DNA from: an uncultured Clostridia bacterium
Lineage (GTDB): Bacteria > Bacillota > Clostridia > Lachnospirales > Anaerotignaceae
Length of the DNA stretch: 64,000 bases
Direction: 5' to 3'
Assembly (NCBI GenBank): GCA_945868505.1
Contig: CAMBLO010000004.1
Location: 45,063 to 109,062 of the forward strand
Within the stretch, counting starts at the first letter, position 1. Every line of letters begins with the position of its first letter. Both the position numbers and the translations under genes were made by a program. This document shows positions 1-64,000 of this stretch, piece after piece. Under the pieces are notes generated by a model. The model searched no databases. It had not been told where the DNA came from and saw only the letters and a list, made by a program, of their open reading frames with translations.

Positions 1-1776
1 GCAAATGCTGCCGGAAAGAGCGTGAAGCTTTCTGATGGGATGCGTTTATACAGCGGCTACACCATCAGCACACAGAAAAACAGCTATGCTTATATTAGTT
101 TGGACAGCAATAAGGCAGTGAAGCTGGATGCTTCCAGTAAGTGCCAAGTACAGAAATCCGGGAATAAGCTGGAATTGAGGGTGATTTCCGGGAAGCTGTT
201 CTTTAATGTGAGCGCACCCGTAAAAAACAATGAAAGCCTAAATATCCGCACCTCTACTATGGTAACCGGCGTGCGTGGTACATCCGGCGTGGTGGAAAAG
301 ATAAGCCCCGTTGTTTCCAAGCTGTATTTGATTGAAGGTACAGTGACGGTGACCAGCACGGAGCCTGCAACAGGGCAGATGAGGCAGGCAGTCATTACCG
401 GCGGGCAGACGGCAACGGCCACATTGAATGGCGACTCAGAGACGGGACGGCAGATGTCGCTGACAGTGGGTGCAGTAAAAGAAGAACAGATTCCTGGTTT
501 CGTTGCAGTGGAAGTGGAAAAAGATCCTGCATTGCAGCGAAGAATCAAGGAAAAATCTCCTCTTTCCATACCAAAAATCATCGGCGATGCTGCTGGACGT
601 CTTAAAGGAGAACAGCAAACCGCAGAAGAGAAAAGCAAGAAGATTGAAGAAAATCTGAAAGAAAGCGGAGTAATCACAGAGAAAAAGACCAAGCCTGTAT
701 TTAAAACACCGACCGGAGGCGGCGGTGGCGGCGGTGGTTCGTCTGCACCTGCTCTGACACAGACAACCTTGGATAATCCCACTGCGGCGGAATTGCAGGC
801 GGCTTTGGCAAGTTATGATATCGTAAATGTGGAAAATGCTGCTCCAAGTGAACTATACAAACCTGATGATCCTGATTACGTTTCTGCAAAATATGAAGTC
901 GCCAGCGGCAAAACACTGAATATCATTTCCGGTACAATGTTTGTGGGAATAGGAGAGACCCTTACTGTTGATGGCACGATGAATGTTGCCAGCGGTAGCA
1001 CCTTCCAAAATGTTGGTGAAACTACCATCAATGGCACGATAGGAATTTCCGGCGAATTTATGAATTCAGGCAAAACTACCATCAACGGTACGATGAATGT
1101 GGATGGCACAGCAACAAATAATGGTACGATTGAAGTTTTGAGTGACAATAGCCTTCATGTGAAAGGTACGTTGACCAATTATGGCACGATTAATGTGGGC
1201 AATGAAAATACGGGGGAAAAAGGTTGGTTGGATATTACAGGCAATCTGGTGACATCAATTGACGGAGTGCCATCGGATTGTAAAATTCAAGTTTTTTCGG
1301 ACAGTAAATTCAGCATCATTGCAAGAACCGAAGGTGAATTGATTTTCCTCAACATGGCAACAGATGTTATCATTGCAGATGGAACGACTATTCAACTGAC
1401 AGAAGATTTAGTAATTCCAAGTGGAGTGACATTGACTGTAAATGGTATACTTACCAGTGAAAATAGGGTTACCATACACTGTATAGGAAAGCTCATAGGC
1501 GCTGAGAATTGTATAAACATCGAAATTGCTGATGGAGAACTGCTCCAAGATTATTCGACTGCACAGGAACCTGTCGAAGACACAGAAATGGATACATCCA
1601 GCGATGATACCCAGCAAGTGCTAAGTGATGCGACACAGGAGAATTCCTCTGATGCCACATCGGACAATAATTTAAACAATTCTTCGGAATTAGATTCGCC
1701 TGATGGAGAAGATTCCCGGGACAATCAGTTATCTACGGGAGGAGAGCCTGATGAACAGGCAGGGGATACTGCATGA
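1..1776 (+). CDS. FecR-domain protein with a poly-Gly linker and a repeat-rich (beta-helix-like) C-terminal region; the 5' end probably lies upstream of the window
   Basis: This frame is open from nt 1, and the first start-like codon is GTG at 22. The N-terminal part (KLELRVISGKLFFNV...TMVTGVRGTSGVV...LYLIEGTVTV) looks like a FecR (PF04773) fold. There is a G8 run at nt 715-738, tandem GT(M/I)N-type repeats at nt ~940-1210, and an acidic S/D-rich tail. The stop overlaps the next start (ATGA at 1773-1776). Confidence 0.6.
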   Translation, partial: ANAAGKSVKLSDGMRLYSGYTISTQKNSYAYISLDSNKAVKLDASSKCQVQKSGNKLELRVISGKLFFNVSAPVKNNESLNIRTSTMVTGVRGTSGVVEKISPVVSKLYLIEGTVTVTSTEPATGQMRQAVITGGQTATATLNGDSETGRQMSLTVGAVKEEQIPGFVAVEVEKDPALQRRIKEKSPLSIPKIIGDAAGRLKGEQQTAEEKSKKIEENLKESGVITEKKTKPVFKTPTGGGGGGGGSSAPALTQTTLDNPTAAELQAALASYDIVNVENAAPSELYKPDDPDYVSAKYEVASGKTLNIISGTMFVGIGETLTVDGTMNVASGSTFQNVGETTINGTIGISGEFMNSGKTTINGTMNVDGTATNNGTIEVLSDNSLHVKGTLTNYGTINVGNENTGEKGWLDITGNLVTSIDGVPSDCKIQVFSDSKFSIIARTEGELIFLNMATDVIIADGTTIQLTEDLVIPSGVTLTVNGILTSENRVTIHCIGKLIGAENCINIEIADGELLQDYSTAQEPVEDTEMDTSSDDTQQVLSDATQENSSDATSDNNLNNSSELDSPDGEDSRDNQLSTGGEPDEQAGDTA

Positions 1777-3593
1777 TGAAGCTTTCTACAAGAACTATCG
1801 CAGCCTCTATGGCTATTGCCGGTATTTTTACGGCAGTGGCGGGATACGGGCTATTGGAACATCCCGACGGCACCCTCAGCGACCGTTTATACCATCATGC
1901 GTCTGCGTCTGATGGGGAGATTGTTGTCATCGGTATGGACCAGCGGGCATTGGATGCCCTTGGGCCCATGCCGTGGCCCCGTTCCTATATGGCAGATGCC
2001 ATCAACTATCTCAACGCAGACCCGGAGCAAAAGCCTGCCGTAATCGGCATTGATGTGTTGTATGTGGGGGAAAGTGCAGACCCGGATGGGGATGCGGCTT
2101 TGGTGGCAGCGGCAGAGGTAGGTGGAAACGTGGTAACAGCCGCCGCAGCTACCTTTGGCAGCGATTTGGTGGCAGATGGGGAGGAGTTTTACATGGATTC
2201 CCGTGCCGTTCTGGCATGGGATGCCCCCTTTTCTCCTTTGGATGCCGCCACAGAAACGGGCCATATCAATGCTATGGCGGATGAGGATGGTATTCTCCGT
2301 CATGGGCTGTTGTATGTGGATACGCCGGAGGAAGAACGGGTTTATTCCTTTTCCAGAAAGATATATGAACGCTATGCGGAAGAAAAGGGCATCACTCCAA
2401 GGTCACTGCCCCAAACGCAGGATGGCTTTTTCTATCTTCCATACACTTCCGCACCCGGCGGATATTATGACGGTGTTTCTATTTTAGATTTGCTGGAAGA
2501 AACGGTGGATGCTTCCTATTTTGCCGACAAGATTGTTTTGATTGGCCCTTACGCTGCCGGACTTCAGGACGAATACCGCACATCCATTGACCATGCCGCA
2601 CCTATGTATGGCATTGAGATACAAGCAAACCAGATTGATGCCTTTCGCAGCGGCTTTCTTCCGCAAGAGGTGCCGCAGGCAGTACAGCTTGTCCTATTGT
2701 TCTGTATCAGCTTTTTGGCGCTGCTTTGGTTTCGGGATAGAAAAGTCAGCCTGTCCGTAGTAGCTTGGCTGGCAGTCAGCCTTGGCTGGATAGGGCTTTG
2801 CGCAGTGTTGTATTGCAGCGGATGGGTACTGCATGCCTTTTGGGTGCCTTTCGCGGTAACGATGCTGTTTATCTGCACGGTGGCTGTGAACTATAAAAAT
2901 GCTCAGAAAGAAAAGCGCAGGATTACCGATACCTTTGGGCGATACGTTGACCCAGCTATTTTGAAGGAATTGTTGGTACAGGGCGGTGCTGCGGAGGATT
3001 TGGGCGGAAAAATGTTTGATATCGCTGTATTGTTTGTGGATATCCGAGGATTTACAACCATGAGCGAATCCTTGCCTCCTACCACTATTGTGGAAATCCT
3101 GAACCGCTACCTTTCCCTGACGACCGAGTGCATCATGCGCTATCAGGGTACGCTGGATAAATTCGTTGGGGACTGCACGATGGCCTTTTGGAATGCGCCG
3201 CTGCCTCAGGAAGATGCTGTTTATCTGGCTTGCTGTGCCGCTATGGATATGGTGGAAGGTTCCAAAGCCTTGGGCGAGGAACTTTTGGAAAAATACGGTC
3301 GTACAGTCAGCTTTGGTGTCGGTGTACACGCGGGGCCTGCGGTCGTTGGGAATATCGGCGCACCCCAGCGGATGGACTATACCGCTATTGGGGATACAGT
3401 GAACACCTCCGCTCGTTTGGAGGCCAACGCTCCCGGCGGCAAGGTGCTGATTTCACAGGTGGTTGCAGATGCTTTGGGCGACAGAGCAGAAACAACTTCC
3501 TTGGGCGGTTCTATCAAGTTGAAGGGGAAGGCGGAAGGCTTTGAAACCCTGACGCTGGATTCCCTGCAGCGAAATTGCAGAAGGACAAAATAA
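1773..3593 (+). CDS. CHASE2 sensor-domain class III adenylate/guanylate cyclase
   Basis: It has an N-terminal signal anchor and a CHASE2-like segment (EIVVIGMDQRALDALGPMPWPRSYMA...AVIGIDVLY). A block of TM helices lies at nt ~2680-2890. The C-terminal cyclase domain carries FVDIRGFTTMSE, DKFVGDCTMAFW and IGDTVNTSARLE. Confidence 0.85.
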   Translation: MMKLSTRTIAASMAIAGIFTAVAGYGLLEHPDGTLSDRLYHHASASDGEIVVIGMDQRALDALGPMPWPRSYMADAINYLNADPEQKPAVIGIDVLYVGESADPDGDAALVAAAEVGGNVVTAAAATFGSDLVADGEEFYMDSRAVLAWDAPFSPLDAATETGHINAMADEDGILRHGLLYVDTPEEERVYSFSRKIYERYAEEKGITPRSLPQTQDGFFYLPYTSAPGGYYDGVSILDLLEETVDASYFADKIVLIGPYAAGLQDEYRTSIDHAAPMYGIEIQANQIDAFRSGFLPQEVPQAVQLVLLFCISFLALLWFRDRKVSLSVVAWLAVSLGWIGLCAVLYCSGWVLHAFWVPFAVTMLFICTVAVNYKNAQKEKRRITDTFGRYVDPAILKELLVQGGAAEDLGGKMFDIAVLFVDIRGFTTMSESLPPTTIVEILNRYLSLTTECIMRYQGTLDKFVGDCTMAFWNAPLPQEDAVYLACCAAMDMVEGSKALGEELLEKYGRTVSFGVGVHAGPAVVGNIGAPQRMDYTAIGDTVNTSARLEANAPGGKVLISQVVADALGDRAETTSLGGSIKLKGKAEGFETLTLDSLQRNCRRTK

Positions 3594-3650
3594 TATTGCT
3601 CGGTTTGACGAGAATTAAAAGAATACAGATTCCTATGAAGGGGGATTTTT

Positions 3651-5165
3651 ATGAAACGAAAGGTTTTGGCTTTGACACTGGCGGCGACACTGCTGTCTGC
3701 AGCTCCCGTCAACGGCATGACACCGATAGATTTTTCCGGCGGGGCGCTTTCCGGCATCGTGCAGGACGGAGACACTCTGCTGGTTACGGATACATATAAC
3801 AAGATGATTTGGCGGGTGGAAAATGATACTGCGGTGCAGGCCGTTGGAAAAATTGCCTTGCAGGGTCTGGATGGAGAACCCATGGGATTCTATCGGGATG
3901 GAAAGCTGGACGAAACTCTGTTCATGGAACCGTGGGGCATTACGGCCTTTTTGGATGGCTATGCCGTGACAGATGCCGAAGCGAATGTGGTGCGTTATAT
4001 TGATGAAAAAAATGTGCGGACTGCTGCCGGCAGCGGAAAAGCCGGAAATGCTGATGGAATCGGCGTAAAAGTAGCCTTTGACCGACCTACGGGCTTGGCA
4101 GCCGATGAGGATGGAAATTTGTATATTGCCGACACGGGCAACGGAGCCATTCGGAAGATGAACAAGAAAGGAAAGGTAACGACTGTACTTTCCGATCTGG
4201 CAGACCCCACAGGGCTGTGCTGGGCAGATGGAGCCCTTTATGTGGCGGAAACCGGACGCAGCCGTATTCTCCGCGTAGAAAACGACCAGATGGAGGTTGT
4301 GGCAGGGGATAGCACTTACCTTGCCGATGGCGAATATGAAGGGGGCTACACAGATGGCCCTGCAGAAAAGGCAAGATTCGATCATCCCCAAGGGCTTGTT
4401 GTAGCTGAAGATGGGACGATTTACATCGCTGATACAGGCAACCACGCTGTGCGAAAGCTGGCGAATGGGCAGGTGACAACGTTGATTTCTGCCGGAGAAA
4501 CACCGGAAGCACCTGTGCAGCCCAGAGGCATGCTGCTGCAAGGAAATACACTGCTTGTAGCAGATTTGTTTACACAGAATCTCTTGTTTTTAGATACAAC
4601 GGAGGAAACGGTTTACTTGGATATCCCCAATGATGCGTGGTACGCAGAGGCTGTGCAGAAGGTTACGGAACGTGGTATTGTATCCGGCACAGGGGATGGT
4701 TGTTTCACTCCCGATGCTCCTGTAACCCGTGGGATGTTTGCAATGATGCTGTCCCGACTGCATCAGAGCGTAGACGGCAGTGCAGTTATCGATGGTGATG
4801 CAGATTTTGCTGATGTACCTGCAGATGCTTGGTTTGCACCTGCTGTGCGTTGGGCAGCAGATCAACGGATTATTGCAGGGGATAACGGCAACTTCCTGCC
4901 CAATGACGGTATTACCAGAGAAGCACTGGCGGCGATTTTGTATCGTTATGCAGGAGGAATGGGATATGATGTTTCTGCTCGGGCAAATCTGAATGGTTTT
5001 TCTGATACAGAAGCGGTATCTCCCTATGCGGCGGATGCCGTAAGCTGGGCGGTTTCTCAGGGAATTCTGGCTGGCAGTGATGGTTCTTTGCAGCCGAAAA
5101 GTGTTGCGAGCCGTGCCGAAACAGCAAAGATGCTGGTTGCATTTATGGATGCCTTAGAGATTTAA
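3651..5165 (+). CDS. Secreted NHL-repeat (beta-propeller) protein with three C-terminal SLH (S-layer homology) domains
   Basis: The signal peptide is MKRKVLALTLAATLLSAAPVNG. Repeated G..D....A.F..P.G...D..G.LY(V/I)AD(T)GN..IR motifs mark the NHL repeats. There are three SLH-like units (DIPNDAWYAEAVQKVTERGIVSG..., FADVPADAWFAPAVRWAADQRIIAG..., FSDTEAVSPYAADAVSWAVSQGILAG...). An SD (AAGGGGG) precedes the ATG at 3651. Confidence 0.8.
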   Translation: MKRKVLALTLAATLLSAAPVNGMTPIDFSGGALSGIVQDGDTLLVTDTYNKMIWRVENDTAVQAVGKIALQGLDGEPMGFYRDGKLDETLFMEPWGITAFLDGYAVTDAEANVVRYIDEKNVRTAAGSGKAGNADGIGVKVAFDRPTGLAADEDGNLYIADTGNGAIRKMNKKGKVTTVLSDLADPTGLCWADGALYVAETGRSRILRVENDQMEVVAGDSTYLADGEYEGGYTDGPAEKARFDHPQGLVVAEDGTIYIADTGNHAVRKLANGQVTTLISAGETPEAPVQPRGMLLQGNTLLVADLFTQNLLFLDTTEETVYLDIPNDAWYAEAVQKVTERGIVSGTGDGCFTPDAPVTRGMFAMMLSRLHQSVDGSAVIDGDADFADVPADAWFAPAVRWAADQRIIAGDNGNFLPNDGITREALAAILYRYAGGMGYDVSARANLNGFSDTEAVSPYAADAVSWAVSQGILAGSDGSLQPKSVASRAETAKMLVAFMDALEI

Positions 5166-5201
5166 GAACCCATTTCAGAAAGAGAGAATAAGATAAGATA
5201 T

Positions 5202-5263
5202 AAAAAGCAGATAGATTGATGGCATTGGAACTTTTGTGCTTCATCAATGTGTCTGCTTTTTTT
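5202..5263 (+). terminator. Rho-independent terminator after the NHL/SLH gene
   Basis: Arms 5207-5221 (gcagatagattgatg) and 5242-5256 (catcaatgtgtctgc) pair at 13 of 15 positions plus one G-T wobble. A T7 run follows at 5257-5263. Confidence 0.7.
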
Positions 5264-5481
5264 ATTATCAGACAATGCTGCAAAATACGGATTCCTCTTT
5301 GATTTATTCGCACGGTTTATGATACAATGAAAAATAATTACATTTTTCAGTTCGTTTTCACAAAGACAGCGATTTGGCAAATAGAGTTTTTTTGGAATTC
5401 TTGTGCAATGCTCTTTTCATTGGAGAAGAACTATGATAAAATAGTTCGGATACATGAAAAATAGATTTGAGGTGACAAACA

Positions 5482-6897
5482 TTGTCTCATACGTTAAATA
5501 CGGAGTTTGAAAGACAACACCATTATATAGAAATCGTAAGAGAAAAAGTCGAGCAAAAAAAGAAGGAGTTGGGCAGACCGCTTTATTTTTATAGTTTGGC
5601 AATGGGCTGCCAGATGAACGCCCATGATTCCGAAAAGTTGGAAGGTATGCTTTCTGAAATGGGCTATGAACGGACCGAGGAAGAAAAGGAAGCAGATTTT
5701 ATTATCTATAATACCTGCTGTGTCCGTGAAAATGCCGAACTGAAGGTATATGGCAAGTTGGGTTGGCTGAAGCATTACAAGGAAACCAAAAACCCCAATG
5801 CCATCATCGCCCTTTGCGGCTGCATGATGCAGCAAGAGACAGTTCTTGCGACCCTGCGTCAGAAATATCGCCATGTGGATATCGTTTTCGGCACATTCAA
5901 CCTGTATAAGCTGCCCGAACTGGTGGCAACTTGTATGGAAACAGGCGAAACGGTCTATGATATCTGGCAGGAGCATCAGGAAGTGGTGGAAGACCTGCCT
6001 GCTATCCGGCATTTCCCTTATAAAGCATCTGTCAACATCATGTTTGGCTGCAACAATTTCTGTTCCTACTGCATCGTGCCTTATGTGCGTGGCAGAGAAC
6101 GTAGCCGCACGCCGGAGGATATTCTGGCGGAGGTGCGAAAACTGGCGGCAGACGGTGTAAAGGAAGTCATGCTGCTTGGTCAGAATGTAAATTCTTACGG
6201 AAAGAATCTGGAAAATCCCGTTTCCTTTGCAGAACTGCTGCGGATGGTGAACGAGGTGGAGGGCATCGAACGCATCCGTTTTATGACCTCCCATCCTAAG
6301 GATCTTTCCGATGAATTGATAAAAGCCATGGCGGAATGTGATAAAGTCTGTAAATATCTGCACCTGCCCGTACAGAGTGGCAGTGATGAGATTTTGAAGC
6401 GCATGAACCGCCACTATACAAAGGAATCCTATATGGAGCTGGTACGCAAGGCGAGAGAGGCTATGCCCGGCATCACCTTGAGTACCGATATCATCGTGGG
6501 TTTCCCCGGCGAAACAGAAGAAGATTTCCAGGAAACTCTGGATGTTATCCGCCAGTCTCGCTACAGCACAGCATTTACCTTCATCTATTCCAAGCGGACA
6601 GGCACCCCTGCGGCGACTATGGAAAATCAAGTTCCCGAGGATGTGGTGAAAGACCGCTTCGACCGGATGCTGGATGTGCTGAACCCCATCGTCCATGAAG
6701 TACATCAGGAGCAGGTGGGCAAGGTGATGACTGTATTTGCGGAAGAGACAAGCAAGCAGGATAAATCCATCCTGACGGGCCGTGCCGACAATAATATGTT
6801 GGTGCATTTCCCCGGCACGGAAGATTTGATCGGGCAGATGATTTCCGTTAAGATCATCGATAACAAAACATTCTATTTAATTGGTGAAAGGATTTAA
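5482..6897 (+). CDS. miaB: tRNA-2-methylthio-N6-dimethylallyladenosine synthase (radical SAM methylthiotransferase)
   Basis: It has the UPF0004 N-domain (MGCQMNAHDSEKLEG...YNTCCVRENAE), the radical SAM motif CNNFCSYCIVPYVRG, and a C-terminal TRAM-like domain. The start is TTG at 5482, preceded by GAGGTGA. Confidence 0.9.
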   Translation: MSHTLNTEFERQHHYIEIVREKVEQKKKELGRPLYFYSLAMGCQMNAHDSEKLEGMLSEMGYERTEEEKEADFIIYNTCCVRENAELKVYGKLGWLKHYKETKNPNAIIALCGCMMQQETVLATLRQKYRHVDIVFGTFNLYKLPELVATCMETGETVYDIWQEHQEVVEDLPAIRHFPYKASVNIMFGCNNFCSYCIVPYVRGRERSRTPEDILAEVRKLAADGVKEVMLLGQNVNSYGKNLENPVSFAELLRMVNEVEGIERIRFMTSHPKDLSDELIKAMAECDKVCKYLHLPVQSGSDEILKRMNRHYTKESYMELVRKAREAMPGITLSTDIIVGFPGETEEDFQETLDVIRQSRYSTAFTFIYSKRTGTPAATMENQVPEDVVKDRFDRMLDVLNPIVHEVHQEQVGKVMTVFAEETSKQDKSILTGRADNNMLVHFPGTEDLIGQMISVKIIDNKTFYLIGERI

Positions 6898-6908
6898 GGT
6901 GACAAATT

Positions 6909-7313
6909 ATGGCAACAGTATTTGAAATGGCAAGAGCATTGGGCGAAGAACTGCAGAAAACTCCTCAGGTAGAAGCATTGCTGGCTGCAAAGGAAGCTTA
7001 TGAAAAAGACCCCGAAATCGCAAAACTGGTAGAAGAATACACAAAACTGCACTACGATTTCGAAGCAAAAATGCAGGCTGGTGGTATCTCCGTTGAAGAA
7101 CAGAGAGCATTCAACGAAGAAATGAAAACAAAAGGTGAAGCCATCAGAACAAACAAACTGGCTTCTGATCTGTATGTTGCTGAGCAGAACTTCAATAACT
7201 TCATGAATTCTGTATTCAACATCATCACATCAACTCTGACAGGCGAAGAACCCGAAGCTGCCGGCGGCTGTGACCCTAGCTGCTGCTCTTCCTGTGGCGG
7301 CGGCTGCCACTGA
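6909..7313 (+). CDS. YlbF/YmcA-family (DUF963-like) regulatory protein with a Cys-rich C-terminal tail
   Basis: A helical 134-aa protein (ARALGEELQKTPQVEALLAAKEAYEKDPEIAKLVEEY...) typical of the YlbF/YheA family. The tail is GGCDPSCCSSCGGGCH. An SD (AAGGTGA) precedes the ATG. Confidence 0.6.
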   Translation: MATVFEMARALGEELQKTPQVEALLAAKEAYEKDPEIAKLVEEYTKLHYDFEAKMQAGGISVEEQRAFNEEMKTKGEAIRTNKLASDLYVAEQNFNNFMNSVFNIITSTLTGEEPEAAGGCDPSCCSSCGGGCH

Positions 7314-7338
7314 TTATTTCGTAGATATTGTTTTTTTG

Positions 7339-7381
7339 CCCGAATGGGGGAAAGTGCGTGCATTTTCCTCTATTCGGGTTT
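7339..7381 (+). terminator. Hairpin, a possible weak terminator or attenuator, between the ylbF-like gene and mutS
   Basis: cccgaat (7339-7345) pairs with attcggg (7372-7378), with inner gggaaa/tttcc pairing, followed by ttt. The T tract is short. Confidence 0.3.
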
Positions 7382-7415
7382 GCTTGTAAAAAAGGGAGAA
7401 GGAGGAAGTTCATCC

Positions 7416-10037
7416 ATGGCGAAGATCACACCCATGATGCAGCAATACTTTGAAATCAAAGAAAACTATAAGCATTGCCTGCTTTTTTTTCGTTTAGGGG
7501 ATTTTTATGAAATGTTTTTCGAGGATGCCGTTATCGCATCCAAGGAACTGGAGATCACCCTGACGGGAAAGGACTGGGGACAGGAAGAAAGAGCCCCTAT
7601 GTGCGGCGTGCCTTTCCATTCCGCAGATGGGTATATCGCCCGCTTGATCGAGAAGGGCTATAAGGTGGCGATCTGCGAACAGGTGGAAGACCCTAAGGCG
7701 GCAAAGGGCTTGGTAAAGCGGGATGTTGTCCGTGTCATTACCCCCGGTACGGTCGTGGACAATACCGTTTTGGATGAAACCAAAAACAACTATATCCTCT
7801 CCGTTTACAGCAGTAACAGCGGTTATGGTATTGCCGTCTGCGATGTCACCACCGGTGAATTCCAGACAACGGAATTCGGCAGTGTGCAGGCGGCAGCGAA
7901 AATTCTGGATGAAACGGCTCGCTTTTCCCCTGCGGAGCTGATCTGCAACGGGGAATTTCTGAATAGCCCTCTGGCGAAGGAAATTGAGCAGAGATTCCAC
8001 TTGTATCTGAACGATATTGACAGCCGTATGTATGATTACAATACGGCGAAGGATGCCCTGCAGAAGCATTTCAAGGTAAAGACCTTGGAGGGCTTTGGGT
8101 TGAAGAAAAAGCTGCTGGCTGTTTCTGCCTCCGGTGCACTGATGTGGTATCTGAATGAAACACAGAAAAATGATTTGAGCCATATTTCCACCTTGAAGTA
8201 TTATACAACGGGGGATTTCATGCTGTTGGATGTTTCCAGCCGCAGAAATTTGGAACTGACGGAAACCATGCGGGAAAAGAGCAAAAAAGGCTCTCTTTTG
8301 AGTGTCTTGGATAAGACCCAGACAGCCATGGGTGCAAGACTTTTGCGGAAATGGGTGGAACAGCCCCTTCTTTCCAAGGATGAAATCAATAAACGTTTGG
8401 ACGGGGTAGAGGAATTGTTTGGTGATTTGTTCCTGCGGGAGGAAATCAAGGAAATCCTTCGCTCCATGTACGATTTTGAGCGTATCATGTCCCGTGTAGT
8501 CTATCAGAATGCCAATGCCAGAGATTTGGCGGCATTGAAAAATTCCATCGAAAATCTGCCTCTGCTGAAAGAGATTTTGAACCGCTGCGAAAGTCCCTAC
8601 CTGACGGAGCTGCATGAGCAGTTAGACCCTCTGGAAAATATCCATGCGCTGATTTCTCAGGCGATTGTGGAGGACCCTCCCTTTTCCGTTCGGGAAGGCG
8701 GCATGATTCGGGAAGGCTTCAACGACGAATTGGATACTTATGTGAAAGCCAAGGAAAACGGCACCACATGGATCAAAGAACTGGAAGAAACGGAACGAGA
8801 AAAAACAGGCATCAAAAACCTGAAGGTTCGCTACAACAAGGTTTTTGGCTATTATATCGAAATCACCAAATCTAACTTGGAGATGGTTCCCGAAACCTAT
8901 ATCCGCAAGCAGACCCTTGCCAATGCGGAACGCTTTATCACCCCTGAACTGAAGGAATTGGAAGAACTGATTTTGGGTGCGGAAGATAAAATCACCACAT
9001 TGGAATACGATATGTTCTGCGAAATCCGCAATGCCGTTGCGGCAGAAGTGGAACGTATCCAATATTGTGCCTATATCGTTTCTGTCATCGACTGTCTGCA
9101 GTCTCTAGGGGAGGTTGCCCAGAGCATGCATTATACAAAACCTGTGGTGGATGATGGCGATATCATCGAAATCAAAGGCGGCAGACACCCTGTAGTGGAA
9201 AAAATGATGGAGGGGCAATTCATTCCAAATGATACGTACCTCGACCAAGAGGATACCCGCCTTGCCATCATCACAGGTCCCAATATGGCGGGAAAATCTA
9301 CATATATGCGGCAGACAGCCCTGATCGTGTTGATGGCGCAGATTGGCAGCTTTGTTCCTGCGGAGGAAGCCCATATCGGTATTGTAGACCGCATCTTCAC
9401 CCGTGTAGGTGCCTCCGATGACCTGAGTGCAGGCCAGAGTACTTTCATGGTGGAAATGACAGAGGTAGCCAATATCCTGAATAATGCCACCAGCAAGAGC
9501 CTGTTGATTTTGGACGAAATTGGTCGAGGAACAAGTACCTTCGATGGTCTGTCTATTGCGTGGGCGGTATTGGAATATATTGCCGATACAAAGCAGATTG
9601 GGGCAAAGACCTTGTTTGCCACCCATTATCATGAGCTGAGCGAACTGGAAGGCAAACTTTCCGGCGTGAAGAATTACTGCATTGCTGTGCAGGAGCAAGG
9701 GGAGGATATCATCTTCCTGCGTAAAATCCAGCGGGGCGGCGCAGATCACAGCTATGGGGTGCAGGTGGCCCGTTTGGCAGGTCTGCCCAATAAAGTTATC
9801 CGTCGCAGCGGTCAGATTTTGAAACAGCTGAACGCGGCGGATATTACGAAAAAAGCGAAAAAAATTGCTGTAGAATCCAAGGAGCAAATGGAGGAAACAG
9901 CGAAACAGATAGATATGTTCAACATGGCAGAAACCCAGCTGGCGGATGAACTCTCCAAGCTGGACGTGATGACCATGACCCCCATTGAAGCCTTGCAGAC
10001 CCTTTTTGAGCTGCAAAAAAAGGCCAAGGGGATGTAA
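7416..10037 (+). CDS. mutS: DNA mismatch repair protein MutS
   Basis: The N-terminus is MAKITPMMQQYFEIKE, the Walker A is GPNMAGKSTYMRQ, and STFMVEM and DEIGRGTST are present. The ATG at 7416 follows GGAGGAAG. The ORF-track start at 7344 would add a non-homologous extension. Confidence 0.95.
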   Translation: MAKITPMMQQYFEIKENYKHCLLFFRLGDFYEMFFEDAVIASKELEITLTGKDWGQEERAPMCGVPFHSADGYIARLIEKGYKVAICEQVEDPKAAKGLVKRDVVRVITPGTVVDNTVLDETKNNYILSVYSSNSGYGIAVCDVTTGEFQTTEFGSVQAAAKILDETARFSPAELICNGEFLNSPLAKEIEQRFHLYLNDIDSRMYDYNTAKDALQKHFKVKTLEGFGLKKKLLAVSASGALMWYLNETQKNDLSHISTLKYYTTGDFMLLDVSSRRNLELTETMREKSKKGSLLSVLDKTQTAMGARLLRKWVEQPLLSKDEINKRLDGVEELFGDLFLREEIKEILRSMYDFERIMSRVVYQNANARDLAALKNSIENLPLLKEILNRCESPYLTELHEQLDPLENIHALISQAIVEDPPFSVREGGMIREGFNDELDTYVKAKENGTTWIKELEETEREKTGIKNLKVRYNKVFGYYIEITKSNLEMVPETYIRKQTLANAERFITPELKELEELILGAEDKITTLEYDMFCEIRNAVAAEVERIQYCAYIVSVIDCLQSLGEVAQSMHYTKPVVDDGDIIEIKGGRHPVVEKMMEGQFIPNDTYLDQEDTRLAIITGPNMAGKSTYMRQTALIVLMAQIGSFVPAEEAHIGIVDRIFTRVGASDDLSAGQSTFMVEMTEVANILNNATSKSLLILDEIGRGTSTFDGLSIAWAVLEYIADTKQIGAKTLFATHYHELSELEGKLSGVKNYCIAVQEQGEDIIFLRKIQRGGADHSYGVQVARLAGLPNKVIRRSGQILKQLNAADITKKAKKIAVESKEQMEETAKQIDMFNMAETQLADELSKLDVMTMTPIEALQTLFELQKKAKGM

Positions 10038-10060
10038 GTTTTTGAGGAAGGAGGAGACAC

Positions 10061-12076
10061 ATGCAGAAAATTCGACTGCTGGACTCCAAAACCATCAATA
10101 AAATAGCGGCAGGGGAAGTAGTAGAATCCCCTAAATCCGTGGTAAAGGAACTGACGGAAAACGCCATTGACGCCGGTGCCAGCAGTGTGACTGTGGAGAT
10201 TAGGGAAGGCGGCATTTCCTATATCCGTGTGGCGGATAACGGCTGTGGGATTCCAAAGGAACAGGTGAAATCCGCATTTCTGCGCCATGCCACCAGTAAA
10301 ATGAGCCAGATTGAAGATTTGGAGCATATTTTTACTCTGGGGTTCCGTGGGGAGGCCCTTGCCAGTATTGCGGCTGTGGCACAGGTGGAAATGCTGACGA
10401 AAACCAAGGAGGAGGAAACAGGTACCCGCATCTGCATCAACGCAGGGGAGATTGAGGTCATGGAGGATACTGCCTGCAGAGAAGGCACTTCCATCACAGT
10501 CAAGAATCTTTTCTATAGCGTGCCTGCCCGCAGAAAATTCCTGAAAAAGCCTGCCACCGAAAGCGGCTATGTCTCCGACTTGGTAAACAAGATTGCTTTG
10601 GGGCATCCCGAAGTAGCCATTCATTATATCAACAACGGCACAACGGTTCTGCATACGGCAGGGAATAACGACCCCAAAACGGCGGTGTTCTATGTATATG
10701 GTAAGGATGCGGCAAGCAATATGCTGCCCATCGTCTATAAAAAAGGAGAATACGCTGTCAGCGGTCTGATCGGCAAGCCGGAGCTTTGTAGAGCCAATCG
10801 CAACTATGAAAACCTCTTTATCAACGGCAGATTCATCAAGAATCAGGTGGTTTCCTCCGCAGTGGAGGATGCTTATAAAACGAAGCTTCTTATTGGCAAA
10901 TTTCCTGTGTTTGTGCTGAATTTGGAGGTGGAGCCTGCCTTGGTGGATGTGAACGTTCATCCTGCCAAGCTGGAAGTCCGCTTCAAAAATGATGATGAAG
11001 TTTACGAATTTTTCTATACGGCAGTTTCCAAGGCGTTGCAGGAAACGGTGCTGATTCCAAAGGCAGTTTTGGAAAAGAAGCCTAAGGAAAAACAGTCGGA
11101 GCCGGAACAGCAGACTTTGGCAGATGCACCAAAGAGACCGGAACCTGTAAAAGAACCGCCCAGAGCCCCGGAAAGCACCGGGGCGAAACCGGAACAGGAA
11201 GAACTGAAATCGGAAGGCATCTATCAGCCAAAAGCTGAAAAACCAGTGGAATCGGCAAAACCTTCCATGCCCGACAGAACTGTTTTGGGCGGCGGCAGAA
11301 GCGTAGATGAATTGCTGAGGCGGAAACCTGCTTCCAGCGGTGTTGCCCAGACGGCTGTGCCTTATTTGAAAAAAGAAGCTGTGCAGGAAAAAGAAGCCGT
11401 GAAGGCAGAACCTGTAAAATTGCAGGAAGTACCAAAACAGGAAGAAAACAAAATTTCTGCCGCGGAAGAAGAAAGCAAAGAAGAAAAGAAGCCTTTCTTC
11501 CAGAATTATAAAATCATCGGACAGGTATTCCGTACGTATTGGATTGTGGAGCAGGGAGAATGTCTTTTCCTGATTGACCAGCATGCGGCCCATGAACGCA
11601 TCCTCTACGAAGAACTGATGAACCGCTTCAAAGAGGAGCAGGTAGTTTCCCAACGGATGCTGAACCCGTTGATGCTGAACCTGACCCCTATGGAAACCGA
11701 GGTTTTGAAGGATAATAAAGAACTGTTGGAAAGCTTTGGCTTTGAACTGGAGAATTTTGGCGGGAAATATGCCCTGCGGGCTACGCCTTATCTATTGCAG
11801 AACCCCAGCAGTATCGGTTTCTTTACGGATATTCTGGACAGGCTGGCAGAGGAACGGATTACAAATGTGTATGATACAAAAATACTGGCGGTGGCGACCA
11901 TGGCCTGCAAGGCGGCGGTCAAAGGTCATGATGTGCTGAGTATGCGGGAGGCGGAAGCCCTCATCCATCAGCTTCTGAAGCTAGAGCATCCCTTTACCTG
12001 CCCCCACGGCAGACCGACCATCATCCAGTTGACAAAATATGAAATGGAAAAAATGTTCAAACGAATCCAGAACTGA
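10061..12076 (+). CDS. mutL: DNA mismatch repair protein MutL
   Basis: The GHKL ATPase motifs are present (IAAGEVVESPKSVVKELTENAIDAG, DNGCGI, GFRGEAL). A Pro/Glu/Lys-rich linker follows. The C-terminal dimerisation/endonuclease region has DQHAAHERILYE and the CPHGRP motif. Confidence 0.95.
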   Translation: MQKIRLLDSKTINKIAAGEVVESPKSVVKELTENAIDAGASSVTVEIREGGISYIRVADNGCGIPKEQVKSAFLRHATSKMSQIEDLEHIFTLGFRGEALASIAAVAQVEMLTKTKEEETGTRICINAGEIEVMEDTACREGTSITVKNLFYSVPARRKFLKKPATESGYVSDLVNKIALGHPEVAIHYINNGTTVLHTAGNNDPKTAVFYVYGKDAASNMLPIVYKKGEYAVSGLIGKPELCRANRNYENLFINGRFIKNQVVSSAVEDAYKTKLLIGKFPVFVLNLEVEPALVDVNVHPAKLEVRFKNDDEVYEFFYTAVSKALQETVLIPKAVLEKKPKEKQSEPEQQTLADAPKRPEPVKEPPRAPESTGAKPEQEELKSEGIYQPKAEKPVESAKPSMPDRTVLGGGRSVDELLRRKPASSGVAQTAVPYLKKEAVQEKEAVKAEPVKLQEVPKQEENKISAAEEESKEEKKPFFQNYKIIGQVFRTYWIVEQGECLFLIDQHAAHERILYEELMNRFKEEQVVSQRMLNPLMLNLTPMETEVLKDNKELLESFGFELENFGGKYALRATPYLLQNPSSIGFFTDILDRLAEERITNVYDTKILAVATMACKAAVKGHDVLSMREAEALIHQLLKLEHPFTCPHGRPTIIQLTKYEMEKMFKRIQN

Positions 12077-12100
12077 TTCCGAAAGAAAAAGGTGAGGTTT

Positions 12101-13039
12101 ATGAAAAGACCCCTGATTGTCATTGGCGGGCCCACTGCCTGCGGCAAAACAGGATTTTCCATCAAGCTGGCAAAAAAAATCGGCGGCGAAATCATCTCTG
12201 CGGATTCCATGCAGGTATACAGATATATGGATATCGGCACGGCGAAGGTGACCCCGGAGGAGGCTGACGGTGTGCCCCATTATCTCATTGATGAGCTGAA
12301 TCCTGATGAGGAATATAACGTGATGCTTTTCCAGCAGAAGGCAAAAGCCTATATGGAGGAAATCTGGGCAAAGGGGAAAATCCCCATTCTCGTGGGCGGC
12401 ACAGGCTTTTATATCAATGCCCTTTTGTATGATAATGACTTCACGGAAACGGAGAACGACACCTCCTATCGTGAGGAATGTTACAAACTGGCACAGGAGC
12501 AGGGGGCGGAAGTCCTTTATGAAAGATTGAAGGAAATCGACCCCGAATATGCCGCAAATATCCATGCGAATAATGTGAAGCGGGTGACCCGTGCTTTAGA
12601 ATATCATTACCTGACAGGGCAGAAATTTTCCGAACACAATGCAGAGCAGAAGGAAAAGGAAACGCCCTATGATGCGGCAGTCATCATCCTGACCATGGAC
12701 AGAGAAAAGCTTTATGAACGCATTGAACTGCGCATAGATCTGATGATGGAGCAGGGGCTACTGGAGGAAGTGAAGGGACTTCTGGATAAGGGGTATACCC
12801 CTGATTTAGTTTCCATGCAGGGTATCGGCTACAAGGAATTCATTCCTTATTTTAAGGGGGAATGTACTCTGGAAGAAGCTGTGACACAGCTGAAAACCAA
12901 CACCAGGCGTTTTGCCAAACGGCAGTTGACATGGTTCCGTCGGCAAATCGACGGTCTTTGGATAGACATGAGCAAGGCTACGGGCGAAGAGGCCTTGGAG
13001 GATGTGCTGGACTATTTAAAGGAAGGGAACATATTGTAA
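12101..13039 (+). CDS. miaA: tRNA dimethylallyltransferase
   Basis: The P-loop is GGPTACGKT, and DSMQVYRYMDIGTAK and the QLTWFRR motif are present. The ATG at 12101 follows AAAGGTGAGG. The GTG at 12092 is an alternative start. Confidence 0.9.
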   Translation: MKRPLIVIGGPTACGKTGFSIKLAKKIGGEIISADSMQVYRYMDIGTAKVTPEEADGVPHYLIDELNPDEEYNVMLFQQKAKAYMEEIWAKGKIPILVGGTGFYINALLYDNDFTETENDTSYREECYKLAQEQGAEVLYERLKEIDPEYAANIHANNVKRVTRALEYHYLTGQKFSEHNAEQKEKETPYDAAVIILTMDREKLYERIELRIDLMMEQGLLEEVKGLLDKGYTPDLVSMQGIGYKEFIPYFKGECTLEEAVTQLKTNTRRFAKRQLTWFRRQIDGLWIDMSKATGEEALEDVLDYLKEGNIL

Positions 13040-13075
13040 CATACGGGGAAATCTATCTGCAAAGAAGGGATTCGT

Positions 13076-14005
13076 ATGTGGTCGACCCTTTGGTTCGATT
13101 ATACTTTTTTTGAATTATATGCTTATTTTATGATTTACAGCTTTCTTGGCTGGGCCATGGAATCGGCCTTTGTTTCCATCACTACGAAAAAGTGGGTTAA
13201 TCGGGGCTTTGTCAATGGGCCCATGTGTCCTATTTACGGCACAGGGGCGCTGCTCATCATTCTTGCCCTTGGCCCTGTGGCAGAAAGTGTCCCTCTGTTG
13301 TTTTTGGGTGGCTTTCTCATTGCCACTGTGGTAGAATACCTAATTGGGGCAGCTATGGAAAAGCTGTTCCATGCCACTTGGTGGGATTATTCGGAAAAGC
13401 CCTTCAATATCAAGGGACGCGTCTGTTTGGAGCGTTCTTTGGAATGGGGCGTCATTTCCGCTTTTGTAATGCGGGTGGTACAGCCTGCCATTGCAGGCTT
13501 TGTGGCGGCAATTCCCCGGGTTTGGGGGGAATTGGTGGGAACGCTGCTTTTGGCATATCTGGCAGTGGATGCGACCATTACGGTATTGCATGTGCTGCGG
13601 TTCAACGAAAAGCTGGAAGCCCTCAGCGAAGCCCATGCCCATCTGCGGGAGAAACTGGAAAGTACCAAGCTTTATGGTACCCGACAGGAAATCATTGCCC
13701 ACTTTGAAAATATGCCCGCTGTGGAAATGCTGCGGGAGTTGAAGGAACGCATGGCAGAAGAAGATGAACAGATCAAACTGCTGCGGGAAGAAGAACGGCT
13801 GCGCAGAGAATACATGATGAACGAAATCAGAGAAAAAATGGAAAACCGTGTCAATGCCCTGAATCGAAGCAGTTTGATCGAGCGGCGTTTGATGAAAGCA
13901 TATCCCGGGCTGCGTTCCAAGCGGTTTGATGAAGAATTGAAAGCCCTGAAACGGGAACTGGAAGAGAAGAGAAAATGGAAAAAGCAGAAAGGAGTTTCGA
14001 AATGA
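13076..14005 (+). CDS. Membrane protein of the 'putative ABC-transporter type IV' family (PF06541-like) with a long charged coiled-coil C-terminus
   Basis: The N-terminal ~170 aa are polytopic (YFMIYSFLGWAMESAFVSI...NGPMCPIYGTGA...). The C-terminal ~130 aa are rich in E/K/R heptad-like sequence. The stop overlaps the next start (ATGA at 14002-14005). Confidence 0.6.
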   Translation: MWSTLWFDYTFFELYAYFMIYSFLGWAMESAFVSITTKKWVNRGFVNGPMCPIYGTGALLIILALGPVAESVPLLFLGGFLIATVVEYLIGAAMEKLFHATWWDYSEKPFNIKGRVCLERSLEWGVISAFVMRVVQPAIAGFVAAIPRVWGELVGTLLLAYLAVDATITVLHVLRFNEKLEALSEAHAHLREKLESTKLYGTRQEIIAHFENMPAVEMLRELKERMAEEDEQIKLLREEERLRREYMMNEIREKMENRVNALNRSSLIERRLMKAYPGLRSKRFDEELKALKRELEEKRKWKKQKGVSK

Positions 14006-15612
14006 AAAGATCTTTCGCAAAATACATTGCTTTGTTTTTGGCAGCAGCGGTTGCCCTTGGTGCAGCCGGCTGCGGAAAAGATCAGGCAGAGCAGCAGGAA
14101 GAAAATGCTGTGGTAAGTGAAGAAAATGTGGATACAGAGGGCGAAAACAGCGGTAAAGATGCTGCCTCCACAGGCGAAAACGAGGAAAGCGACGAGGATG
14201 CAGCCCTGCCTGCGGCAAAAAAGAATGATCTGCAGGACGCCGTTCTGGCTGCTGATGGTGCGCCCAGCGTGGTGGCTTCTGCAGCGATCCTGATCGAAGC
14301 ATCCACAGGGACGATTTTATATGAAAAAAATCCGGACCAGAAGATGTATCCCGCCAGCATGACAAAAATGCTGACAGCTCTGGTGGCTTTGGATTACTTT
14401 GAGCCCGAAGAACTGATCAAGGTCGGCACTGAGATCAATGAAGTAACGCTGGACTCCAGCAAGGCAGGCCATCAGTTGGGGGAAACTCTGACCATGAAAA
14501 ATGCCATCAGAGGGCTGATCATTCCTTCCGGGAACGATTCTGCCAATGTGGTTGCGGCAGCAGTAGCAAAAAGAGCGGAAAATGACGAAAGTCTTGGTTT
14601 TGCCAAATGTGAAGCTATTTTCACAGACCTGATGAATCAAAAAGCGGAAAAACTGGGGGCAACAAACAGCCATTTTGCCAATGCCCACGGCTATCATTCG
14701 GAAGATCATTATACCACAGCCCATGACATGGCACTGATCGCCAGAGCCTTTATGGAAAATGAAACCTTGGCGGAGATTGCCAATGAAAAGAGTTTTTCCG
14801 GCAACGGCGCGGATAATATGTTCGAAAGCAATGAAGATATGAAGACCCAGGAATACGCATGGCGCAGCCATAACCTGCTTATTATGGATGGGGAGTACAA
14901 CTATCCTTATGCAACAGGCATCAAGACTGGTTTTACAGACGAAGCGGGGGAATGTGTAACGGCGGCAGCGGAAAAAAATGATGTGCAGTTGATCGCGGTT
15001 ATTTTCCATTCCGAAGACCCCAACCGTTGGCTGGATGCGAAAAACCTTTTCGAATATGGCTTCAATAACTACCAGAAGATCGAGATTGCAAAAGCAAATG
15101 CTGCAATTGAAGAGGTTCCGCTGACGAAACATAAAAAATCCGAAGGCGATACCCTTGCAGTGGTATTCAAAGAAGATATGGTCACTTTCCTGCCCACATC
15201 CATTGGGAATAGTCTGAAAGCAACAGTAACATACAATGCAGACTACGCGGTAACCGATAAAGAAGGCAATGTTTCTTTGAAGGCACCCATCGAAAAGGGT
15301 GCGGAAATCGGTACAGCCTCCTATGAAGTGAAAGGCAAAACAGTTCTGGAAGCACCTGTTTATGCCGGCAGAGATGTATCTAAGGGTACGATTTTTAGTT
15401 CCATTGGCTATTTCTTTAAAAATCTGTTTACCCTGAAGGGAATCCTGACGCTGGTTGGCATCATCGTGGTGATCGCCGTTGTCATTCTTGTGATCAAATT
15501 GATCGGCAATCGCAGAAGCAGCAGACGCAGAGGCGGCTATAGCTTTGGCTCTGGTCTGAATATGGGCGGAAGCGGCAGAAGAAGACGCAGAGGCGGCAAA
15601 AGACGTTTCTGA
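14002..15612 (+). CDS. Serine-type D-Ala-D-Ala carboxypeptidase (PBP5/DacB-like lipoprotein)
   Basis: The lipoprotein signal is MKRSFAKYIALFLAAAVALGAAGCG. The active-site motifs are SMTK (ASMTKMLTA), SGN (IPSGNDSA) and KTG (IKTGFT). The C-terminus has a TM helix plus an Arg/Gly-rich tail. Confidence 0.85.
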   Translation: MKRSFAKYIALFLAAAVALGAAGCGKDQAEQQEENAVVSEENVDTEGENSGKDAASTGENEESDEDAALPAAKKNDLQDAVLAADGAPSVVASAAILIEASTGTILYEKNPDQKMYPASMTKMLTALVALDYFEPEELIKVGTEINEVTLDSSKAGHQLGETLTMKNAIRGLIIPSGNDSANVVAAAVAKRAENDESLGFAKCEAIFTDLMNQKAEKLGATNSHFANAHGYHSEDHYTTAHDMALIARAFMENETLAEIANEKSFSGNGADNMFESNEDMKTQEYAWRSHNLLIMDGEYNYPYATGIKTGFTDEAGECVTAAAEKNDVQLIAVIFHSEDPNRWLDAKNLFEYGFNNYQKIEIAKANAAIEEVPLTKHKKSEGDTLAVVFKEDMVTFLPTSIGNSLKATVTYNADYAVTDKEGNVSLKAPIEKGAEIGTASYEVKGKTVLEAPVYAGRDVSKGTIFSSIGYFFKNLFTLKGILTLVGIIVVIAVVILVIKLIGNRRSSRRRGGYSFGSGLNMGGSGRRRRRGGKRRF

Positions 15613-15660
15613 TAGAAAACAGATAAATTGAATCGATATGAAATAGAATAAAGCAAAAAA

Positions 15661-15705
15661 CCGACTGTCTGATGACATATCCTGCCTAAGACGGTCGGTT
15701 TTTTG
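15661..15705 (+). terminator. Rho-independent terminator after the carboxypeptidase gene
   Basis: ccgactgtct (15661-15670) pairs with agacggtcgg (15689-15698) with one G-T wobble, followed by a T6 run. Confidence 0.75.
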
Positions 15706-15779
15706 TGTAACAAAGCTGCAATGGGGAAAGGCTTTTTGCTTTTGCGGCGGTTTTTGAAGATGAATTACAATTGTATTTT

Positions 15780-16440
15780 GACTTCTACGGTCAGCGGTAT
15801 TCAAGGGACGGGTCTGGGAATGGCGATTGCCAAAAATATCGTTGATATGATGAATGGTAATATTTCTGTAAGCAGCGAAGTTGGTAAGGGAACAGAATTT
15901 ATCATCTCCCTGCAGTTTGCTGTTTGCGGAAAACAAAAAAAGAGAAGAATGTACCCGAGCTGAAAGGCTTGCACGCTTTGGTAGCGGATGATGATTTTAA
16001 CACTTGTGCCAGTGTTTCCAAGATGCTTACCAGCATAGGGCTTCGAGCAGAATGGACAACATCAGGGAATGAAGCAATTTTGCGAACGACTTTTGCCAAA
16101 GAAAATCATGATGAATTTCAGGTTTATATCATTGACTGGCTGATGTCCGATATGAATGGGATCGAGGTTGTCAGAAGGATTCGTAAAGTCATAGGGGAAG
16201 ATAAACCAATCATTATTCTTACGGCCTACGATTGGTCGGATATTGAAGCGGAGAAGAGAAGCGGGCGTTACCGCATTCTGCGAAAAGCCCCTGTTCCTGT
16301 CCGAATTGCAGGATACCCTTTTGGCTTCGGCAGGATATTCGATTGCCGGAGAGGCTTCTTTAGAAGACAAAGCGGCATCTTTTGTAGGAAAGCATGTTCT
16401 TTTAGTAGAGGATGTGGAACTGAACAAGGAGGTTGTCTGA
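15780..16440 (+). pseudogene. Relic of a hybrid sensor histidine kinase/response regulator, truncated at both ends and frameshifted at least twice
   Basis: Frame a carries the end of an HATPase_c domain only (TSTVSGIQGTGLGMAIAKNIVDMMNGNISVSSEVGKGTEFIISLQF). Frame b carries a REC domain (LHALVADDDFNTCASVSKML...IIDWLMSDMNGIEVVRRIR...IIILTAYDWSDIEAE). Frame c continues with AGVTAFCEKPLFLSELQDTL and the first residues of a second REC domain (KHVLLVEDVELNKEVV), then stops. No HisKA/dimerisation or sensor part precedes it. The frame changes lie near the A7 run at ~15933 and near ~16255. Confidence 0.8.
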
Positions 16441-16479
16441 GGACAATCTCCTTTTTGCATAAAAATAAGATTGTCCTCA
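16438..16479. repeat. Perfect 12-bp inverted repeat with an 18-nt spacer, exactly at the 3' break of the kinase relic
   Basis: tgaggacaatct (16438-16449) and agattgtcctca (16468-16479) are exact reverse complements. No T tract follows. Confidence 0.8.
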
Positions 16480-16506
16480 GAATATTGGGTGAACCTACCC
16501 ATTTTC

Positions 16507-16534
16507 TTGACATTTTATAGAAAGAATATAAAAT
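16507..16534 (+). promoter_or_regulatory. Candidate sigma-A promoter for the pilus operon
   Basis: TTGACA (16507-16512), a 16-nt spacer, then TAAAAT (16529-34) in an AT-rich region ~90 nt upstream of the giant gene. Confidence 0.45.
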
Positions 16535-16578
16535 AAAAGTAAAGAATTCTGTAAACTTGAGATAGTTCCGCATTTTTT

Positions 16579-16603
16579 TGGCAGCTATTCGATATAGCTG
16601 CCA
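16579..16603 (+). promoter_or_regulatory. Perfect 10-bp inverted repeat (hairpin or operator) in the leader of the giant pilin gene
   Basis: tggcagctat (16579-16588) and atagctgcca (16594-16603) are exact reverse complements with a 5-nt spacer. The repeat abuts the SD region GGCGAGGGTG. Confidence 0.6.
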
Positions 16604-16624
16604 GGCGAGGGTGTGTATAATAAT

Positions 16625-19600
16625 ATGATGAAAAATAAATTTTGGCGAAAAATATTTTGTAAAAGGAAAGGGCAGAAGGGTTTTTCTTTGGGAGAGGTCT
16701 TGCTGACTGTTGGGATATTATGCATTTTGATTGCTGTCAGTTTTCCGGCAATTGGATATTTTAGCCGCCTGCTGAATCAGACCAAGTTGGATAATATGGC
16801 GAAAGAAATCTTTATTTCTGCCCAGAATAAGTTGGTTACTATGAAAGCCTGCGGCATGGAAATGCCTACAGGCAACACTATGGGGATGGAACCTCCTACC
16901 GATTACGACAAAGATGCTATGGGGGAATGGCCCAATCAAGGGAGTGAGATTGACCCCTTTGTTTTTGTGTCCTCCGACGATACAGCCTTTACCTTTATGG
17001 ATGATACCCCCATTGGGAAGGACTATCAGGAGGGAAAATATATCATTGAGTTTAACCGTAGCACAGGGGATGTCTACGGTGTTTTCTATTGGGAGCCACA
17101 GGAGTTGGATTTTGGCGGAAGCTCTTCCTTTGTATATGCATCCCATTATAATACATACACAAATGGAGAAAAAACCTATCAGCTGCGTGATGAAAAAAAA
17201 CAGCGGATGGATTCTGGGTTGAAAGTAGGATATTACGGCGGTAATGGCACGCAGGCCATGGCAGATGCCAAGGAGTTTAAGTTCAATGCAGAGCTGACCA
17301 ATGCGGAAAAGCTGCAGCTGAAGCTTACGCCAGAGAATCATACTGTTGGCATGGATACCAGATATGTTGTTACACTGCGATCTGCAACAGATACAACCAA
17401 TCCAAAGGAATATACCATTGGGTTGCAATATGTTAACGGCGCACCCCATAGTGTCACCATAGATGCCGATGGAAAAGGAACCATTGGCGCGTTGGATGCT
17501 GTCAATATTGAAAAGCTGAATACAGAATACGGTTTCCTGATTACGCTGGACAGCGTAGAAGCAGGGCAGCATTTTGCAAATCTCTTTCCGGAAATTGTTG
17601 CAGGGGACGATATTTCTATCAAGGTGCAGGCTTACTATCTGGGCAGTAAGGAAATCTATGTTGCAAAGAGTAACTATGAAACGATACAAAATACTCTGTT
17701 TGCTGATGTGCGTCAAGATGCAGGATTGGCAAATCCGAAAGGGAAAAACGTTGCCGTTGCAACTGGCAGACATTTGCAGAATCTTTCCAAAGAGGCTTCT
17801 CATTTGGGATACACCACCAATGAGAATGAAGCATTGGAAACAAAAACGAACTATCCGATCGTCAATACAAAATTGCTGAACGATATCAACTGGCAGGATG
17901 CGGCTTACAATTATAATGAAAAAAACACGCTGTATAGTGCAAGTATGTCTTTGAACAGCTTCCAGCCTATCTGTAACTATGATACGGGGCTGAGGGTTTT
18001 TGACGGCAATGGATGGACGATTTCCAATTTATATGTTACAAAATATACAGACAAAACAAATACGGATAATATCAGAATGGGTGCCGGGCTGTTTGGCGTG
18101 GTGTATAATGATACAACCATTAAAGATTTTACGATGCAGGATTGCTATGTTGAAAGTACAAGTGCAGCAGTGGGAACTGTTGTCGGTACTTTTGCCAGCA
18201 GAGAGGCGGCATCAACAAAGAGCTATTTGCAGGATATTGAGGTGATCGACTGCACTGTTAAAATGACAAGAAATGCCCATTCCGGTATGCTTACTGGTTA
18301 TGTCACATTGACGAATAACGACGGAACGGATTTGGTTTCCATCCAGCATGGCGTTTATATCCAAAATTGTGGGGTATACCTCTCTGATGAAAATTCCGAT
18401 GCCTATTATCAGGAATTTAAAACAGCAGATATCAACCACGCTGTAACAAATCATAACGGAAATGCCGGCGGTTTGGTAGGGTATTTGGATAAGGGTTGTC
18501 TGGTAATTCAGGATTCCTTCTCAGCAGTGAATGTTTATGCCGGTGCCAATGCCGGCGGTTTGGTTGGCGCTACGAATGATAAGTTGTATATCAACAATAG
18601 CTATTCCTCCTGTATGGTGGATTCTGAAGGAGAAGCTGGTGTTGGTGCCGGCGGCTTGGTTGGGAAATATACCAAGGGCTGGATCAAGGCGGAAAACTGT
18701 TTTACTACTTGCGATGTTTCCGCAAATTGTTATTCCGGCGGCGCCTTCGGGCATTTGATAAAACCTAGTCAGCCCTATAGCTCTGCCAGCATTCAGGTAA
18801 AGAATGTACAAAGCTATGGTACCGTTTCCTGGAAAGGCGGCATTTGTGCAGACGAGAAGAATATGACCATAGGAGAAAGCTTTTCTGGCGGCTTTATCGG
18901 CAGGATAGAGAAAGGCCTTTTGGAGTGGGGGAATACAAAAAACAATTTTTACATAGAAAGCTGTCAATATCTTTCTATGAAGGGCTATAACAACAGCAAC
19001 CCAGGTGACAATAGCAATGCCATCAAAGGCTATGGCTGTGATTATAAAAATCTTTCGTTGTATCCGAATGTAAAAATTGATATCAAACCTTCTTTGTATG
19101 AGGAATCCGATAAAGTGAGCGGTGAGATTTTGCCCTTTATGCCCCAGATGAATCTTCCTGTAGATCGGCAAAAGATGCTGACGCATGCCTACAGCAATGA
19201 TTTGCAGGGTTATCCGTATCCTTTCCGTTTGCTTACATATGAGGATCATGCATCGGAATATATTCCTTACCATGGCAACTGGCCGAAAAAGGGTGAGATT
19301 GAGACTGCGTTGGTCTACTATGAAAAATATGTAAAATTTAAGGAAAATACGACAGTAGAAGAAAGTGAACTTTATGGCTACTATGCTGTGACTACCATTG
19401 GGGAAGGACAGTCCGCGTGGACGCTGGATACCCTGAAAACGCAGGAATGGCTGGATGGGAATAGCTATAGCCTTGTGGAGGATGGCTATGCCCTCCTTTC
19501 TACCTATCAGCTTAAGGAGTTTACCTATACCCTGAATGGGGATATGGGGGATGCTGTGGAGAAAACGGGTACGATCAAAATTTCTGATGATGAACCATCT

Positions 19601-22600
19601 ATGGAATCCAATAAGGCTGATGGAAAAGCGCAGAGAATTGGAGGAGCTATGCAGGAACTGGTGTTGGAGCAGGAGGGGGCTGAAAAGCTGACAGTTCATG
19701 CTGAAATTTATAAGTTTCCTTTCTTCCTGCAGGATATCTCAAAGAATAGAACGCTGGAATTTTATGATAAGCTGGAAATTAGCTATACCGCAGATCATAA
19801 ATATGATGAAAATGGGGTTTTACAGGAATTGGTAGACCTGGTGGAAAAATTGAAGGATGCAGGTAAAGAGCCTCCCGCCAACTGGAACCCTATGGAAGGT
19901 AATAAATATGTTGTAAATGATAACTATACCTTCTATTATTGTTGCCATTTTGGTAAAACAGCTATCAATCCCTATGTAGGCAGAATGGCTGCCCGCAGAC
20001 CCGCCAGAGCCCACGAGGTTTATGTGCGCTCTGCAAGACACCTGAACGCTATTGGTCGCTATCCTTATTATTGGAACAGTAACAATAATGAAAAATGGAA
20101 GAAGTATGCCTTTCAACAGGAGCTGGACTTGAATTTCAGCACCTACACAACAAAGTACTGCGGAGAAAATAGCTTTTTTATGAATCCGCAGGATTGGGAT
20201 GAAGCAAGTAAAAGCTTTACAAGGGGTTATGAACGTAATGTATACGAAAACCGTGTGATCGGCAGAACAGGTGAGATAGAATATCAGGATCCCAATACAG
20301 GAGAATGGATAAAATATTTCAACTTCCAAAATGATTATGACGGTGGTGGCTATCAGATCATCAATTTTAAACTGTATGCGGAAGGTCTCTATTATGTGGG
20401 TCTTTTCGGCGAGGTATATGGCAGTACGCTGGAAAACATCCACCTGACAACGGATGATGAACTGGCAAGGCTTTTTGAAGGCGAGAAGTATAACGAAACC
20501 TATGGCGGCAGCTATTTGGTTGCTGCCTATACCTACCAAAAACTGCAATATATCAACCCGGATTGGAATGATGACAACGGAATAGCACATAACTACGGTT
20601 TGGGTGCTTTGGTGGGCAAGGTATATTGCGGCACAGGGGCATCTGCCAATGCTGTTATTATTAAAAACTGCTCTGTCAGCGGTTACAGTGTGATAGGGAA
20701 GATGGACCCCACGGAAAAAGTTGGTGAACATATCGTGAACCAGTTTCCTAGAACTGCAAGAAACTATGGTTTTCATGTGGGTGGTTTTGTTGGCTTTAAT
20801 AATGGTTATATCGTTAACTGTACAGCGGAAAATAAACTGGTGCAGTTTGAATATGCACACCCCCATAATAATTCTTCCTATGGCAGAGAAAAGACGTTGG
20901 GCGGCTTTGCCGGCTCCAATCAGGGTGTCATTGCAAGCAGCTATGCCGGCGGAAAACTGGAAATTACAGTGAATGAAGATGCAAGAGAACGCTTGGATAC
21001 TGCAAAAAGTGAGTTTTATATAGGCGGGTTTGCGGGTACAAACTGCTATGCGGGTTTTGCATACGAAAGCGGTAATACAGCTTATCCTGATGGAACAAAA
21101 GGTGTTCTGTTGAAGGATTGCTATTCCTTCTGCTCCATCACAAAGGACGAAACAAGCAATCAGTATGTTCCTGCGGAGAATATTTATGGTGTTACATGGA
21201 CAACGGATACAGCTCCAATTGCGAATGATTATGAAAATAGCATAAACAAATGGCATGGTTCCAGCTTCAATGCAACAGCAGAAAATGTAGCCAACTGCTA
21301 TTATTTGGCAGAATTGGTACAGTTGAATGAAAACGGAGAGGATAAACGCCCTATGGATGAAGCGTGGGTGGTTGGAATCGGAGGCGAGCATTGCGGCATC
21401 ACGGCAGACACAATGCGGGATATTCCTGCCTTCAGCACTTTGCTGAATCAATCTATGGCAGGGGAATCCTATGCTGTAAGACAAAATGGAACTACTGTAA
21501 CTGTTCTGCTGAAAAACTTTGCTGAGACATCCCTGACGGCGGAAAAATCCTATCCATATAGCAGAAGTTTGCAGGGAAAATCCTATGTTTTCCCTGCCGT
21601 AGTGCAGAATCACGCTGGTGAGTATGTGCATTTCGGCGATTGGCCAAATGTGCTGGAAAAGGTGCTGGGACTGTGCTACTATGAGAAATATGGCGATGGT
21701 GACTATGGTCTGTTTATCCGTGGCATCAATGCTGACCTGTATACGAAAGATGGAGCATTGGATACCTATCTTTCCTATGTAGATACGCTGGAGTATGACC
21801 CTGCAAGCACAAAACGGGTGCAAGCAAGCGGTTATTGTATCGCTGCTACCACAAGAGTGGAGGGTTCCAAGCTGTCCGGCTATACACCATTGGCTGAACC
21901 TCTTGTTATGGAGAACTATCAGTTCTATGAATTGCCAACGACAGGCATTACAAAGGATGCAAATACTGGTATTTGCAGCATGAATTTGCCGGGCTATGAT
22001 GTTGCTGCCTCCTATCACCCTGATTTTGGGGCGGCAATTAAGTTTGGAGATTTGACGCAGGATGCAAATAACTTGACTTATGCTTCCGATTTGCCTGTAT
22101 ATCAGGTGAGAAACCGAACACAAATGGAAAACATTAGTTCTCTTGATTCAGGTGGTTTGCCGTTGTATAGCCAGTATACCTTCCATCAGACTATGAATAT
22201 TGACACTGGCCTGATCGAAGGGGATGCTCTTATTGCATCTATGCCTTATAATACTATATTGGATGGCAAAGGCAGCCATTATGATAGTGAAACAAAGGTA
22301 TCTGTGCCAGCCGCTGCATCCTATACAATTACAATGACACTGAAAAACTCTGTTGCCGGCAGTGGCATAAAAAATGTCGGTTTGATTGGCAGTAATATGG
22401 GTATGCTTCAAAATCTTGTTTTAGATGGCAGTGCGGAATGTACCTATCATCTGTTTACCGGCGGATTTAACTTTGGTGTTCTTGTAGGTTGGAATTTGGG
22501 AGGGACAGTAGAAAACTGTATTTCTAAAGTGAACATGACTTTAAAAGGAGAAAGTTCAGATTCCATTCTTAAGGATTCTTATATCGGCGGTTTGATTGGG

Positions 22601-23272
22601 ATAAATCAGGGCGTTTGCCGCTCTAGCTATGTTGATTGTACGATTCTTGGAGCTGACAGTGTTGTGAAAAGCAATGGCACCATAAATATTGGCGGCTTGG
22701 CTGGATCTTCGCCAAATGTGATTGAGGATTGCCAAGTAAACGGAAGCATTGCTTCTGGCACAACTCTTGCAGTGAGAAATAACGATTTGGCGATTGGTGG
22801 CTTGGCTGGTGAGGCGGGAACAAACATCGCAAGAAGCTTTGTATTTGCTTCTATTGGTGAAGGCGCAGCGATTGAAGAATATAAAAATCTTGCGGTTGGC
22901 GGTTTTCTGGGTAATATTAAAAGTGAAAATGTTACGGCGGAAGCCTCCGGTTTTGCTGGAAATATTAGAATTAGTATCACTGGTAATAAAGTGTGGATTG
23001 GTCAGTTTGTTGGTTTGACAAATAACCATGATACTTTTATATCCTGCTATGGCTGGGAGACAGAAAACAGCCGTCCTTTTAGCGGCGATGATAAGCCAAA
23101 TACAGTTTATAACGGATGTTATTATTATGGAACAGATCCAGGTAAGACAGGGCTTATACCAACGACGGATATCAATGCAGTTCTGTCTGGTTTGCAGGCA
23201 CCAGAAGGATGGCAATGGCAGATGGACACAGAGAAAGGTGTTCCGATACTAACGAAAATCACAGTGCCCTAA
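16625..23272 (+). CDS. Giant pilin-like protein: a prepilin (class III) leader and N-terminal hydrophobic helix, followed by ~2,150 aa containing three GLUG-repeat modules
   Basis: The ORF is uninterrupted. Possible starts are GTG 16613, ATG 16625 and ATG 16628. The N-terminus is MMKNKFWRKIFCKRKGQKG|FSLGEVLLTVGILCILIAVSFPAI, which has the G/FxLxE motif. GG(L/F)(V/A/I)G repeats spaced at ~25-30 aa lie at nt 18461-18905, 20396-21070 and 22376-23050. Each block is preceded by a DG-G-x-I motif (FDGNGWTISNL, YDGGGYQIINF, LDGKGSHY). There is no Sec-type signal peptide and no LPXTG or SLH anchor. Confidence 0.8.
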   Translation: MMKNKFWRKIFCKRKGQKGFSLGEVLLTVGILCILIAVSFPAIGYFSRLLNQTKLDNMAKEIFISAQNKLVTMKACGMEMPTGNTMGMEPPTDYDKDAMGEWPNQGSEIDPFVFVSSDDTAFTFMDDTPIGKDYQEGKYIIEFNRSTGDVYGVFYWEPQELDFGGSSSFVYASHYNTYTNGEKTYQLRDEKKQRMDSGLKVGYYGGNGTQAMADAKEFKFNAELTNAEKLQLKLTPENHTVGMDTRYVVTLRSATDTTNPKEYTIGLQYVNGAPHSVTIDADGKGTIGALDAVNIEKLNTEYGFLITLDSVEAGQHFANLFPEIVAGDDISIKVQAYYLGSKEIYVAKSNYETIQNTLFADVRQDAGLANPKGKNVAVATGRHLQNLSKEASHLGYTTNENEALETKTNYPIVNTKLLNDINWQDAAYNYNEKNTLYSASMSLNSFQPICNYDTGLRVFDGNGWTISNLYVTKYTDKTNTDNIRMGAGLFGVVYNDTTIKDFTMQDCYVESTSAAVGTVVGTFASREAASTKSYLQDIEVIDCTVKMTRNAHSGMLTGYVTLTNNDGTDLVSIQHGVYIQNCGVYLSDENSDAYYQEFKTADINHAVTNHNGNAGGLVGYLDKGCLVIQDSFSAVNVYAGANAGGLVGATNDKLYINNSYSSCMVDSEGEAGVGAGGLVGKYTKGWIKAENCFTTCDVSANCYSGGAFGHLIKPSQPYSSASIQVKNVQSYGTVSWKGGICADEKNMTIGESFSGGFIGRIEKGLLEWGNTKNNFYIESCQYLSMKGYNNSNPGDNSNAIKGYGCDYKNLSLYPNVKIDIKPSLYEESDKVSGEILPFMPQMNLPVDRQKMLTHAYSNDLQGYPYPFRLLTYEDHASEYIPYHGNWPKKGEIETALVYYEKYVKFKENTTVEESELYGYYAVTTIGEGQSAWTLDTLKTQEWLDGNSYSLVEDGYALLSTYQLKEFTYTLNGDMGDAVEKTGTIKISDDEPSMESNKADGKAQRIGGAMQELVLEQEGAEKLTVHAEIYKFPFFLQDISKNRTLEFYDKLEISYTADHKYDENGVLQELVDLVEKLKDAGKEPPANWNPMEGNKYVVNDNYTFYYCCHFGKTAINPYVGRMAARRPARAHEVYVRSARHLNAIGRYPYYWNSNNNEKWKKYAFQQELDLNFSTYTTKYCGENSFFMNPQDWDEASKSFTRGYERNVYENRVIGRTGEIEYQDPNTGEWIKYFNFQNDYDGGGYQIINFKLYAEGLYYVGLFGEVYGSTLENIHLTTDDELARLFEGEKYNETYGGSYLVAAYTYQKLQYINPDWNDDNGIAHNYGLGALVGKVYCGTGASANAVIIKNCSVSGYSVIGKMDPTEKVGEHIVNQFPRTARNYGFHVGGFVGFNNGYIVNCTAENKLVQFEYAHPHNNSSYGREKTLGGFAGSNQGVIASSYAGGKLEITVNEDARERLDTAKSEFYIGGFAGTNCYAGFAYESGNTAYPDGTKGVLLKDCYSFCSITKDETSNQYVPAENIYGVTWTTDTAPIANDYENSINKWHGSSFNATAENVANCYYLAELVQLNENGEDKRPMDEAWVVGIGGEHCGITADTMRDIPAFSTLLNQSMAGESYAVRQNGTTVTVLLKNFAETSLTAEKSYPYSRSLQGKSYVFPAVVQNHAGEYVHFGDWPNVLEKVLGLCYYEKYGDGDYGLFIRGINADLYTKDGALDTYLSYVDTLEYDPASTKRVQASGYCIAATTRVEGSKLSGYTPLAEPLVMENYQFYELPTTGITKDANTGICSMNLPGYDVAASYHPDFGAAIKFGDLTQDANNLTYASDLPVYQVRNRTQMENISSLDSGGLPLYSQYTFHQTMNIDTGLIEGDALIASMPYNTILDGKGSHYDSETKVSVPAAASYTITMTLKNSVAGSGIKNVGLIGSNMGMLQNLVLDGSAECTYHLFTGGFNFGVLVGWNLGGTVENCISKVNMTLKGESSDSILKDSYIGGLIGINQGVCRSSYVDCTILGADSVVKSNGTINIGGLAGSSPNVIEDCQVNGSIASGTTLAVRNNDLAIGGLAGEAGTNIARSFVFASIGEGAAIEEYKNLAVGGFLGNIKSENVTAEASGFAGNIRISITGNKVWIGQFVGLTNNHDTFISCYGWETENSRPFSGDDKPNTVYNGCYYYGTDPGKTGLIPTTDINAVLSGLQAPEGWQWQMDTEKGVPILTKITVP

Positions 23273-23296
23273 TGGGCAGAAAAAGAGGGGAACGAA

Positions 23297-23959
23297 ATGA
23301 ATTGTGTAAAAAGAAAACTGAAAAGCACAGGCGGTGCGTCTATCATCATTGCGCTGCTGTTCTTCCTCATTTGCTGCACAGTCGGGGTGTCGGTTCTGGC
23401 GGCGGCGAAGGCAAATGCCTCCCGCCTTGTCAGCCAGCGGGAAAGTGAGGAAGCTTATCTGGCTGTCCGCTCTGCTGCCATGTTGATGCGGGAGAAGATG
23501 GAAACATCGCAATCGCAGCCTTTTACTGAATGTGAAGAGATTTACGATAATGCAACTACTTGGAAACAACTGAGCACAGAGAATCCGACGAATTCCTTCT
23601 GGAAAAAAATTGAGAATGGGATGTATCAACTGATTCAAAAAGAAAGCGGTTCTGAAAGCTGTGCGTTCATTTTTCAGGCGGAGGATATACCTGATGTTTC
23701 TGCAAATGTGACCATTTCGAAAAAGGAAGGAAAGTATACCTTGCAAGGACTGCTCTCCTGTGTAGAGGACCCTGCAGCAGGGGATGTTTATACTTATTTG
23801 ATGACCCTGACAGAAACAGGGGAACCCAAAATGACACACCGTGAGCCAATTACGAAAATAGTGGAAAATGAAGATGGATCCACTTCAGAAAAAATAATCG
23901 GAGAGCGGCGACAATATACCATCAGCTTTTCCAATGGGCAGCTTGAGGTAACGAATTAA
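23297..23959 (+). CDS. PilX-like minor pilin or pilus-associated protein with a non-canonical leader (no Glu5)
   Basis: The N-terminus is MNCVKRKLKSTGG|ASIIIALLFFLICCTVGVSVLAAA, a basic leader, Gly and hydrophobic helix without Glu at +5, as in the PilX_N/GspK type. An SD (AGAGGGG) is present. The gene sits among the pilin genes. Confidence 0.5.
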   Translation: MNCVKRKLKSTGGASIIIALLFFLICCTVGVSVLAAAKANASRLVSQRESEEAYLAVRSAAMLMREKMETSQSQPFTECEEIYDNATTWKQLSTENPTNSFWKKIENGMYQLIQKESGSESCAFIFQAEDIPDVSANVTISKKEGKYTLQGLLSCVEDPAAGDVYTYLMTLTETGEPKMTHREPITKIVENEDGSTSEKIIGERRQYTISFSNGQLEVTN

Positions 23960-23973
23960 GGAGGGGCAGAAGG

Positions 23974-24294
23974 ATGTTTCAAAAACTGAAAAATACATCG
24001 GGCGAAACCTTCATCGAAGCCTTGGCGGCGTTGCTGATTATGGGCTTTTCCACGGTGCTTTTCATTGGATTGGTGATGGCGGCAAAAAATGTGAATATGA
24101 TTCAGAAGGAAGCCGATGTACGCTTTTATGCAGCTATGGAAAAGGTGGAGGTATTGGAAGGTACAAATGCAGGAGGAAACCCGGAAGTCATTCAAGTGAA
24201 GATCAGTAACGGTAATGGGATGCTGTTGGAAACCATCGATTGCCAGTTGACAGAGGCAGATCATTTGCGAGCCTATGAAATTAAGAAACCATGA
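23974..24294 (+). CDS. Minor pilin/pseudopilin (prepilin-type N-terminal domain)
   Basis: The N-terminus is MFQKLKNTSG|ETFIEALAALLIMGFSTVLFIGLV, with Gly at -1, Glu at +5 and a hydrophobic helix. The protein is 106 aa. An SD (AGGAGGGG) is present. Confidence 0.7.
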   Translation: MFQKLKNTSGETFIEALAALLIMGFSTVLFIGLVMAAKNVNMIQKEADVRFYAAMEKVEVLEGTNAGGNPEVIQVKISNGNGMLLETIDCQLTEADHLRAYEIKKP

Positions 24295-24305
24295 GGTGAA
24301 GGAAT

Positions 24306-24818
24306 GTGAACAGAAAAACCAAAGAAAATAAGGGCTTCACCTTTATTGAAATGCTTCTTTCGCTGGTGCTGCTGGGGTTTCTTTCCTTAGTGGTGGGGGC
24401 AGGCAGTACAACTGCATTGAACGTGTACCGAGACGGGGTTGGCTATGCGGAATCCCGCGCCCTTTCTGCTACCCTGCTGATGGCAATGGAAAATGATTTA
24501 CGCTATGCAAAAGATTTGAGAATGGAGGGGGATACGGTGAAATTCACCAGCCCTTATTATGGTAATGAGTCTTCTTTTCTGGTGGAGAATGGACGGGTCA
24601 AAGTCCAGAGAACAGTGGGTGAAAGCCAGGAAAAGGTTCTTTTGTTGGGCGAAAAAATGTACAGCAATGGATTGGGGGTAGACTCTCTCGCTGTTATGGT
24701 GGATAATTCTGATACAGTCGAAGGTGAGTATGGACGAAAGGTTACTGTAACAATTACTATGAATGATGGTAATACAGTATCTACCAGTCTTTTGAATATT
24801 AATATGGGAAAACAATAG
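24306..24818 (+). CDS. Minor pilin/pseudopilin (prepilin-type N-terminal cleavage/methylation domain)
   Basis: The N-terminus is MNRKTKENKG|FTFIEMLLSLVLLGFLSLVV, a canonical G/FTxxE leader. The start is GTG at 24306, after GAGGTGAAGG. Confidence 0.8.
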   Translation: MNRKTKENKGFTFIEMLLSLVLLGFLSLVVGAGSTTALNVYRDGVGYAESRALSATLLMAMENDLRYAKDLRMEGDTVKFTSPYYGNESSFLVENGRVKVQRTVGESQEKVLLLGEKMYSNGLGVDSLAVMVDNSDTVEGEYGRKVTVTITMNDGNTVSTSLLNINMGKQ

Positions 24819-24872
24819 TTATTTAAGAATGATTCTTCAAAAAGATAAATTGTATTTTATTATATAATTTTG

Positions 24873-24901
24873 TTGCAGAAAGCGAATTTTGCGTTTAAAA
24901 T
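24873..24901 (+). promoter_or_regulatory. Possible internal sigma-A promoter ahead of pilB
   Basis: TTGCAG (24873-78), a 17-nt spacer, then TAAAAT (24896-24901) in the 140-nt AT-rich gap between the minor pilin genes and pilB. Confidence 0.3.
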
Positions 24902-24961
24902 ACCATTATATGCAGATATAGAATTTGAATTTTTGGAATGAATGACGAATAGGGGGCTGTG

Positions 24962-26656
24962 ATGAAATATAAACGGCTCGGGGATTTATTGGTTTCCGTT
25001 GGTCTGGTAACAGAAGAACAGATTCAGGAAGCCTTAACCCTACAAAAGACAACAAAAAAACGCCTGGGCGATCAGCTGATCGCTTCCGGCTATATTACAC
25101 AAAAGCAGTTGATTGAAGCACTGCAGATGCAGTTGGGGATTGAATTTATCGATTTGAGTGATTATGAGATTCCTGCGGAGCTGGCTCGCGTTATTCCTAA
25201 AAATATCGCCAGAAAATATCAGGTTGTGCCGATTCGTTTATCAGGGGATACGTTGTTCCTTGCCATGAGTGACCCCATGAACTTTATGGCGATCGAGGAA
25301 GCCAGAACTGCTTCCCGCAAAAAAATCGTCCCTATGATTACATATAGCGACAGCATCGAGCGGGCGATTTTGAATCTTTATGGCAACGAGGGTGCGATGC
25401 GTGCCATCGAGGAAATGAAGCGGGAAATCGGTGATGAGGATATCCCCGTGGCGGGGGTGGCATTTCGGACGAATGCCATCGATACAGATGCCCAGTCTGC
25501 ACCCACCATCCGTCTGGTAAACAGTATCATCGAACGAGCAGTCACTCTTCGTGCCTCTGATATCCATATCGAACCCATGCAGGATATTTTGCATGTGCGG
25601 ATGCGAATCGATGGGCTGATGCGCAGCATTATGAAGATTCCCAAGAATCTGCAAAATGCGGTCATTTCCCGCCTAAAAATTATGGGCGGCATGGATATTG
25701 CCGAGCATCGTGTCCCTTTGGATGGCAGAAGCGAGGTGCAGGTGAGAGATTTGAACATCGACCTGCGTATCTCCACTCTGCCCACAGTATACGGCGAAAA
25801 GGTGGTTGTCCGTTTACTGGACAAATCCTCCCAAAGGCTGGATAAGGAAAAAATCGGCCTGACGGGGGACGATCTGCGGAAATATAACGCACTCTTGGCT
25901 CACCATTCCGGTGTGGTGCTGATTGTAGGCCCCACAGGTTCCGGTAAATCCTCCACCATGTATACCATGATTGGGGAACTGAACAAAGAAGAAGTCAATC
26001 TAGTTACTTTAGAGGATCCTGTGGAATATAATATCGAAGGTGTCAATCAGGTGCAGATCAATGAAAAGGCGGGCATGACCTTTGCCAACGGTCTGCGTGC
26101 CATCCTGCGTCAGGACCCTGATATCATTGCCGTGGGGGAAATTCGAGACGGCGAAACGGCGGAAATTGCCATGCGTGCCGCTTTGACAGGTCATCTGGTG
26201 CTTTCTACCGTGCATACCAACGATGCCATTTCCACTTTGGACAGATTGGAAAACATCGGCGTAGATGAATACCTGACGGTTTCCGCGCTGAAGGGCATCA
26301 TTTCTCAGCGATTGGTGCGGCGTATCTGCCCCCATTGCAAGGAGGAATATGTTCCCTCCGGTGAGGAACTGGAATTCATGGGTATGGAAGGGGAAAAGGA
26401 CGTACACTTTTTCCATGGAAAGGGCTGTCCCCGCTGCTTCAACACAGGATATTCGGGGCGAACAGCCGTATTTGAAATTCTGACTATGAACCGCAGACTG
26501 CGGACAGCTTTGATGCAAAAGGTGGATCGGGATGAATTCCTTCGTCTGGTGCAGCAGGGGGATTTCACTTCCATTTTTGAAAACGGCAGAAGGCTGGTAC
26601 GAAATGGGGAAACTACGGTGGAGGAAATCCGTCGTTGTCTGAATACTGAGGATTGA
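24962..26656 (+). CDS. pilB: Type IV pilus assembly (extension) ATPase PilB (GspE family)
   Basis: It has the T2SSE_N-like N-domain (LGDLLVSVGLVTEEQIQEAL...), the Walker A GPTGSGKSST, the Asp box, the Walker B (ILRQDPDIIAVGEIRD), the His box (GHLVLSTVHTND) and the tetracysteine motif (CPHC...CPRC). Confidence 0.92.
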   Translation: MKYKRLGDLLVSVGLVTEEQIQEALTLQKTTKKRLGDQLIASGYITQKQLIEALQMQLGIEFIDLSDYEIPAELARVIPKNIARKYQVVPIRLSGDTLFLAMSDPMNFMAIEEARTASRKKIVPMITYSDSIERAILNLYGNEGAMRAIEEMKREIGDEDIPVAGVAFRTNAIDTDAQSAPTIRLVNSIIERAVTLRASDIHIEPMQDILHVRMRIDGLMRSIMKIPKNLQNAVISRLKIMGGMDIAEHRVPLDGRSEVQVRDLNIDLRISTLPTVYGEKVVVRLLDKSSQRLDKEKIGLTGDDLRKYNALLAHHSGVVLIVGPTGSGKSSTMYTMIGELNKEEVNLVTLEDPVEYNIEGVNQVQINEKAGMTFANGLRAILRQDPDIIAVGEIRDGETAEIAMRAALTGHLVLSTVHTNDAISTLDRLENIGVDEYLTVSALKGIISQRLVRRICPHCKEEYVPSGEELEFMGMEGEKDVHFFHGKGCPRCFNTGYSGRTAVFEILTMNRRLRTALMQKVDRDEFLRLVQQGDFTSIFENGRRLVRNGETTVEEIRRCLNTED

Positions 26657-26671
26657 TAAGGGAGGAACCCT

Positions 26672-27727
26672 ATGAAGCATACCATTTGGGATTGGATACG
26701 GTTAGGAAAGGAGCAAAACGGCTCCGATGTGCATATCATCAGCGGCTTGCCGCCGAAATGCCGTGTGGATGGCGATATCGTTTCTCTGGGGGAGGAAGTG
26801 CTTTCTGCAGAGGAATGTGCCGCTTATGCGGAGGAATTGGCAGGGGAGGCTTATCCCGCTGTTGCCAAAACAGGCGAGTGGGATGGTGCCACAGAGGTGG
26901 ATGGCACCCGCTGCCGTATCAATATTTTCCATCAGCGCAACGGCATCAGTATCGTCATCCGTTTGTTGCGGGGCGTGATTCCCAATTTGGCGGAGCTTTC
27001 TTTGCCTCCGGCGGTCAGCGAACTGCCCAATTTGAAAACGGGTATCGTTCTGGTAACAGGGGTAACGGGTTCCGGGAAATCCACGACCCTTGCCGCCATT
27101 TTGGATACCATCAACCATACAAGAAAAGCCCATGTGCTGACGTTGGAGGACCCCGTGGAATACGTCTACACCCCCGACCAGTGCATTTTCAACCAAAGAG
27201 AAGTGGGGCGGGATACGGAAAGCTATGCATCTGGTCTGCATACGGCCCTGCGGGAAGACCCTGACGTAATCCTAATCGGCGAAATGCGAGATTTGGATAC
27301 CATCCGTATCGCCCTGACGGCGGCGGAAACGGGGCATCTGGTCTTTGCAACCCTCCATTCCGGCTCTGCGGCTGATGCAGTAGACCGTATTGTGGATGTT
27401 TTCCCGGAAGGGGAGAAAAAGCAGGTTCGCATCCAGTTGGCAGGCACCCTGCAGGCTGTGGTATCACAGAAGCTGCTGCCGAAGCTGGGCGGTGGCGGCA
27501 GAGTGGTCGCCTGCGAAATCATGATGGTGACACCTGCCATCCGCAACTTGATTCGGGAGGGCAAATCTGCCCAGATTGCCAGCTCTATCCTGACTTCTGC
27601 ATCGGAGGGCAGCATTACCATGGACGCAAGCCTGGTGAAGCTGGTGAAGGAGAGGAAAATTTCTGCCCAGACCGCGCGGGAAAACGCTGTGGATGGGGAT
27701 TATGTGAAAAAGCATACATTGTTCTGA
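26672..27727 (+). CDS. pilT: Twitching-motility (retraction) ATPase PilT
   Basis: The protein is 351 aa with Walker A GVTGSGKSTT, LREDPDVILIGEMRD, GHLVFATLHSGSA and the AIRNLIREGK motif. It lacks the GspE N-domain and the Cys motif. Confidence 0.9.
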   Translation: MKHTIWDWIRLGKEQNGSDVHIISGLPPKCRVDGDIVSLGEEVLSAEECAAYAEELAGEAYPAVAKTGEWDGATEVDGTRCRINIFHQRNGISIVIRLLRGVIPNLAELSLPPAVSELPNLKTGIVLVTGVTGSGKSTTLAAILDTINHTRKAHVLTLEDPVEYVYTPDQCIFNQREVGRDTESYASGLHTALREDPDVILIGEMRDLDTIRIALTAAETGHLVFATLHSGSAADAVDRIVDVFPEGEKKQVRIQLAGTLQAVVSQKLLPKLGGGGRVVACEIMMVTPAIRNLIREGKSAQIASSILTSASEGSITMDASLVKLVKERKISAQTARENAVDGDYVKKHTLF

Positions 27728-27751
27728 GATTGATAAGGGAGGTGGGTTTCC

Positions 27752-28960
27752 TTGCAAACTTACCGATATCGGGCCATTTCCAAGCAGGGGGCAAAGGTCA
27801 ACGGCGTAGTGGAAGCCCAGAATGAATATGATGCAGTGAACCGTATCAAGGAGCATTGCGATATCGTGACGGATATCCGTCAGGTGCAGGAAAAAAGCGG
27901 TCTGCTGACCAAAGAGGTGGGGGCGAAAAAGCCCAAGGCCAAGGCACTGAGCCTGATGTGCTCCCAATTTTCGGTGTTGCTGCAATCGGGGCTGAATATC
28001 CGACGGGTGGTGGAGACTGTTGCAGGGCAGACCACCGATAAAAAGCTGAAAAAAGTCCTCTCAAAAGTGGCGGAGGATGTGGGCAGCGGCTATTCCTTGG
28101 CAGGTTCCATGGAAAATCAGGGAGATTATTTCCCTGTTGCCCTCATAGAAACCGTCCGTGCGGGGGAGGAATCCGGTGCCTTAGAACGCTCCTTTGAACG
28201 GCTGACGACCTATTATGAAAACAGCTATAAAACGAGAGCAAAGGTCACTAATGCGCTGACCTATCCTATATTTGTACTTTTGGTGGCAACGGTGGTTATG
28301 ATTATCATGATGGCGAAGGTTATCCCGACCTTTTTGGGCATCTTCGGCGATTTGGGGGCGGAATTGCCCTTATGCACTGTAATGCTCATCAAAATGTCTC
28401 ATTTCTTTCAGAAAACATGGCTCCTTTGGCTGGCACTCATCGCCGGGGGCATTCTGTTTTGGCGGATTTATTGTAAATCGGAGCAGGGGGCTGTGCGGTT
28501 TTCTATCCTTGCCTTGCGGCTTCCCGTTTTGGGGAACATCAACCGCATGAATGGGGCGAGCCAGTTTGCCAATACCATGTCCACCCTGCTGGCAGCGGGG
28601 CTGGGTGTTGGCAGAGCCTTGAATATCACTGCTCGTGTGTTGGATAACCGATACCTGAGCAAATGCACCGACCGCTTTATCATGGGCGTAGAAGCCGGCA
28701 AACGGCTGGGTGACTGTATGGAAGAGGCGGAATGTTATCCCCGTTTGTTGGCGGAAATGACCGCCGTGGGGGAGGAAACCGGTACGCTGGAGGAGACCCT
28801 GACGAAAATCGGTCGTTATTTCGATGGCGAGGTGGAAACAGCCACCACAAAAGCCATTGCCCTGTTGGAGCCAACCTTGTTAGTGGTGACGGCACTCATC
28901 GCCGGGTTCATCGTCATTTCTCTGTATCTGCCGATGTTCTCCATGTATGGTGCCATGTAA
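27752..28960 (+). CDS. pilC: Type IV pilus platform protein PilC (GspF family)
   Basis: The N-terminus is MQTYRYRAISKQGAKVNGVVEA. Two T2SSF repeats are each followed by TM segments. The start is TTG at 27752, after AGGGAGGTGGG. Confidence 0.9.
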   Translation: MQTYRYRAISKQGAKVNGVVEAQNEYDAVNRIKEHCDIVTDIRQVQEKSGLLTKEVGAKKPKAKALSLMCSQFSVLLQSGLNIRRVVETVAGQTTDKKLKKVLSKVAEDVGSGYSLAGSMENQGDYFPVALIETVRAGEESGALERSFERLTTYYENSYKTRAKVTNALTYPIFVLLVATVVMIIMMAKVIPTFLGIFGDLGAELPLCTVMLIKMSHFFQKTWLLWLALIAGGILFWRIYCKSEQGAVRFSILALRLPVLGNINRMNGASQFANTMSTLLAAGLGVGRALNITARVLDNRYLSKCTDRFIMGVEAGKRLGDCMEEAECYPRLLAEMTAVGEETGTLEETLTKIGRYFDGEVETATTKAIALLEPTLLVVTALIAGFIVISLYLPMFSMYGAM

Positions 28961-29099
28961 AAACGTGGTGCTATGTAAACAAAATTGATGTAGCATCCCT
29001 ATCCCCTGACCAACCATGGGAGATGGCGGAATTACATATTTAAACTTAAAAAACAAACACCGAAAGGTATAAATAACAAAGAGAAGGGAGTTTTATGAT

Positions 29100-29492
29100 A
29101 TGATGAAATTGAAAAACCGTAAAGGTTTCACACTGGCGGAGTTGCTGATTGTTGTAGCAATCATTGGTGTACTGGTAGCAATCTCCATCCCTGTTTTTAC
29201 TGGACAGTTAACAAAGTCGCGTCAAGCTACAAACGAGGCAAATGCACGTGCTGCAAAAGCTGCCACAGTAGTCTGGTACTTAGAACAGAATGCGACACCT
29301 GCAGGAGATATAACAAAAGTGTACATCTGCAAAGATGGTACAATTACTGAGGGAGATCCACTTACTACTGCGACGGTTTCTGCTGCTGATTCCGGCGATC
29401 AGTCAAAATACCCTGGTACAGCTGTCTATGAAAAAGTATCTGTTACAATCGACACTGATGGCGTTGTAAAAAGCTATGGATTTGGTAACTAA
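29100..29492 (+). CDS. pilA: Type IV major pilin
   Basis: The N-terminus is MMKLKNRKG|FTLAELLIVVAIIGVLVAISIPVFTGQL, a textbook prepilin leader and alpha-1 helix. The protein is 130 aa. An SD (AAGGGAG) is present. Confidence 0.9.
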   Translation: MMKLKNRKGFTLAELLIVVAIIGVLVAISIPVFTGQLTKSRQATNEANARAAKAATVVWYLEQNATPAGDITKVYICKDGTITEGDPLTTATVSAADSGDQSKYPGTAVYEKVSVTIDTDGVVKSYGFGN

Positions 29493-29667
29493 GAGATAAG
29501 GACGGGGGACGGTTCTCTGTCCCAATCTTAACAACATAATTCAAATGCCAAGCATCCGTGAAGGCAAGGTAGTTGATAAAATCATACACGAATGAAACTG
29601 AAAGCCATCGTACTATTTTTGTATGGCTATATTTTCGGCGAGGGCTTAGGTTGGGGTCCTTGCCGGC

Positions 29668-29719
29668 TATTGCTTTCCCCAAGGGGCTGTCTGCGGACAG
29701 CCCTTTGCAGAAAGCAATA
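29668..29719 (+). promoter_or_regulatory. Nested stem-loop between pilA and the next pilin gene (possible partial terminator or processing site)
   Basis: The outer arms tattgctttc (29668-77) and gaaagcaata (29710-19) are exact complements. The inner arms gggctgtc (29684-91) and gacagccc (29696-703) are also exact, with a tgcg loop and ttt after the inner stem. The SD GGGAAGGAGG follows directly. Confidence 0.55.
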
Positions 29720-29739
29720 CAGGGAAGGAGGCTTGCGGG

Positions 29740-30165
29740 ATGGAAAAGAAAATCAAAGAAAAGCTATGCCGCAGGCAGGGGCTTTCCACAGTGGAGTTGC
29801 TGTGCATTTTCGGTATGGTGGCGGCTTTGATTTTGGTGATTTTCACGGGGGCGCAAATCTACGCCAGAAAATCCGCCACGGGCAACGACCGCCTTGCTAT
29901 GGAAACGGCAAAAAGCATAGCGACTACCAATTTGCATACAGGGGGTATTTTTTCCGATGGCTCATCGGCAGAACTGCCCCAAAGGGGCTATTTCGACCCC
30001 GTCTATCATACCATCGTGGCAAACTGCCCCGAGGGGTATAATGATGGCTCTGTTGTCACCTCCGATGACGGTACATTGTATACGGGCGCACCGGATACCT
30101 TGGTTATCTGCGTGGAATATGACGGAGAAGGACTGCGGCTTTTCTGGGCAGAGGAAAAGAAATAG
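29740..30165 (+). CDS. Pilin-like protein (prepilin-type leader)
   Basis: The N-terminus is MEKKIKEKLCRRQG|LSTVELLCIFGMVAALILVIFTG, with Gly at -1 and Glu at +5. There is a strong SD. The protein is 141 aa. Confidence 0.7.
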   Translation: MEKKIKEKLCRRQGLSTVELLCIFGMVAALILVIFTGAQIYARKSATGNDRLAMETAKSIATTNLHTGGIFSDGSSAELPQRGYFDPVYHTIVANCPEGYNDGSVVTSDDGTLYTGAPDTLVICVEYDGEGLRLFWAEEKK

Positions 30166-30176
30166 AGGAGGACGTC

Positions 30177-30947
30177 ATGATTGGGCTTTCACCCTTTTTT
30201 CTGATATATTTTTCACTGCTGGCAGTGGTGCTTGGGGCTGTTTTGGGCAGCTTCATTTGCTGTGCGGCATCCCGCTATGCTGCAGGGGAACATCCCTTTC
30301 GGGGCAGGAGCAAATGCGATGCCTGCGGGCATCTCTTGGGCGTGGGGGATTTGGTTCCTGTTTTCAGCTTTCTTGCCTTAAAGGGAAGTTGCCGCTATTG
30401 CGGCGCAAGGATACCGAAGGACTGCATTGTTTCGGAGGTGCTTTTGGCGGGGGTTTTTCTGCTTTGTCTGCTCAAGTTTGATGTGACACCGGATTTTGCA
30501 AGGGCCATGCTCCTTTGCTCCATCCTTTTGGCAATCTCCCTGATAGACCTTGCCACCTATACTATCCCCGATGGGCTGCTTTTGCTGGCGGTTGTGGTGT
30601 GGGCGGCGTTTTTGCCCTTTGGCGGCGGTCTGGTGCGAGGGCTTTTGGGCGGCTTCGGCATTGCTGTGCCGTTGCTTTTGCTGGTGCTTCTCATGGAAAA
30701 GCTCCTCCAAAAGGAGGCCATGGGTGGTGGTGATATCAAGCTGCTGTTCGTGACTGGACTTTTTCTGGGCATTGGCGGCAATTTTTTGAATTTACTGATT
30801 TCCTGCGTCTTGGGAGTGCTTTTTGCCGTCCTCGCCGGAAAGAAAAAAGATATGGCTATCCCTTTTGGCCCTGCCATCGCTGGGGGAACCGTCCTGACAC
30901 TGTTGGCGGGCGAGCCTGTTTTAGCATGGTATTTTAGTTTATTTTAA
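30177..30947 (+). CDS. pilD: Prepilin peptidase / N-methyltransferase (A24 family)
   Basis: It has the N-terminal CxxC...CxxC pair (KCDACG...CRYCGARI), catalytic Asp contexts (SLIDLATYTIPD and GGGDIKLL) and multiple TM helices. Confidence 0.9.
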   Translation: MIGLSPFFLIYFSLLAVVLGAVLGSFICCAASRYAAGEHPFRGRSKCDACGHLLGVGDLVPVFSFLALKGSCRYCGARIPKDCIVSEVLLAGVFLLCLLKFDVTPDFARAMLLCSILLAISLIDLATYTIPDGLLLLAVVVWAAFLPFGGGLVRGLLGGFGIAVPLLLLVLLMEKLLQKEAMGGGDIKLLFVTGLFLGIGGNFLNLLISCVLGVLFAVLAGKKKDMAIPFGPAIAGGTVLTLLAGEPVLAWYFSLF

Positions 30948-30970
30948 CCTAACACGGAAAGAGTGGTATT

Positions 30971-31963
30971 ATGACATCATCGATCATCGGTATTGATATC
31001 GGCACAAATGAAATAAAGCTGGTGGTGCTGGAAAAAGGCAGAATGACGGAGGCTGTGCGAGAACGCCTGCCTCGGGATTTGGTGCAGAATGGGCAGATTA
31101 CCTCCTTCGATGCGCTGGGGGAATTTATCGGTACGGTTTGCAAGGAGCATAAGCTGAGCCCGAAAAAATGCGCACTTCTGTTGCCCAATGCTTTGAACTA
31201 TGTGCGGCATATCACCATGCCTATGATGAAGGAATCCCATCTGCGGCTGAACTTGCCCTATGAATTTCACGATTTTATTCAGGATGATAAGGATAAATAT
31301 GTTTTTGACTTTGCGGTGCTGGGAACACGCACGACGGAGGACGGCGGCGAGGTTCTGGAGCTGATGGCTGCGGCGGCGAAAAAAGAAGTCATCGCAAATT
31401 ATACTTCCGCCCTGCGGATGGCGGGGAAAAAACTGGTGATGGTAAAGCCTGCTGTTATGGCCCTTGCCGACCTTCTCCCCATTCCAGAGGAAGGGGAGGA
31501 AGGGCAGGAATATTGTTTCATCAATCTGGGACATTCCTCTACAAGGGTACATATTTTCTGCGGCAGAGATTTGGTTGCCACAAAGGTCATCGAATATGGC
31601 TTACAGATGTTAGACCAAGTTGTTGCGGAGGAAAAGGGTGTGGATATCTATATTGCTTCCACCTATAAGGAAAGCAATTATGAGAATGTGCTGGAAGCGG
31701 AAAGCTGCCAGAACCTGTATCATGCCATTGCCGTTGAGATTATGAGAGCCATTAACTTTTATCGCTTCAATCATCCCGAAAGTCGGCTGTCAGATGCGTA
31801 TTTGTGCGGCGGCGGCGCAAAAATCAAGTCTTTGGCGGATATCATAGCCGAACAGACGGAGCTGACCCTGCTTTCTCCTGCATTGTTGCTGGAGGATTAT
31901 GCGATGCTGAATGATGGGGATGCCGCATTGTTTGCCTGTGCTTTGGGCACTGCCATGGAATAA
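30971..31963 (+). CDS. pilM: Type IV pilus assembly protein PilM (actin-like ATPase fold)
   Basis: The N-terminal IGIDIGTNEIKLVVLEKG and the later CGGGAKIKSLADII are typical of PilM/FtsA-like proteins. The gene lies directly upstream of pilN/pilO. Confidence 0.85.
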   Translation: MTSSIIGIDIGTNEIKLVVLEKGRMTEAVRERLPRDLVQNGQITSFDALGEFIGTVCKEHKLSPKKCALLLPNALNYVRHITMPMMKESHLRLNLPYEFHDFIQDDKDKYVFDFAVLGTRTTEDGGEVLELMAAAAKKEVIANYTSALRMAGKKLVMVKPAVMALADLLPIPEEGEEGQEYCFINLGHSSTRVHIFCGRDLVATKVIEYGLQMLDQVVAEEKGVDIYIASTYKESNYENVLEAESCQNLYHAIAVEIMRAINFYRFNHPESRLSDAYLCGGGAKIKSLADIIAEQTELTLLSPALLLEDYAMLNDGDAALFACALGTAME

Positions 31964-31975
31964 GGGAGGGCAGCC

Positions 31976-32617
31976 ATGAAGCTGAAATTAGAAAAGAAAC
32001 CTAAAAAAACGGAGAAAAAAGGAAATAAGAAGAATGATTTTTTGCAGAAGCGTACCATCAATCTGATGTATCGGGAGCGGGATGTGGCAAATGACCCTAA
32101 AGTGATTGGGCCCTTGGCTGTGCTGGTTTTGATTCTCATTTTGCTCTTTGCAAAATTTATGGTTATCGATAAAGTCAGTATGGCTATGCGGGCAGAGGCA
32201 GAGGTGGAATCCATCCACACCCAGACGGAAGCCCTGCGGCAGGAAAATGAGGCCTTTGCGGAGGTCAAGGCGGAATACAGCCGTTTTTCCAAGGCTGCCT
32301 ATAACGATGATGAGCTGGTTTTGGTCGGGGTGGATCATGTGCTGACTCTGCTGGACAGCCGTATTCTGCGTCAGGCGGATATGGAAAGCTGTGTTTATGA
32401 TGATAATGTGCTGAATGTGGAATTGAGCGGCGTGACCCTGCGAGAGGCCTCGGATATCGTTTCCCTGCTGTATCAGGATCCTTTTGTGGAGAGCGTATCG
32501 GTTTCTGCGGCATCTACCCAGGAACAGGTAGACCCCAACCAAAAGGTAGTCGCAAATATCACAGTGATGCTGTCCAACCCTCAGACAGATACAGGTGAGG
32601 AGGCGGAAGCAGAATGA
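31976..32617 (+). CDS. pilN: PilN-like pilus assembly protein (basic N-terminus, one TM helix, coiled coil)
   Basis: The assignment rests on topology (K-rich cytoplasmic head, TM helix VIGPLAVLVLILILLFAKFMVI, coiled coil) and position after pilM. There is a 4-nt overlap with the next gene. Confidence 0.65.
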   Translation: MKLKLEKKPKKTEKKGNKKNDFLQKRTINLMYRERDVANDPKVIGPLAVLVLILILLFAKFMVIDKVSMAMRAEAEVESIHTQTEALRQENEAFAEVKAEYSRFSKAAYNDDELVLVGVDHVLTLLDSRILRQADMESCVYDDNVLNVELSGVTLREASDIVSLLYQDPFVESVSVSAASTQEQVDPNQKVVANITVMLSNPQTDTGEEAEAE

Positions 32618-33186
32618 TGACACGGAGTTTTACCACAAGAGAAAAGATTTTGATGTTATGTCTGGCTGTGGTTATTTTGGCGGCGGTATACATGAAAGTC
32701 GTTTATATTGACGTATCCAATACTATGGAGCAATATCCTGCTTTGTTGGCAGAGGCGGAGGAAGAACTGTCTCTGGAGCAGCAGAAATATGGTAAGCTGC
32801 AGGCTATGCGGCGGGAACTGGATGCGGTGAAGGAAAGCGGAGCAGAATTGCAGGAGGTTCCCGATTATGATAATTCCAAGAGAATCATGGAAGAACTGAA
32901 CCAGATTCTGCGCCCCTGTAAGAATTACAGCCTGAATTTCCTGCCCTTGGAGCAGGAAGGCAATATCATCCGCAGAAAAATTGATCTGCAGTTTACCTGC
33001 TCAAATTATGGAACGGCAGAGCAGGTGGTGCGGGATATCGACGAGATGCAGTATCGTTGTCTGATTACATCCCTTTCCATGCAGGGAAGAGATACGGTTA
33101 AGACCGGAGAAGTAACTACCAGACTGGAAGCCACCTTTTTTGAGCTTTCCGAAGAGGTCATCGTCGCACAGAAAGAAACAGAATAA
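32614..33186 (+). CDS. pilO: PilO-like pilus assembly protein
   Basis: It has a single N-terminal TM helix (ILMLCLAVVILAAVYMKVV), a coiled coil and then an alpha/beta region. It is the last gene of the pil cluster. Confidence 0.6.
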   Translation: MMTRSFTTREKILMLCLAVVILAAVYMKVVYIDVSNTMEQYPALLAEAEEELSLEQQKYGKLQAMRRELDAVKESGAELQEVPDYDNSKRIMEELNQILRPCKNYSLNFLPLEQEGNIIRRKIDLQFTCSNYGTAEQVVRDIDEMQYRCLITSLSMQGRDTVKTGEVTTRLEATFFELSEEVIVAQKETE

Positions 33187-33246
33187 GGCTGAATTGGTTT
33201 TATGCAGTCTTTCGGCGTTTCGAAAAATTATGCTATAATAAAAAAT

Positions 33247-33303
33247 ATCCCCATGGGAAGTCTCCATGCCAAAAATGCAGGAATCCCATGGGGATGTTTT
33301 TTG
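33247..33303. terminator. Bidirectional terminator between pilO (+) and the convergent methyltransferase gene (-)
   Basis: atccccatggga (33247-58) and tcccatggggat (33284-95) are exact 12-bp complements. They are flanked by A-rich sequence on the left and T6 on the right. Confidence 0.7.
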
Positions 33304-33336
33304 TTATGATTTTTGTGCTGTCACAGGATATTTATC

Positions 33337-34485
33337 TCATTTTTCAGGATGCTCTTTTCTTGGAGGTCTAGGGCCTTCAAACTGATAATAATCTGTTTTG
33401 ATGCGACCGTTGAAGAGCTTTCTCTTTCTGTCTGCCTTTCTGCCGAAAAGGGATTCGAAATATTCCATGGAAGTGATGACATAGGTGGACCATGTGCTAT
33501 CTGTTTTCATGGTGGCACCCAAAGCCCGATACATATTTTCAACTTCTTTCAATTCGCCGATACGTTCCCCATAGGGTGGATTGGAAATGAGTACGCCATA
33601 TTTTCCCGGCAGAACTACATCCTGAGAGGGTTTGACTTCAAAGGTGATACAGTCGTCCACACCTGCCAGCTCCGCATTGGCTTTCGCCAGTTCAATGGCG
33701 GCGGGGTCGATATCACTGCCGTAAATTTCAGGCGTTACATCATAATCGATGGCCTGATATGCTTCTTTTCTAGCCTGTTTCCAAAGTTCTTTGCCGATAC
33801 GCTCCCATTCCTCAGAAGCAAACTTGCGGTTGATGCCGGGGGCAATATTGCGGGCGATCATGGCTGCTTCAATAGGGATTGTGCCGGAACCACAGAAGGG
33901 GTCAAGAAGGATACGGTCTTTTCGCCAGTAGCTGAGCTGGATCATGGCAGAGGCAATGGATTCCTTCAAAGGGGCATCCAGAGCATTAGCACGATAGCCC
34001 CGCATGTGCAGACCACTGCCGCTGGTATCGATAGCCAGTGTGACGATGTCTTTCAGGATACCGACCTGAATGGTATAGGATGCACCTGTTTCGTCGAACC
34101 AGTCTGTTTTATATTTTTCCTTCAGCTTTTCAACGACAGCCTTTTTTACGATGGCCTGACAGTCGGAAACGCTGAACAGGGTGGATTTTACGGATTTCCC
34201 AACAACGGTGAATTTCCCATCCTCAGGGATCCAATCGCCCCAGGGCAAGGCTTTTGTCTGGTCGAACAGTTCCGTGAAGGTCACGGCTTTGAAAGTGCCC
34301 ATTTTTATCCAGACACGTCCGGCGCATCTCAGCCACAGATTTGCCTTTACGATATCTGCTTCTGTGCCGGTGAATTCGACTTTGCCGTCGGATGTTTTGA
34401 TATTCTGAAACCCGAGAGCCTGACACTCTCTTTTGACTACAGCCTCCAAGCCAAAAGTAGTCGTTGCGATCAAATTGATGCTCAT
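33337..34485 (-). CDS. THUMP-domain class I SAM-dependent RNA methyltransferase (RlmL/YpsC-like)
   Basis: It has an N-terminal THUMP-like region, SAM motif I (LLDPFCGSGTIPIEAA) and catalytic motif IV (NPPYGERIG). The 432-aa + strand ORF over the same DNA has no motifs. Confidence 0.85.
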   Translation of the reverse strand: MSINLIATTTFGLEAVVKRECQALGFQNIKTSDGKVEFTGTEADIVKANLWLRCAGRVWIKMGTFKAVTFTELFDQTKALPWGDWIPEDGKFTVVGKSVKSTLFSVSDCQAIVKKAVVEKLKEKYKTDWFDETGASYTIQVGILKDIVTLAIDTSGSGLHMRGYRANALDAPLKESIASAMIQLSYWRKDRILLDPFCGSGTIPIEAAMIARNIAPGINRKFASEEWERIGKELWKQARKEAYQAIDYDVTPEIYGSDIDPAAIELAKANAELAGVDDCITFEVKPSQDVVLPGKYGVLISNPPYGERIGELKEVENMYRALGATMKTDSTWSTYVITSMEYFESLFGRKADRKRKLFNGRIKTDYYQFEGPRPPRKEHPEK

Positions 34486-34570
34486 GTTTTATCTCCAATC
34501 TTTTTGTCAAAACTTAAATACATATTCATTCAACAGTCTACCATTTTTTTTGCAAAAAAGGAAGAACCCC

Positions 34571-34599
34571 TTGAAGAAAAGCGGAAAAAAAGGTATCAT
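34571..34599 (+). promoter_or_regulatory. Possible sigma-A promoter for tgt
   Basis: TTGAAG (34571-76), a 17-nt spacer, then TATCAT (34594-99) in the divergent intergenic region. Confidence 0.3.
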
Positions 34600-34636
34600 A
34601 AAACAGATTGAAACTATTGATAAAGCGAGGATGATT

Positions 34637-35770
34637 ATGTATAAAGTATTGAAAACATGCGGCAGAGCAAAACGTGCCGAATTCCATACACCCCATGGCG
34701 TGATCCAGACACCTGTATTCATGAATGTTGGTACCGCAGGTGCCATCAAGGGGGCTGTTTCCACAGAAGATCTGGAACAGCTGAAATGTCAGGTGGAGCT
34801 TTCCAACACATACCATCTGCATTTGCGTCCCGGTGATAAGCTCATCAAGGAAATGGGCGGTCTGCACAAATTCATGGTTTGGGACAAGCCTATTTTGACG
34901 GACTCCGGTGGCTTTCAGGTGTTCTCTTTGGGACTTTTGAGAAAGATCAAGGAAGAGGGCGTTTATTTTAGCTCTCATATCGACGGCAGAAAAATCTTTA
35001 TGGGTCCCGAAGAAAGTATGCAGATCCAGTCCAATTTGGGCTCTACCATCGCAATGGCCTTTGATGAATGCATCGGCCTGCCTGCGGAACGGCCTTATGT
35101 GGAAGCATCCGTAGCAAGAACCACCCGCTGGCTGGAACGCTGTAAAAAAGAAATGGCAAGGCTGAATGCTCTGGAGGATACCATCAATAAACAGCAGATG
35201 CTTTTTGCCATCAATCAGGGGGCAACCTATAAGGATATCCGTATCGAACACGCAAAAGTGATTTCCGATATGGATCTGGATGGCTATGCCATCGGCGGTC
35301 TGGCTGTAGGGGAAAGCCATGCGGAAATGTATCAGGTGCTGGAAGATGTTGTGCCTTATCTGCCTCAGGATAAGCCCACATACCTGATGGGCGTTGGTAC
35401 ACCGGAAAATATTCTGGAAGCGGTAGAACGGGGCGTAGACTTCTTCGACTGCGTATTGCCTGCAAGAAATGGCCGTCATGCCCATGTTTATACCAATAAA
35501 GGCAAATTGAACCTGCTGAATGCAAAATATGAAAAGGATGAAACCCCTATCGATGATACCTGCGGCTGTCCCGCCTGCAGAAGATATACGAAGGCATATA
35601 TCCGCCATCTGTTCAAGGCAAAGGAAATGCTGTCTATGCGTCTTTGCGTGATGCACAATCTGTATTTCTTCAACAGCATGATGGAAGAAATCAGACAGGC
35701 CATTGAAGAGGATCGTTTCCCTGAATATAAGAAGGCGAAACTGGAAGGGTTTCGGCAGAACGGCAAATAA
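34637..35770 (+). CDS. tgt: Queuine tRNA-ribosyltransferase
   Basis: The N-terminus is MYKVLKTCGRAKRAEFHTPHGVIQTPVFMNVGT, with DSGGFQV, GGLAVGE and the Zn site CGCPACRRYTKAYIRHL. The start is ATG at 34637 (or 34631), after GCGAGG. The ORF-track start at 34433 would overlap the divergent gene. Confidence 0.92.
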   Translation: MYKVLKTCGRAKRAEFHTPHGVIQTPVFMNVGTAGAIKGAVSTEDLEQLKCQVELSNTYHLHLRPGDKLIKEMGGLHKFMVWDKPILTDSGGFQVFSLGLLRKIKEEGVYFSSHIDGRKIFMGPEESMQIQSNLGSTIAMAFDECIGLPAERPYVEASVARTTRWLERCKKEMARLNALEDTINKQQMLFAINQGATYKDIRIEHAKVISDMDLDGYAIGGLAVGESHAEMYQVLEDVVPYLPQDKPTYLMGVGTPENILEAVERGVDFFDCVLPARNGRHAHVYTNKGKLNLLNAKYEKDETPIDDTCGCPACRRYTKAYIRHLFKAKEMLSMRLCVMHNLYFFNSMMEEIRQAIEEDRFPEYKKAKLEGFRQNGK

Positions 35771-35858
35771 GAGCATTGCCATACTTGACGGAAAATGAAA
35801 AATTATATATAATTATGTATTGTATGAAATCAAATCCATAAAGTTAGGAGAGAAAAAA

Positions 35859-36302
35859 ATGGTACCATTCTTACTTGACACAGTTATTACACCCGGCGGT
35901 GAACCAGTTGCAGAAACAGCCACAAAAGCATCTCAGAGTTCAGGACTTTTCGGCACATGGATGGCAGATCATCCCGTTATGCTGATTGTTATCTACTGCG
36001 TTGTTCTGCTTCTGATTATGTATTTCCTTTCCATTAGACCTACTCAGAAGAAAGAAAAGAAACTGGCTGAATTGAGAAATGCTGTTGAAATCGGCGATCC
36101 TATCGTTACAAACAGCGGTTTCTATGGCAAAGTTGTTGATATGACATACGACTGCGCCATCGTTGAATTTGGTCTGAACAGAGGTGTGCGTATCCCTGTT
36201 GCAAAAACAGAAATTTTTGGTGTAGCAGAACCTAATATGTCCAATGAAGCACCTCCTGTAGAAGAAGAACCTAAGAAAAAAGGTCTGTTCCGCAGAGGCT
36301 GA
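35859..36302 (+). CDS. yajC: Preprotein translocase subunit YajC
   Basis: It has a single TM helix followed by LSIRPTQKKEKKLAELRNAVEIGDPIVTNSGFYGKVV, the YajC signature. The ATG at 35859 follows AGGAGAG. Confidence 0.8.
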   Translation: MVPFLLDTVITPGGEPVAETATKASQSSGLFGTWMADHPVMLIVIYCVVLLLIMYFLSIRPTQKKEKKLAELRNAVEIGDPIVTNSGFYGKVVDMTYDCAIVEFGLNRGVRIPVAKTEIFGVAEPNMSNEAPPVEEEPKKKGLFRRG

Positions 36303-36314
36303 TCTTGAAAGCAT

Positions 36315-36351
36315 AAAGTCTCAATCATGAAAAGTGATTGAGACTTTTTTA
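36315..36351 (+). terminator. Rho-independent terminator after yajC
   Basis: aaagtctcaatca (36315-27) pairs perfectly with tgattgagacttt (36335-47) around a 7-nt loop. A T run extends to 36350. Confidence 0.85.
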
Positions 36352-36424
36352 TCTTGCGGCGGAAGCAGAAAAACCTTATCAGGAAGCGTATTTATTTATC
36401 GTATCAGAGAAAAACGGGAAGCAT

Positions 36425-36453
36425 TTGAAGAATATCTCCTGTTGTGCTATACT
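36425..36453 (+). promoter_or_regulatory. Candidate sigma-A promoter with an extended -10
   Basis: TTGAAG (36425-30), a 17-nt spacer ending in TGC, then TATACT (36448-53). This leaves a ~135-nt leader before the next gene. Confidence 0.4.
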
Positions 36454-36593
36454 TTATCGTAAGAGATTTGGGTGAAAGAGAAATTTTTTTCTCATTATCC
36501 CGTTGATTTCTCGGGAGATTAACAGAAAGAAAGTCTGGAAACTACATATTAAAAGAATTGGCAGTAAAAAGATGGATGAAAGGGGATTTTGAG

Positions 36594-37184
36594 ATGAAAA
36601 AAGTATTATTTGTAGATTGCTGTATCCGCAGAGAAGGCTCTCGTTCCAAGGAACTGGCAGATCATTTTATTGGTGAGCTGGAAAAAACGGGAGAATATGA
36701 GATCGAAACAATTTGCCTGATGGATGAAAATCTGTCCTATTTCTCCGATGGGTTCTTCCTGCAGAGAGAACGACTGCTGGAAGCTTGTGAAATGGATCAT
36801 CCCCGTTTCCGTTATGCCCATCAGTTTGCGGCAGCAGATAAGATTGTTATTGCGGCACCTTTCTGGGATCTGAGCTTTCCTGCTCTGCTGAAGGTATATA
36901 TTGAAAATCTTTGCGTGGACGGCATTACCTTCCATACCGGTGCAGAAGGTCTGGTTGGTCTGTGTAAGGCGGATCACATGGTTTATCTGACAACCAGAGG
37001 TGGCATTTATACTGATTCCGATATGGAAATGGGTTCTGCTTATCTGAAACAGATGTCTATTTTCTTCGGTATCGATCAATATGACTGCGTGGCGGCGGAA
37101 GGTCTGGATATCGGTGTATGGCCTGTAGAAGAATTGCTGGATCAGGCAAAGGCAAAAGCGACAGAAATTGCGAAAACATTCTGA
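36594..37184 (+). CDS. Flavodoxin-like fold NAD(P)H-dependent oxidoreductase (azoreductase / Flavodoxin_2 family)
   Basis: MKKVLFVDCCIRREGSRSKELADHF...ADKIVIAAPFWDLSFPALLKVYIENL is typical of the FMN-dependent NADH-azoreductase/ACP-phosphodiesterase-like family. The ATG at 36594 follows AAGGGGA. Confidence 0.65.
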   Translation: MKKVLFVDCCIRREGSRSKELADHFIGELEKTGEYEIETICLMDENLSYFSDGFFLQRERLLEACEMDHPRFRYAHQFAAADKIVIAAPFWDLSFPALLKVYIENLCVDGITFHTGAEGLVGLCKADHMVYLTTRGGIYTDSDMEMGSAYLKQMSIFFGIDQYDCVAAEGLDIGVWPVEELLDQAKAKATEIAKTF

Positions 37185-37217
37185 AAAAGAAGGCAGAGAT
37201 ACTGACCATAGATTCGA

Positions 37218-37248
37218 AGCGGTATGGCGAAAGTTGTACCGCTTTTTG
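37218..37248 (+). terminator. Hairpin with a T run after the oxidoreductase gene
   Basis: agcggta (37218-24) pairs with taccgct (37237-43), followed by ttttgtt. The sbcD SD follows immediately. Confidence 0.5.
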
Positions 37249-37262
37249 TTAGGAGGATGCCC

Positions 37263-38396
37263 ATGAAATTTTTCCATATCAGCGACTTGCATCTGGGCAA
37301 GCGGGTATATGAATTTTCCATGCTGGAGGAGCAGAAAGAACTGCTCCGCACCATATTGCAAAAAATCGAGGAAGAAAAACCCGATGCCCTTTTCATTACA
37401 GGGGATGTGTATGATAAGCCCGTACCTCCCATAGAAGCGGTGCGACTGTTGGATGATTTTCTGACGGAGCTTTCCGCACAAAATCTGCATACTTACCTGA
37501 TCGCAGGCAATCACGATTCCGCCCAGAGACTGGAATTTGGGAAGGAAATTTTCGGTAAAAACAATATCCATATCGGGGGCAATATCAGCGCAAAAATGGA
37601 GCATTTCACAGAAATAGATGCCTTTGGTCCTGTGGATATCTGGCTTCTTCCCTTCTTCAAGCCTGCCCATGTCAACGGGGTGCTTGTGGATCAAACGTTT
37701 TCTTCCTACGGGGAAGCAGCAAAAGCATTACTGGACTGTGCAGAAATCAATTTTTCCAAGAGAAATGTCATTCTGGCTCATCAATTTGTGACCTGGAAGG
37801 GCACAGCGGAGCGTAGTGATTCGGAGACCATGTCTTTGGGCGGCGTGGATGAGATTGATGCCAGCCTGTTTTTCCCCTTCGATTATACAGCTTTGGGGCA
37901 TCTCCACAGCCCTCAGCGAATAGGAAAAGATACGGTGCGCTATGCAGGCTCGCCCATGCCCTATTCCTTCTCGGAAATCCGCCAGAAAAAGGGCATTACT
38001 GTGGTGGAATTGAAAGAAAAAGGAGATGTCAGTTTTGATTTTATCCCCTTGGAAACAAAACGGAAATTTCGAGAAATTAAAGGGCCTTTGCAGGAGTTGC
38101 TGAAAGCGGCTAAAGAGGGGGGCGGCTCTGAGGATTATATCCGCTGCATCCTGACGGATCAGGAGGCTTTACTCGACCCTATCGGGCAGCTACGAAGCGT
38201 TTACCCCAATTTGATGACCCTGGAATTTGCACAAAAAGAATCGTCATACGAACAGGAGATCACTGTAGACACGGAAGATATGAAACCGGATGCATTATTC
38301 TCTCTGTTTTTTGAAAAACAAAATGACAGGAAACTCAACGAAACACAGGAGAAACTGCTGGAAGAAATCTGGAAGGGATTGGAGGAAGAAGCATGA
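37263..38396 (+). CDS. sbcD: Exonuclease SbcCD, nuclease subunit D (Mre11 family)
   Basis: The calcineurin-like phosphoesterase motifs are MKFFHISDLHLG, ITGDVYD, GNHDS and GHLH. There is a 4-nt overlap with sbcC. Confidence 0.9.
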   Translation: MKFFHISDLHLGKRVYEFSMLEEQKELLRTILQKIEEEKPDALFITGDVYDKPVPPIEAVRLLDDFLTELSAQNLHTYLIAGNHDSAQRLEFGKEIFGKNNIHIGGNISAKMEHFTEIDAFGPVDIWLLPFFKPAHVNGVLVDQTFSSYGEAAKALLDCAEINFSKRNVILAHQFVTWKGTAERSDSETMSLGGVDEIDASLFFPFDYTALGHLHSPQRIGKDTVRYAGSPMPYSFSEIRQKKGITVVELKEKGDVSFDFIPLETKRKFREIKGPLQELLKAAKEGGGSEDYIRCILTDQEALLDPIGQLRSVYPNLMTLEFAQKESSYEQEITVDTEDMKPDALFSLFFEKQNDRKLNETQEKLLEEIWKGLEEEA

Positions 38397-41300
38397 AACC
38401 ATTATATCTAATCATTTCTGCCTTTGGCCCCTTTGCGGAAAAAACGGAAATCTCCTTTGAAAAGCTGGGAGAACAGGGCTTATTCCTCATCAGCGGGGAT
38501 ACCGGTGCCGGAAAAACAACTTTGTTCGATGGGATATGTTTTGCCCTCTTTGGAGAAGTCAGTGGTTCTAATCGTGGAATCGATAGTATACGAAGCGATT
38601 TTGCTCTGCCCGGTACGAAAACCTATGTAGAATTTGTGTTTTCCCATAGGGGAAGGAGATATCGGGTGGTACGAAATCCCGCTTATCAGAGACCGAAGCT
38701 GCGGGGCGAAGGCATGACGACGGAAACGGCGGAAGCATCCCTTTATCGGGAGGAAAACAGTGAGAAAGAGACGATCGTGACAGGCTTCACCCCTGTGAAA
38801 AACGAGATTGAAAAGCTGCTGGGTGTGGATGCCAAGCAGTTCAAGCAGATTTGTATGATTGCCCAAGGGGAATTTCTGAAGCTGCTCTATGCTGACAGCG
38901 GAGAGAGAGGCGGCATTTTCCGTAAGGTCTTTCATACCGACCTGTATGCAAATTTCCAAAAGCAGCTAAAGGAAGTGGAAAAGGAAAAGCGTATCGACTT
39001 GGAGGACAGTGAAAAACGTCTTCTGCAATACTTGAAGGAAATGACAGGGGAAGAACTGGAAAAGAGCGACCTTTTTCGCGGGGAAGAACTTCTTTCCCAG
39101 CAGGAAGAAATTCTGAAAACCATGGAAGAAACCCTGGGGAAAGCTGATGGCGAATTGGCAGACATGGAAAAAGAACTGCATCGATTGGAGCGGGAAATTG
39201 CCGAAGGAAAAGAAACGGAGCAGCTTTTTACAAGAGAAGCCGCTGCGCGGGAAAGATGGCAGAAACAAGATGCTCTAGTAGAAGAAAAACAGGCAGAAAC
39301 GGCATATCTCAGAAAACAGCGTCTCGCGCTGGATGTGGTCTATCCCTTGGGACAGGCTTGGGAGGCGGCAAAGACGACCCACAAAAACTGGCAAAAGGCA
39401 TTTGCCGAAAATATGGAAAAACAGAAGCAGGCAGAAGAAAAGCTAGAAGAGCTTTCTATGGAAAAGCTGGTACTGGATGCAAAAAAGCCTCAGTTGGAAG
39501 AAAAACGGAATCTGCTTCGCAAGCTGACAGAAGAACAGGAACGCTATCAGCAGAAGGAATCCTTGGAACAGGAACTGCAAAGGCTTTCTGAAAAGAAAAC
39601 GATCTCGGAAAAAGAACTTTTACAGAAAAAAGAACGGCTGACCCAACAAAAAGAACAGTTGGAGGAATGGCAGAAGTCTCTTTTGGAACTGGATAAATTG
39701 ACTGCTGAAATCAAATTGCAGGAGCAAAAGGCGGCAGAAAAAGAGGAACGCATTGCAACGATTCAAACTCTTTTGGAGCAAGAAGAGGATATCAGTAAAA
39801 AAGAGGCAGACCTGCGAAAGCTGGCCCAGAAATACCGTGCGGCAGAAACAAAATGGAAGCAGGCGAAGGAGGATGCCGACCTAGCGGAAACCCTTTTTCT
39901 GCGGGAACAGGCAGGTTTTTTGGCGGAAGGGCTGGAAGAAGGCATGGCTTGTCCCGTTTGCGGTTCCATCCATCACCCTGACAAAGCAAAGCTGACAGGC
40001 AATGCCCCCACAGAAGCAGAATGGAAGGCGAAAAAAGCTTCTTTGGAAACTGCCAGCCAAAAACGGCAGGAGCTTTCCGAACAGGGCAAAGGGGAACGAG
40101 AAAAACTGAATTTGATGAAGGAAACTTTTCTTGCAGGATGTGAAAAGACTGGCGTTGCCGCAGAAGATTTGGCGGCGGAAAAAGAAACGACCGAAGCCGC
40201 ACTGCGACAGGCGAAAGAAATGCTATTTAGCCAACGTAAAGAGGTCGCTTCGATAGAAGCCCTTCGCCCCAAAAAAGAAAAGCTGGAGGCAGACATTGTC
40301 AAGGCAGAAAAATCTGTTATGGAGCTGGAAGAAAATGCAACGGAGCTGACAACGGTTTTCCGCAAGAAACAGGGGCAATTTGGCATTTTGCAGGAACAGT
40401 TGGGAGATACCACAGCAGCCCAATTGCAGGAAAGATGCGCTGCTTTGCAGGGGGAACTTTCTCAGGCAGAAGAAATAGAATCCAGACTAAATGAAGCTTT
40501 GCAATCCCAAAGGGAAGAAAAAGAGCGAGCAGTCGCACTGAAGGAACAGGCGGAAAGAGAAGCGGCAGAAGCAGAGAAAACAGCAGAAGTGGCAGAGAAA
40601 AATTTCCTGCTTTCACTGGATGAAAATGGTTTTGAAAGCCAAAACGAATATGCTTTGACCTTGACGGAACGTTCTGTTTTGGAACAGGCAGAGGAAGAAA
40701 ACCGGAAATTTTTCATGGATTTGGCTTTGCTGAAACAGACGGCAGAAAGCCTGCGTCAGGAATGTGAAACGAAAGAAAAAAAGGATATCACGGCTTTGGA
40801 AGAAGAAAAAACAAAGCTTTCCCAAGAAAAAGAAGGCTGCAAGCTGGAGGCAGATGAAGCCCGCGCAAATGCGGCAGTTCTGAGCAATCAGCTGCAAAAT
40901 GCCAAAAAGGAACTGGCGCAGAGAGAAAAGGCAGCGAAGGAATTCCTGCCCATTTCGGAACTTTCCAAAACAGCCAACGGCGAACTGGCGGGGAAGGATA
41001 AAATCGCCTTCGAGCAGTTCGTACAGGGATTTTATTTTCAAAAAATCCTGCGGGCGGCAAACCTGCGCTTAAAAGATATGACGGAAGGACGGTATCTGCT
41101 GCTCCATTCGCAAAAAGCGGCAAATAAACGTTCTTCGGCGGGGCTGGAAGTGGAAGTTTTAGATCATTACACGGGAAAAAGCCGTTCCGTGCGTTCTCTT
41201 TCCGGTGGGGAAGCATTCAAGGCATCCCTTTGTCTTGCTTTAGGACTTTCCGATGTGATACAGGCCCATGCCGGCGGTGTCCGCATCGATGCTATGTTTA

Positions 41301-41488
41301 TTGATGAGGGCTTTGGCTCTCTGGACGATCATTCCAGAGAACAGGCGGTGGAAGTGCTGCAAAAGCTTTCCTATGGGGACAGGCTGGTGGGCATCATTTC
41401 CCATGTATCTGAGTTAAAAGAGACCATCGAAAAGAAAATTATCGTTAAAAAAAGCAGTGCTGGCAGCACTGTGGAGATAAAAGCATAA
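38393..41488 (+). CDS. sbcC: Exonuclease SbcCD, ATPase subunit C (Rad50/SMC-like)
   Basis: It has the Walker A GDTGAGKTT, a very long coiled coil with the central zinc hook CPVCGS, the signature LSGGE and the Walker B MFIDEGFGSLD. Confidence 0.92.
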   Translation: MKPLYLIISAFGPFAEKTEISFEKLGEQGLFLISGDTGAGKTTLFDGICFALFGEVSGSNRGIDSIRSDFALPGTKTYVEFVFSHRGRRYRVVRNPAYQRPKLRGEGMTTETAEASLYREENSEKETIVTGFTPVKNEIEKLLGVDAKQFKQICMIAQGEFLKLLYADSGERGGIFRKVFHTDLYANFQKQLKEVEKEKRIDLEDSEKRLLQYLKEMTGEELEKSDLFRGEELLSQQEEILKTMEETLGKADGELADMEKELHRLEREIAEGKETEQLFTREAAARERWQKQDALVEEKQAETAYLRKQRLALDVVYPLGQAWEAAKTTHKNWQKAFAENMEKQKQAEEKLEELSMEKLVLDAKKPQLEEKRNLLRKLTEEQERYQQKESLEQELQRLSEKKTISEKELLQKKERLTQQKEQLEEWQKSLLELDKLTAEIKLQEQKAAEKEERIATIQTLLEQEEDISKKEADLRKLAQKYRAAETKWKQAKEDADLAETLFLREQAGFLAEGLEEGMACPVCGSIHHPDKAKLTGNAPTEAEWKAKKASLETASQKRQELSEQGKGEREKLNLMKETFLAGCEKTGVAAEDLAAEKETTEAALRQAKEMLFSQRKEVASIEALRPKKEKLEADIVKAEKSVMELEENATELTTVFRKKQGQFGILQEQLGDTTAAQLQERCAALQGELSQAEEIESRLNEALQSQREEKERAVALKEQAEREAAEAEKTAEVAEKNFLLSLDENGFESQNEYALTLTERSVLEQAEEENRKFFMDLALLKQTAESLRQECETKEKKDITALEEEKTKLSQEKEGCKLEADEARANAAVLSNQLQNAKKELAQREKAAKEFLPISELSKTANGELAGKDKIAFEQFVQGFYFQKILRAANLRLKDMTEGRYLLLHSQKAANKRSSAGLEVEVLDHYTGKSRSVRSLSGGEAFKASLCLALGLSDVIQAHAGGVRIDAMFIDEGFGSLDDHSREQAVEVLQKLSYGDRLVGIISHVSELKETIEKKIIVKKSSAGSTVEIKA

Positions 41489-41497
41489 GATGAAGCG

Positions 41498-41529
41498 AAA
41501 GCTCTGCAGGATTCTTGCAGAGCTTTTTC
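41498..41529. terminator. Terminator hairpin between the convergent sbcC (+) and DUF1275 (-) genes
   Basis: aaagctctgca (41498-508) pairs perfectly with tgcagagcttt (41516-26) around a 7-nt loop. A T run follows on the + strand. Confidence 0.75.
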
Positions 41530-41531
41530 TA

Positions 41532-42203
41532 TCAAGTTTCATTTCGAATAAAGAGCAATCCACAGACCAAAAGCAAAAGGATATTGCAATAGACTGCTGC
41601 AAAATTGCCGCAATGCTTTGTCACCAAAGCACCAATGCCGGCACCAAGGATGAAAAACAGGATCACGCCATAATACTTTATACTTTTGTGTCGCAGTTCC
41701 TTATCTTTGCTTTGGGTATAGCGGAAAAATAGCTCAGTTCCGCTGCGGAGATTGCCGGTACACATGGTGGTGGCATAGGGCATTCCATGGACCTTGCGGA
41801 AACTCTGCACCTGCATGGAGCAGACGAAGGAAACAAGGGTATTGGCGATCAAATCATTGGTACCACCCAAGGGCAGCCATGCAACGACGAACAGCATCAA
41901 AACTTCAAAAAGAAGGACGATCTGCCGCCAGTGTATTTTGGGCATGGGCTGAACAATTTTTTTGATCCATTCATCTATGAAGATTCCCAGCACAAAAGCT
42001 GCAATGGGAATAAAATAGGAAAGGGCATGGAGCCATTCTCCCTCCGCCAGATGCAGTCCGAACAGGACGATATTGCCTGTCTGTGCATTGGCGAAAACGC
42101 CACCCCTTGCCACGTATGTATAGGCATCCAAAAAGCCGCCAACGATAGCCAGTAAGGCGGCGATGAGGAATGAATCGGACATTTGCCGCTTAGAATATAT
42201 CAT
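41532..42203 (-). CDS. YoaK/DUF1275-family membrane protein
   Basis: LLAIVGGFLDAYTYVARGGVFANAQTGNIVLFG is the DUF1275 signature. About 6 TM helices are present. Confidence 0.75.
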   Translation of the reverse strand: MIYSKRQMSDSFLIAALLAIVGGFLDAYTYVARGGVFANAQTGNIVLFGLHLAEGEWLHALSYFIPIAAFVLGIFIDEWIKKIVQPMPKIHWRQIVLLFEVLMLFVVAWLPLGGTNDLIANTLVSFVCSMQVQSFRKVHGMPYATTMCTGNLRSGTELFFRYTQSKDKELRHKSIKYYGVILFFILGAGIGALVTKHCGNFAAVYCNILLLLVCGLLFIRNET

Positions 42204-42221
42204 CAGAAGGGCCTCTTTTCT

Positions 42222-43757
42222 TTATAACAAATATTTTCTGTCCAAAGAACGATACTGCAGCACCTCCAGAAGATGCTTCAAGGAAATCTGTTCTTCTCCT
42301 GCCAGATCTGCTGCGGTGCGAGCCAGCTTCAGGATTTTGTGGTAGGCTCTGGCACTCAGTTCCATCCGTTCAAAGGCGGTGCGGAGAATTTCTTTATCTT
42401 TGGGCTGCAGGGGACAGTATTTTTCTACCTGGGCTGCATTCATCTGGGCATTGAAGAAAATGCCATCGTTTTTGAAGCGTTCCAGTTGAATTTCATGGGC
42501 ACGAACCACTCTTTCCTTGATAGAGGCAGAGGATTCTGCAGGGGTGGTGTTCTCCAAATCTTCATAAGCCACAGGGGGCATTTCCACCATCAGATCGATA
42601 CGATCCAGCAGAGGACCACTGATCTTTCGATGGTATTTCATAATTTCGTTGGCAGAGCAATGGCACTTCTCGCTGTTGCCCAAATACCCGCAGGGACAGG
42701 GGTTCATAGCTGCCGCCAGCATAAAATCCGAAGGAAAGGTCAGCGTACCGTTGACACGGGCAATGGTCACTTTCCCATCCTCTAGAGGCTGACGCATGAC
42801 TTCCAGAGCATTTCTCTGAAATTCAGGCAGTTCATCCAGAAACAAAACACCGTGGTGCGCCAGAGAAATCTCTCCGGGTCTGGGGATGCGTCCGCCGCCG
42901 GTCAGGGCAGAGGCAGAAATGGTATGGTGGGGAGAACGGAAGGGCCTTGTTTTCACAAGGGCGTTTTTCTCTTTCAGCAAGCCTGCCACACTGTAAATTT
43001 TTGTAATTTCAATGCTTTCTTCAAAGCTCAGGTCAGGCAGGATGGTAGGCAGCCGTTTTGCCAGCATAGTCTTGCCGGAACCGGGAGGGCCAATGAGCAG
43101 GATATTATGACCGCCTGCCGCGGCGATCTCCATGGCGCGTTTGGCGTTTTCCTGTCCTTTCACATGGGAAAAGTCCAGCTTTTCCAGTTCCTCTTCTTTT
43201 TGAGAAAGAAGGGAATTTCCTGCTTTTTCGAAGGGGGCAATCTGTTTTCCGCCGGAAAGATGGTTCACCACTTCCTGTATGGTCTGAACGGGATAAACGG
43301 TCATCCCTTCTACCAGAGCCGCTTCTGCAGCATTTTCCGCAGGAACGAAGCATTTCAGGACCCCTCTGCGGAAGGCGTCATACATCATGGGCAGAACACC
43401 ATTGACGGGGCGGACAGAACCATCCAGAGAAAGCTCCCCGGTGATAATGGCATCCTCCACATGCGTGGCGGAAAAAAGATTGCAGGCAGACAAAATTCCC
43501 AAAGCAATGGGCAAATCAAAGGAGGCCCCTTCCTTTTTCGTATCAGCTGGGGCAAGATTTACTGTGATTCTTTTTACAGGAAAAGAATAATTGGAATTGC
43601 GGATAGCAGTCCGCACCCTCTCTCTGGATTCCTTCACAGCAGAATCCGGCAGACCAACGATATCGAAAGCAGGCAGACCATTGCTCAGGTCTACTTCAAC
43701 GTCTACCGGATAGCTGTCGATGCCCATGAGGGCAGCAGATTTTATGATGGAAAGCAT
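42222..43757 (-). CDS. comM: Mg-chelatase-like AAA+ ATPase YifB/ComM
   Basis: It has the N-terminal ChlI/Lon-like domain (MLSIIKSAALMGIDSYPVDVEVD...), the Walker A GPPGSGKTM, the Walker B VLFLDELPEF and the C-terminal Mg_chelatase_C region. Confidence 0.9.
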   Translation of the reverse strand: MLSIIKSAALMGIDSYPVDVEVDLSNGLPAFDIVGLPDSAVKESRERVRTAIRNSNYSFPVKRITVNLAPADTKKEGASFDLPIALGILSACNLFSATHVEDAIITGELSLDGSVRPVNGVLPMMYDAFRRGVLKCFVPAENAAEAALVEGMTVYPVQTIQEVVNHLSGGKQIAPFEKAGNSLLSQKEEELEKLDFSHVKGQENAKRAMEIAAAGGHNILLIGPPGSGKTMLAKRLPTILPDLSFEESIEITKIYSVAGLLKEKNALVKTRPFRSPHHTISASALTGGGRIPRPGEISLAHHGVLFLDELPEFQRNALEVMRQPLEDGKVTIARVNGTLTFPSDFMLAAAMNPCPCGYLGNSEKCHCSANEIMKYHRKISGPLLDRIDLMVEMPPVAYEDLENTTPAESSASIKERVVRAHEIQLERFKNDGIFFNAQMNAAQVEKYCPLQPKDKEILRTAFERMELSARAYHKILKLARTAADLAGEEQISLKHLLEVLQYRSLDRKYLL

Positions 43758-43891
43758 TTTTTCAGCCTCATTTCTCTAGAATTTTGCTTTTATCATATCA
43801 ACTTTTACAAAAAAGTGCAATCAGATGTCGGAATTCCTACTATATAATAAGATATTTTTGCTGAAATTTTCGGGTTCAAAAAAATTTGGTA

Positions 43892-43920
43892 TTGAATTTT
43901 AATACGAAAGGATTTATAGT
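43892..43920 (+). promoter_or_regulatory. Candidate sigma-A promoter for dprA-topA
   Basis: TTGAAT (43892-97), a 17-nt spacer, then TATAGT (43915-20). Confidence 0.4.
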
Positions 43921-43957
43921 AAAGGACGTAACTCAGAAAAGGGGAAGGAGTGTTCGC

Positions 43958-45046
43958 ATGGAAGAATTTTATCTGATGTGGTTATCCCGTGTAGAGGGAA
44001 TCGGCTTTAAACGGGCAAATCAGCTTTTGGAACACTTCGGCAGTGCAGAAGCCATCTGGCACGCAGAACCCGCAGAGATCAGACGGGTCCTTCCCGATAA
44101 GATGGGGGAAGTCCTCCTCACATCCAGAGACGAGGACCAGCTCAATGAATGGATCATCGAACTGGAGGAGAAGCAGATCGATTTCTATTCCTACTGGCAT
44201 CCCCGTTATCCAAAACTGCTACGGGAAATTTGCAGTCCCCCTCTGGGTATCTATGTAAGAGGTGAACTACCCGATGATGAAATTGATACCGTTGCTATCA
44301 TAGGGGCGAGAAAATGTTCTCGTTACGGGGCAACGGTTGCCTACCAAATTGCCAAGGATTTGGGAAAGACGAATATCATCGTTGTCAGCGGTATGGCCCG
44401 CGGAATTGACAGCGAAGGGCATAAAGGCATTTTGGACGGCGGCGGAAAAACCATTGCAGTCTTGGGCTGCGGGGTGGATATCTGCTACCCTCCGGAAAAT
44501 CGGGAATTGATGGAACGCATCATCCAAAACGGCTGCATCCTTTCTGAATACCCGCCGGGTATGCCGGCAGTTCCCGGTAATTTCCCGGCAAGAAACCGCA
44601 TCATTGCAGGCCTGAGCAAAATGGTGGTCGTTGTGGAAGCGGGAAAGAAGAGCGGCACCCTCATCACGGCGGATATGGCACTGGAATACGGCAGAGATGT
44701 TTATGTGGTTCCAGGAAATGTCACCAGTGCATTGAGTTATGGCACAAATGCCCTCATCAAACAGGGCTGTCCGATCATTACAGAGGGGAAAGATATCCTG
44801 ATTTCATTGGGAATCGCTTATAATAAAGAAGAAAAAGAAAAGTTTAAGAGCAAAACTGCGGAGAATATTTCTGCGGAGGAGAAGGAAGTTTACAGCCTGA
44901 TCGAAGAGGACACGCCCATTTCGGCGGAAACCCTGTGCAGAAAGCTGCAAAAAGAAATTCAGGAAGTGCAATATATCTTATCTCTGCTGGAACTGTCCGG
45001 GTATATCGTAAAGATCCCCCAGGCAGGCTATGTCAGAGCAAGTTAA
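43958..45046 (+). CDS. dprA: DNA processing protein DprA (Smf)
   Basis: It has an N-terminal SAM/HhH-like region, a Rossmann-like core with SGMARGIDSEGH and GTLITA, and a C-terminal winged-helix-like region. The ATG at 43958 follows GGAAGGAG. Confidence 0.9.
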   Translation: MEEFYLMWLSRVEGIGFKRANQLLEHFGSAEAIWHAEPAEIRRVLPDKMGEVLLTSRDEDQLNEWIIELEEKQIDFYSYWHPRYPKLLREICSPPLGIYVRGELPDDEIDTVAIIGARKCSRYGATVAYQIAKDLGKTNIIVVSGMARGIDSEGHKGILDGGGKTIAVLGCGVDICYPPENRELMERIIQNGCILSEYPPGMPAVPGNFPARNRIIAGLSKMVVVVEAGKKSGTLITADMALEYGRDVYVVPGNVTSALSYGTNALIKQGCPIITEGKDILISLGIAYNKEEKEKFKSKTAENISAEEKEVYSLIEEDTPISAETLCRKLQKEIQEVQYILSLLELSGYIVKIPQAGYVRAS

Positions 45047-47240
45047 AATAGAGGTGATCAGTTTGGCAAAAACAGCCACAACAGAAAAAAAGAAAACAAC
45101 AGAAAAGAAGCCGAAAACCAAGAAAGCAACGGCGAAAAAAGCTGCAAAAACAGGGAAGAAATACTTGGTAATCGTGGAATCTCCTGCGAAGGCTGCCACC
45201 ATCGGCAAGTTTTTAGGGAGCAATTACAAAATTGAGGCATCCATGGGCCATGTCCGTGATATGCCAAAAAGCCAGATGGGCATTGATTTTGACAATGACT
45301 TTGAACCGAAATACATCACCATCCGCGGGAAGGGGGAGCTTTTGAGCAAGCTGCGCAAGGATGCAAAGGCTGCTGATAAAGTATATCTGGCAACTGACCC
45401 GGACCGTGAAGGGGAAGCCATCAGTTGGCATCTGCTTCACGCCCTCAACCTCGGCGATGAAAAACCCATCAGCCGTATCACATTTAACGAAATCACAAAA
45501 ACAGCAGTGAAAAAATCCATCACAGAAGCCAGAGACATCGACATGGATTTGGTAGATGCCCAGCAGGCTCGCCGTGTTCTGGACAGAGTGGTAGGCTATA
45601 CCATCAGTGACCTGCTTTGGAAAAAGGTGAAAAAAGGCCTCAGCGGCGGTCGTGTGCAGTCCGTTGCCCTGCGGCTAATCTGTGATAGAGAAGATGAGAT
45701 CAGAGATTTCATTCCCGAAGAATACTGGACATTGGGTGCCAAGCTGAAGGATACAGACGGAAAGGGGTTCGAAGCAAAATTCTATGGCAAGGGTAACGAA
45801 AAAATGGAGCTTGCCAATGAAGCAGAAACTAATGAAGTGCTGGCAGGTCTGGAAGGAAAGGATTTCGAGATCACAGAAGTAAAAACCGGCAGCAGACAGA
45901 AAAAGCCCGTTGCACCTTTTACTACAAGTACCATGCAACAGGAGGCCAGCAAACACCTGAACATGGCGACCCAGAAAACCATGATGATTGCACAGCAGCT
46001 TTATGAAGGCGTCAATGTGAAAGGGGAAGGGACTGTAGGTCTGGTTTCCTACATCCGTACCGACTCCTTCCGTATTTCTGATGAAGCCTATGATGCAGCA
46101 GTGGCATTCATCAAGGACGCTTACGGAGAAGAATTTGTGAATCCCGAACGTATTGTCTACAAATCCAAGGGGAAAACCCAGGATGCTCACGAAGCCATCC
46201 GCCCCACAAATGTAAACAGAACTCCTGACAGCATCAAGGATTCTTTGTCCAAGGATCAGTATCGTCTGTATAAGCTGATTTGGGAACGCTTTGTTGCCAG
46301 CCAGATGAGCCCTGCATTGTATGATACCCTTTCTGTCAAGCTGATAGCAGGGGATTACAGCTTCCGTGCCTCCGGTTCCAGACTGCGCTTTGCAGGTTTC
46401 TTGGAGGTTTATAACAAAGGAGAGGAAGAGGATGAAAAGGTCATCCCCAAACTGACGGAAGGGGATAAGTTGACGGCTGAGAAACTGCTACCCGAACAGC
46501 ATTTCACACAGCCCCCCGCAAGATATACCGATGCTTCTTTAATCAAAACACTGGAAGAAATCGGCGTCGGCAGACCTTCCACCTATGCGCCTACCTTGAC
46601 AACCATTCAGGCTCGCCATTATGTGACAAAGGAAGCGAAAAACCTTTTCCCCACAGAATTGGGGGAACTGGTAGACGATATTATGAAAGGTTATTTCCCT
46701 GATATCGTGGATATCGACTTCACAGCCCACATGGAGGAACGTCTGGATGATGTGGAAATGGGCAAGGAGGAATGGAAGCAGATTATCCGTGATTTCTACC
46801 CCGGATTTAAAGAAAGCGTGGAAAACGCTGCGGAAAAACTGGAAAAAATCGAGATTAAGGATGAGGAAAGTGATGTTATCTGCGAAAAATGCGGCAGAAA
46901 CATGGTCATCAAATACGGAAGATATGGCAAATTCCTGGCATGTCCCGGTTTCCCTGAATGCCAGAATGCAAAGCCTTATTTCGAAGAAGCAGGGGTAAAC
47001 TGCCCCGAATGCGGCGGCAAAGTTCTGATCAAGAAAACGAAAAAAGGCCGTGTTTATTACGGCTGCGAACATAACCCGGACGAATGCAGTTTCATGAGCT
47101 GGAACAAGCCTACCGGAGAGAAATGCCCCAGATGCGGCTCTTTTCTGGAAGAAAAGGGCAGAAAGAACCCTAAAATCGTATGTTCCAATGAAAAATGCGG
47201 CTTTGTGCAGGAAAAACCAGCGGAAGAAGACGCAGAATAA
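45030..47240 (+). CDS. topA: DNA topoisomerase I (type IA)
   Basis: It has the Toprim motif LVIVESPAKA, DPDREGEAISWH, the catalytic-Tyr region (GLVSYIRTDS) and three C-terminal Cys4 zinc ribbons. The start is uncertain. ATG 45030 gives a ~45-aa Lys-rich extension and a 17-nt overlap with dprA. TTG 45166 is a possible alternative. Confidence 0.9.
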   Translation: MSEQVKIEVISLAKTATTEKKKTTEKKPKTKKATAKKAAKTGKKYLVIVESPAKAATIGKFLGSNYKIEASMGHVRDMPKSQMGIDFDNDFEPKYITIRGKGELLSKLRKDAKAADKVYLATDPDREGEAISWHLLHALNLGDEKPISRITFNEITKTAVKKSITEARDIDMDLVDAQQARRVLDRVVGYTISDLLWKKVKKGLSGGRVQSVALRLICDREDEIRDFIPEEYWTLGAKLKDTDGKGFEAKFYGKGNEKMELANEAETNEVLAGLEGKDFEITEVKTGSRQKKPVAPFTTSTMQQEASKHLNMATQKTMMIAQQLYEGVNVKGEGTVGLVSYIRTDSFRISDEAYDAAVAFIKDAYGEEFVNPERIVYKSKGKTQDAHEAIRPTNVNRTPDSIKDSLSKDQYRLYKLIWERFVASQMSPALYDTLSVKLIAGDYSFRASGSRLRFAGFLEVYNKGEEEDEKVIPKLTEGDKLTAEKLLPEQHFTQPPARYTDASLIKTLEEIGVGRPSTYAPTLTTIQARHYVTKEAKNLFPTELGELVDDIMKGYFPDIVDIDFTAHMEERLDDVEMGKEEWKQIIRDFYPGFKESVENAAEKLEKIEIKDEESDVICEKCGRNMVIKYGRYGKFLACPGFPECQNAKPYFEEAGVNCPECGGKVLIKKTKKGRVYYGCEHNPDECSFMSWNKPTGEKCPRCGSFLEEKGRKNPKIVCSNEKCGFVQEKPAEEDAE

Positions 47241-47254
47241 TTTGAAATGAAAAG

Positions 47255-47310
47255 AACAACTATTTTTTCTCAAATTTTTTCAAAAAATAGAGGAAAAATA
47301 GTTGTTTTTT
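47255..47310 (+). terminator. Rho-independent terminator after topA
   Basis: aacaactattttt (47255-67) pairs perfectly with aaaaatagttgtt (47294-306), followed by a T run to 47310. An alternative inner 3' arm (aaaaaatag) is present. Confidence 0.65.
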
Positions 47311-47330
47311 GGTTTTAGCTGTGCTATAAT
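47302..47330 (+). promoter_or_regulatory. Candidate sigma-A promoter (extended -10) for rpsB-tsf
   Basis: TTGTTT (47302-07), a 17-nt spacer containing TG at 47322-23, then TATAAT (47325-30). This gives a ~105-nt leader before rpsB. Confidence 0.5.
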
Positions 47331-47440
47331 CCCATAGGTAACTTTTAGTACACACGCATCCTAAGAGAGAGGATTGGTGCTGACAAGGGTCAGTTATCCT
47401 GCTGAAAGGATGCGGAGGATGAACCAATAGGAGGTGCGCT

Positions 47441-48157
47441 ATGAGCGTAATTTCAATGAAACAGTTATTAGAAGCTGGTGTACACTTTGGTCACCAGACA
47501 AGAAGATGGAACCCTAAAATGGCTGAATACATCTTCGCAGAAAGAAACGGCATCTACATCATCGACCTGCAGAAAACAGTAAAAAAGGTTGATGAAGCTT
47601 ATGCAGCAATCTGCAACTGCATCGCAGAAGGCGGCGAAATCCTGTTCGTAGGTACAAAGAAACAGGCACAGGAATGCATCCGTGAAGAAGCTGAAAGATG
47701 CGGCATGTACTACGTTAACCAGAGATGGCTGGGTGGTATGCTGACAAACTTCACAACAATCAAAACAAGAATCGCTAGACTGAAAGATCTGGAAAAAATG
47801 CAGGAAGACGGTACATTCGAAGTACTGCCCAAAAAAGAAGTTGCAAAACTGATGCACGAAATGGAAAAACTGCAGAAAAACGTTGGCGGTATCAAGGAAA
47901 TGAAAAAAGTTCCCGATATGATGTTCATCGTTGACACAAGAAAAGAAAGAATCGCTGTTCAGGAAGCTCACACACTGGGTATCCCTACAGTAGCTATCGT
48001 AGATACAAACTGCGATCCCGATGAAATCGATTACGTAATCCCCGGTAACGACGACGCTATCCGTGCGGTAAAACTGATCGCTTCCAAAGTAGCTGACGCT
48101 GTTCTGGAATCCAAACAGGGTGAACAGGAAACAGCTGAAACAGTAGAAGCTGAATAA
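47441..48157 (+). CDS. rpsB: 30S ribosomal protein S2
   Basis: [27 protein letters not shown]... is the canonical S2 N-terminus. A strong SD (AGGAGGT) is present. Confidence 0.97.
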
Positions 48158-48177
48158 TTTTAAAAAGGCATTTGCCC

Positions 48178-48216
48178 GAGCTTCAGCCTAAAACGGGCTG
48201 AAGCTCTTTCTTTTTT
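48178..48216 (+). terminator. Hairpin with a T run after rpsB (probably a partial terminator within the rpsB-tsf operon)
   Basis: gagcttcagcc (48178-88) pairs perfectly with ggctgaagctc (48196-206), followed by tttctttttt. Confidence 0.7.
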
Positions 48217-48235
48217 GATAAAGCTCCAAAATTGA

Positions 48236-48320
48236 TTTGCGGAGCAAATATCATAGTCCGAAGGACTGTGAACCCGTAAGGGCAATTGGAGTAAGGCGGA
48301 GCCTTACGAATACTTTTTCA
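48236..48320 (+). repeat. Intergenic ~85-nt repeat, copy 1 (candidate structured RNA element)
   Basis: By eye it is ~80% identical to 60282-60363, in the same orientation. The shared core is agcaaatatcata-N-tccg-N-aggactgtgaa-N-ccgt-N-agggcaa. The terminal hairpin is gtaagg/ccttac (48291-48307), followed by gaatac and T5. Confidence 0.7.
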
Positions 48321-48350
48321 TAAAACAACTGGAATATGGAGGGAAAAAAC

Positions 48351-49283
48351 ATGGCTATTACAGCAGCAATGGTAAAAGAACTGAGAGAAATGACAGGCGC
48401 AGGCATGATGGACTGCAAAAAAGCTCTGACAGAAGCTGACGGCAACATGGAAAAAGCAGTAGAACTGCTGAGAGAAAAAGGTCTGGCTGCATCTGCGAAA
48501 AAAGCTGGCCGTATCGCTTCCGAAGGTATGGTTGAAGTATTCCTGAGCAACGACAACAAGATCGGTGCTATCGTTGAAGTTAACTCCGAAACAGACTTCG
48601 TTGCAAAGAACCAGGTATTCAGAGATTATGTTGCAGCAGTTGCAAAACAGGCTTCTGAAACAACAGCAGCAGATATGGATACTTTCTTCGAAGAAAAATG
48701 GGCTCTGGATCCTCAGTTTACAGTAAAAGAAGCTCTGTCTCAGCAGGTAGCTGTTATCGGCGAAAACCTGAACATCAGACGTTTCGAAAAATACGAAAAA
48801 GCACAGGCTGGTAAACTGGTTTCCTACATCCACGGCGGCGGCAGAATCGGTGTTCTGATTGAACTGGCTTGCGAAAACGAAGCAGAAGAACTGGTTGAAC
48901 TGGGTAAAAACATTGCAATGCAGATCGCAGCTCTGAACCCTAAATTTATCGCAGAAAAAGATGTCCCCGCTGATTTCATCGCAAAAGAAACAGAAATCCT
49001 GACAGTACAGGCTAAGAACGATCCTAAAAACGCTAAGAAACCCGACAACATCATCGCTAAGATGATCGAAGGCAGACTGAAAAAAGAACTGAAAGAATTC
49101 TGTCTGGTTGAACAGCCCTACGTAAAAGATACAGATATGTCCGTAAAACAGTACATTGATTCTGTAGCAAAAGTAGTTGGCGCTCCCATCGAAATCACAA
49201 GATATGTTCGTTTCGAAACAGGCGAAGGCATGGAAAAGAAAGAAGAAAACTTTGCGGATGAAGTTGCAAAAGCAATGAACTAA
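48351..49283 (+). CDS. tsf: Translation elongation factor Ts
   Basis: The N-terminus is MAITAAMVKELREMTGAGMMDCKKALTEADGNMEKAVELLREKG (UBA-like), followed by the EF-Ts dimerisation core. The ATG at 48351 follows GGAGGG. Confidence 0.97.
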   Translation: MAITAAMVKELREMTGAGMMDCKKALTEADGNMEKAVELLREKGLAASAKKAGRIASEGMVEVFLSNDNKIGAIVEVNSETDFVAKNQVFRDYVAAVAKQASETTAADMDTFFEEKWALDPQFTVKEALSQQVAVIGENLNIRRFEKYEKAQAGKLVSYIHGGGRIGVLIELACENEAEELVELGKNIAMQIAALNPKFIAEKDVPADFIAKETEILTVQAKNDPKNAKKPDNIIAKMIEGRLKKELKEFCLVEQPYVKDTDMSVKQYIDSVAKVVGAPIEITRYVRFETGEGMEKKEENFADEVAKAMN

Positions 49284-49311
49284 TCAGTAAACGGATACGC
49301 TTTTAAAAATG

Positions 49312-49369
49312 AAAAGGAAACGCTTATGAGCAGTGCGGCAAAGCCGACACCCCAAGCGTTTCCTTTTTT
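49312..49369 (+). terminator. Rho-independent terminator after tsf
   Basis: aaaaggaaacgctt (49312-25) pairs with aagcgtttcctttt (49354-67), followed by a T run. The loop is long (28 nt) and has an internal hairpin. Confidence 0.65.
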
Positions 49370-49465
49370 ACAGGACTTTTTCCATACATTTGGGTCGGAA
49401 GAGAAAATAAGGTGGAAATTTTTTGTGATTTGTGTTACATTAGAAAGGTAAGGAGGCTGTGAAAA

Positions 49466-50170
49466 ATGTATAAGAGAATTGTGCTGAAATTGAGTGGTGA
49501 AGCTTTGGCCGGCGAAAAGAAAGGCGTGACCTTTGATGATACAGTAATCTGGAGCCTGATCGATCAGATCAAGGCAGTAATGGCAAAGGGGACACAGGTT
49601 TCTCTCGTGGTCGGCGGCGGCAATTTCTGGAGGGGCAGAAGTGCGGATTCCAATATGGATCGTACAAAGGCAGACCAGATCGGCATGCTGGCAACTGTTA
49701 TGAATGCCATTTATGTGGCTGATGCATTCCGTCAGAATGGCATCAAAGCATTCGTACAGACACCTATTATGATTGGCACGATGACAGAACAGTTTTCCAA
49801 GGAAAGTGCCATCGCACATTTGGAAAAGGGCGAAGTAGTCATCTTCGCAGCTGGTATGGGTCATCCCTTCTTCTCTACAGATACGATCACAGCTTTGAGA
49901 GGCGCAGAATTGGATGTAGACGGTCTGTTCTTTGCAAAGAGCATTGATGGTGTGTATGATGACGACCCTGCCATCAACCCCAATGCAAAGAAGATCGATA
50001 TCATCAAAGCGGAAGACATCGTGAAAAACAACCTGAAAGTCATCGATATGGCAGCCGCAAATCTTTGCTTTGAACGCAAGATTCCTGTTATCATCTTCGG
50101 CCTGAATGAAGAAAACAGCATCATCCGTGCGGTGAGCGGCGAAAAGATCGGTACGATTGTAACCGTTTAA
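49466..50170 (+). CDS. pyrH: UMP kinase
   Basis: The N-terminus is MYKRIVLKLSGEAL, with GGGNFWRG and the amino-acid kinase fold motifs. Confidence 0.95.
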   Translation: MYKRIVLKLSGEALAGEKKGVTFDDTVIWSLIDQIKAVMAKGTQVSLVVGGGNFWRGRSADSNMDRTKADQIGMLATVMNAIYVADAFRQNGIKAFVQTPIMIGTMTEQFSKESAIAHLEKGEVVIFAAGMGHPFFSTDTITALRGAELDVDGLFFAKSIDGVYDDDPAINPNAKKIDIIKAEDIVKNNLKVIDMAAANLCFERKIPVIIFGLNEENSIIRAVSGEKIGTIVTV

Positions 50171-50200
50171 AGATTTTGTTATCACAGGAGGAATAGAATT

Positions 50201-50758
50201 ATGGCATCTGAACTGACAAAACCTTATGAAGAAAAAATGAAAAAAACACTGGCAGCTCTGGACAGTGATTACAGCACAATCCGCGCTGGCCGTGCAAACC
50301 CTCATGTTCTGGATAAGATCACAGTGGAATATTACGGTACACCTACACCCTTGAATCAGGTTGGTAACATTTCTGTTCCCGAACCTCGTCTGCTGCAGAT
50401 TCAGCCTTGGGATACATCCCTGCTGAAAGCCATCGAAAAAGCCATCAATATGTCTGAATTGGGCATCAACCCCAACAACGATGGTAAAGTGATCCGTCTG
50501 GTATTCCCTGAACTGACAGAAGAAAGACGTAAAGAGCTGACAAAAGACGTTAAGAAAAAAGCAGAAGCTTCTAAAGTTGCAATCAGAAACATCAGAAGAG
50601 ACGCTATGGATTCTTTTAAAAAGGCAGAAAAAGCGAAAGAACTCACGGAAGATCAGCTGAAAGATCTGGAAGAAGAAACACAGAAACTGACAGATAAATA
50701 TGTTGCTGAAATCGACACAAAAGCTGAAGCAAAAAGTAAGGATATCCTTACCGTATAA
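50201..50758 (+). CDS. frr: Ribosome recycling factor
   Basis: The 185-aa protein has [27 protein letters not shown] and [11 protein letters not shown]. Confidence 0.95.
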
Positions 50759-50774
50759 TCATCGGAATATCCAT

Positions 50775-50803
50775 GCCCCTCTTCTTCGGAGAGGGGCTTT
50801 GTT
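50775..50803 (+). terminator. Weak hairpin after frr (possible attenuating terminator)
   Basis: gcccctc (50775-81) pairs with gaggggc (50791-97), followed by tttgtt. Confidence 0.35.
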
Positions 50804-50817
50804 ACAGGGAGGCAATT

Positions 50818-51564
50818 ATGTTTTTTGGAAAAGAAACCAGCTCCTATGAGCTGAATCCCGATAAAATGCCCAAGCATATCGCCATCATCATGGATGGTAA
50901 CGGCAGATGGGCAACAAAGCGTTCCCTGCCCAGAAAGGCAGGCCATAAAGCCGGTGCGGAAGCATTGGAAAAAATCATTTACGCAGCAAAGGATATGGGG
51001 TTGGAGCATCTGACTGTTTATGCTTTTTCTACGGAAAACTGGAAACGCTCCGAAGAAGAGGTTGGAGCCATCATGGATCTGCTGCGGATGTATCTGAAAA
51101 ACTACTTCAAGAAATTCCTGAAGGATAACGTTCGTATGGATGTCATCGGTGATATCACTCGTTTGGACAAGGATATTCAGGAAAGTATTCTGGAAATCGA
51201 AGAAATTTCCAAGGAAAAGACAGGTCTTTTCGTCCATATTGCCCTGAACTATGGGGGAAGGGATGAACTGCGCCGTGCCGTAGGGAAGATTGCAGAAGAT
51301 GTGGCGGCAGGCGAGCTGAATCCTACTGATATCACAGAGGATGTGATTACCAATGCACTGGATACAGCAGGTACCCCTGACCCGGAACTGATGATTCGTA
51401 CCAGTGGGGAAGAACGTATCAGCAATTTCCTGTTGTGGCAGATTGCTTATTCCGAATTCTACTTCTCCGAAGTGCTTTGGCCTGATTTTGATAAAAAAGA
51501 ATTGGAAAAAGCCATCTATTATTACCAGAATAGAGAACGTCGTTTTGGCGGCAGGCTGAAATGA
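50818..51564 (+). CDS. uppS: Undecaprenyl diphosphate synthase (cis-prenyltransferase)
   Basis: It has HIAIIMDGNGRWA, FSTENWKR and the RTSGEERISNFLLWQ motif. The ATG at 50818 follows GGGAGG. Confidence 0.93.
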   Translation: MFFGKETSSYELNPDKMPKHIAIIMDGNGRWATKRSLPRKAGHKAGAEALEKIIYAAKDMGLEHLTVYAFSTENWKRSEEEVGAIMDLLRMYLKNYFKKFLKDNVRMDVIGDITRLDKDIQESILEIEEISKEKTGLFVHIALNYGGRDELRRAVGKIAEDVAAGELNPTDITEDVITNALDTAGTPDPELMIRTSGEERISNFLLWQIAYSEFYFSEVLWPDFDKKELEKAIYYYQNRERRFGGRLK

Positions 51565-51575
51565 GGTGACGCTGT

Positions 51576-52388
51576 ATGAAAACGAGAATCATTTCTGCAC
51601 TGGTGGCTTTGCCTCTGTTGATTTTTATCGTTGTCAACGGGGGCAACTGGCTTCATGTCGGTATCGGTATCTTGGGGCTGATTGGGATGCGTGAATTTTA
51701 CAGAGCATTTTCCAAGGAAACAAAGGGCTCAAATATCATTGGCTATCTCTTCGGGCTTTTCTATGTAGTTTTTATTGATAAGCTGATTTATGGCGGCAAT
51801 CTGTTCAGTGTCTTTGTTTCGGCTTTTTTGCTTGCTCTGCTGATCTACAGTGTGCTGCGCTATCAGCATACCAATAACAAAGAGATTACGACGGCGTTTT
51901 TTGGCTTTTTTTATGCCTGCTTCCTGCTGTCTCATGTCTATCTGATCCGTGAATATACCCACGGAAAGCTGCTCATCTGGCTGGTATTTATTACTGCTTT
52001 CGGCTGCGATACCGGTGCGTATTTTACAGGCTATTTCTTGGGCAAAAACAAGCTTTGTCCTGCACTAAGCCCCAAAAAGACTATCGAAGGTTCAATGGGC
52101 GGTGTGATTACAGCTACAGTACTGGCTGTCCTCTATGGTCTTTGGATCAATAGATACTATCCTTTGGATGGGGTCAATGTATTGCTTCTTTGTGGTTTGA
52201 CTGGGTTCTTCGGTTCTTTTCTGGCACAGATCGGCGATCTGGCGGCATCTTCCATCAAGCGACAGACAGGCATCAAAGACTATGGCAATCTGATGCCCGG
52301 TCATGGCGGTGTGCTGGATCGATTTGACAGTGTCATCCTGACAGCACCGGTGCTATACTATATCATGTTGTTCCTGATTCAGGTATAA
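51576..52388 (+). CDS. cdsA: Phosphatidate cytidylyltransferase
   Basis: A polytopic membrane protein with the CTP-transferase signature SSIKRQTGIKDYGNLMPGHGGVLDRFDS. Confidence 0.9.
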   Translation: MKTRIISALVALPLLIFIVVNGGNWLHVGIGILGLIGMREFYRAFSKETKGSNIIGYLFGLFYVVFIDKLIYGGNLFSVFVSAFLLALLIYSVLRYQHTNNKEITTAFFGFFYACFLLSHVYLIREYTHGKLLIWLVFITAFGCDTGAYFTGYFLGKNKLCPALSPKKTIEGSMGGVITATVLAVLYGLWINRYYPLDGVNVLLLCGLTGFFGSFLAQIGDLAASSIKRQTGIKDYGNLMPGHGGVLDRFDSVILTAPVLYYIMLFLIQV

Positions 52389-52409
52389 ACAATAAATGAA
52401 GGTGTAAGA

Positions 52410-53558
52410 ATGAGAAAAATTTCTATTTTAGGGTCTACTGGTTCCATTGGTACACAGACTCTGGAAGTAGTTGAAAATTTAGAAAATATCAAAGTCATGG
52501 CAATCACTGGCAACAGCAATATCGATCTGCTGGAACAGCAGGCAAGAAAATTTCGTCCTGAGCTGGTGGCTGTCATGGATGAAAAAAATGCGAAAATATT
52601 GCAGGATAGACTGGCGGATATGAATATTCGCATTGTCAGCGGCATGGATGGTCTGGTGGAAGCGGCTACTTACGAGGGCGTGGATACAGTTGTAACATCC
52701 GTTGTGGGCAACATTGGTTTGAAGCCTACCTTTGAAGCCATCCGTGCAGGAAAAAATATCGCTTTGGCCAATAAGGAAACGCTGGTTTCTGCCGGGCAGT
52801 TGGTTATGGACTTGGCGAAGAAGCATAAAATCAATATTTACCCTGTGGACAGTGAACATTCTGCCATTTTCCAGTCTTTGCAGGGAAATGCAGGCAATAA
52901 AATTCAGCGCATCCTGCTGACCGCTTCCGGTGGCCCCTTCCGTGGGAAAAAAAGAGAAGAACTGAAACATGTGACTGCGGCGGATGCATTGGCTCATCCA
53001 AACTGGAGCATGGGCAAAAAGATCACCATTGATTCTGCAACGCTAATGAATAAAGGCTTGGAAGTGATGGAGGCAAAATGGCTGTTCGACATAGATGTGG
53101 ACCAGATCGAAGTTCTGATCCATCCTCAGAGCATTGTCCATTCTGCCGTGGAATACGAAGATGGTGCCATCATAGCGCAGATGGGCGAGCCTGATATGCG
53201 CGTACCTATTCAGTATGCGCTGACTTATCCGAAGCGGGTGAAAAATCCTTTTCCTCGCATCGATTTTGCACAGCGCTGCAATTTAACCTTTGATAAACCT
53301 GACATGGATACATTCAAATGTCTGTCTTTGGCCTATCGTGCCTTGAAAATGGGAGGTACTTTGCCTGCGGTGTTGAATGGTGCCAATGAGGTGGCCGTTG
53401 CCCGCTTTTTGAAGGGGGAGATTTCCTTCCTGCAGATTCCCGAATTGATAGAACAGACGATGGATGCATATACTGTCAAATACGAATATACTTTGGAAGA
53501 TTTGCTGGAAGCAGACGCATGGGCAAAAGCCTATGCGAAAAAGGTAAGTTTCCGATAA
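52410..53558 (+). CDS. dxr: 1-deoxy-D-xylulose 5-phosphate reductoisomerase
   Basis: It has the N-terminal ILGSTGSIGTQTL, LANKE, DSEHSA and the NKGLE motif. Confidence 0.95.
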   Translation: MRKISILGSTGSIGTQTLEVVENLENIKVMAITGNSNIDLLEQQARKFRPELVAVMDEKNAKILQDRLADMNIRIVSGMDGLVEAATYEGVDTVVTSVVGNIGLKPTFEAIRAGKNIALANKETLVSAGQLVMDLAKKHKINIYPVDSEHSAIFQSLQGNAGNKIQRILLTASGGPFRGKKREELKHVTAADALAHPNWSMGKKITIDSATLMNKGLEVMEAKWLFDIDVDQIEVLIHPQSIVHSAVEYEDGAIIAQMGEPDMRVPIQYALTYPKRVKNPFPRIDFAQRCNLTFDKPDMDTFKCLSLAYRALKMGGTLPAVLNGANEVAVARFLKGEISFLQIPELIEQTMDAYTVKYEYTLEDLLEADAWAKAYAKKVSFR

Positions 53559-53564
53559 ATTTAT

Positions 53565-54656
53565 TTGGAGGTGGGGAAGATTTCCTCGTTATTGGTTACA
53601 ATTATTCTTCTTGGTATTTTGGTGATTGTCCATGAATTTGGGCATTTCATTGTTGCAAAAAAAAGCGGAATATGGGTGCAGGAATTTGCCATTGGCATGG
53701 GGCCAAAGATATTTTCCCGCATGAAAGGCGATACAGAATATAGTATCCGTGCTTTGCCCTTGGGAGGTTTTTGCCGTATGGAAGGGGGCGCAGAGGAAGA
53801 GGGGAATCCAAGCCCGACTTCTTTTTTGAGCAAGTCAATCGGTGTGCGGCTGGCAGTTATGGCGGCAGGGCCTTTGATGAACTTTATTTTGGCGTTTATC
53901 ATGCTCTTCGGTCTGACTTGCACCAGCTTTACGGCAACGCCGGAAATTGGGAAAGTCCTGCCGGATTCCGCAGCGGCGGAGATTGGTCTGGAAGCAGGCG
54001 ATACCATCAAAAAAATCAACGGAAAGACCATCCATATCTATGATGAACTGCAATATATTCTGCAGCAGAACCGTGGTGAAGCCATTCTTCTGGATATCAT
54101 TGGAAATGATGGTCAGCACTATAGATATGAATTGCAGCCGAAGCTGGATGAAGCATCGGGCAGATACCTGATTGGCTTCAACCCTCAAATTTATGCAGGT
54201 CTTTTTGCGGAGGAAAAAGAAGGCTTTCAAACGATGAGCGTTGGTGAAACAGCCCATTACAGCTATTTTGCCATGATTAACTATGTGAAAATGACGGCAG
54301 AAGGCTTGCTGCGGGTATTTACATTTACGGCGGAAAGCGATGAATACGGAGGCCCCATTGCTATTATGAAAATAGTCGGGGACAGCTACGAAGCTGGCTT
54401 GGAATACAGTCTGAAAGCGGCAATTCAAAATGTCGTTTATATTGGTGCGGTACTAAGTGCCAATCTGGGCGTACTGAACCTATTTCCCATTCCTGCATTG
54501 GATGGCGGGAGAATCTTATTCCTGCTGATCGAAGCCATCCGAAGGAAACCTATGGATATGGAGACAGAAGCAAAACTACAGTTCCTTGGGTTTATGTTCC
54601 TGATTGGGCTGATGGTGTTCGTCATCCTAGGAGATATCTCAAAATTTATCATATAA
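53565..54656 (+). CDS. rseP: RIP metalloprotease RseP (site-2 protease, M50 family) with a PDZ domain
   Basis: The HEFGH zinc motif lies in the first TM region, a PDZ-like segment is present (VLPDSAAAEIGLEAGDTIKKINGK), and the C-terminus has LNLFPIPALDGG. The exact start is uncertain (TTG 53565, GTG 53571 or TTG 53592). Confidence 0.88.
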   Translation: MEVGKISSLLVTIILLGILVIVHEFGHFIVAKKSGIWVQEFAIGMGPKIFSRMKGDTEYSIRALPLGGFCRMEGGAEEEGNPSPTSFLSKSIGVRLAVMAAGPLMNFILAFIMLFGLTCTSFTATPEIGKVLPDSAAAEIGLEAGDTIKKINGKTIHIYDELQYILQQNRGEAILLDIIGNDGQHYRYELQPKLDEASGRYLIGFNPQIYAGLFAEEKEGFQTMSVGETAHYSYFAMINYVKMTAEGLLRVFTFTAESDEYGGPIAIMKIVGDSYEAGLEYSLKAAIQNVVYIGAVLSANLGVLNLFPIPALDGGRILFLLIEAIRRKPMDMETEAKLQFLGFMFLIGLMVFVILGDISKFII

Positions 54657-54664
54657 ACAGAAAG

Positions 54665-54691
54665 AACGCCTAATGAGAATTAGGCGTTTTC
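54665..54691 (+). terminator. Hairpin with a T run after rseP
   Basis: aacgcctaat (54665-74) pairs perfectly with attaggcgtt (54679-88) around the loop gaga, followed by tttt. Confidence 0.6.
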
Positions 54692-54793
54692 TGGATTCTT
54701 AAAATGTAAAGAGCAAAAGAAAGTTTCGACCTTGAGTTTGAGTCTCAAAGGGATATGGAAGGATATCCCATCGAGACAGTAGGAGGTAAAAAA

Positions 54794-55843
54794 ATGGAAA
54801 GAAAACTGACAAGAGAAGTCAAAGTAGGGAATTTGATATTGGGCGGAAAGAACCCTGTTATTCTCCAGTCCATGTGCAACACAGATACAAGAGATGTGGA
54901 CGCTACAGTGGCACAGATTTTGAAGCTGGAAGAAGCGGGCTGCGAACTGGTGCGGGTGGCGATTCCCGATATGGCGGCGGCAGATGCCGTTGGGGAAATC
55001 AAAAAACGCATCCATATCCCTTTGGTAGCGGATATTCATTTCGATTATAGACTGGCTCTGCGGGTGATGGAGTTGGGCATCGACAAAGTGCGTATCAATC
55101 CCGGCAACATCGGCGAGGAGGACCGCATTCGTCAGGTGGTGGAAATGGCGAAGGAAAAGCATATCCCCATTCGTATCGGTGTCAACAGCGGCTCTTTGGA
55201 AAAGGAACTGGTGGAAAAATACGGCGGTGTAACCCCTCAGGGGCTGGTGGAAAGCGCCCTGAAACACGTACGCATCCTTGAAAAATATGAATTTTATGAT
55301 ATTGTGGTTTCCATCAAAGCATCCGATGTGCCTTTCTCCATTGAAGCCTATCGGCTGCTTTCCGAAGCCATTCCTTACCCCATCCATGTGGGTATCACGG
55401 AAGCTGGCACGCCCTATGCAGGCACTATCAAGTCGGCTGTTGGTATCGGCACGATTTTAGCTATGGGCATTGGCGATACCATTCGTGTTTCCCTGACGGG
55501 CGACCCTGTGGAGGAAATCAAAGCGGGCAGAGAGATTTTGAAAAGCCTTGGTCTCAGAAAATTCGGCATTGAATTTGTATCTTGTCCCACTTGTGGCAGA
55601 ACAGAGATTGACCTGATTTCCATTGCCAACGAAGTAGAAGAAAAATGCAGACATATTGATAAAAACCTCAAAGTGGCAGTTATGGGCTGTGTGGTAAATG
55701 GCCCCGGCGAAGCCAGAGAAGCCGATTTGGGCATTGCCGGCGGCAAAGGCGTTGGTCTGGTGTTCAAAAAGGGCGAAATCATCCGTAAGGTACAGGAGGA
55801 CCAGTTGGTTTCTGCCTTGATGGAAGAAATCGAAAAGGCTTGA
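54794..55843 (+). CDS. ispG: 4-hydroxy-3-methylbut-2-en-1-yl diphosphate synthase
   Basis: It has [23 protein letters not shown] and the C-terminal Fe-S Cys motif (SCPTCGRT...GCVVNGPGE). The ATG at 54794 follows AGGAGGT. Confidence 0.93.
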
Positions 55844-55879
55844 GGATGAAAAGATTTTTGAAAAGAAAGGAGGGAGAGC

Positions 55880-58800
55880 ATGACCACGCAGAATTTTGAA
55901 ACTGTATTTCAAAAAATATCATTATCCTTGGCTGTGCAGGAAGCCTTTCAGGGGACAGAAGTTCGCAAACTGACCATTCATAAAAAAGAACGTACTGTCA
56001 GCATGGAAATTGCGGCAAAGCAGCTTATCCCTCTGCAAAAATGGGAAGACCTGCGAGGGGAGCTTCTGAAAAACCTGCCCGGTATTCGGGAAGTGGATAT
56101 TGATATTACATACGAATTGGCAGACCAAAGCCCCGAAACCCTGGCGGAGGGTTATTGGGAAAGCATCAAGACACTGGTAAGCCACGAGAGCAAGGTCTGC
56201 GCCGGTGTGATTGCCGATGCGGAGTGGAAGATTGCTGAAAATAAGATGCAGATTCTTGTGAAAAACAACATGGCTTATTATCTGGCCCAGAAGCATTTGG
56301 ACGATGCCATCATGAAGATGATCCAGATGGAAACAGGGCAGAATCTGATGGTCCAGTTCAAAAATGTGCAGACCACTGCGGAGGATCGGGCTTTGTTTGA
56401 ACAAAAGCAGCAGGAAAAGCTGGAAGAATTAAGCCGACAGATTGTGACCACACAGGCAGAAGTAGTCAGAGAAAAGGCAGACGCAGAGGTGGCTGCAGTT
56501 TCCTCTTCCGTTTCCAAGGGCATTTTGTTGGGCAAAGAAATCAACGGCAGCAACATGAAAATCATCGATACGAAGATCGTTGGGGAAAATGTCATCATCG
56601 AAGGCAGCATTTACAATATTGAGCCGAGAGAAATTAAGGGCGAAAAATATATCGTTTCCTTTGATATTACCGACCTGAGCGATTCTACCACAGTTAAATT
56701 CTTTGTGAAAAAGAGCGTGTTCGATCAGGAATTGAGTGATAAGATTAAAAAAGGCAAGTATCTGCGGGTGCAGGGGGAAGTGCAGTTTGATAAATACACC
56801 AAAGAAATCGACATCATGGCGAAAAATATCATGACTGCCGTCGCACCGGCTCCTCGTATGGATGATTCCGAGGAAAAACGGGTGGAACTGCATCTGCATA
56901 CCCAGATGAGCAGCATGGATGGTGTGACCCACGTGAAAAAATACATTGAGCGTGCCATTGCATGGGGGCATAAGGCTATTGCCATCACCGATCACGGCGT
57001 GGTACAGGCTTTCCCCGATGCCATGAATGCCGTTGGCAAGGCTGATTTGAAGGTCATCTATGGCGTAGAGGCTTATCTGATCGATGATTTGGGCAGCGTT
57101 GTAACCATGCCCCGCGGGCAGTCTCTGGATGATACCTTCATTGTTTTCGATATTGAAACCACAGGTCTGTCCAGAGAAACGGAGGGCATTACGGAAATCG
57201 GTGCCGTAAAGGTGAAGGATGGCAAAATTATTGACCGTTTCAGCACCTTTGTGAACCCCGAAAAGCCCATTTCTGCGGAAATTACAAAGCTGACAGGCAT
57301 TACCGATGAAATGGTTGCTGATGCCCCTGTGATTCAGGATATTTTGCCGGAATTTCTGGAATTCTGCGGCGATGGGGTTCTGGTGGCCCATAATGCCAAC
57401 TTTGATACGGGTTTTATCCGTGTCAATGCAGAACGGAAATGCGGCATCGAGGTAAAGAATACTGTATTGGATACGCTGGAATTATCTCGAACATTGCTGC
57501 CGGAGCTGAATAAGCATAAACTGAATATCGTTTGCGACCATTTGGGTGTTTCCTTGGAAGGGCACCATAGAGCGGTCAACGATGCGGAAGCCACGGCGGA
57601 GGTTTTCCTGCGCTTTATTGATATGCTGGTGGAAAAGAAGATTTATCGTGTGGATGATATCAACGTTTTTGCCAGCCAAACGGTCAACTATAAGAAATTA
57701 AAAGCCCATCATGCCATTATTTTGGCGCAGAACTATACCGGTCTGAGAAATCTCTATGAGCTGATTTCTCTGTCCCATATTGACTATTTCTTCCGCAGAC
57801 CTCGTATCCCGAAAAGTAAGCTGATTCAGCATCGGGAAGGGCTGATTCTGGGCAGTGCCTGTGAAGCGGGGGAGCTGTATCGGGCCATTTTGGAGGACAA
57901 GCCCAAGCAGGTCATTGAAGAACTGGTAAATTTCTATGACTATCTGGAAATTCAGCCCTTGGGCAATAATAAATTTATGATCGATTCCCCCAGAGTAGAA
58001 GCTGTTAATTCCATGGAGGATATCATCAATATCAATAAACGGATTGTGGCTTTGGGCGAAGAACACAACAAGCCTGTTGTAGCTACCTGTGACGTTCATT
58101 TCATCGATCCTCAGGATGCGGCATTCCGTAAGATTATCATGGCTGCGGAGGGATTTGCTGATGCCGATAATCAGGCTCCCTTGTATTTCCGTACCACAAA
58201 GGAAATGCTGAAGGAATTCAGTTATCTGGGTGAAGAAAAGGCAAGAGAGGTCGTTATTACCAATACCAACAAAATCGCCGATATGATTGAAAAGATTAAG
58301 CCTATTCCCGATGAAACCTTCCCTCCTAAAATCGAAGGGGCGGATGAGGAGCTGCGGCAGATTTGCATGGATAAGGCCATTTCTATTTATGGTGACCCAC
58401 TTCCGGAAATCGTGCGGGACAGACTGGAAACAGAGCTGAACTCTATCATCAGCAACGGCTATGCGGTACTATATATCATCGCCCAGAAGCTGGTATGGAA
58501 ATCCGTTGCGGATGGCTATTTGGTTGGCTCCCGTGGTTCCGTAGGTTCCTCCTTTGCAGCGAATATGGCGGGCATCACAGAGGTAAACTCCTTGCCGCCT
58601 CACTATATTTGCCCCAACTGCAAATATTCCGATTTTGAATCGGAAGTGGTAAAAGCCTATGCTATGGAAGAAGCCAGCGGATGCGATATGCCCGATAAGG
58701 ATTGCCCTGTCTGCGGCACAAAGCTCCGCAAAGACGGGCATGATATCCCGTTCCAAACCTTCCTTGGATTTGAAGGGGATAAGGAGCCGGATATCGACCT

Positions 58801-60211
58801 GAACTTCTCCGGGGATTATCAGCAGCAGGCCCATGCCTATACGGAAGAGTTGTTCGGCAAAGGGAAGGTGTTTAAAGCCGGCACTATCGGCACACTGGCG
58901 GATAAGACTGCCTATGGCTTTGTCAAGAAATATTTTGATGCCAGAGAGATTACACCCCACAATGCGGAAATCAACCGCCTGACAGAAGGTTGTACAGGTG
59001 TAAAGCGAACCACGGGGCAGCATCCCGGTGGGCTCATGGTCGTTCCCAGCGACCATGATATCCATGAATTCTGTCCCATTCAGCGTCCTGCCAACGATGT
59101 GAATTCCACGGTAACAACGACTCATTTTGACTATCATTCCATCTCCGGCCGTTTGCTGAAACTGGACCTGCTGGGCCACGACGATCCTACGGTCATTCGT
59201 ATGCTTTACGACCTGACGGGGGTAAACCCCCAGGATGTACCTTTGGGCGATCCTGAAACCATGTCTCTCTTTGAATCCCCCGCGGCGTTGGGGGTAACAG
59301 CAGAGGAAATTAACTGCAAAACCGGTACTTTGGGTATTCCGGAATTTGGTACGAAATTTGTTCGTGGAATGCTATTGGATACGAAGCCAAAGACCTTTGC
59401 GGATTTGCTGCGTATCTCCGGTCTTTCCCATGGTACGGATGTTTGGCTGGGGAATGCCCAGACCTTGATTGAAAATGGCACAATTACCCTGAAAGAAACT
59501 ATTTCCACCCGTGACAGTATTATGATTTACCTCATCAATAAAGGGGTAGAAAAAAAGAAGTCCTTTAAAATCATGGAAAAGGTAAGAAAAGGGAAGGGTC
59601 TGACCGATGAGGATATCGTAGATATGAAAGCAGCGAATGTTCCTGACTGGTATATTGAATCCTGTCAGAAAATTAAATATATGTTCCCGAAGGCCCATGC
59701 TGCGGCTTATGTCATGATGGCATTCCGTATTGCGTATTTTAAAATCAACTATCCCGAAGCCTATTATGCTTCTTATTTTTCCGTAAGAGCCTGCGACGAC
59801 TTTGACTATTCCTGTATGTGTAAGGGGATTGATGTGGCAAGAGAAGCCATCAAGGAAATTCACGCCAAAGGGCAGGAGGCTACGGCCAAGGATAAGAGTA
59901 AGCAGACGGTATTGGAGATCGTCGTTGAGTTTTATGCCAGAGGGTTCAAATTCTGTCCCATCGACTTATATAAATCCGATGCGAAGAATTTTATCCCCAC
60001 AGAAGATGGGCTGCTGCCACCGTTCAGTTCTTTGCAGGGCTTGGGCGTCAATGCTGCCCAGAGTATTGTAGAGGGCAGAAAAGACGGGGAATTCAAAACC
60101 TTGGAGGAATTGAAGGAGCGTACTTCTTTGGGCCGTTCCCTCATCGATTTGCTGAAAGAAAACGGCGTACTGGACGGTATCCCTGAAACCAATCAATTAA
60201 GTTTGTTCTGA
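55880..60211 (+). CDS. polC: DNA polymerase III alpha subunit, PolC type
   Basis: The 1,443-aa protein has a PHP domain, the inserted DEDD 3'-5' exonuclease (FIVFDIETTGL...HNANFDTGF...HRAVNDAEA), the polymerase core and the Zn finger CPNC...CPVCG. Confidence 0.97.
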   Translation: MTTQNFETVFQKISLSLAVQEAFQGTEVRKLTIHKKERTVSMEIAAKQLIPLQKWEDLRGELLKNLPGIREVDIDITYELADQSPETLAEGYWESIKTLVSHESKVCAGVIADAEWKIAENKMQILVKNNMAYYLAQKHLDDAIMKMIQMETGQNLMVQFKNVQTTAEDRALFEQKQQEKLEELSRQIVTTQAEVVREKADAEVAAVSSSVSKGILLGKEINGSNMKIIDTKIVGENVIIEGSIYNIEPREIKGEKYIVSFDITDLSDSTTVKFFVKKSVFDQELSDKIKKGKYLRVQGEVQFDKYTKEIDIMAKNIMTAVAPAPRMDDSEEKRVELHLHTQMSSMDGVTHVKKYIERAIAWGHKAIAITDHGVVQAFPDAMNAVGKADLKVIYGVEAYLIDDLGSVVTMPRGQSLDDTFIVFDIETTGLSRETEGITEIGAVKVKDGKIIDRFSTFVNPEKPISAEITKLTGITDEMVADAPVIQDILPEFLEFCGDGVLVAHNANFDTGFIRVNAERKCGIEVKNTVLDTLELSRTLLPELNKHKLNIVCDHLGVSLEGHHRAVNDAEATAEVFLRFIDMLVEKKIYRVDDINVFASQTVNYKKLKAHHAIILAQNYTGLRNLYELISLSHIDYFFRRPRIPKSKLIQHREGLILGSACEAGELYRAILEDKPKQVIEELVNFYDYLEIQPLGNNKFMIDSPRVEAVNSMEDIININKRIVALGEEHNKPVVATCDVHFIDPQDAAFRKIIMAAEGFADADNQAPLYFRTTKEMLKEFSYLGEEKAREVVITNTNKIADMIEKIKPIPDETFPPKIEGADEELRQICMDKAISIYGDPLPEIVRDRLETELNSIISNGYAVLYIIAQKLVWKSVADGYLVGSRGSVGSSFAANMAGITEVNSLPPHYICPNCKYSDFESEVVKAYAMEEASGCDMPDKDCPVCGTKLRKDGHDIPFQTFLGFEGDKEPDIDLNFSGDYQQQAHAYTEELFGKGKVFKAGTIGTLADKTAYGFVKKYFDAREITPHNAEINRLTEGCTGVKRTTGQHPGGLMVVPSDHDIHEFCPIQRPANDVNSTVTTTHFDYHSISGRLLKLDLLGHDDPTVIRMLYDLTGVNPQDVPLGDPETMSLFESPAALGVTAEEINCKTGTLGIPEFGTKFVRGMLLDTKPKTFADLLRISGLSHGTDVWLGNAQTLIENGTITLKETISTRDSIMIYLINKGVEKKKSFKIMEKVRKGKGLTDEDIVDMKAANVPDWYIESCQKIKYMFPKAHAAAYVMMAFRIAYFKINYPEAYYASYFSVRACDDFDYSCMCKGIDVAREAIKEIHAKGQEATAKDKSKQTVLEIVVEFYARGFKFCPIDLYKSDAKNFIPTEDGLLPPFSSLQGLGVNAAQSIVEGRKDGEFKTLEELKERTSLGRSLIDLLKENGVLDGIPETNQLSLF

Positions 60212-60226
60212 TACATAAAAAAGAAA

Positions 60227-60264
60227 AGCAACCAAACTATGAAAAATAGTCGGTTGCTTTTTTG
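60227..60264 (+). terminator. Rho-independent terminator after polC
   Basis: agcaacc (60227-33) pairs with ggttgct (60252-58), with additional imperfect pairing, followed by T6. Confidence 0.6.
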
Positions 60265-60281
60265 TATCAACGGAAAAATGG

Positions 60282-60363
60282 TTTGCAAGCAAATATCATA
60301 ATCCGCAGGACTGTGAAACCGTTAGGGCAACGGAATAAGACGAACTTTTATGAATGTTTTTGA
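60282..60363 (+). repeat. Intergenic ~85-nt repeat, copy 2 (candidate structured RNA element)
   Basis: It is homologous to 48236-48320. The terminal hairpin is ataaga/ttttat (60335-60351), followed by gaatgt and T5. The element abuts the stop of the convergent DUF1836 gene. Confidence 0.7.
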
Positions 60364-60367
60364 ATAT

Positions 60368-60949
60368 TTAGAAATAAGAATCCAGTGCGTGTTCTGCCAG
60401 TTGCTTTTCCGTATTGGCGCGAATCGTCAAAGCCAATACCAACAAAATACGCTTCAATTCATCATCCTGATATTCTTTCAGGAGCTCTCTTCCGTAAAAT
60501 GATTCATCAGGCTTACCTTCCGCTGCGTTCGCCAAATAGGTATTAGTGATTTTTTGCAGTGCCACAAAGCCTGCATAAATCGTTTCGATCCGCTTTGCCT
60601 GTTTCTCCTTATCCGGTTCTGCCAATGCAGACTGGAACAGAACGCCGATATCCTTAATGGAAAGGATGGATTTCAGATGGTAGATCATGATTAAGAGCAT
60701 CAGATGAGCGCGGCTATATTTTTTCTTCACCGGGGGAGGGAAGATCTTTGCCTTGGTATAGTTATTGATCATGGTCTTTGTCAGGATCTTATCCTGTTCA
60801 TTACGTTTATATTGAGCCAGACCTTTATCCATGAAGGTTGTTACCTGATCCATATAAAGGTCGATATTGGGGATATCTTCGATCTCAATGACATCGGATG
60901 AACGGATCTGAGCGGCGTAGCGATCTACCACTTCATTAAATGTGTTCAT
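60368..60949 (-). CDS. DUF1836-domain protein
   Basis: IPNIDLYMDQVTTFMD...ILTKTMINNYTKAKIFPPPVKKKYSRAHLMLLIMIYHLK is the characteristic DUF1836 core. An SD (GAGGTG) precedes the ATG at 60949. Confidence 0.7.
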   Translation of the reverse strand: MNTFNEVVDRYAAQIRSSDVIEIEDIPNIDLYMDQVTTFMDKGLAQYKRNEQDKILTKTMINNYTKAKIFPPPVKKKYSRAHLMLLIMIYHLKSILSIKDIGVLFQSALAEPDKEKQAKRIETIYAGFVALQKITNTYLANAAEGKPDESFYGRELLKEYQDDELKRILLVLALTIRANTEKQLAEHALDSYF

Positions 60950-61045
60950 ACTTCTTCACCTCGAAATTCATGTTAAATGCAGTTCCTAATTTCATCATTA
61001 TATAGTAATTTAAACTATGTCGCAAGGTTTTATCGAAAATTTTCC

Positions 61046-61074
61046 TTGAAATAGCAGGAATACTGTGCTAATAT
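61046..61074 (+). promoter_or_regulatory. Candidate sigma-A promoter (extended -10) for the hemolysin III gene
   Basis: TTGAAA (61046-51), a 17-nt spacer ending in TGC, then TAATAT (61069-74). Confidence 0.45.
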
Positions 61075-61129
61075 ATCGATATGATAATACATAGTATTGA
61101 ATACTACTTGATGTGGAGGAGATGGAATT

Positions 61130-61801
61130 ATGGAAATGATACTGGAGAAAAAAGAAAAATTTCAGGTAAAAGACCCCCTAAGTGCGTTGACACATTTTAT
61201 TGGTTTTCTGGCGGTCATCCCGGTATTTATCATTTTGATGGAAAAGGCAAGGGCGGAAGCAACGACGATGCATGTGATCGGTTTTGCGGTGTTTGGTGTA
61301 TCTTTGCTTTTACTATATGGGGCAAGCACAATTTATCATACCCTACGCCTGTCTCCTGAGAAAACAGCAGTACTGCGCCGTATCGACCACATGATGATTT
61401 TTGTATTGATCGCTGGCACCTATACGCCCGTTTGTTTGGTAACATTGCAGGGGATTTGGGGAACAGCCATGCTGATCGGTGTTTGGGGAATCGCCATTTT
61501 CGGTATTTTTATGAAAATTTTCTGGATGGGTGCGCCCCGTTGGCTTTCTACACTGATCTACGTTGTGATGGGCTGGATCTCTATCAGTGCCTTTGTTCCT
61601 TTGAAGGCTGCAACGGGCTGGGGCGGCTTGGGAATGCTTCTGTCAGGCGGCATTGCTTACACAGTCGGTGCATTGATCTATGCGCTGAAAAAGCCCAATC
61701 TGGCGATACTGAAAAGCTTCGGCTTCCATGAGATCTTCCATGTATTTGTGATGATTGGTTCTGCTTTCCATATCGCATTTATGTTCCTTTATGTGTTGTA
61801 A
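61130..61801 (+). CDS. Hemolysin III / PAQR-family channel protein
   Basis: It has 7 predicted TM helices, with SALTHFIGF, STIYHT, LRRIDHMMIF and the HEIFHVFV motif typical of the HlyIII family. Confidence 0.85.
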   Translation: MEMILEKKEKFQVKDPLSALTHFIGFLAVIPVFIILMEKARAEATTMHVIGFAVFGVSLLLLYGASTIYHTLRLSPEKTAVLRRIDHMMIFVLIAGTYTPVCLVTLQGIWGTAMLIGVWGIAIFGIFMKIFWMGAPRWLSTLIYVVMGWISISAFVPLKAATGWGGLGMLLSGGIAYTVGALIYALKKPNLAILKSFGFHEIFHVFVMIGSAFHIAFMFLYVL

Positions 61802-61860
61802 AAACAAAGAATTTAATCTAACTCTAATTGACAAACCCTTTATATATGCTAAAATGAAAT

Positions 61861-61897
61861 AGTTAGGCATCTACCTTTTAGATGCCTGACTTTTTTT
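61861..61897 (+). terminator. Strong rho-independent terminator after the hemolysin III gene
   Basis: agttaggcatcta (61861-73) pairs with tagatgcctgact (61879-91) over 13 bp with one G-T wobble and a 5-nt loop, followed by T6-7. Confidence 0.85.
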
Positions 61898-61927
61898 GAT
61901 GAATCCATTCGTTCAAGAGGTGAAAGT

Positions 61928-63664
61928 ATGAAAAAAATATGGGAATATATGAAACCCTATCAAAAACTGGCCATATTGGCACCGTTATTGATGCTGTTGG
62001 AGGTTTCAGCAGAATTGGCAATGCCCAAGATCATGACATATATGATCAATCAGGGGGTAGGTATGGGGAATGCAGCCCTGATCGCCAAAACAGGTGTTGA
62101 GATGCTGATTATTTCAGTGATTGGTATCTTCGGCGGTATCGGCTGTTTGGTTTGTGCCAGTATTGTCAGCCAGAAAACAGGTACTGATTTGAGAAGGGCA
62201 GCATTCCAAAAAATTCAGGAATTTTCCTTCCATAATATCGATACCTTTTCCACGCCTTCCCTAATCACAAGGCTGACCAATGACATTACGCAAATTCAAC
62301 TGGTGATCATGATGTGTCTGCGTATGCTGGTGCGTTCTCCCTTGCTTTGCGTGGGCAGCATCGTCATGGCATTCAGCATCAATGTAAAGATTGCATTTTT
62401 GTTTATCGCGGTTGTGCTTTTGCTGGCAGGAGCAGTTTTCCTGATTTTGAAGGCTGCATTGCCCAAATTTAAGATGGTGCAGGAAAAGCTGGATAAAGTA
62501 AATACGGTCATGCGGGAATGTCTGGCGGGTATTCGTGTTGTAAAGGCCTTTGTACGAAACGAATATGAAATGGAAAAATTCACGAATGTCAATGAAGATT
62601 ATAAAAATACCACAGTCAGTGCCTTTAAACTGATGCTGCTGATGATGCCGACCATGATGATTTTGGTAAATGGTACGATCATTGCCATCCTTTGGTTTGG
62701 CGGTCTGCAGGCTCAGGCGGGTAGTATGGCTGTAGAAGAAATCATGGCCTGCATTACATATCTGATGCAGATGATGATGGCGACCATGATGATGGCAATG
62801 AGCTTTATGTTCATTTCCAGAGCCAAGGTATCTACAGATCGATTGACAGAAGTTTTAGATACAGTAGTGGATATTGCAGACCCTGCAGATCCCAAGCTTC
62901 CTGCCGTTGCAGCGGGCAGGGTAGAATACAAAAATGTATCCTATCGCTATAAAATGGGCAGCGGCGACCCCGTTTTGGAAGGCATCTCTTTCACAGCAGA
63001 GCCCGGCGAGACCATTGGCATCCTTGGGGAGACCGGTTCCGGTAAATCGACACTGGTGAATCTGCTGCCTCGTCTGTATGATGTAACAGAAGGGCAGATT
63101 CTGGTAGATGGCGTGGATGTCAGAGAGTATGCCATTAAAGACCTGCGGAAGCGTGTTGCAGTTGTTCTGCAAGAAACAATCCTGTTTTCCGGCACCATCC
63201 GCGACAATATCAAATGGGGTAAACCCGATGCCACAGAAGAAGAAATCATTGCAGCGGCAAAAGCTGCCCAAGCCCATGACTTCATTATGGAACTGCCTGA
63301 AAAATATGATACAGAACTGGGGCAGAGAGGCGTCAATGTTTCCGGCGGGCAGAAGCAGCGTATTTCCATTGCCAGAGCGTTGATCCAAAACCCCGAAATC
63401 ATTATTTTCGACGACAGCACCAGTGCGGTGGATTCCCTGACAGAAAAGAATATCCGTCAGGCCATGAAGGAATCCCATAGCGGCTGCACAAAATTTATCA
63501 TTGCCCAGCGTATTAGCTCCGTCAGAGATGCGGATAAAATTTTGGTACTGAGTGGCGGCAGAATTGTTGCGGAAGGTAACCATAATTATCTTATGGAAAC
63601 TAGCAAGGATTATCAGGAAATTCTGGCATCTCAGATGAAAAAAGGGGTGATAACAGATGAGTGA
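61928..63664 (+). CDS. ABC transporter, fused permease/ATPase (exporter type, first of a probable heterodimer pair)
   Basis: It has six N-terminal TM helices, then the Walker A GETGSGKST, the signature VSGGQKQRISIARAL and the Walker B IIIFDDSTSAVD. Confidence 0.9.
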   Translation: MKKIWEYMKPYQKLAILAPLLMLLEVSAELAMPKIMTYMINQGVGMGNAALIAKTGVEMLIISVIGIFGGIGCLVCASIVSQKTGTDLRRAAFQKIQEFSFHNIDTFSTPSLITRLTNDITQIQLVIMMCLRMLVRSPLLCVGSIVMAFSINVKIAFLFIAVVLLLAGAVFLILKAALPKFKMVQEKLDKVNTVMRECLAGIRVVKAFVRNEYEMEKFTNVNEDYKNTTVSAFKLMLLMMPTMMILVNGTIIAILWFGGLQAQAGSMAVEEIMACITYLMQMMMATMMMAMSFMFISRAKVSTDRLTEVLDTVVDIADPADPKLPAVAAGRVEYKNVSYRYKMGSGDPVLEGISFTAEPGETIGILGETGSGKSTLVNLLPRLYDVTEGQILVDGVDVREYAIKDLRKRVAVVLQETILFSGTIRDNIKWGKPDATEEEIIAAAKAAQAHDFIMELPEKYDTELGQRGVNVSGGQKQRISIARALIQNPEIIIFDDSTSAVDSLTEKNIRQAMKESHSGCTKFIIAQRISSVRDADKILVLSGGRIVAEGNHNYLMETSKDYQEILASQMKKGVITDE

Positions 63665-64000
63665 GGTTAAAACAAGAAAACCTATGGGCCCTCCCCATGG
63701 TGGTCCCAGCCCACATGTGATGATGCACGGCAAACCAAAGCATACAAAGAAAACACTACTTCGCCTTTGCAGATATCTGGGAAAATTCTGGCCTTTGCTC
63801 CTGATTTCTGTAATCTGTATCGCTTTTACCACATTAGGTACTGTTTATGCCACAAGCCTGATCGGTGTGGCCATCGATGATTATATTTCCGTATTCGACT
63901 TTCCCGGTCTTTGGAAAATCTGTTTCACACTTCTGTCCATCTATATCGTTTCTTCCATTGCCACATGGCTGTATAGCTATTTGATGCTGAAAGTAGGGCA
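63657..64000 (+). CDS. ABC transporter, fused permease/ATPase (second subunit), 3' end outside the window
   Basis: The ATG at 63657 overlaps the upstream stop by 8 nt. My own translation reads MSEVKTRKPMGPPHGGPSPHVMMHGKPKHTKKTLLRLCRYLGKFWPLLLISVICIAFT..., the typical N-terminus of the partner exporter subunit. The frame stays open to the window end. Confidence 0.75.
   Translation, partial: MSEVKTRKPMGPPHGGPSPHVMMHGKPKHTKKTLLRLCRYLGKFWPLLLISVICIAFTTLGTVYATSLIGVAIDDYISVFDFPGLWKICFTLLSIYIVSSIATWLYSYLMLKVG

Follow-up and report, generated by a model that had tools for sequence, protein, structure and literature searches.

The window, a 64,000-nucleotide stretch of DNA, carries a gene whose 2,215-amino-acid product is pilin-like at its N-terminus. 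The protein falls within a family of oversized pilins from gut-type Clostridia that is very large and uncharacterised. Because members of this family lie beside small partner pilins, the protein most likely serves as an adhesin incorporated in a pilus tip complex. The fuller reading, in which a retractile type IV pilus carries it as a giant, modular minor pilin that acts through the tip-complex mechanism proposed below, is the one we favor with moderate confidence. The gene and its parts are as follows, with a slash in any quoted N-terminus marking the predicted cleavage site.

16625-23272, plus strand: giant modular prepilin gene, open throughout from its ATG; 2,215 aa
16625-16681, plus strand: class III leader peptide, residues 1-19; basic, ending in Gly19, the predicted PilD cleavage site
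16682-16849, plus strand: alpha1 helix of the pilin module, residues 20-75; hydrophobic alpha1N and the conserved family motif LNQTKLDNMAKEIFISAQN
16850-17269, plus strand: small beta-sheet head, residues 76-215; AlphaFold strands, with invariant YxIExN...VYGVFYWE and VGYYGG
17270-17740, plus strand: Ig-like beta-sandwich, residues 216-372; all-beta in AlphaFold, pLDDT mostly 83-96
17747-19279, plus strand: module 1, residues 375-885; AlphaFold beta-helix that opens with GRHLQNL...FDGNGWTISNL and ends with YPYPF...HGNWP
19280-19999, plus strand: inter-module region 1, residues 886-1125; starts ...WP-x-LVYYEKY
20000-21649, plus strand: module 2, residues 1126-1675; VRSARHLNAI...YDGGGYQIINF, GLUG rungs, ends YPYS...FGDWP
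21650-22159, plus strand: inter-module region 2, residues 1676-1845; resembles region 1 in its opening stretch only
22160-23074, plus strand: module 3, residues 1846-2150; distal and GLUG beta-helix-like, two stretches matching Pfam GLUG (31.0 bits)
23075-23269, plus strand: C-terminal tail, residues 2151-2215, from hydropathy and motif scan; 43% identity to P0002

The original prediction of an uninterrupted 6.6-kb ORF holds; the frame is open to 23272 and also offers an alternative GTG start at 16613, upstream of the ATG. The L086 assembly (SRR25936295) contains an equally long ORF that shares the leader; this copy is 99% identical and differs at 16 synonymous and 20 non-synonymous sites; per site, synonymous change exceeds non-synonymous change (dN/dS ~0.34). 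The L085 relative (63% identity) is colinear with the giant protein from end to end, and full-length colinearity is seen in homologues at 39-63% identity. The ORF is thus intact in independent assemblies (L086 and L085) and is not an assembly artefact. GC content in the gene is ~0.43, below that of most flanking stretches.

The N-terminus reads MMKNKFWRKIFCKRKGQKG/FSLGEVLLTVGILCILIAVSFPAI, with Phe at +1 and Glu at +5 of a hydrophobic helix, as had been proposed, and the N-termini quoted earlier for the other pilins (genes at 29100, 24306, 23974, and 29740) are all correct. In three family alignments (A1-A3), Glu24 (+5) is invariant and Gly19 nearly so, and the prepilin motif is kept in 245 of 250 homologues; the other five either have Asp at +5 or come from a fragment or from truncated gene calls. 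A hydropathy scan of the whole protein found residues ~19-45 as its sole hydrophobic segment. The AlphaFold model (pLDDT 84.5, pTM 0.81) shows a 54-residue alpha1 helix across residues 22-75 (pLDDT 80-94), followed by the beta head. Matches to N_methyl and TIGR02532 had been expected near residues 15-40; Pfam N_methyl does align there (residues 14-39), yet it scores 14.2 bits, short of its 21.2-bit cut-off (17.8 bits when residues 1-215 are searched alone), and TIGR02532 reaches 12.6 bits against 16.3. A profile of the family matches alpha1N of ~20 solved pilins (E 2.6e-12 to 4e-4), and in most of these its position 15 falls on mature residue 1, which puts Phe20 at residue 1. The motif, the profile alignment, and the predicted helix together support a pilin-like protein. 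The globular pilin fold is unconfirmed because a Foldseek search with the head (residues 76-215, with predicted strands at 112-116, 138-144, 150-156, 177-186, and 201-205) gave no significant match among solved pilin heads, the best pilin-type match being GspH (E 1.9); no Pfam model covers this region.

Beyond the pilin module, the AlphaFold-predicted domain structure extends to residue 900 (coverage 1-900). Foldseek matched the Ig-like domain only weakly, to Ig V domains, and Pfam matched neither this domain nor either inter-module region (886-1125 and 1676-1845). The three modules open with their predicted motifs at residues 459, 1238, and 1880, in agreement with the nucleotide positions first given, and all of the GG[LF][VAI]G copies (4 + 3 + 4, at residues 615-755, 1386-1467, and 1988-2092) fall within the ranges claimed for them. 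Multiple Pfam GLUG matches had also been anticipated, which proved right for module 2 (18.5 bits) and module 3 but not for module 1. The latter, with four GG[LF][VI]G rungs, was recognised through structure and family profile only: its beta-helix matched 3n6z (Foldseek E 2.4e-6) and the IgA1 proteases 7uvk, 6xja, and 6xjb (1e-5 to 2e-4), and the profile matched the N-terminal beta-helix of IgA1 protease at E 1.1e-15. Modules 2 and 3 were aligned by hhalign at 95.5%, and inter-module regions 1 and 2 at 87.9% probability over the GDWP/YYEKY junction. These data support three diverged GLUG beta-helix modules. Module 3 is the fastest-evolving part of the protein, at 38% identity to P0002 compared with 85/79% for the pilin module. 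Neither an LPXTG motif nor a C-terminal transmembrane segment was thought to exist; hydropathy and motif scans indeed found no transmembrane segment or sorting signal in the tail, but an internal LPTTG string is present at residues 1770-1774. No transmembrane segment or charged tail follows it, three (P0003-P0005) of the four aligned homologues that are colinear over their full length lack it, and it was rejected as a sorting signal in favor of a chance match.

The surrounding features are listed in base-pair order.

16507-16534, plus strand: sigma-70-like promoter match ahead of the giant gene, TTGACA-16-TAAAAT; agrees with the consensus at 11 of 12 positions
16581-16603, plus strand: perfect 9-bp hairpin GGCAGCTAT-tcg-ATAGCTGCC, read from the sequence; lies in the 5' leader, immediately ahead of the ribosome-binding site
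23297-23959, plus strand: partner minor pilin without Glu5, 220 aa; G/ASIIIALLFF by sequence
23974-24294, plus strand: partner minor pilin, 106 aa; SG/ETFIE, weak ComGE resemblance
24306-24818, plus strand: partner minor pilin, 170 aa; KG/FTFIEML, a neighbour conserved in other loci
24959-26656, plus strand: PilB extension ATPase; Pfam T2SSE and MshEN, 3e-129
26672-27727, plus strand: PilT retraction ATPase; Pfam T2SSE, 8e-44
27752-28960, plus strand: PilC platform protein; Pfam T2SSF, 1e-55
29100-29492, plus strand: major pilin PilA, 130 aa; N_methyl 33.7 bits, PilA/GspG/ComGC-type N-terminus
29740-30165, plus strand: additional pilin-like protein, 141 aa; QG/LSTVELL, from sequence only
30177-30947, plus strand: prepilin peptidase/N-methyltransferase PilD; Pfam A24_N_bact 3.4e-20, Peptidase_A24 3e-14
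30971-31963, plus strand: PilM; PilM_2, 1.3e-27
31976-32617, plus strand: PilN-like ORF, by position only
32614-33186, plus strand: PilO-like ORF, mainly by position
33283-33295, plus strand: terminator-like hairpin and T-run ending the co-directional pil cluster; pattern scan, consensus match only

The putative promoter, a consensus match only, is the top-scoring site in 15500-33500; the leader hairpin matched no family in Rfam. Directly downstream of the giant gene lies a prepilin-like gene (23297-23959) missed in the original prediction, whose product resembles ComGG (E 6.6e-4) and GspK (E 0.044), both sub-threshold; a protein of the same kind, KL[KR]SxxG/AS..ALLFFL, accompanies family members in other genomes. 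The 24306 product exceeds the cut-offs of both Pfam N_methyl (26.1 bits) and TIGR02532 (23.2 bits). From such sub-threshold matches as exist, the partner pilins may be provisionally assigned to the I, J, and K classes. Family searches with the 29740 product returned no match, and the PilM-PilN-PilO stretch (30971-33186) gave a weak T2SSM match (5e-4, below the Pfam cut-off). The giant gene, the Glu5-less pilin, and two pilins of ~100 and ~170 aa form a conserved four-gene cassette, and the evidence supports a genetic tie between the giant gene and a complete type IV pilus system (PilB, PilT, PilC, PilA, PilD, and PilM, with PilN- and PilO-like ORFs).

Across the family, pilus machinery, partner minor pilins, or both adjoin the gene in 45 of 47 well-flanked loci, and the ~100-aa G/E(T/S)xxE pilin does so in 34. 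Long homologues are usually, though not always, linked to pil genes: machinery lies within 10 kb for 22 of the 25 members that are 1,300 aa or longer. The position as first gene of the pilus operon is true here but clade-specific; in other genomes the cassette follows pilO, is divergent from pilB, or stands apart from machinery genes. The architecture is also less unusual than was claimed. With the N-terminal 458 aa as query, at least 1,643 cluster representatives at 50% identity were recovered, and the family occurs across at least 224 species-level genomes, so the giant protein is no isolated case. Members span 145-4,598 aa among the 150 representatives listed. NCBI labels family members 'prepilin-type ... 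domain-containing protein'. The N_methyl-GLUG architecture appears in the survey of Raynaud et al. 2021, catalogued yet never studied; our literature search found no experimental data on any family member.

An unlikely alternative is that the protein is processed by PilD and displayed at the surface without ever joining a long pilus, either held by alpha1N while its beta-helix stalk spans the wall, or topping a short T2SS-like pseudopilus and merely pushed through peptidoglycan. This fits a very large protein with one hydrophobic helix as its only anchor, and in 18 of the 47 well-flanked loci no pilus machinery lies within 10 kb of the cassette. Work on Clostridium perfringens makes the case that certain clostridial type IV pilus gene sets serve as T2SS-like exporters through peptidoglycan, a barrier to folded proteins >25 kDa (bioRxiv 10.1101/2024.11.04.621531). 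The main model, for its part, requires a 240-kDa subunit to pass a thick monoderm wall to reach the pilus tip, and no solved or characterised pilin met in our searches approaches that size. Against surface display without a pilus, the locus encodes PilT and a typical major pilin, marks of true retractile pili; its partner set includes a Glu5-less cap, like filament tip complexes; and the long members are largely machinery-linked. Because the two models differ in filament length only, sequence discriminates poorly between them.

The original suggestion that the modules might be enzymatic fares far worse, and we consider it very improbable. On that reading, the GLUG modules would form a peptidase of M26 type (IgA1-protease-like), or else a glycan-degrading beta-helix enzyme, borne on the pilus or secreted. 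GLUG (IPR011493) is tied to M26 peptidases, Raynaud et al. interpreted the IPR012902-IPR011493 architecture as a predicted peptidase, and the Foldseek and profile matches are to IgA1 proteases. However, those matches are confined to the N-terminal beta-helix (chain residues 159-330, roughly residues 823-994), a non-catalytic domain that binds the substrate's Fab (PMC7695701), whereas the HEMTH active site (1604-1608) lies in a domain without counterpart in the giant protein. A motif scan of all 2,215 aa found no HExxH, so the protein is not an M26 peptidase; only 1 of 250 homologues has this motif, and Pfam, NCBIfam, and PDB sequence searches over the whole length found no catalytic domain. 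As for an assembly chimera or a non-functional remnant with a coincidentally pilin-like start, the sub-threshold N_methyl score and lower GC would be in keeping with it, but it is effectively refuted by the same-length ORF in an independent assembly, the dN/dS value, the full-length colinear homologues, and the family-wide retention of prepilin motif and synteny.

Under the favored reading of a giant minor pilin, the class III signal would direct membrane insertion, leaving the ~2,190-residue C-terminal part outside, and the locus-encoded PilD would cut after Gly19 and methylate Phe20. Helix alpha1 would then dock with the 220-aa Glu5-less, cap-like partner and the 106- and 170-aa partners to form a priming complex from which PilB polymerises PilA; as pili grow from the base, this complex would end at the distal tip. 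In known tip complexes of core minor pilins, a Glu5-less subunit caps the complex, which starts assembly (PMC10191384). The 23297 product is the probable cap, and the giant protein, since it keeps Glu5, is probably a subunit just under it; an adhesin in the tip complex, as originally proposed, is therefore the best reading, but a place at the extreme tip is less likely. Modular pilins display grafted adhesive modules (PMC8179133). Here, the Ig-like domain and then the three GLUG beta-helix modules would project as a rigid stalk, with the distal, fastest-evolving module the most likely binder of a ligand on a host, dietary, or microbial surface, and PilT retraction would then pull on that contact.

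The giant ORF lies on the + strand and is open without a break from either a GTG at 16613 or an ATG at 16625 to position 23272; translation from the ATG gives a protein of 2,215 aa. That the frame is uninterrupted, as originally described, is confirmed by L086, a 99%-identical copy in an independent assembly, where the ORF has the same length and the same leader. Between the two copies, 16 differences are synonymous and 20 are non-synonymous (dN/dS about 0.34), and this second intact ORF of the same length rules out an assembly artifact. A more distant relative at 63% identity, on the syntenic contig L085, is colinear with the giant protein from end to end. The giant gene is also, as had been stated, the first gene of the pilus cluster at this locus, which has the following features:

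Upstream of the cluster: MutS, MutL, MiaA, a CmpB-like protein, a D-Ala-D-Ala carboxypeptidase and a small receiver-domain ORF (Pfam/NCBIfam)
16507-16534, +: sigma-70-like match TTGACA-16-TAAAAT, 11/12, the best in the region (consensus match)
16625-23272, +: giant gene, start of the co-directional pilus cluster
23297-23959, +: 220-aa prepilin-like protein, KLKSTGG↓ASIIIALLFFLICC (G↓ASIIIALLFF; here and below, the arrow marks the predicted cleavage site), without Glu5
23974-24294, +: 106-aa pilin, SG↓ETFIE
24306-24818, +: 170-aa pilin, KG↓FTFIE, N_methyl and TIGR02532 over cut-off
24959-26656, +: PilB (Pfam)
26672-27727, +: PilT (Pfam)
27752-28960, +: PilC (Pfam)
29100-29492, +: PilA, 130 aa
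29740-30165, +: 141-aa pilin-like protein
30177-30947, +: PilD, with both the A24_N_bact N-terminal and the peptidase domains (Pfam)
30971-31963, +: PilM (Pfam)
31976-32617, +: PilN-like ORF, assigned mainly by position
32614-33186, +: PilO-like ORF, assigned mainly by position
33283-33295, +: terminator-like hairpin behind the PilO-like ORF (pattern match)
Downstream of the cluster: Tgt (Pfam/NCBIfam)

By the Pfam and NCBIfam matches on either side, the surroundings of the pilus cluster are those of a chromosomal stretch. Genes within the cluster are separated by 11-25 nt, except for gaps of ~140 nt before pilB and before pilA and of 247 nt after pilA. The pilin-type N-termini first quoted for the neighboring genes were correct; the list of pilin-like genes had overlooked 23297-23959, directly downstream of the giant gene. 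A c-di-GMP riboswitch is known upstream of the C. difficile pilin gene; an Rfam search of the whole window yielded no riboswitch, that class included, and no other RNA family. The ~85-nt leader of the giant gene contains a perfect 9-bp inverted repeat, GGCAGCTAT tcg ATAGCTGCC, at 16581-16603 (+), downstream of the promoter-like site and upstream of the ribosome-binding site. No T-run follows this repeat and Rfam has no match for it; it may form a regulatory or mRNA-stabilizing hairpin. Within the gap behind pilA (29493-29739), a 13-pair stem-loop at 29635-29666 (+), without a strong T-run, may be an attenuator setting the ratio of the major pilin to the downstream genes. The Arg/Gly-rich ORF that overlaps this gap (29592-30041) has no matches and looks spurious. 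Beyond the cluster, a Cys/Phe-rich 432-aa ORF at 33313-34611 (+), with a TTG start and no Pfam match, is probably the shadow of a real 382-aa gene at 33337-34485 (-); the equivalent position in L086 holds a 382-aa - strand gene for an RlmL/THUMP-type methyltransferase. The small receiver-domain ORF (15700-16520, +) abuts the giant gene upstream, is preceded in L086 by a HATPase_c fragment and has no counterpart at this position in L085; it could be a remnant or an accessory two-component element. At the locus of P0075, another homologue, a hybrid kinase lies upstream and an RR-HD-GGDEF protein downstream of the pil cluster. Between 16001 and 26000, the GC content of the giant gene and its minor-pilin cassette is 0.43-0.45, lower than in most neighboring 2-kb windows (0.46-0.53). 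The cause may be amino-acid composition, the repeats being rich in Gly, Asn and Tyr, or a separate evolutionary history of the cassette.

The N-terminus of the giant protein is MMKNKFWRKIFCKRKGQKG↓FSLGEVLLTVGILCILIAVSFPAI, with a class III site, KRKGQKG↓FSLGE, that combines a short basic leader, Gly at -1, a hydrophobic residue at +1 and Glu at +5. Hydropathy over the full length detected a sole hydrophobic segment, at residues ~19-45. In all three family alignments, Glu24 (+5) does not vary and conservation of Gly19 is at least 90%, and the class III motif was found in 245 of the 250 family proteins retrieved, with Phe at +1 in 222; the remaining five have mis-called starts, are a fragment, or carry Asp at +5. 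The homologues listed all start with (K/R)G↓F(T/S)LxE and ~20 hydrophobic residues, followed by the family-specific motif L(R/K)Q(T/K)ELDxxAxxI(F/Y)xAAQN, and NCBI labels several members as a [quoted passage not shown]. The HMM matches originally expected were obtained for GLUG, in modules 2 and 3, but the N_methyl models hit the expected residues only below their cut-offs: PF07963, with a cut-off of 21.2 bits, scored 14.2 (17.8 when only residues 1-215 were scanned), and TIGR02532 scored 12.6 against 16.3. Many homologues pass the PF07963 cut-off. At the level of the whole family the evidence is much stronger than these scores: a family profile matched the N-terminal helices (alpha1N) of ~20 solved full-length pilins (E 2.6e-12 to 4e-4), including Geobacter PilA-N, Myxococcus PilA, Thermus PilA4/PilA5, S. 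sanguinis PilE1, PAK pilin, PpdD, gonococcal and meningococcal PilE, and MshA; for most of these the alignment was in register, with mature residue 1 at profile position 15, exactly at the predicted cleavage site. The membrane-anchor and alpha1 part of the giant protein is a pilin by every test run.

AlphaFold2 was run on residues 1-900 (31-sequence alignment; pLDDT 84.5, pTM 0.81) and on residues 1-215 (pLDDT 83.7). The N-terminal structure prediction, which had been proposed as a check, gave an unbroken helix at residues 22-75 followed by five to six short strands. A Foldseek search of the 1-215 model against the PDB found no significant relative: acetyltransferases appeared at E ≥ 0.6, the best pilin-type structure was GspH (2knq) at E 1.9, and neither a pilin head fold nor an H/I/J/K class was obtained. 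No Pfam or NCBIfam model spans the conserved head plus Ig region. On the predicted model, the head is pilin-like in topology only.

Downstream of the head, residues 216-372 were predicted to form an Ig-like beta-sandwich and residues ~375-830 a right-handed beta-helix. The module-opening motifs are present as first described (FDGNGWTISNL at residue 459, YDGGGYQIINF at 1238 and LDGKGSHY at 1880), and GG[LF][VAI]G motifs occur as groups of four, three and four at residues 615-755, 1386-1467 and 1988-2092. Pfam GLUG scored 23.7 bits on the whole protein, 18.5 bits on module 2 and 31.0 bits on module 3. With Foldseek, the predicted beta-helix matched BACOVA_03286 (3n6z; E 2.4e-6, TM 0.55 on target) and the Gram-positive IgA1 metalloproteases 7uvk, 7uvl, 6xja and 6xjb (E 1.6e-5 to 2.4e-4). 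A phmmer search of PDB sequences with the single full sequence gave nothing useful; sequence matches in the PDB came only with the family profile, which matched S. pneumoniae IgA1 protease over chain residues 159-330 at E 1.1e-15 (a second E for this domain group was 2.3e-10). That stretch falls in the N-terminal domain beta-helix, residues 781-1070 (Wang et al. 2020, PMC7695701); the N-terminal domain binds the substrate, IgA1, at its Fab and acts as a gate to the active site, and the zinc site, HEMTH at 1604-1608, belongs to another domain (PMC7695701).

The suggestion that the modules might be enzymes found no support in these searches. No HExxH occurs anywhere in the giant protein by motif scan, just one of 250 family members has one, and Pfam, NCBIfam and PDB sequence searches found no catalytic domain in any segment of the 2,215 aa. 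Membership of the M26 IgA1-specific metallopeptidases was rejected: the GLUG beta-helix is present, but without HExxH or the middle and C-terminal catalytic domains, and the matches are limited to the non-catalytic beta-helix. Because motif and catalytic domain are both missing and the match is to a non-catalytic domain, the GLUG modules are predicted to be binding or structural beta-helices, not a peptidase. The original statement that there is no LPXTG was wrong as to the literal string, which occurs as LPTTG at 1770-1774, but right as to the anchor: the motif is internal, 440 residues before the C-terminus, is followed by no hydrophobic segment and is missing in the homologues P0003-P0005, so sortase anchoring is ruled out.

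BLASTP of the giant protein against itself detected no internal repeats, the modules being too diverged. Profile-profile comparison linked modules 2 and 3 at 95.5%, modules 1 and 2 at 60.7%, at the C-terminal junction only, and modules 1 and 3 at 38%; the junction motif ...YP(Y/F)...(H/F)G(N/D)WP...YYEKY..., found after modules 1 and 2, was linked at 87.9%. By these comparisons, the modules are related, though very diverged. Identity to the closest full-length homologue is 85% in alpha1, 79% in the head, 73% in module 1, 64% in module 2 and 38% in module 3. Across the wider family only residues ~1-680 can be aligned; the modules beyond are shuffled, added or replaced, and some relatives have Flg_new or Big_2 repeats.

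The protein had been thought very unusual, yet it belongs to a large family. Residues 1-458, upstream of the GLUG repeats, match 1,643 cluster representatives (clusters at 50% identity) with the limit set at E ≤ 1e-3, and 692 with E ≤ 1e-10, with lengths of 145 to 4,598 aa among the matches listed (150 of the 1,643 representatives). A genome scan, using one genome per species and a 12-sequence alignment as the query (a 31-sequence one was too divergent), identified 224 family loci in Lachnospiraceae, Oscillospiraceae, Ruminococcus, Anaerovoracaceae, Erysipelotrichaceae and others. The best matches, at 46-49% identity, were in an uncultured Bacillota MAG, Lachnospiraceae NSJ-143 and an Anaerotignum MAG. 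Since the carriers include several cultured strains with pil-linked members (Enterocloster lavalensis KCTC 15153, [Clostridium] asparagiforme DSM 15981, Hespellia stercorisuis DSM 15480, Emergencia timonensis SN18 and Aminicella lysinilytica DSM 28287), the model is directly testable.

Forty-seven loci were well flanked (at least 4 kb upstream and 3 kb downstream). PilB/T/C/D/M genes lay within 10 kb in 29 of these, and machinery and/or partner pilin genes adjoined the family member in 45. The expectation that long homologues sit beside pil genes held for most but not all: machinery was within 10 kb of 22 of the 25 members of at least 1,300 aa (88%), the other three lacking it, versus 7 of the 22 shorter members. 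Where machinery was missing, pilins of ~100 aa (G↓E(T/S)xxE) and ~160-200 aa (G↓F(S/T)xxE) directly preceded the family member in 15 of 17 loci, usually together with a ~210-290-aa "KLRSxxG↓AS..ALLLFLVC" protein without Glu5. This Glu5-less partner is conserved in relatives as "G↓AS..ALLFFL" and accompanies family members in many genomes. The four-gene cassette seen in the window recurs elsewhere in the order Big-K-I-J or K-I-J-Big, the order in the window's clade being giant, Glu5-less, ~100 aa, ~170 aa. Its place varies: before pilB in the window, L085 and L086, after pilO at the loci of the homologues P0014 and P0075, and divergent from pilB at that of P0003. One Lachnospiraceae MAG (L027:5000-12400) has two complete cassettes in tandem, each encoding ~100-aa, 160-180-aa and 760-790-aa pilins, an arrangement reminiscent of the multiple minor-pilin/PilY1 clusters in Myxococcus. 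In Hespellia stercorisuis and another Lachnospiraceae MAG (L022 and L032), the family member exceeds 4,190 aa and its frame does not close before the locus ends.

Among characterized systems, the modular pilins of S. sanguinis, PilB with a vWA module and PilC with a lectin module (Raynaud et al. 2021, PMC8179133; Shahin et al. 2023, PMC9934059), are the closest. They too have a class III signal and a pilin module bearing a grafted non-pilus domain in a monoderm host, and the modular-pilin definition of Raynaud et al. 2021 describes the giant protein, in which pilin module 1-215 is followed by the Ig-like domain and GLUG beta-helices. With a small partner pilin, the two S. sanguinis modular pilins form a tip-located adhesive complex that replaces the core minor-pilin set, PilHIJK (PMC10191384, PMC8179133). 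S. sanguinis PilB is ~50 kDa with one grafted module, whereas the giant protein is ~240 kDa, with the Ig-like domain, three beta-helix modules and two inter-module regions but no vWA or lectin module, and its partners differ in being three small pilins, one of them Glu5-less. An N_methyl-GLUG architecture (IPR012902-IPR011493) was reported in a six-protein line of Dataset S1 and one Discussion sentence that takes it for a predicted M26 peptidase; neither size, synteny nor structure was analyzed there (Raynaud et al. 2021, PMC8179133). These proteins almost certainly belong to the same family, which is far larger than the six listed because most members fall below the HMM cut-offs. The published peptidase reading is probably an over-interpretation of the GLUG signature, as that signature marks a non-catalytic beta-helix and 249 of 250 members lack HExxH. 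A literature search for GLUG pilins, giant pilins and clostridial minor pilins found nothing beyond that dataset line, and no paper analyzing the size, cassette or structure of these proteins.

The second parallel is PilY1/PilC with PilHIJK (FimU-PilVWX/GspHIJK/ComGDEFG), where a large modular tip adhesin likewise sits on a small core minor-pilin set, one of them Glu5-less, the carrier is conserved and the effector variable, and some genomes have several alternative cassettes (two in tandem in L027). However, PilY1 does not belong to the pilins, and its defining feature is a C-terminal beta-propeller (IPR008707/PF05567), for which the giant protein gave no Pfam or NCBIfam match at E ≤ 1; the giant protein is itself a pilin with alpha1 and Glu5, and its partners are placed in the I, J and K classes by sub-threshold matches. 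By analogy, it would work like PilY1 plus PilHIJK. Thermus thermophilus ComZ (large beta-solenoid module; PMC6561018) and the T4b CofB and TcpB are also large minor pilins with a beta-rich addition, proposed to lie at the tip, but they are much smaller and have fewer added domains (ComZ has one beta-solenoid, and in CofB a linker leads to two beta-domains), and neither sequence nor Foldseek searches matched the giant protein to any of the three. The GLUG-type right-handed beta-helix is common to the giant protein, the IgA1 metalloproteases (6XJA/6XJB, 7UVK) and BACOVA_03286 (3N6Z); unlike the metalloproteases, the giant protein has no middle/C-terminal catalytic domain, no HEMTH and no functional LPXTG anchor, and it begins with a prepilin signal rather than a Sec signal. 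Because the modular-pilin concept is the closest, and the PilY1 and M26 tests failed, the giant protein is classed as a multi-module pilin that lies at the upper end of known pilin sizes and belongs to a large, conserved, uncharacterized family. The core of the original prediction, a pilin-like subunit with beta-helix modules, stands.

Core minor pilins form a complex with a Glu5-less cap, from which filament assembly starts (PMC10191384), and the complex therefore ends up at the tip. Four pilin-like genes are encoded together at this locus (the giant gene, 23297, 23974 and 24306), and by analogy this cassette fits such a scheme. Sub-threshold resemblances were found between the 220-aa product of 23297 and ComGG (6.6e-4) and GspK (0.044) and between the 106-aa partner and ComGE (0.0036); the 170-aa partner had sub-threshold pilin-class matches at its N-terminus only, and the giant protein matched none of the GspH/I/J/K or ComGD/E/F/G families. 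The 23297 product, without Glu5 and faintly ComGG/GspK-like, would likely be the cap, the 106-aa protein, faintly ComGE-like, a likely I-like subunit, and the 170-aa protein a further core subunit. The giant protein, which keeps Glu5, would be best placed beneath the cap as a fourth subunit, with its Ig-like domain and beta-helices pointing outward. Three beta-helices with linkers would provide a stalk of a few tens of nanometers (estimated from ~4.8 Å per rung and 30-40 residues between GLUG motifs), the fast-diverging distal module is the obvious candidate to contact a ligand, and retraction would come from PilT. Processing of the giant protein by PilD, its incorporation into a filament, its place in the complex and its binding of a ligand are inferred.

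The size of the giant protein, and the cassettes that lie far from machinery genes, could instead indicate display on a short pseudopilus or simple membrane anchoring. We consider this unlikely, given the PilT and the normal PilA encoded at the locus and the 88% machinery linkage among long members. That the protein acts as an enzyme is very improbable with both catalytic motif and catalytic domains missing, and an artifact or pseudogene, against which stand the intact independent copies and conservation across the family, may practically be dismissed. A bolder reading, possible rather than probable, is that the type IV pilus priming complex of gut and rumen Clostridia (Lachnospiraceae, Oscillospiraceae, Anaerovoracaceae, Erysipelotrichaceae) includes, as its fourth and integral member, a polymorphic "mega-pilin" 0.7-4.6 thousand residues long, with a conserved ~680-residue base (pilin, Ig-like domain and first beta-helix) and interchangeable, fast-evolving beta-helix modules.

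To our knowledge, target binding by type IV pili of Gram-positive commensals has been dissected only for the ~50-kDa bimodular pilins of one streptococcus. The database-driven peptidase reading of the family is corrected here, and the family raises a concrete physical problem, the passage of a 240-kDa subunit through a thick wall on a filament tip. It would carry the modular-pilin principle an order of magnitude up in size, to hundreds of gut and rumen species, and it points to a PilY1-like functional equivalent in monoderms. If the mega-pilin reading is true, these proteins would fill the role of the non-pilin PilY1 in diderms, the pilus would act as a retractable carrier displaying adhesins ten to twenty times the size of any pilin so far studied, and genomes could swap specificity via alternative cassettes.
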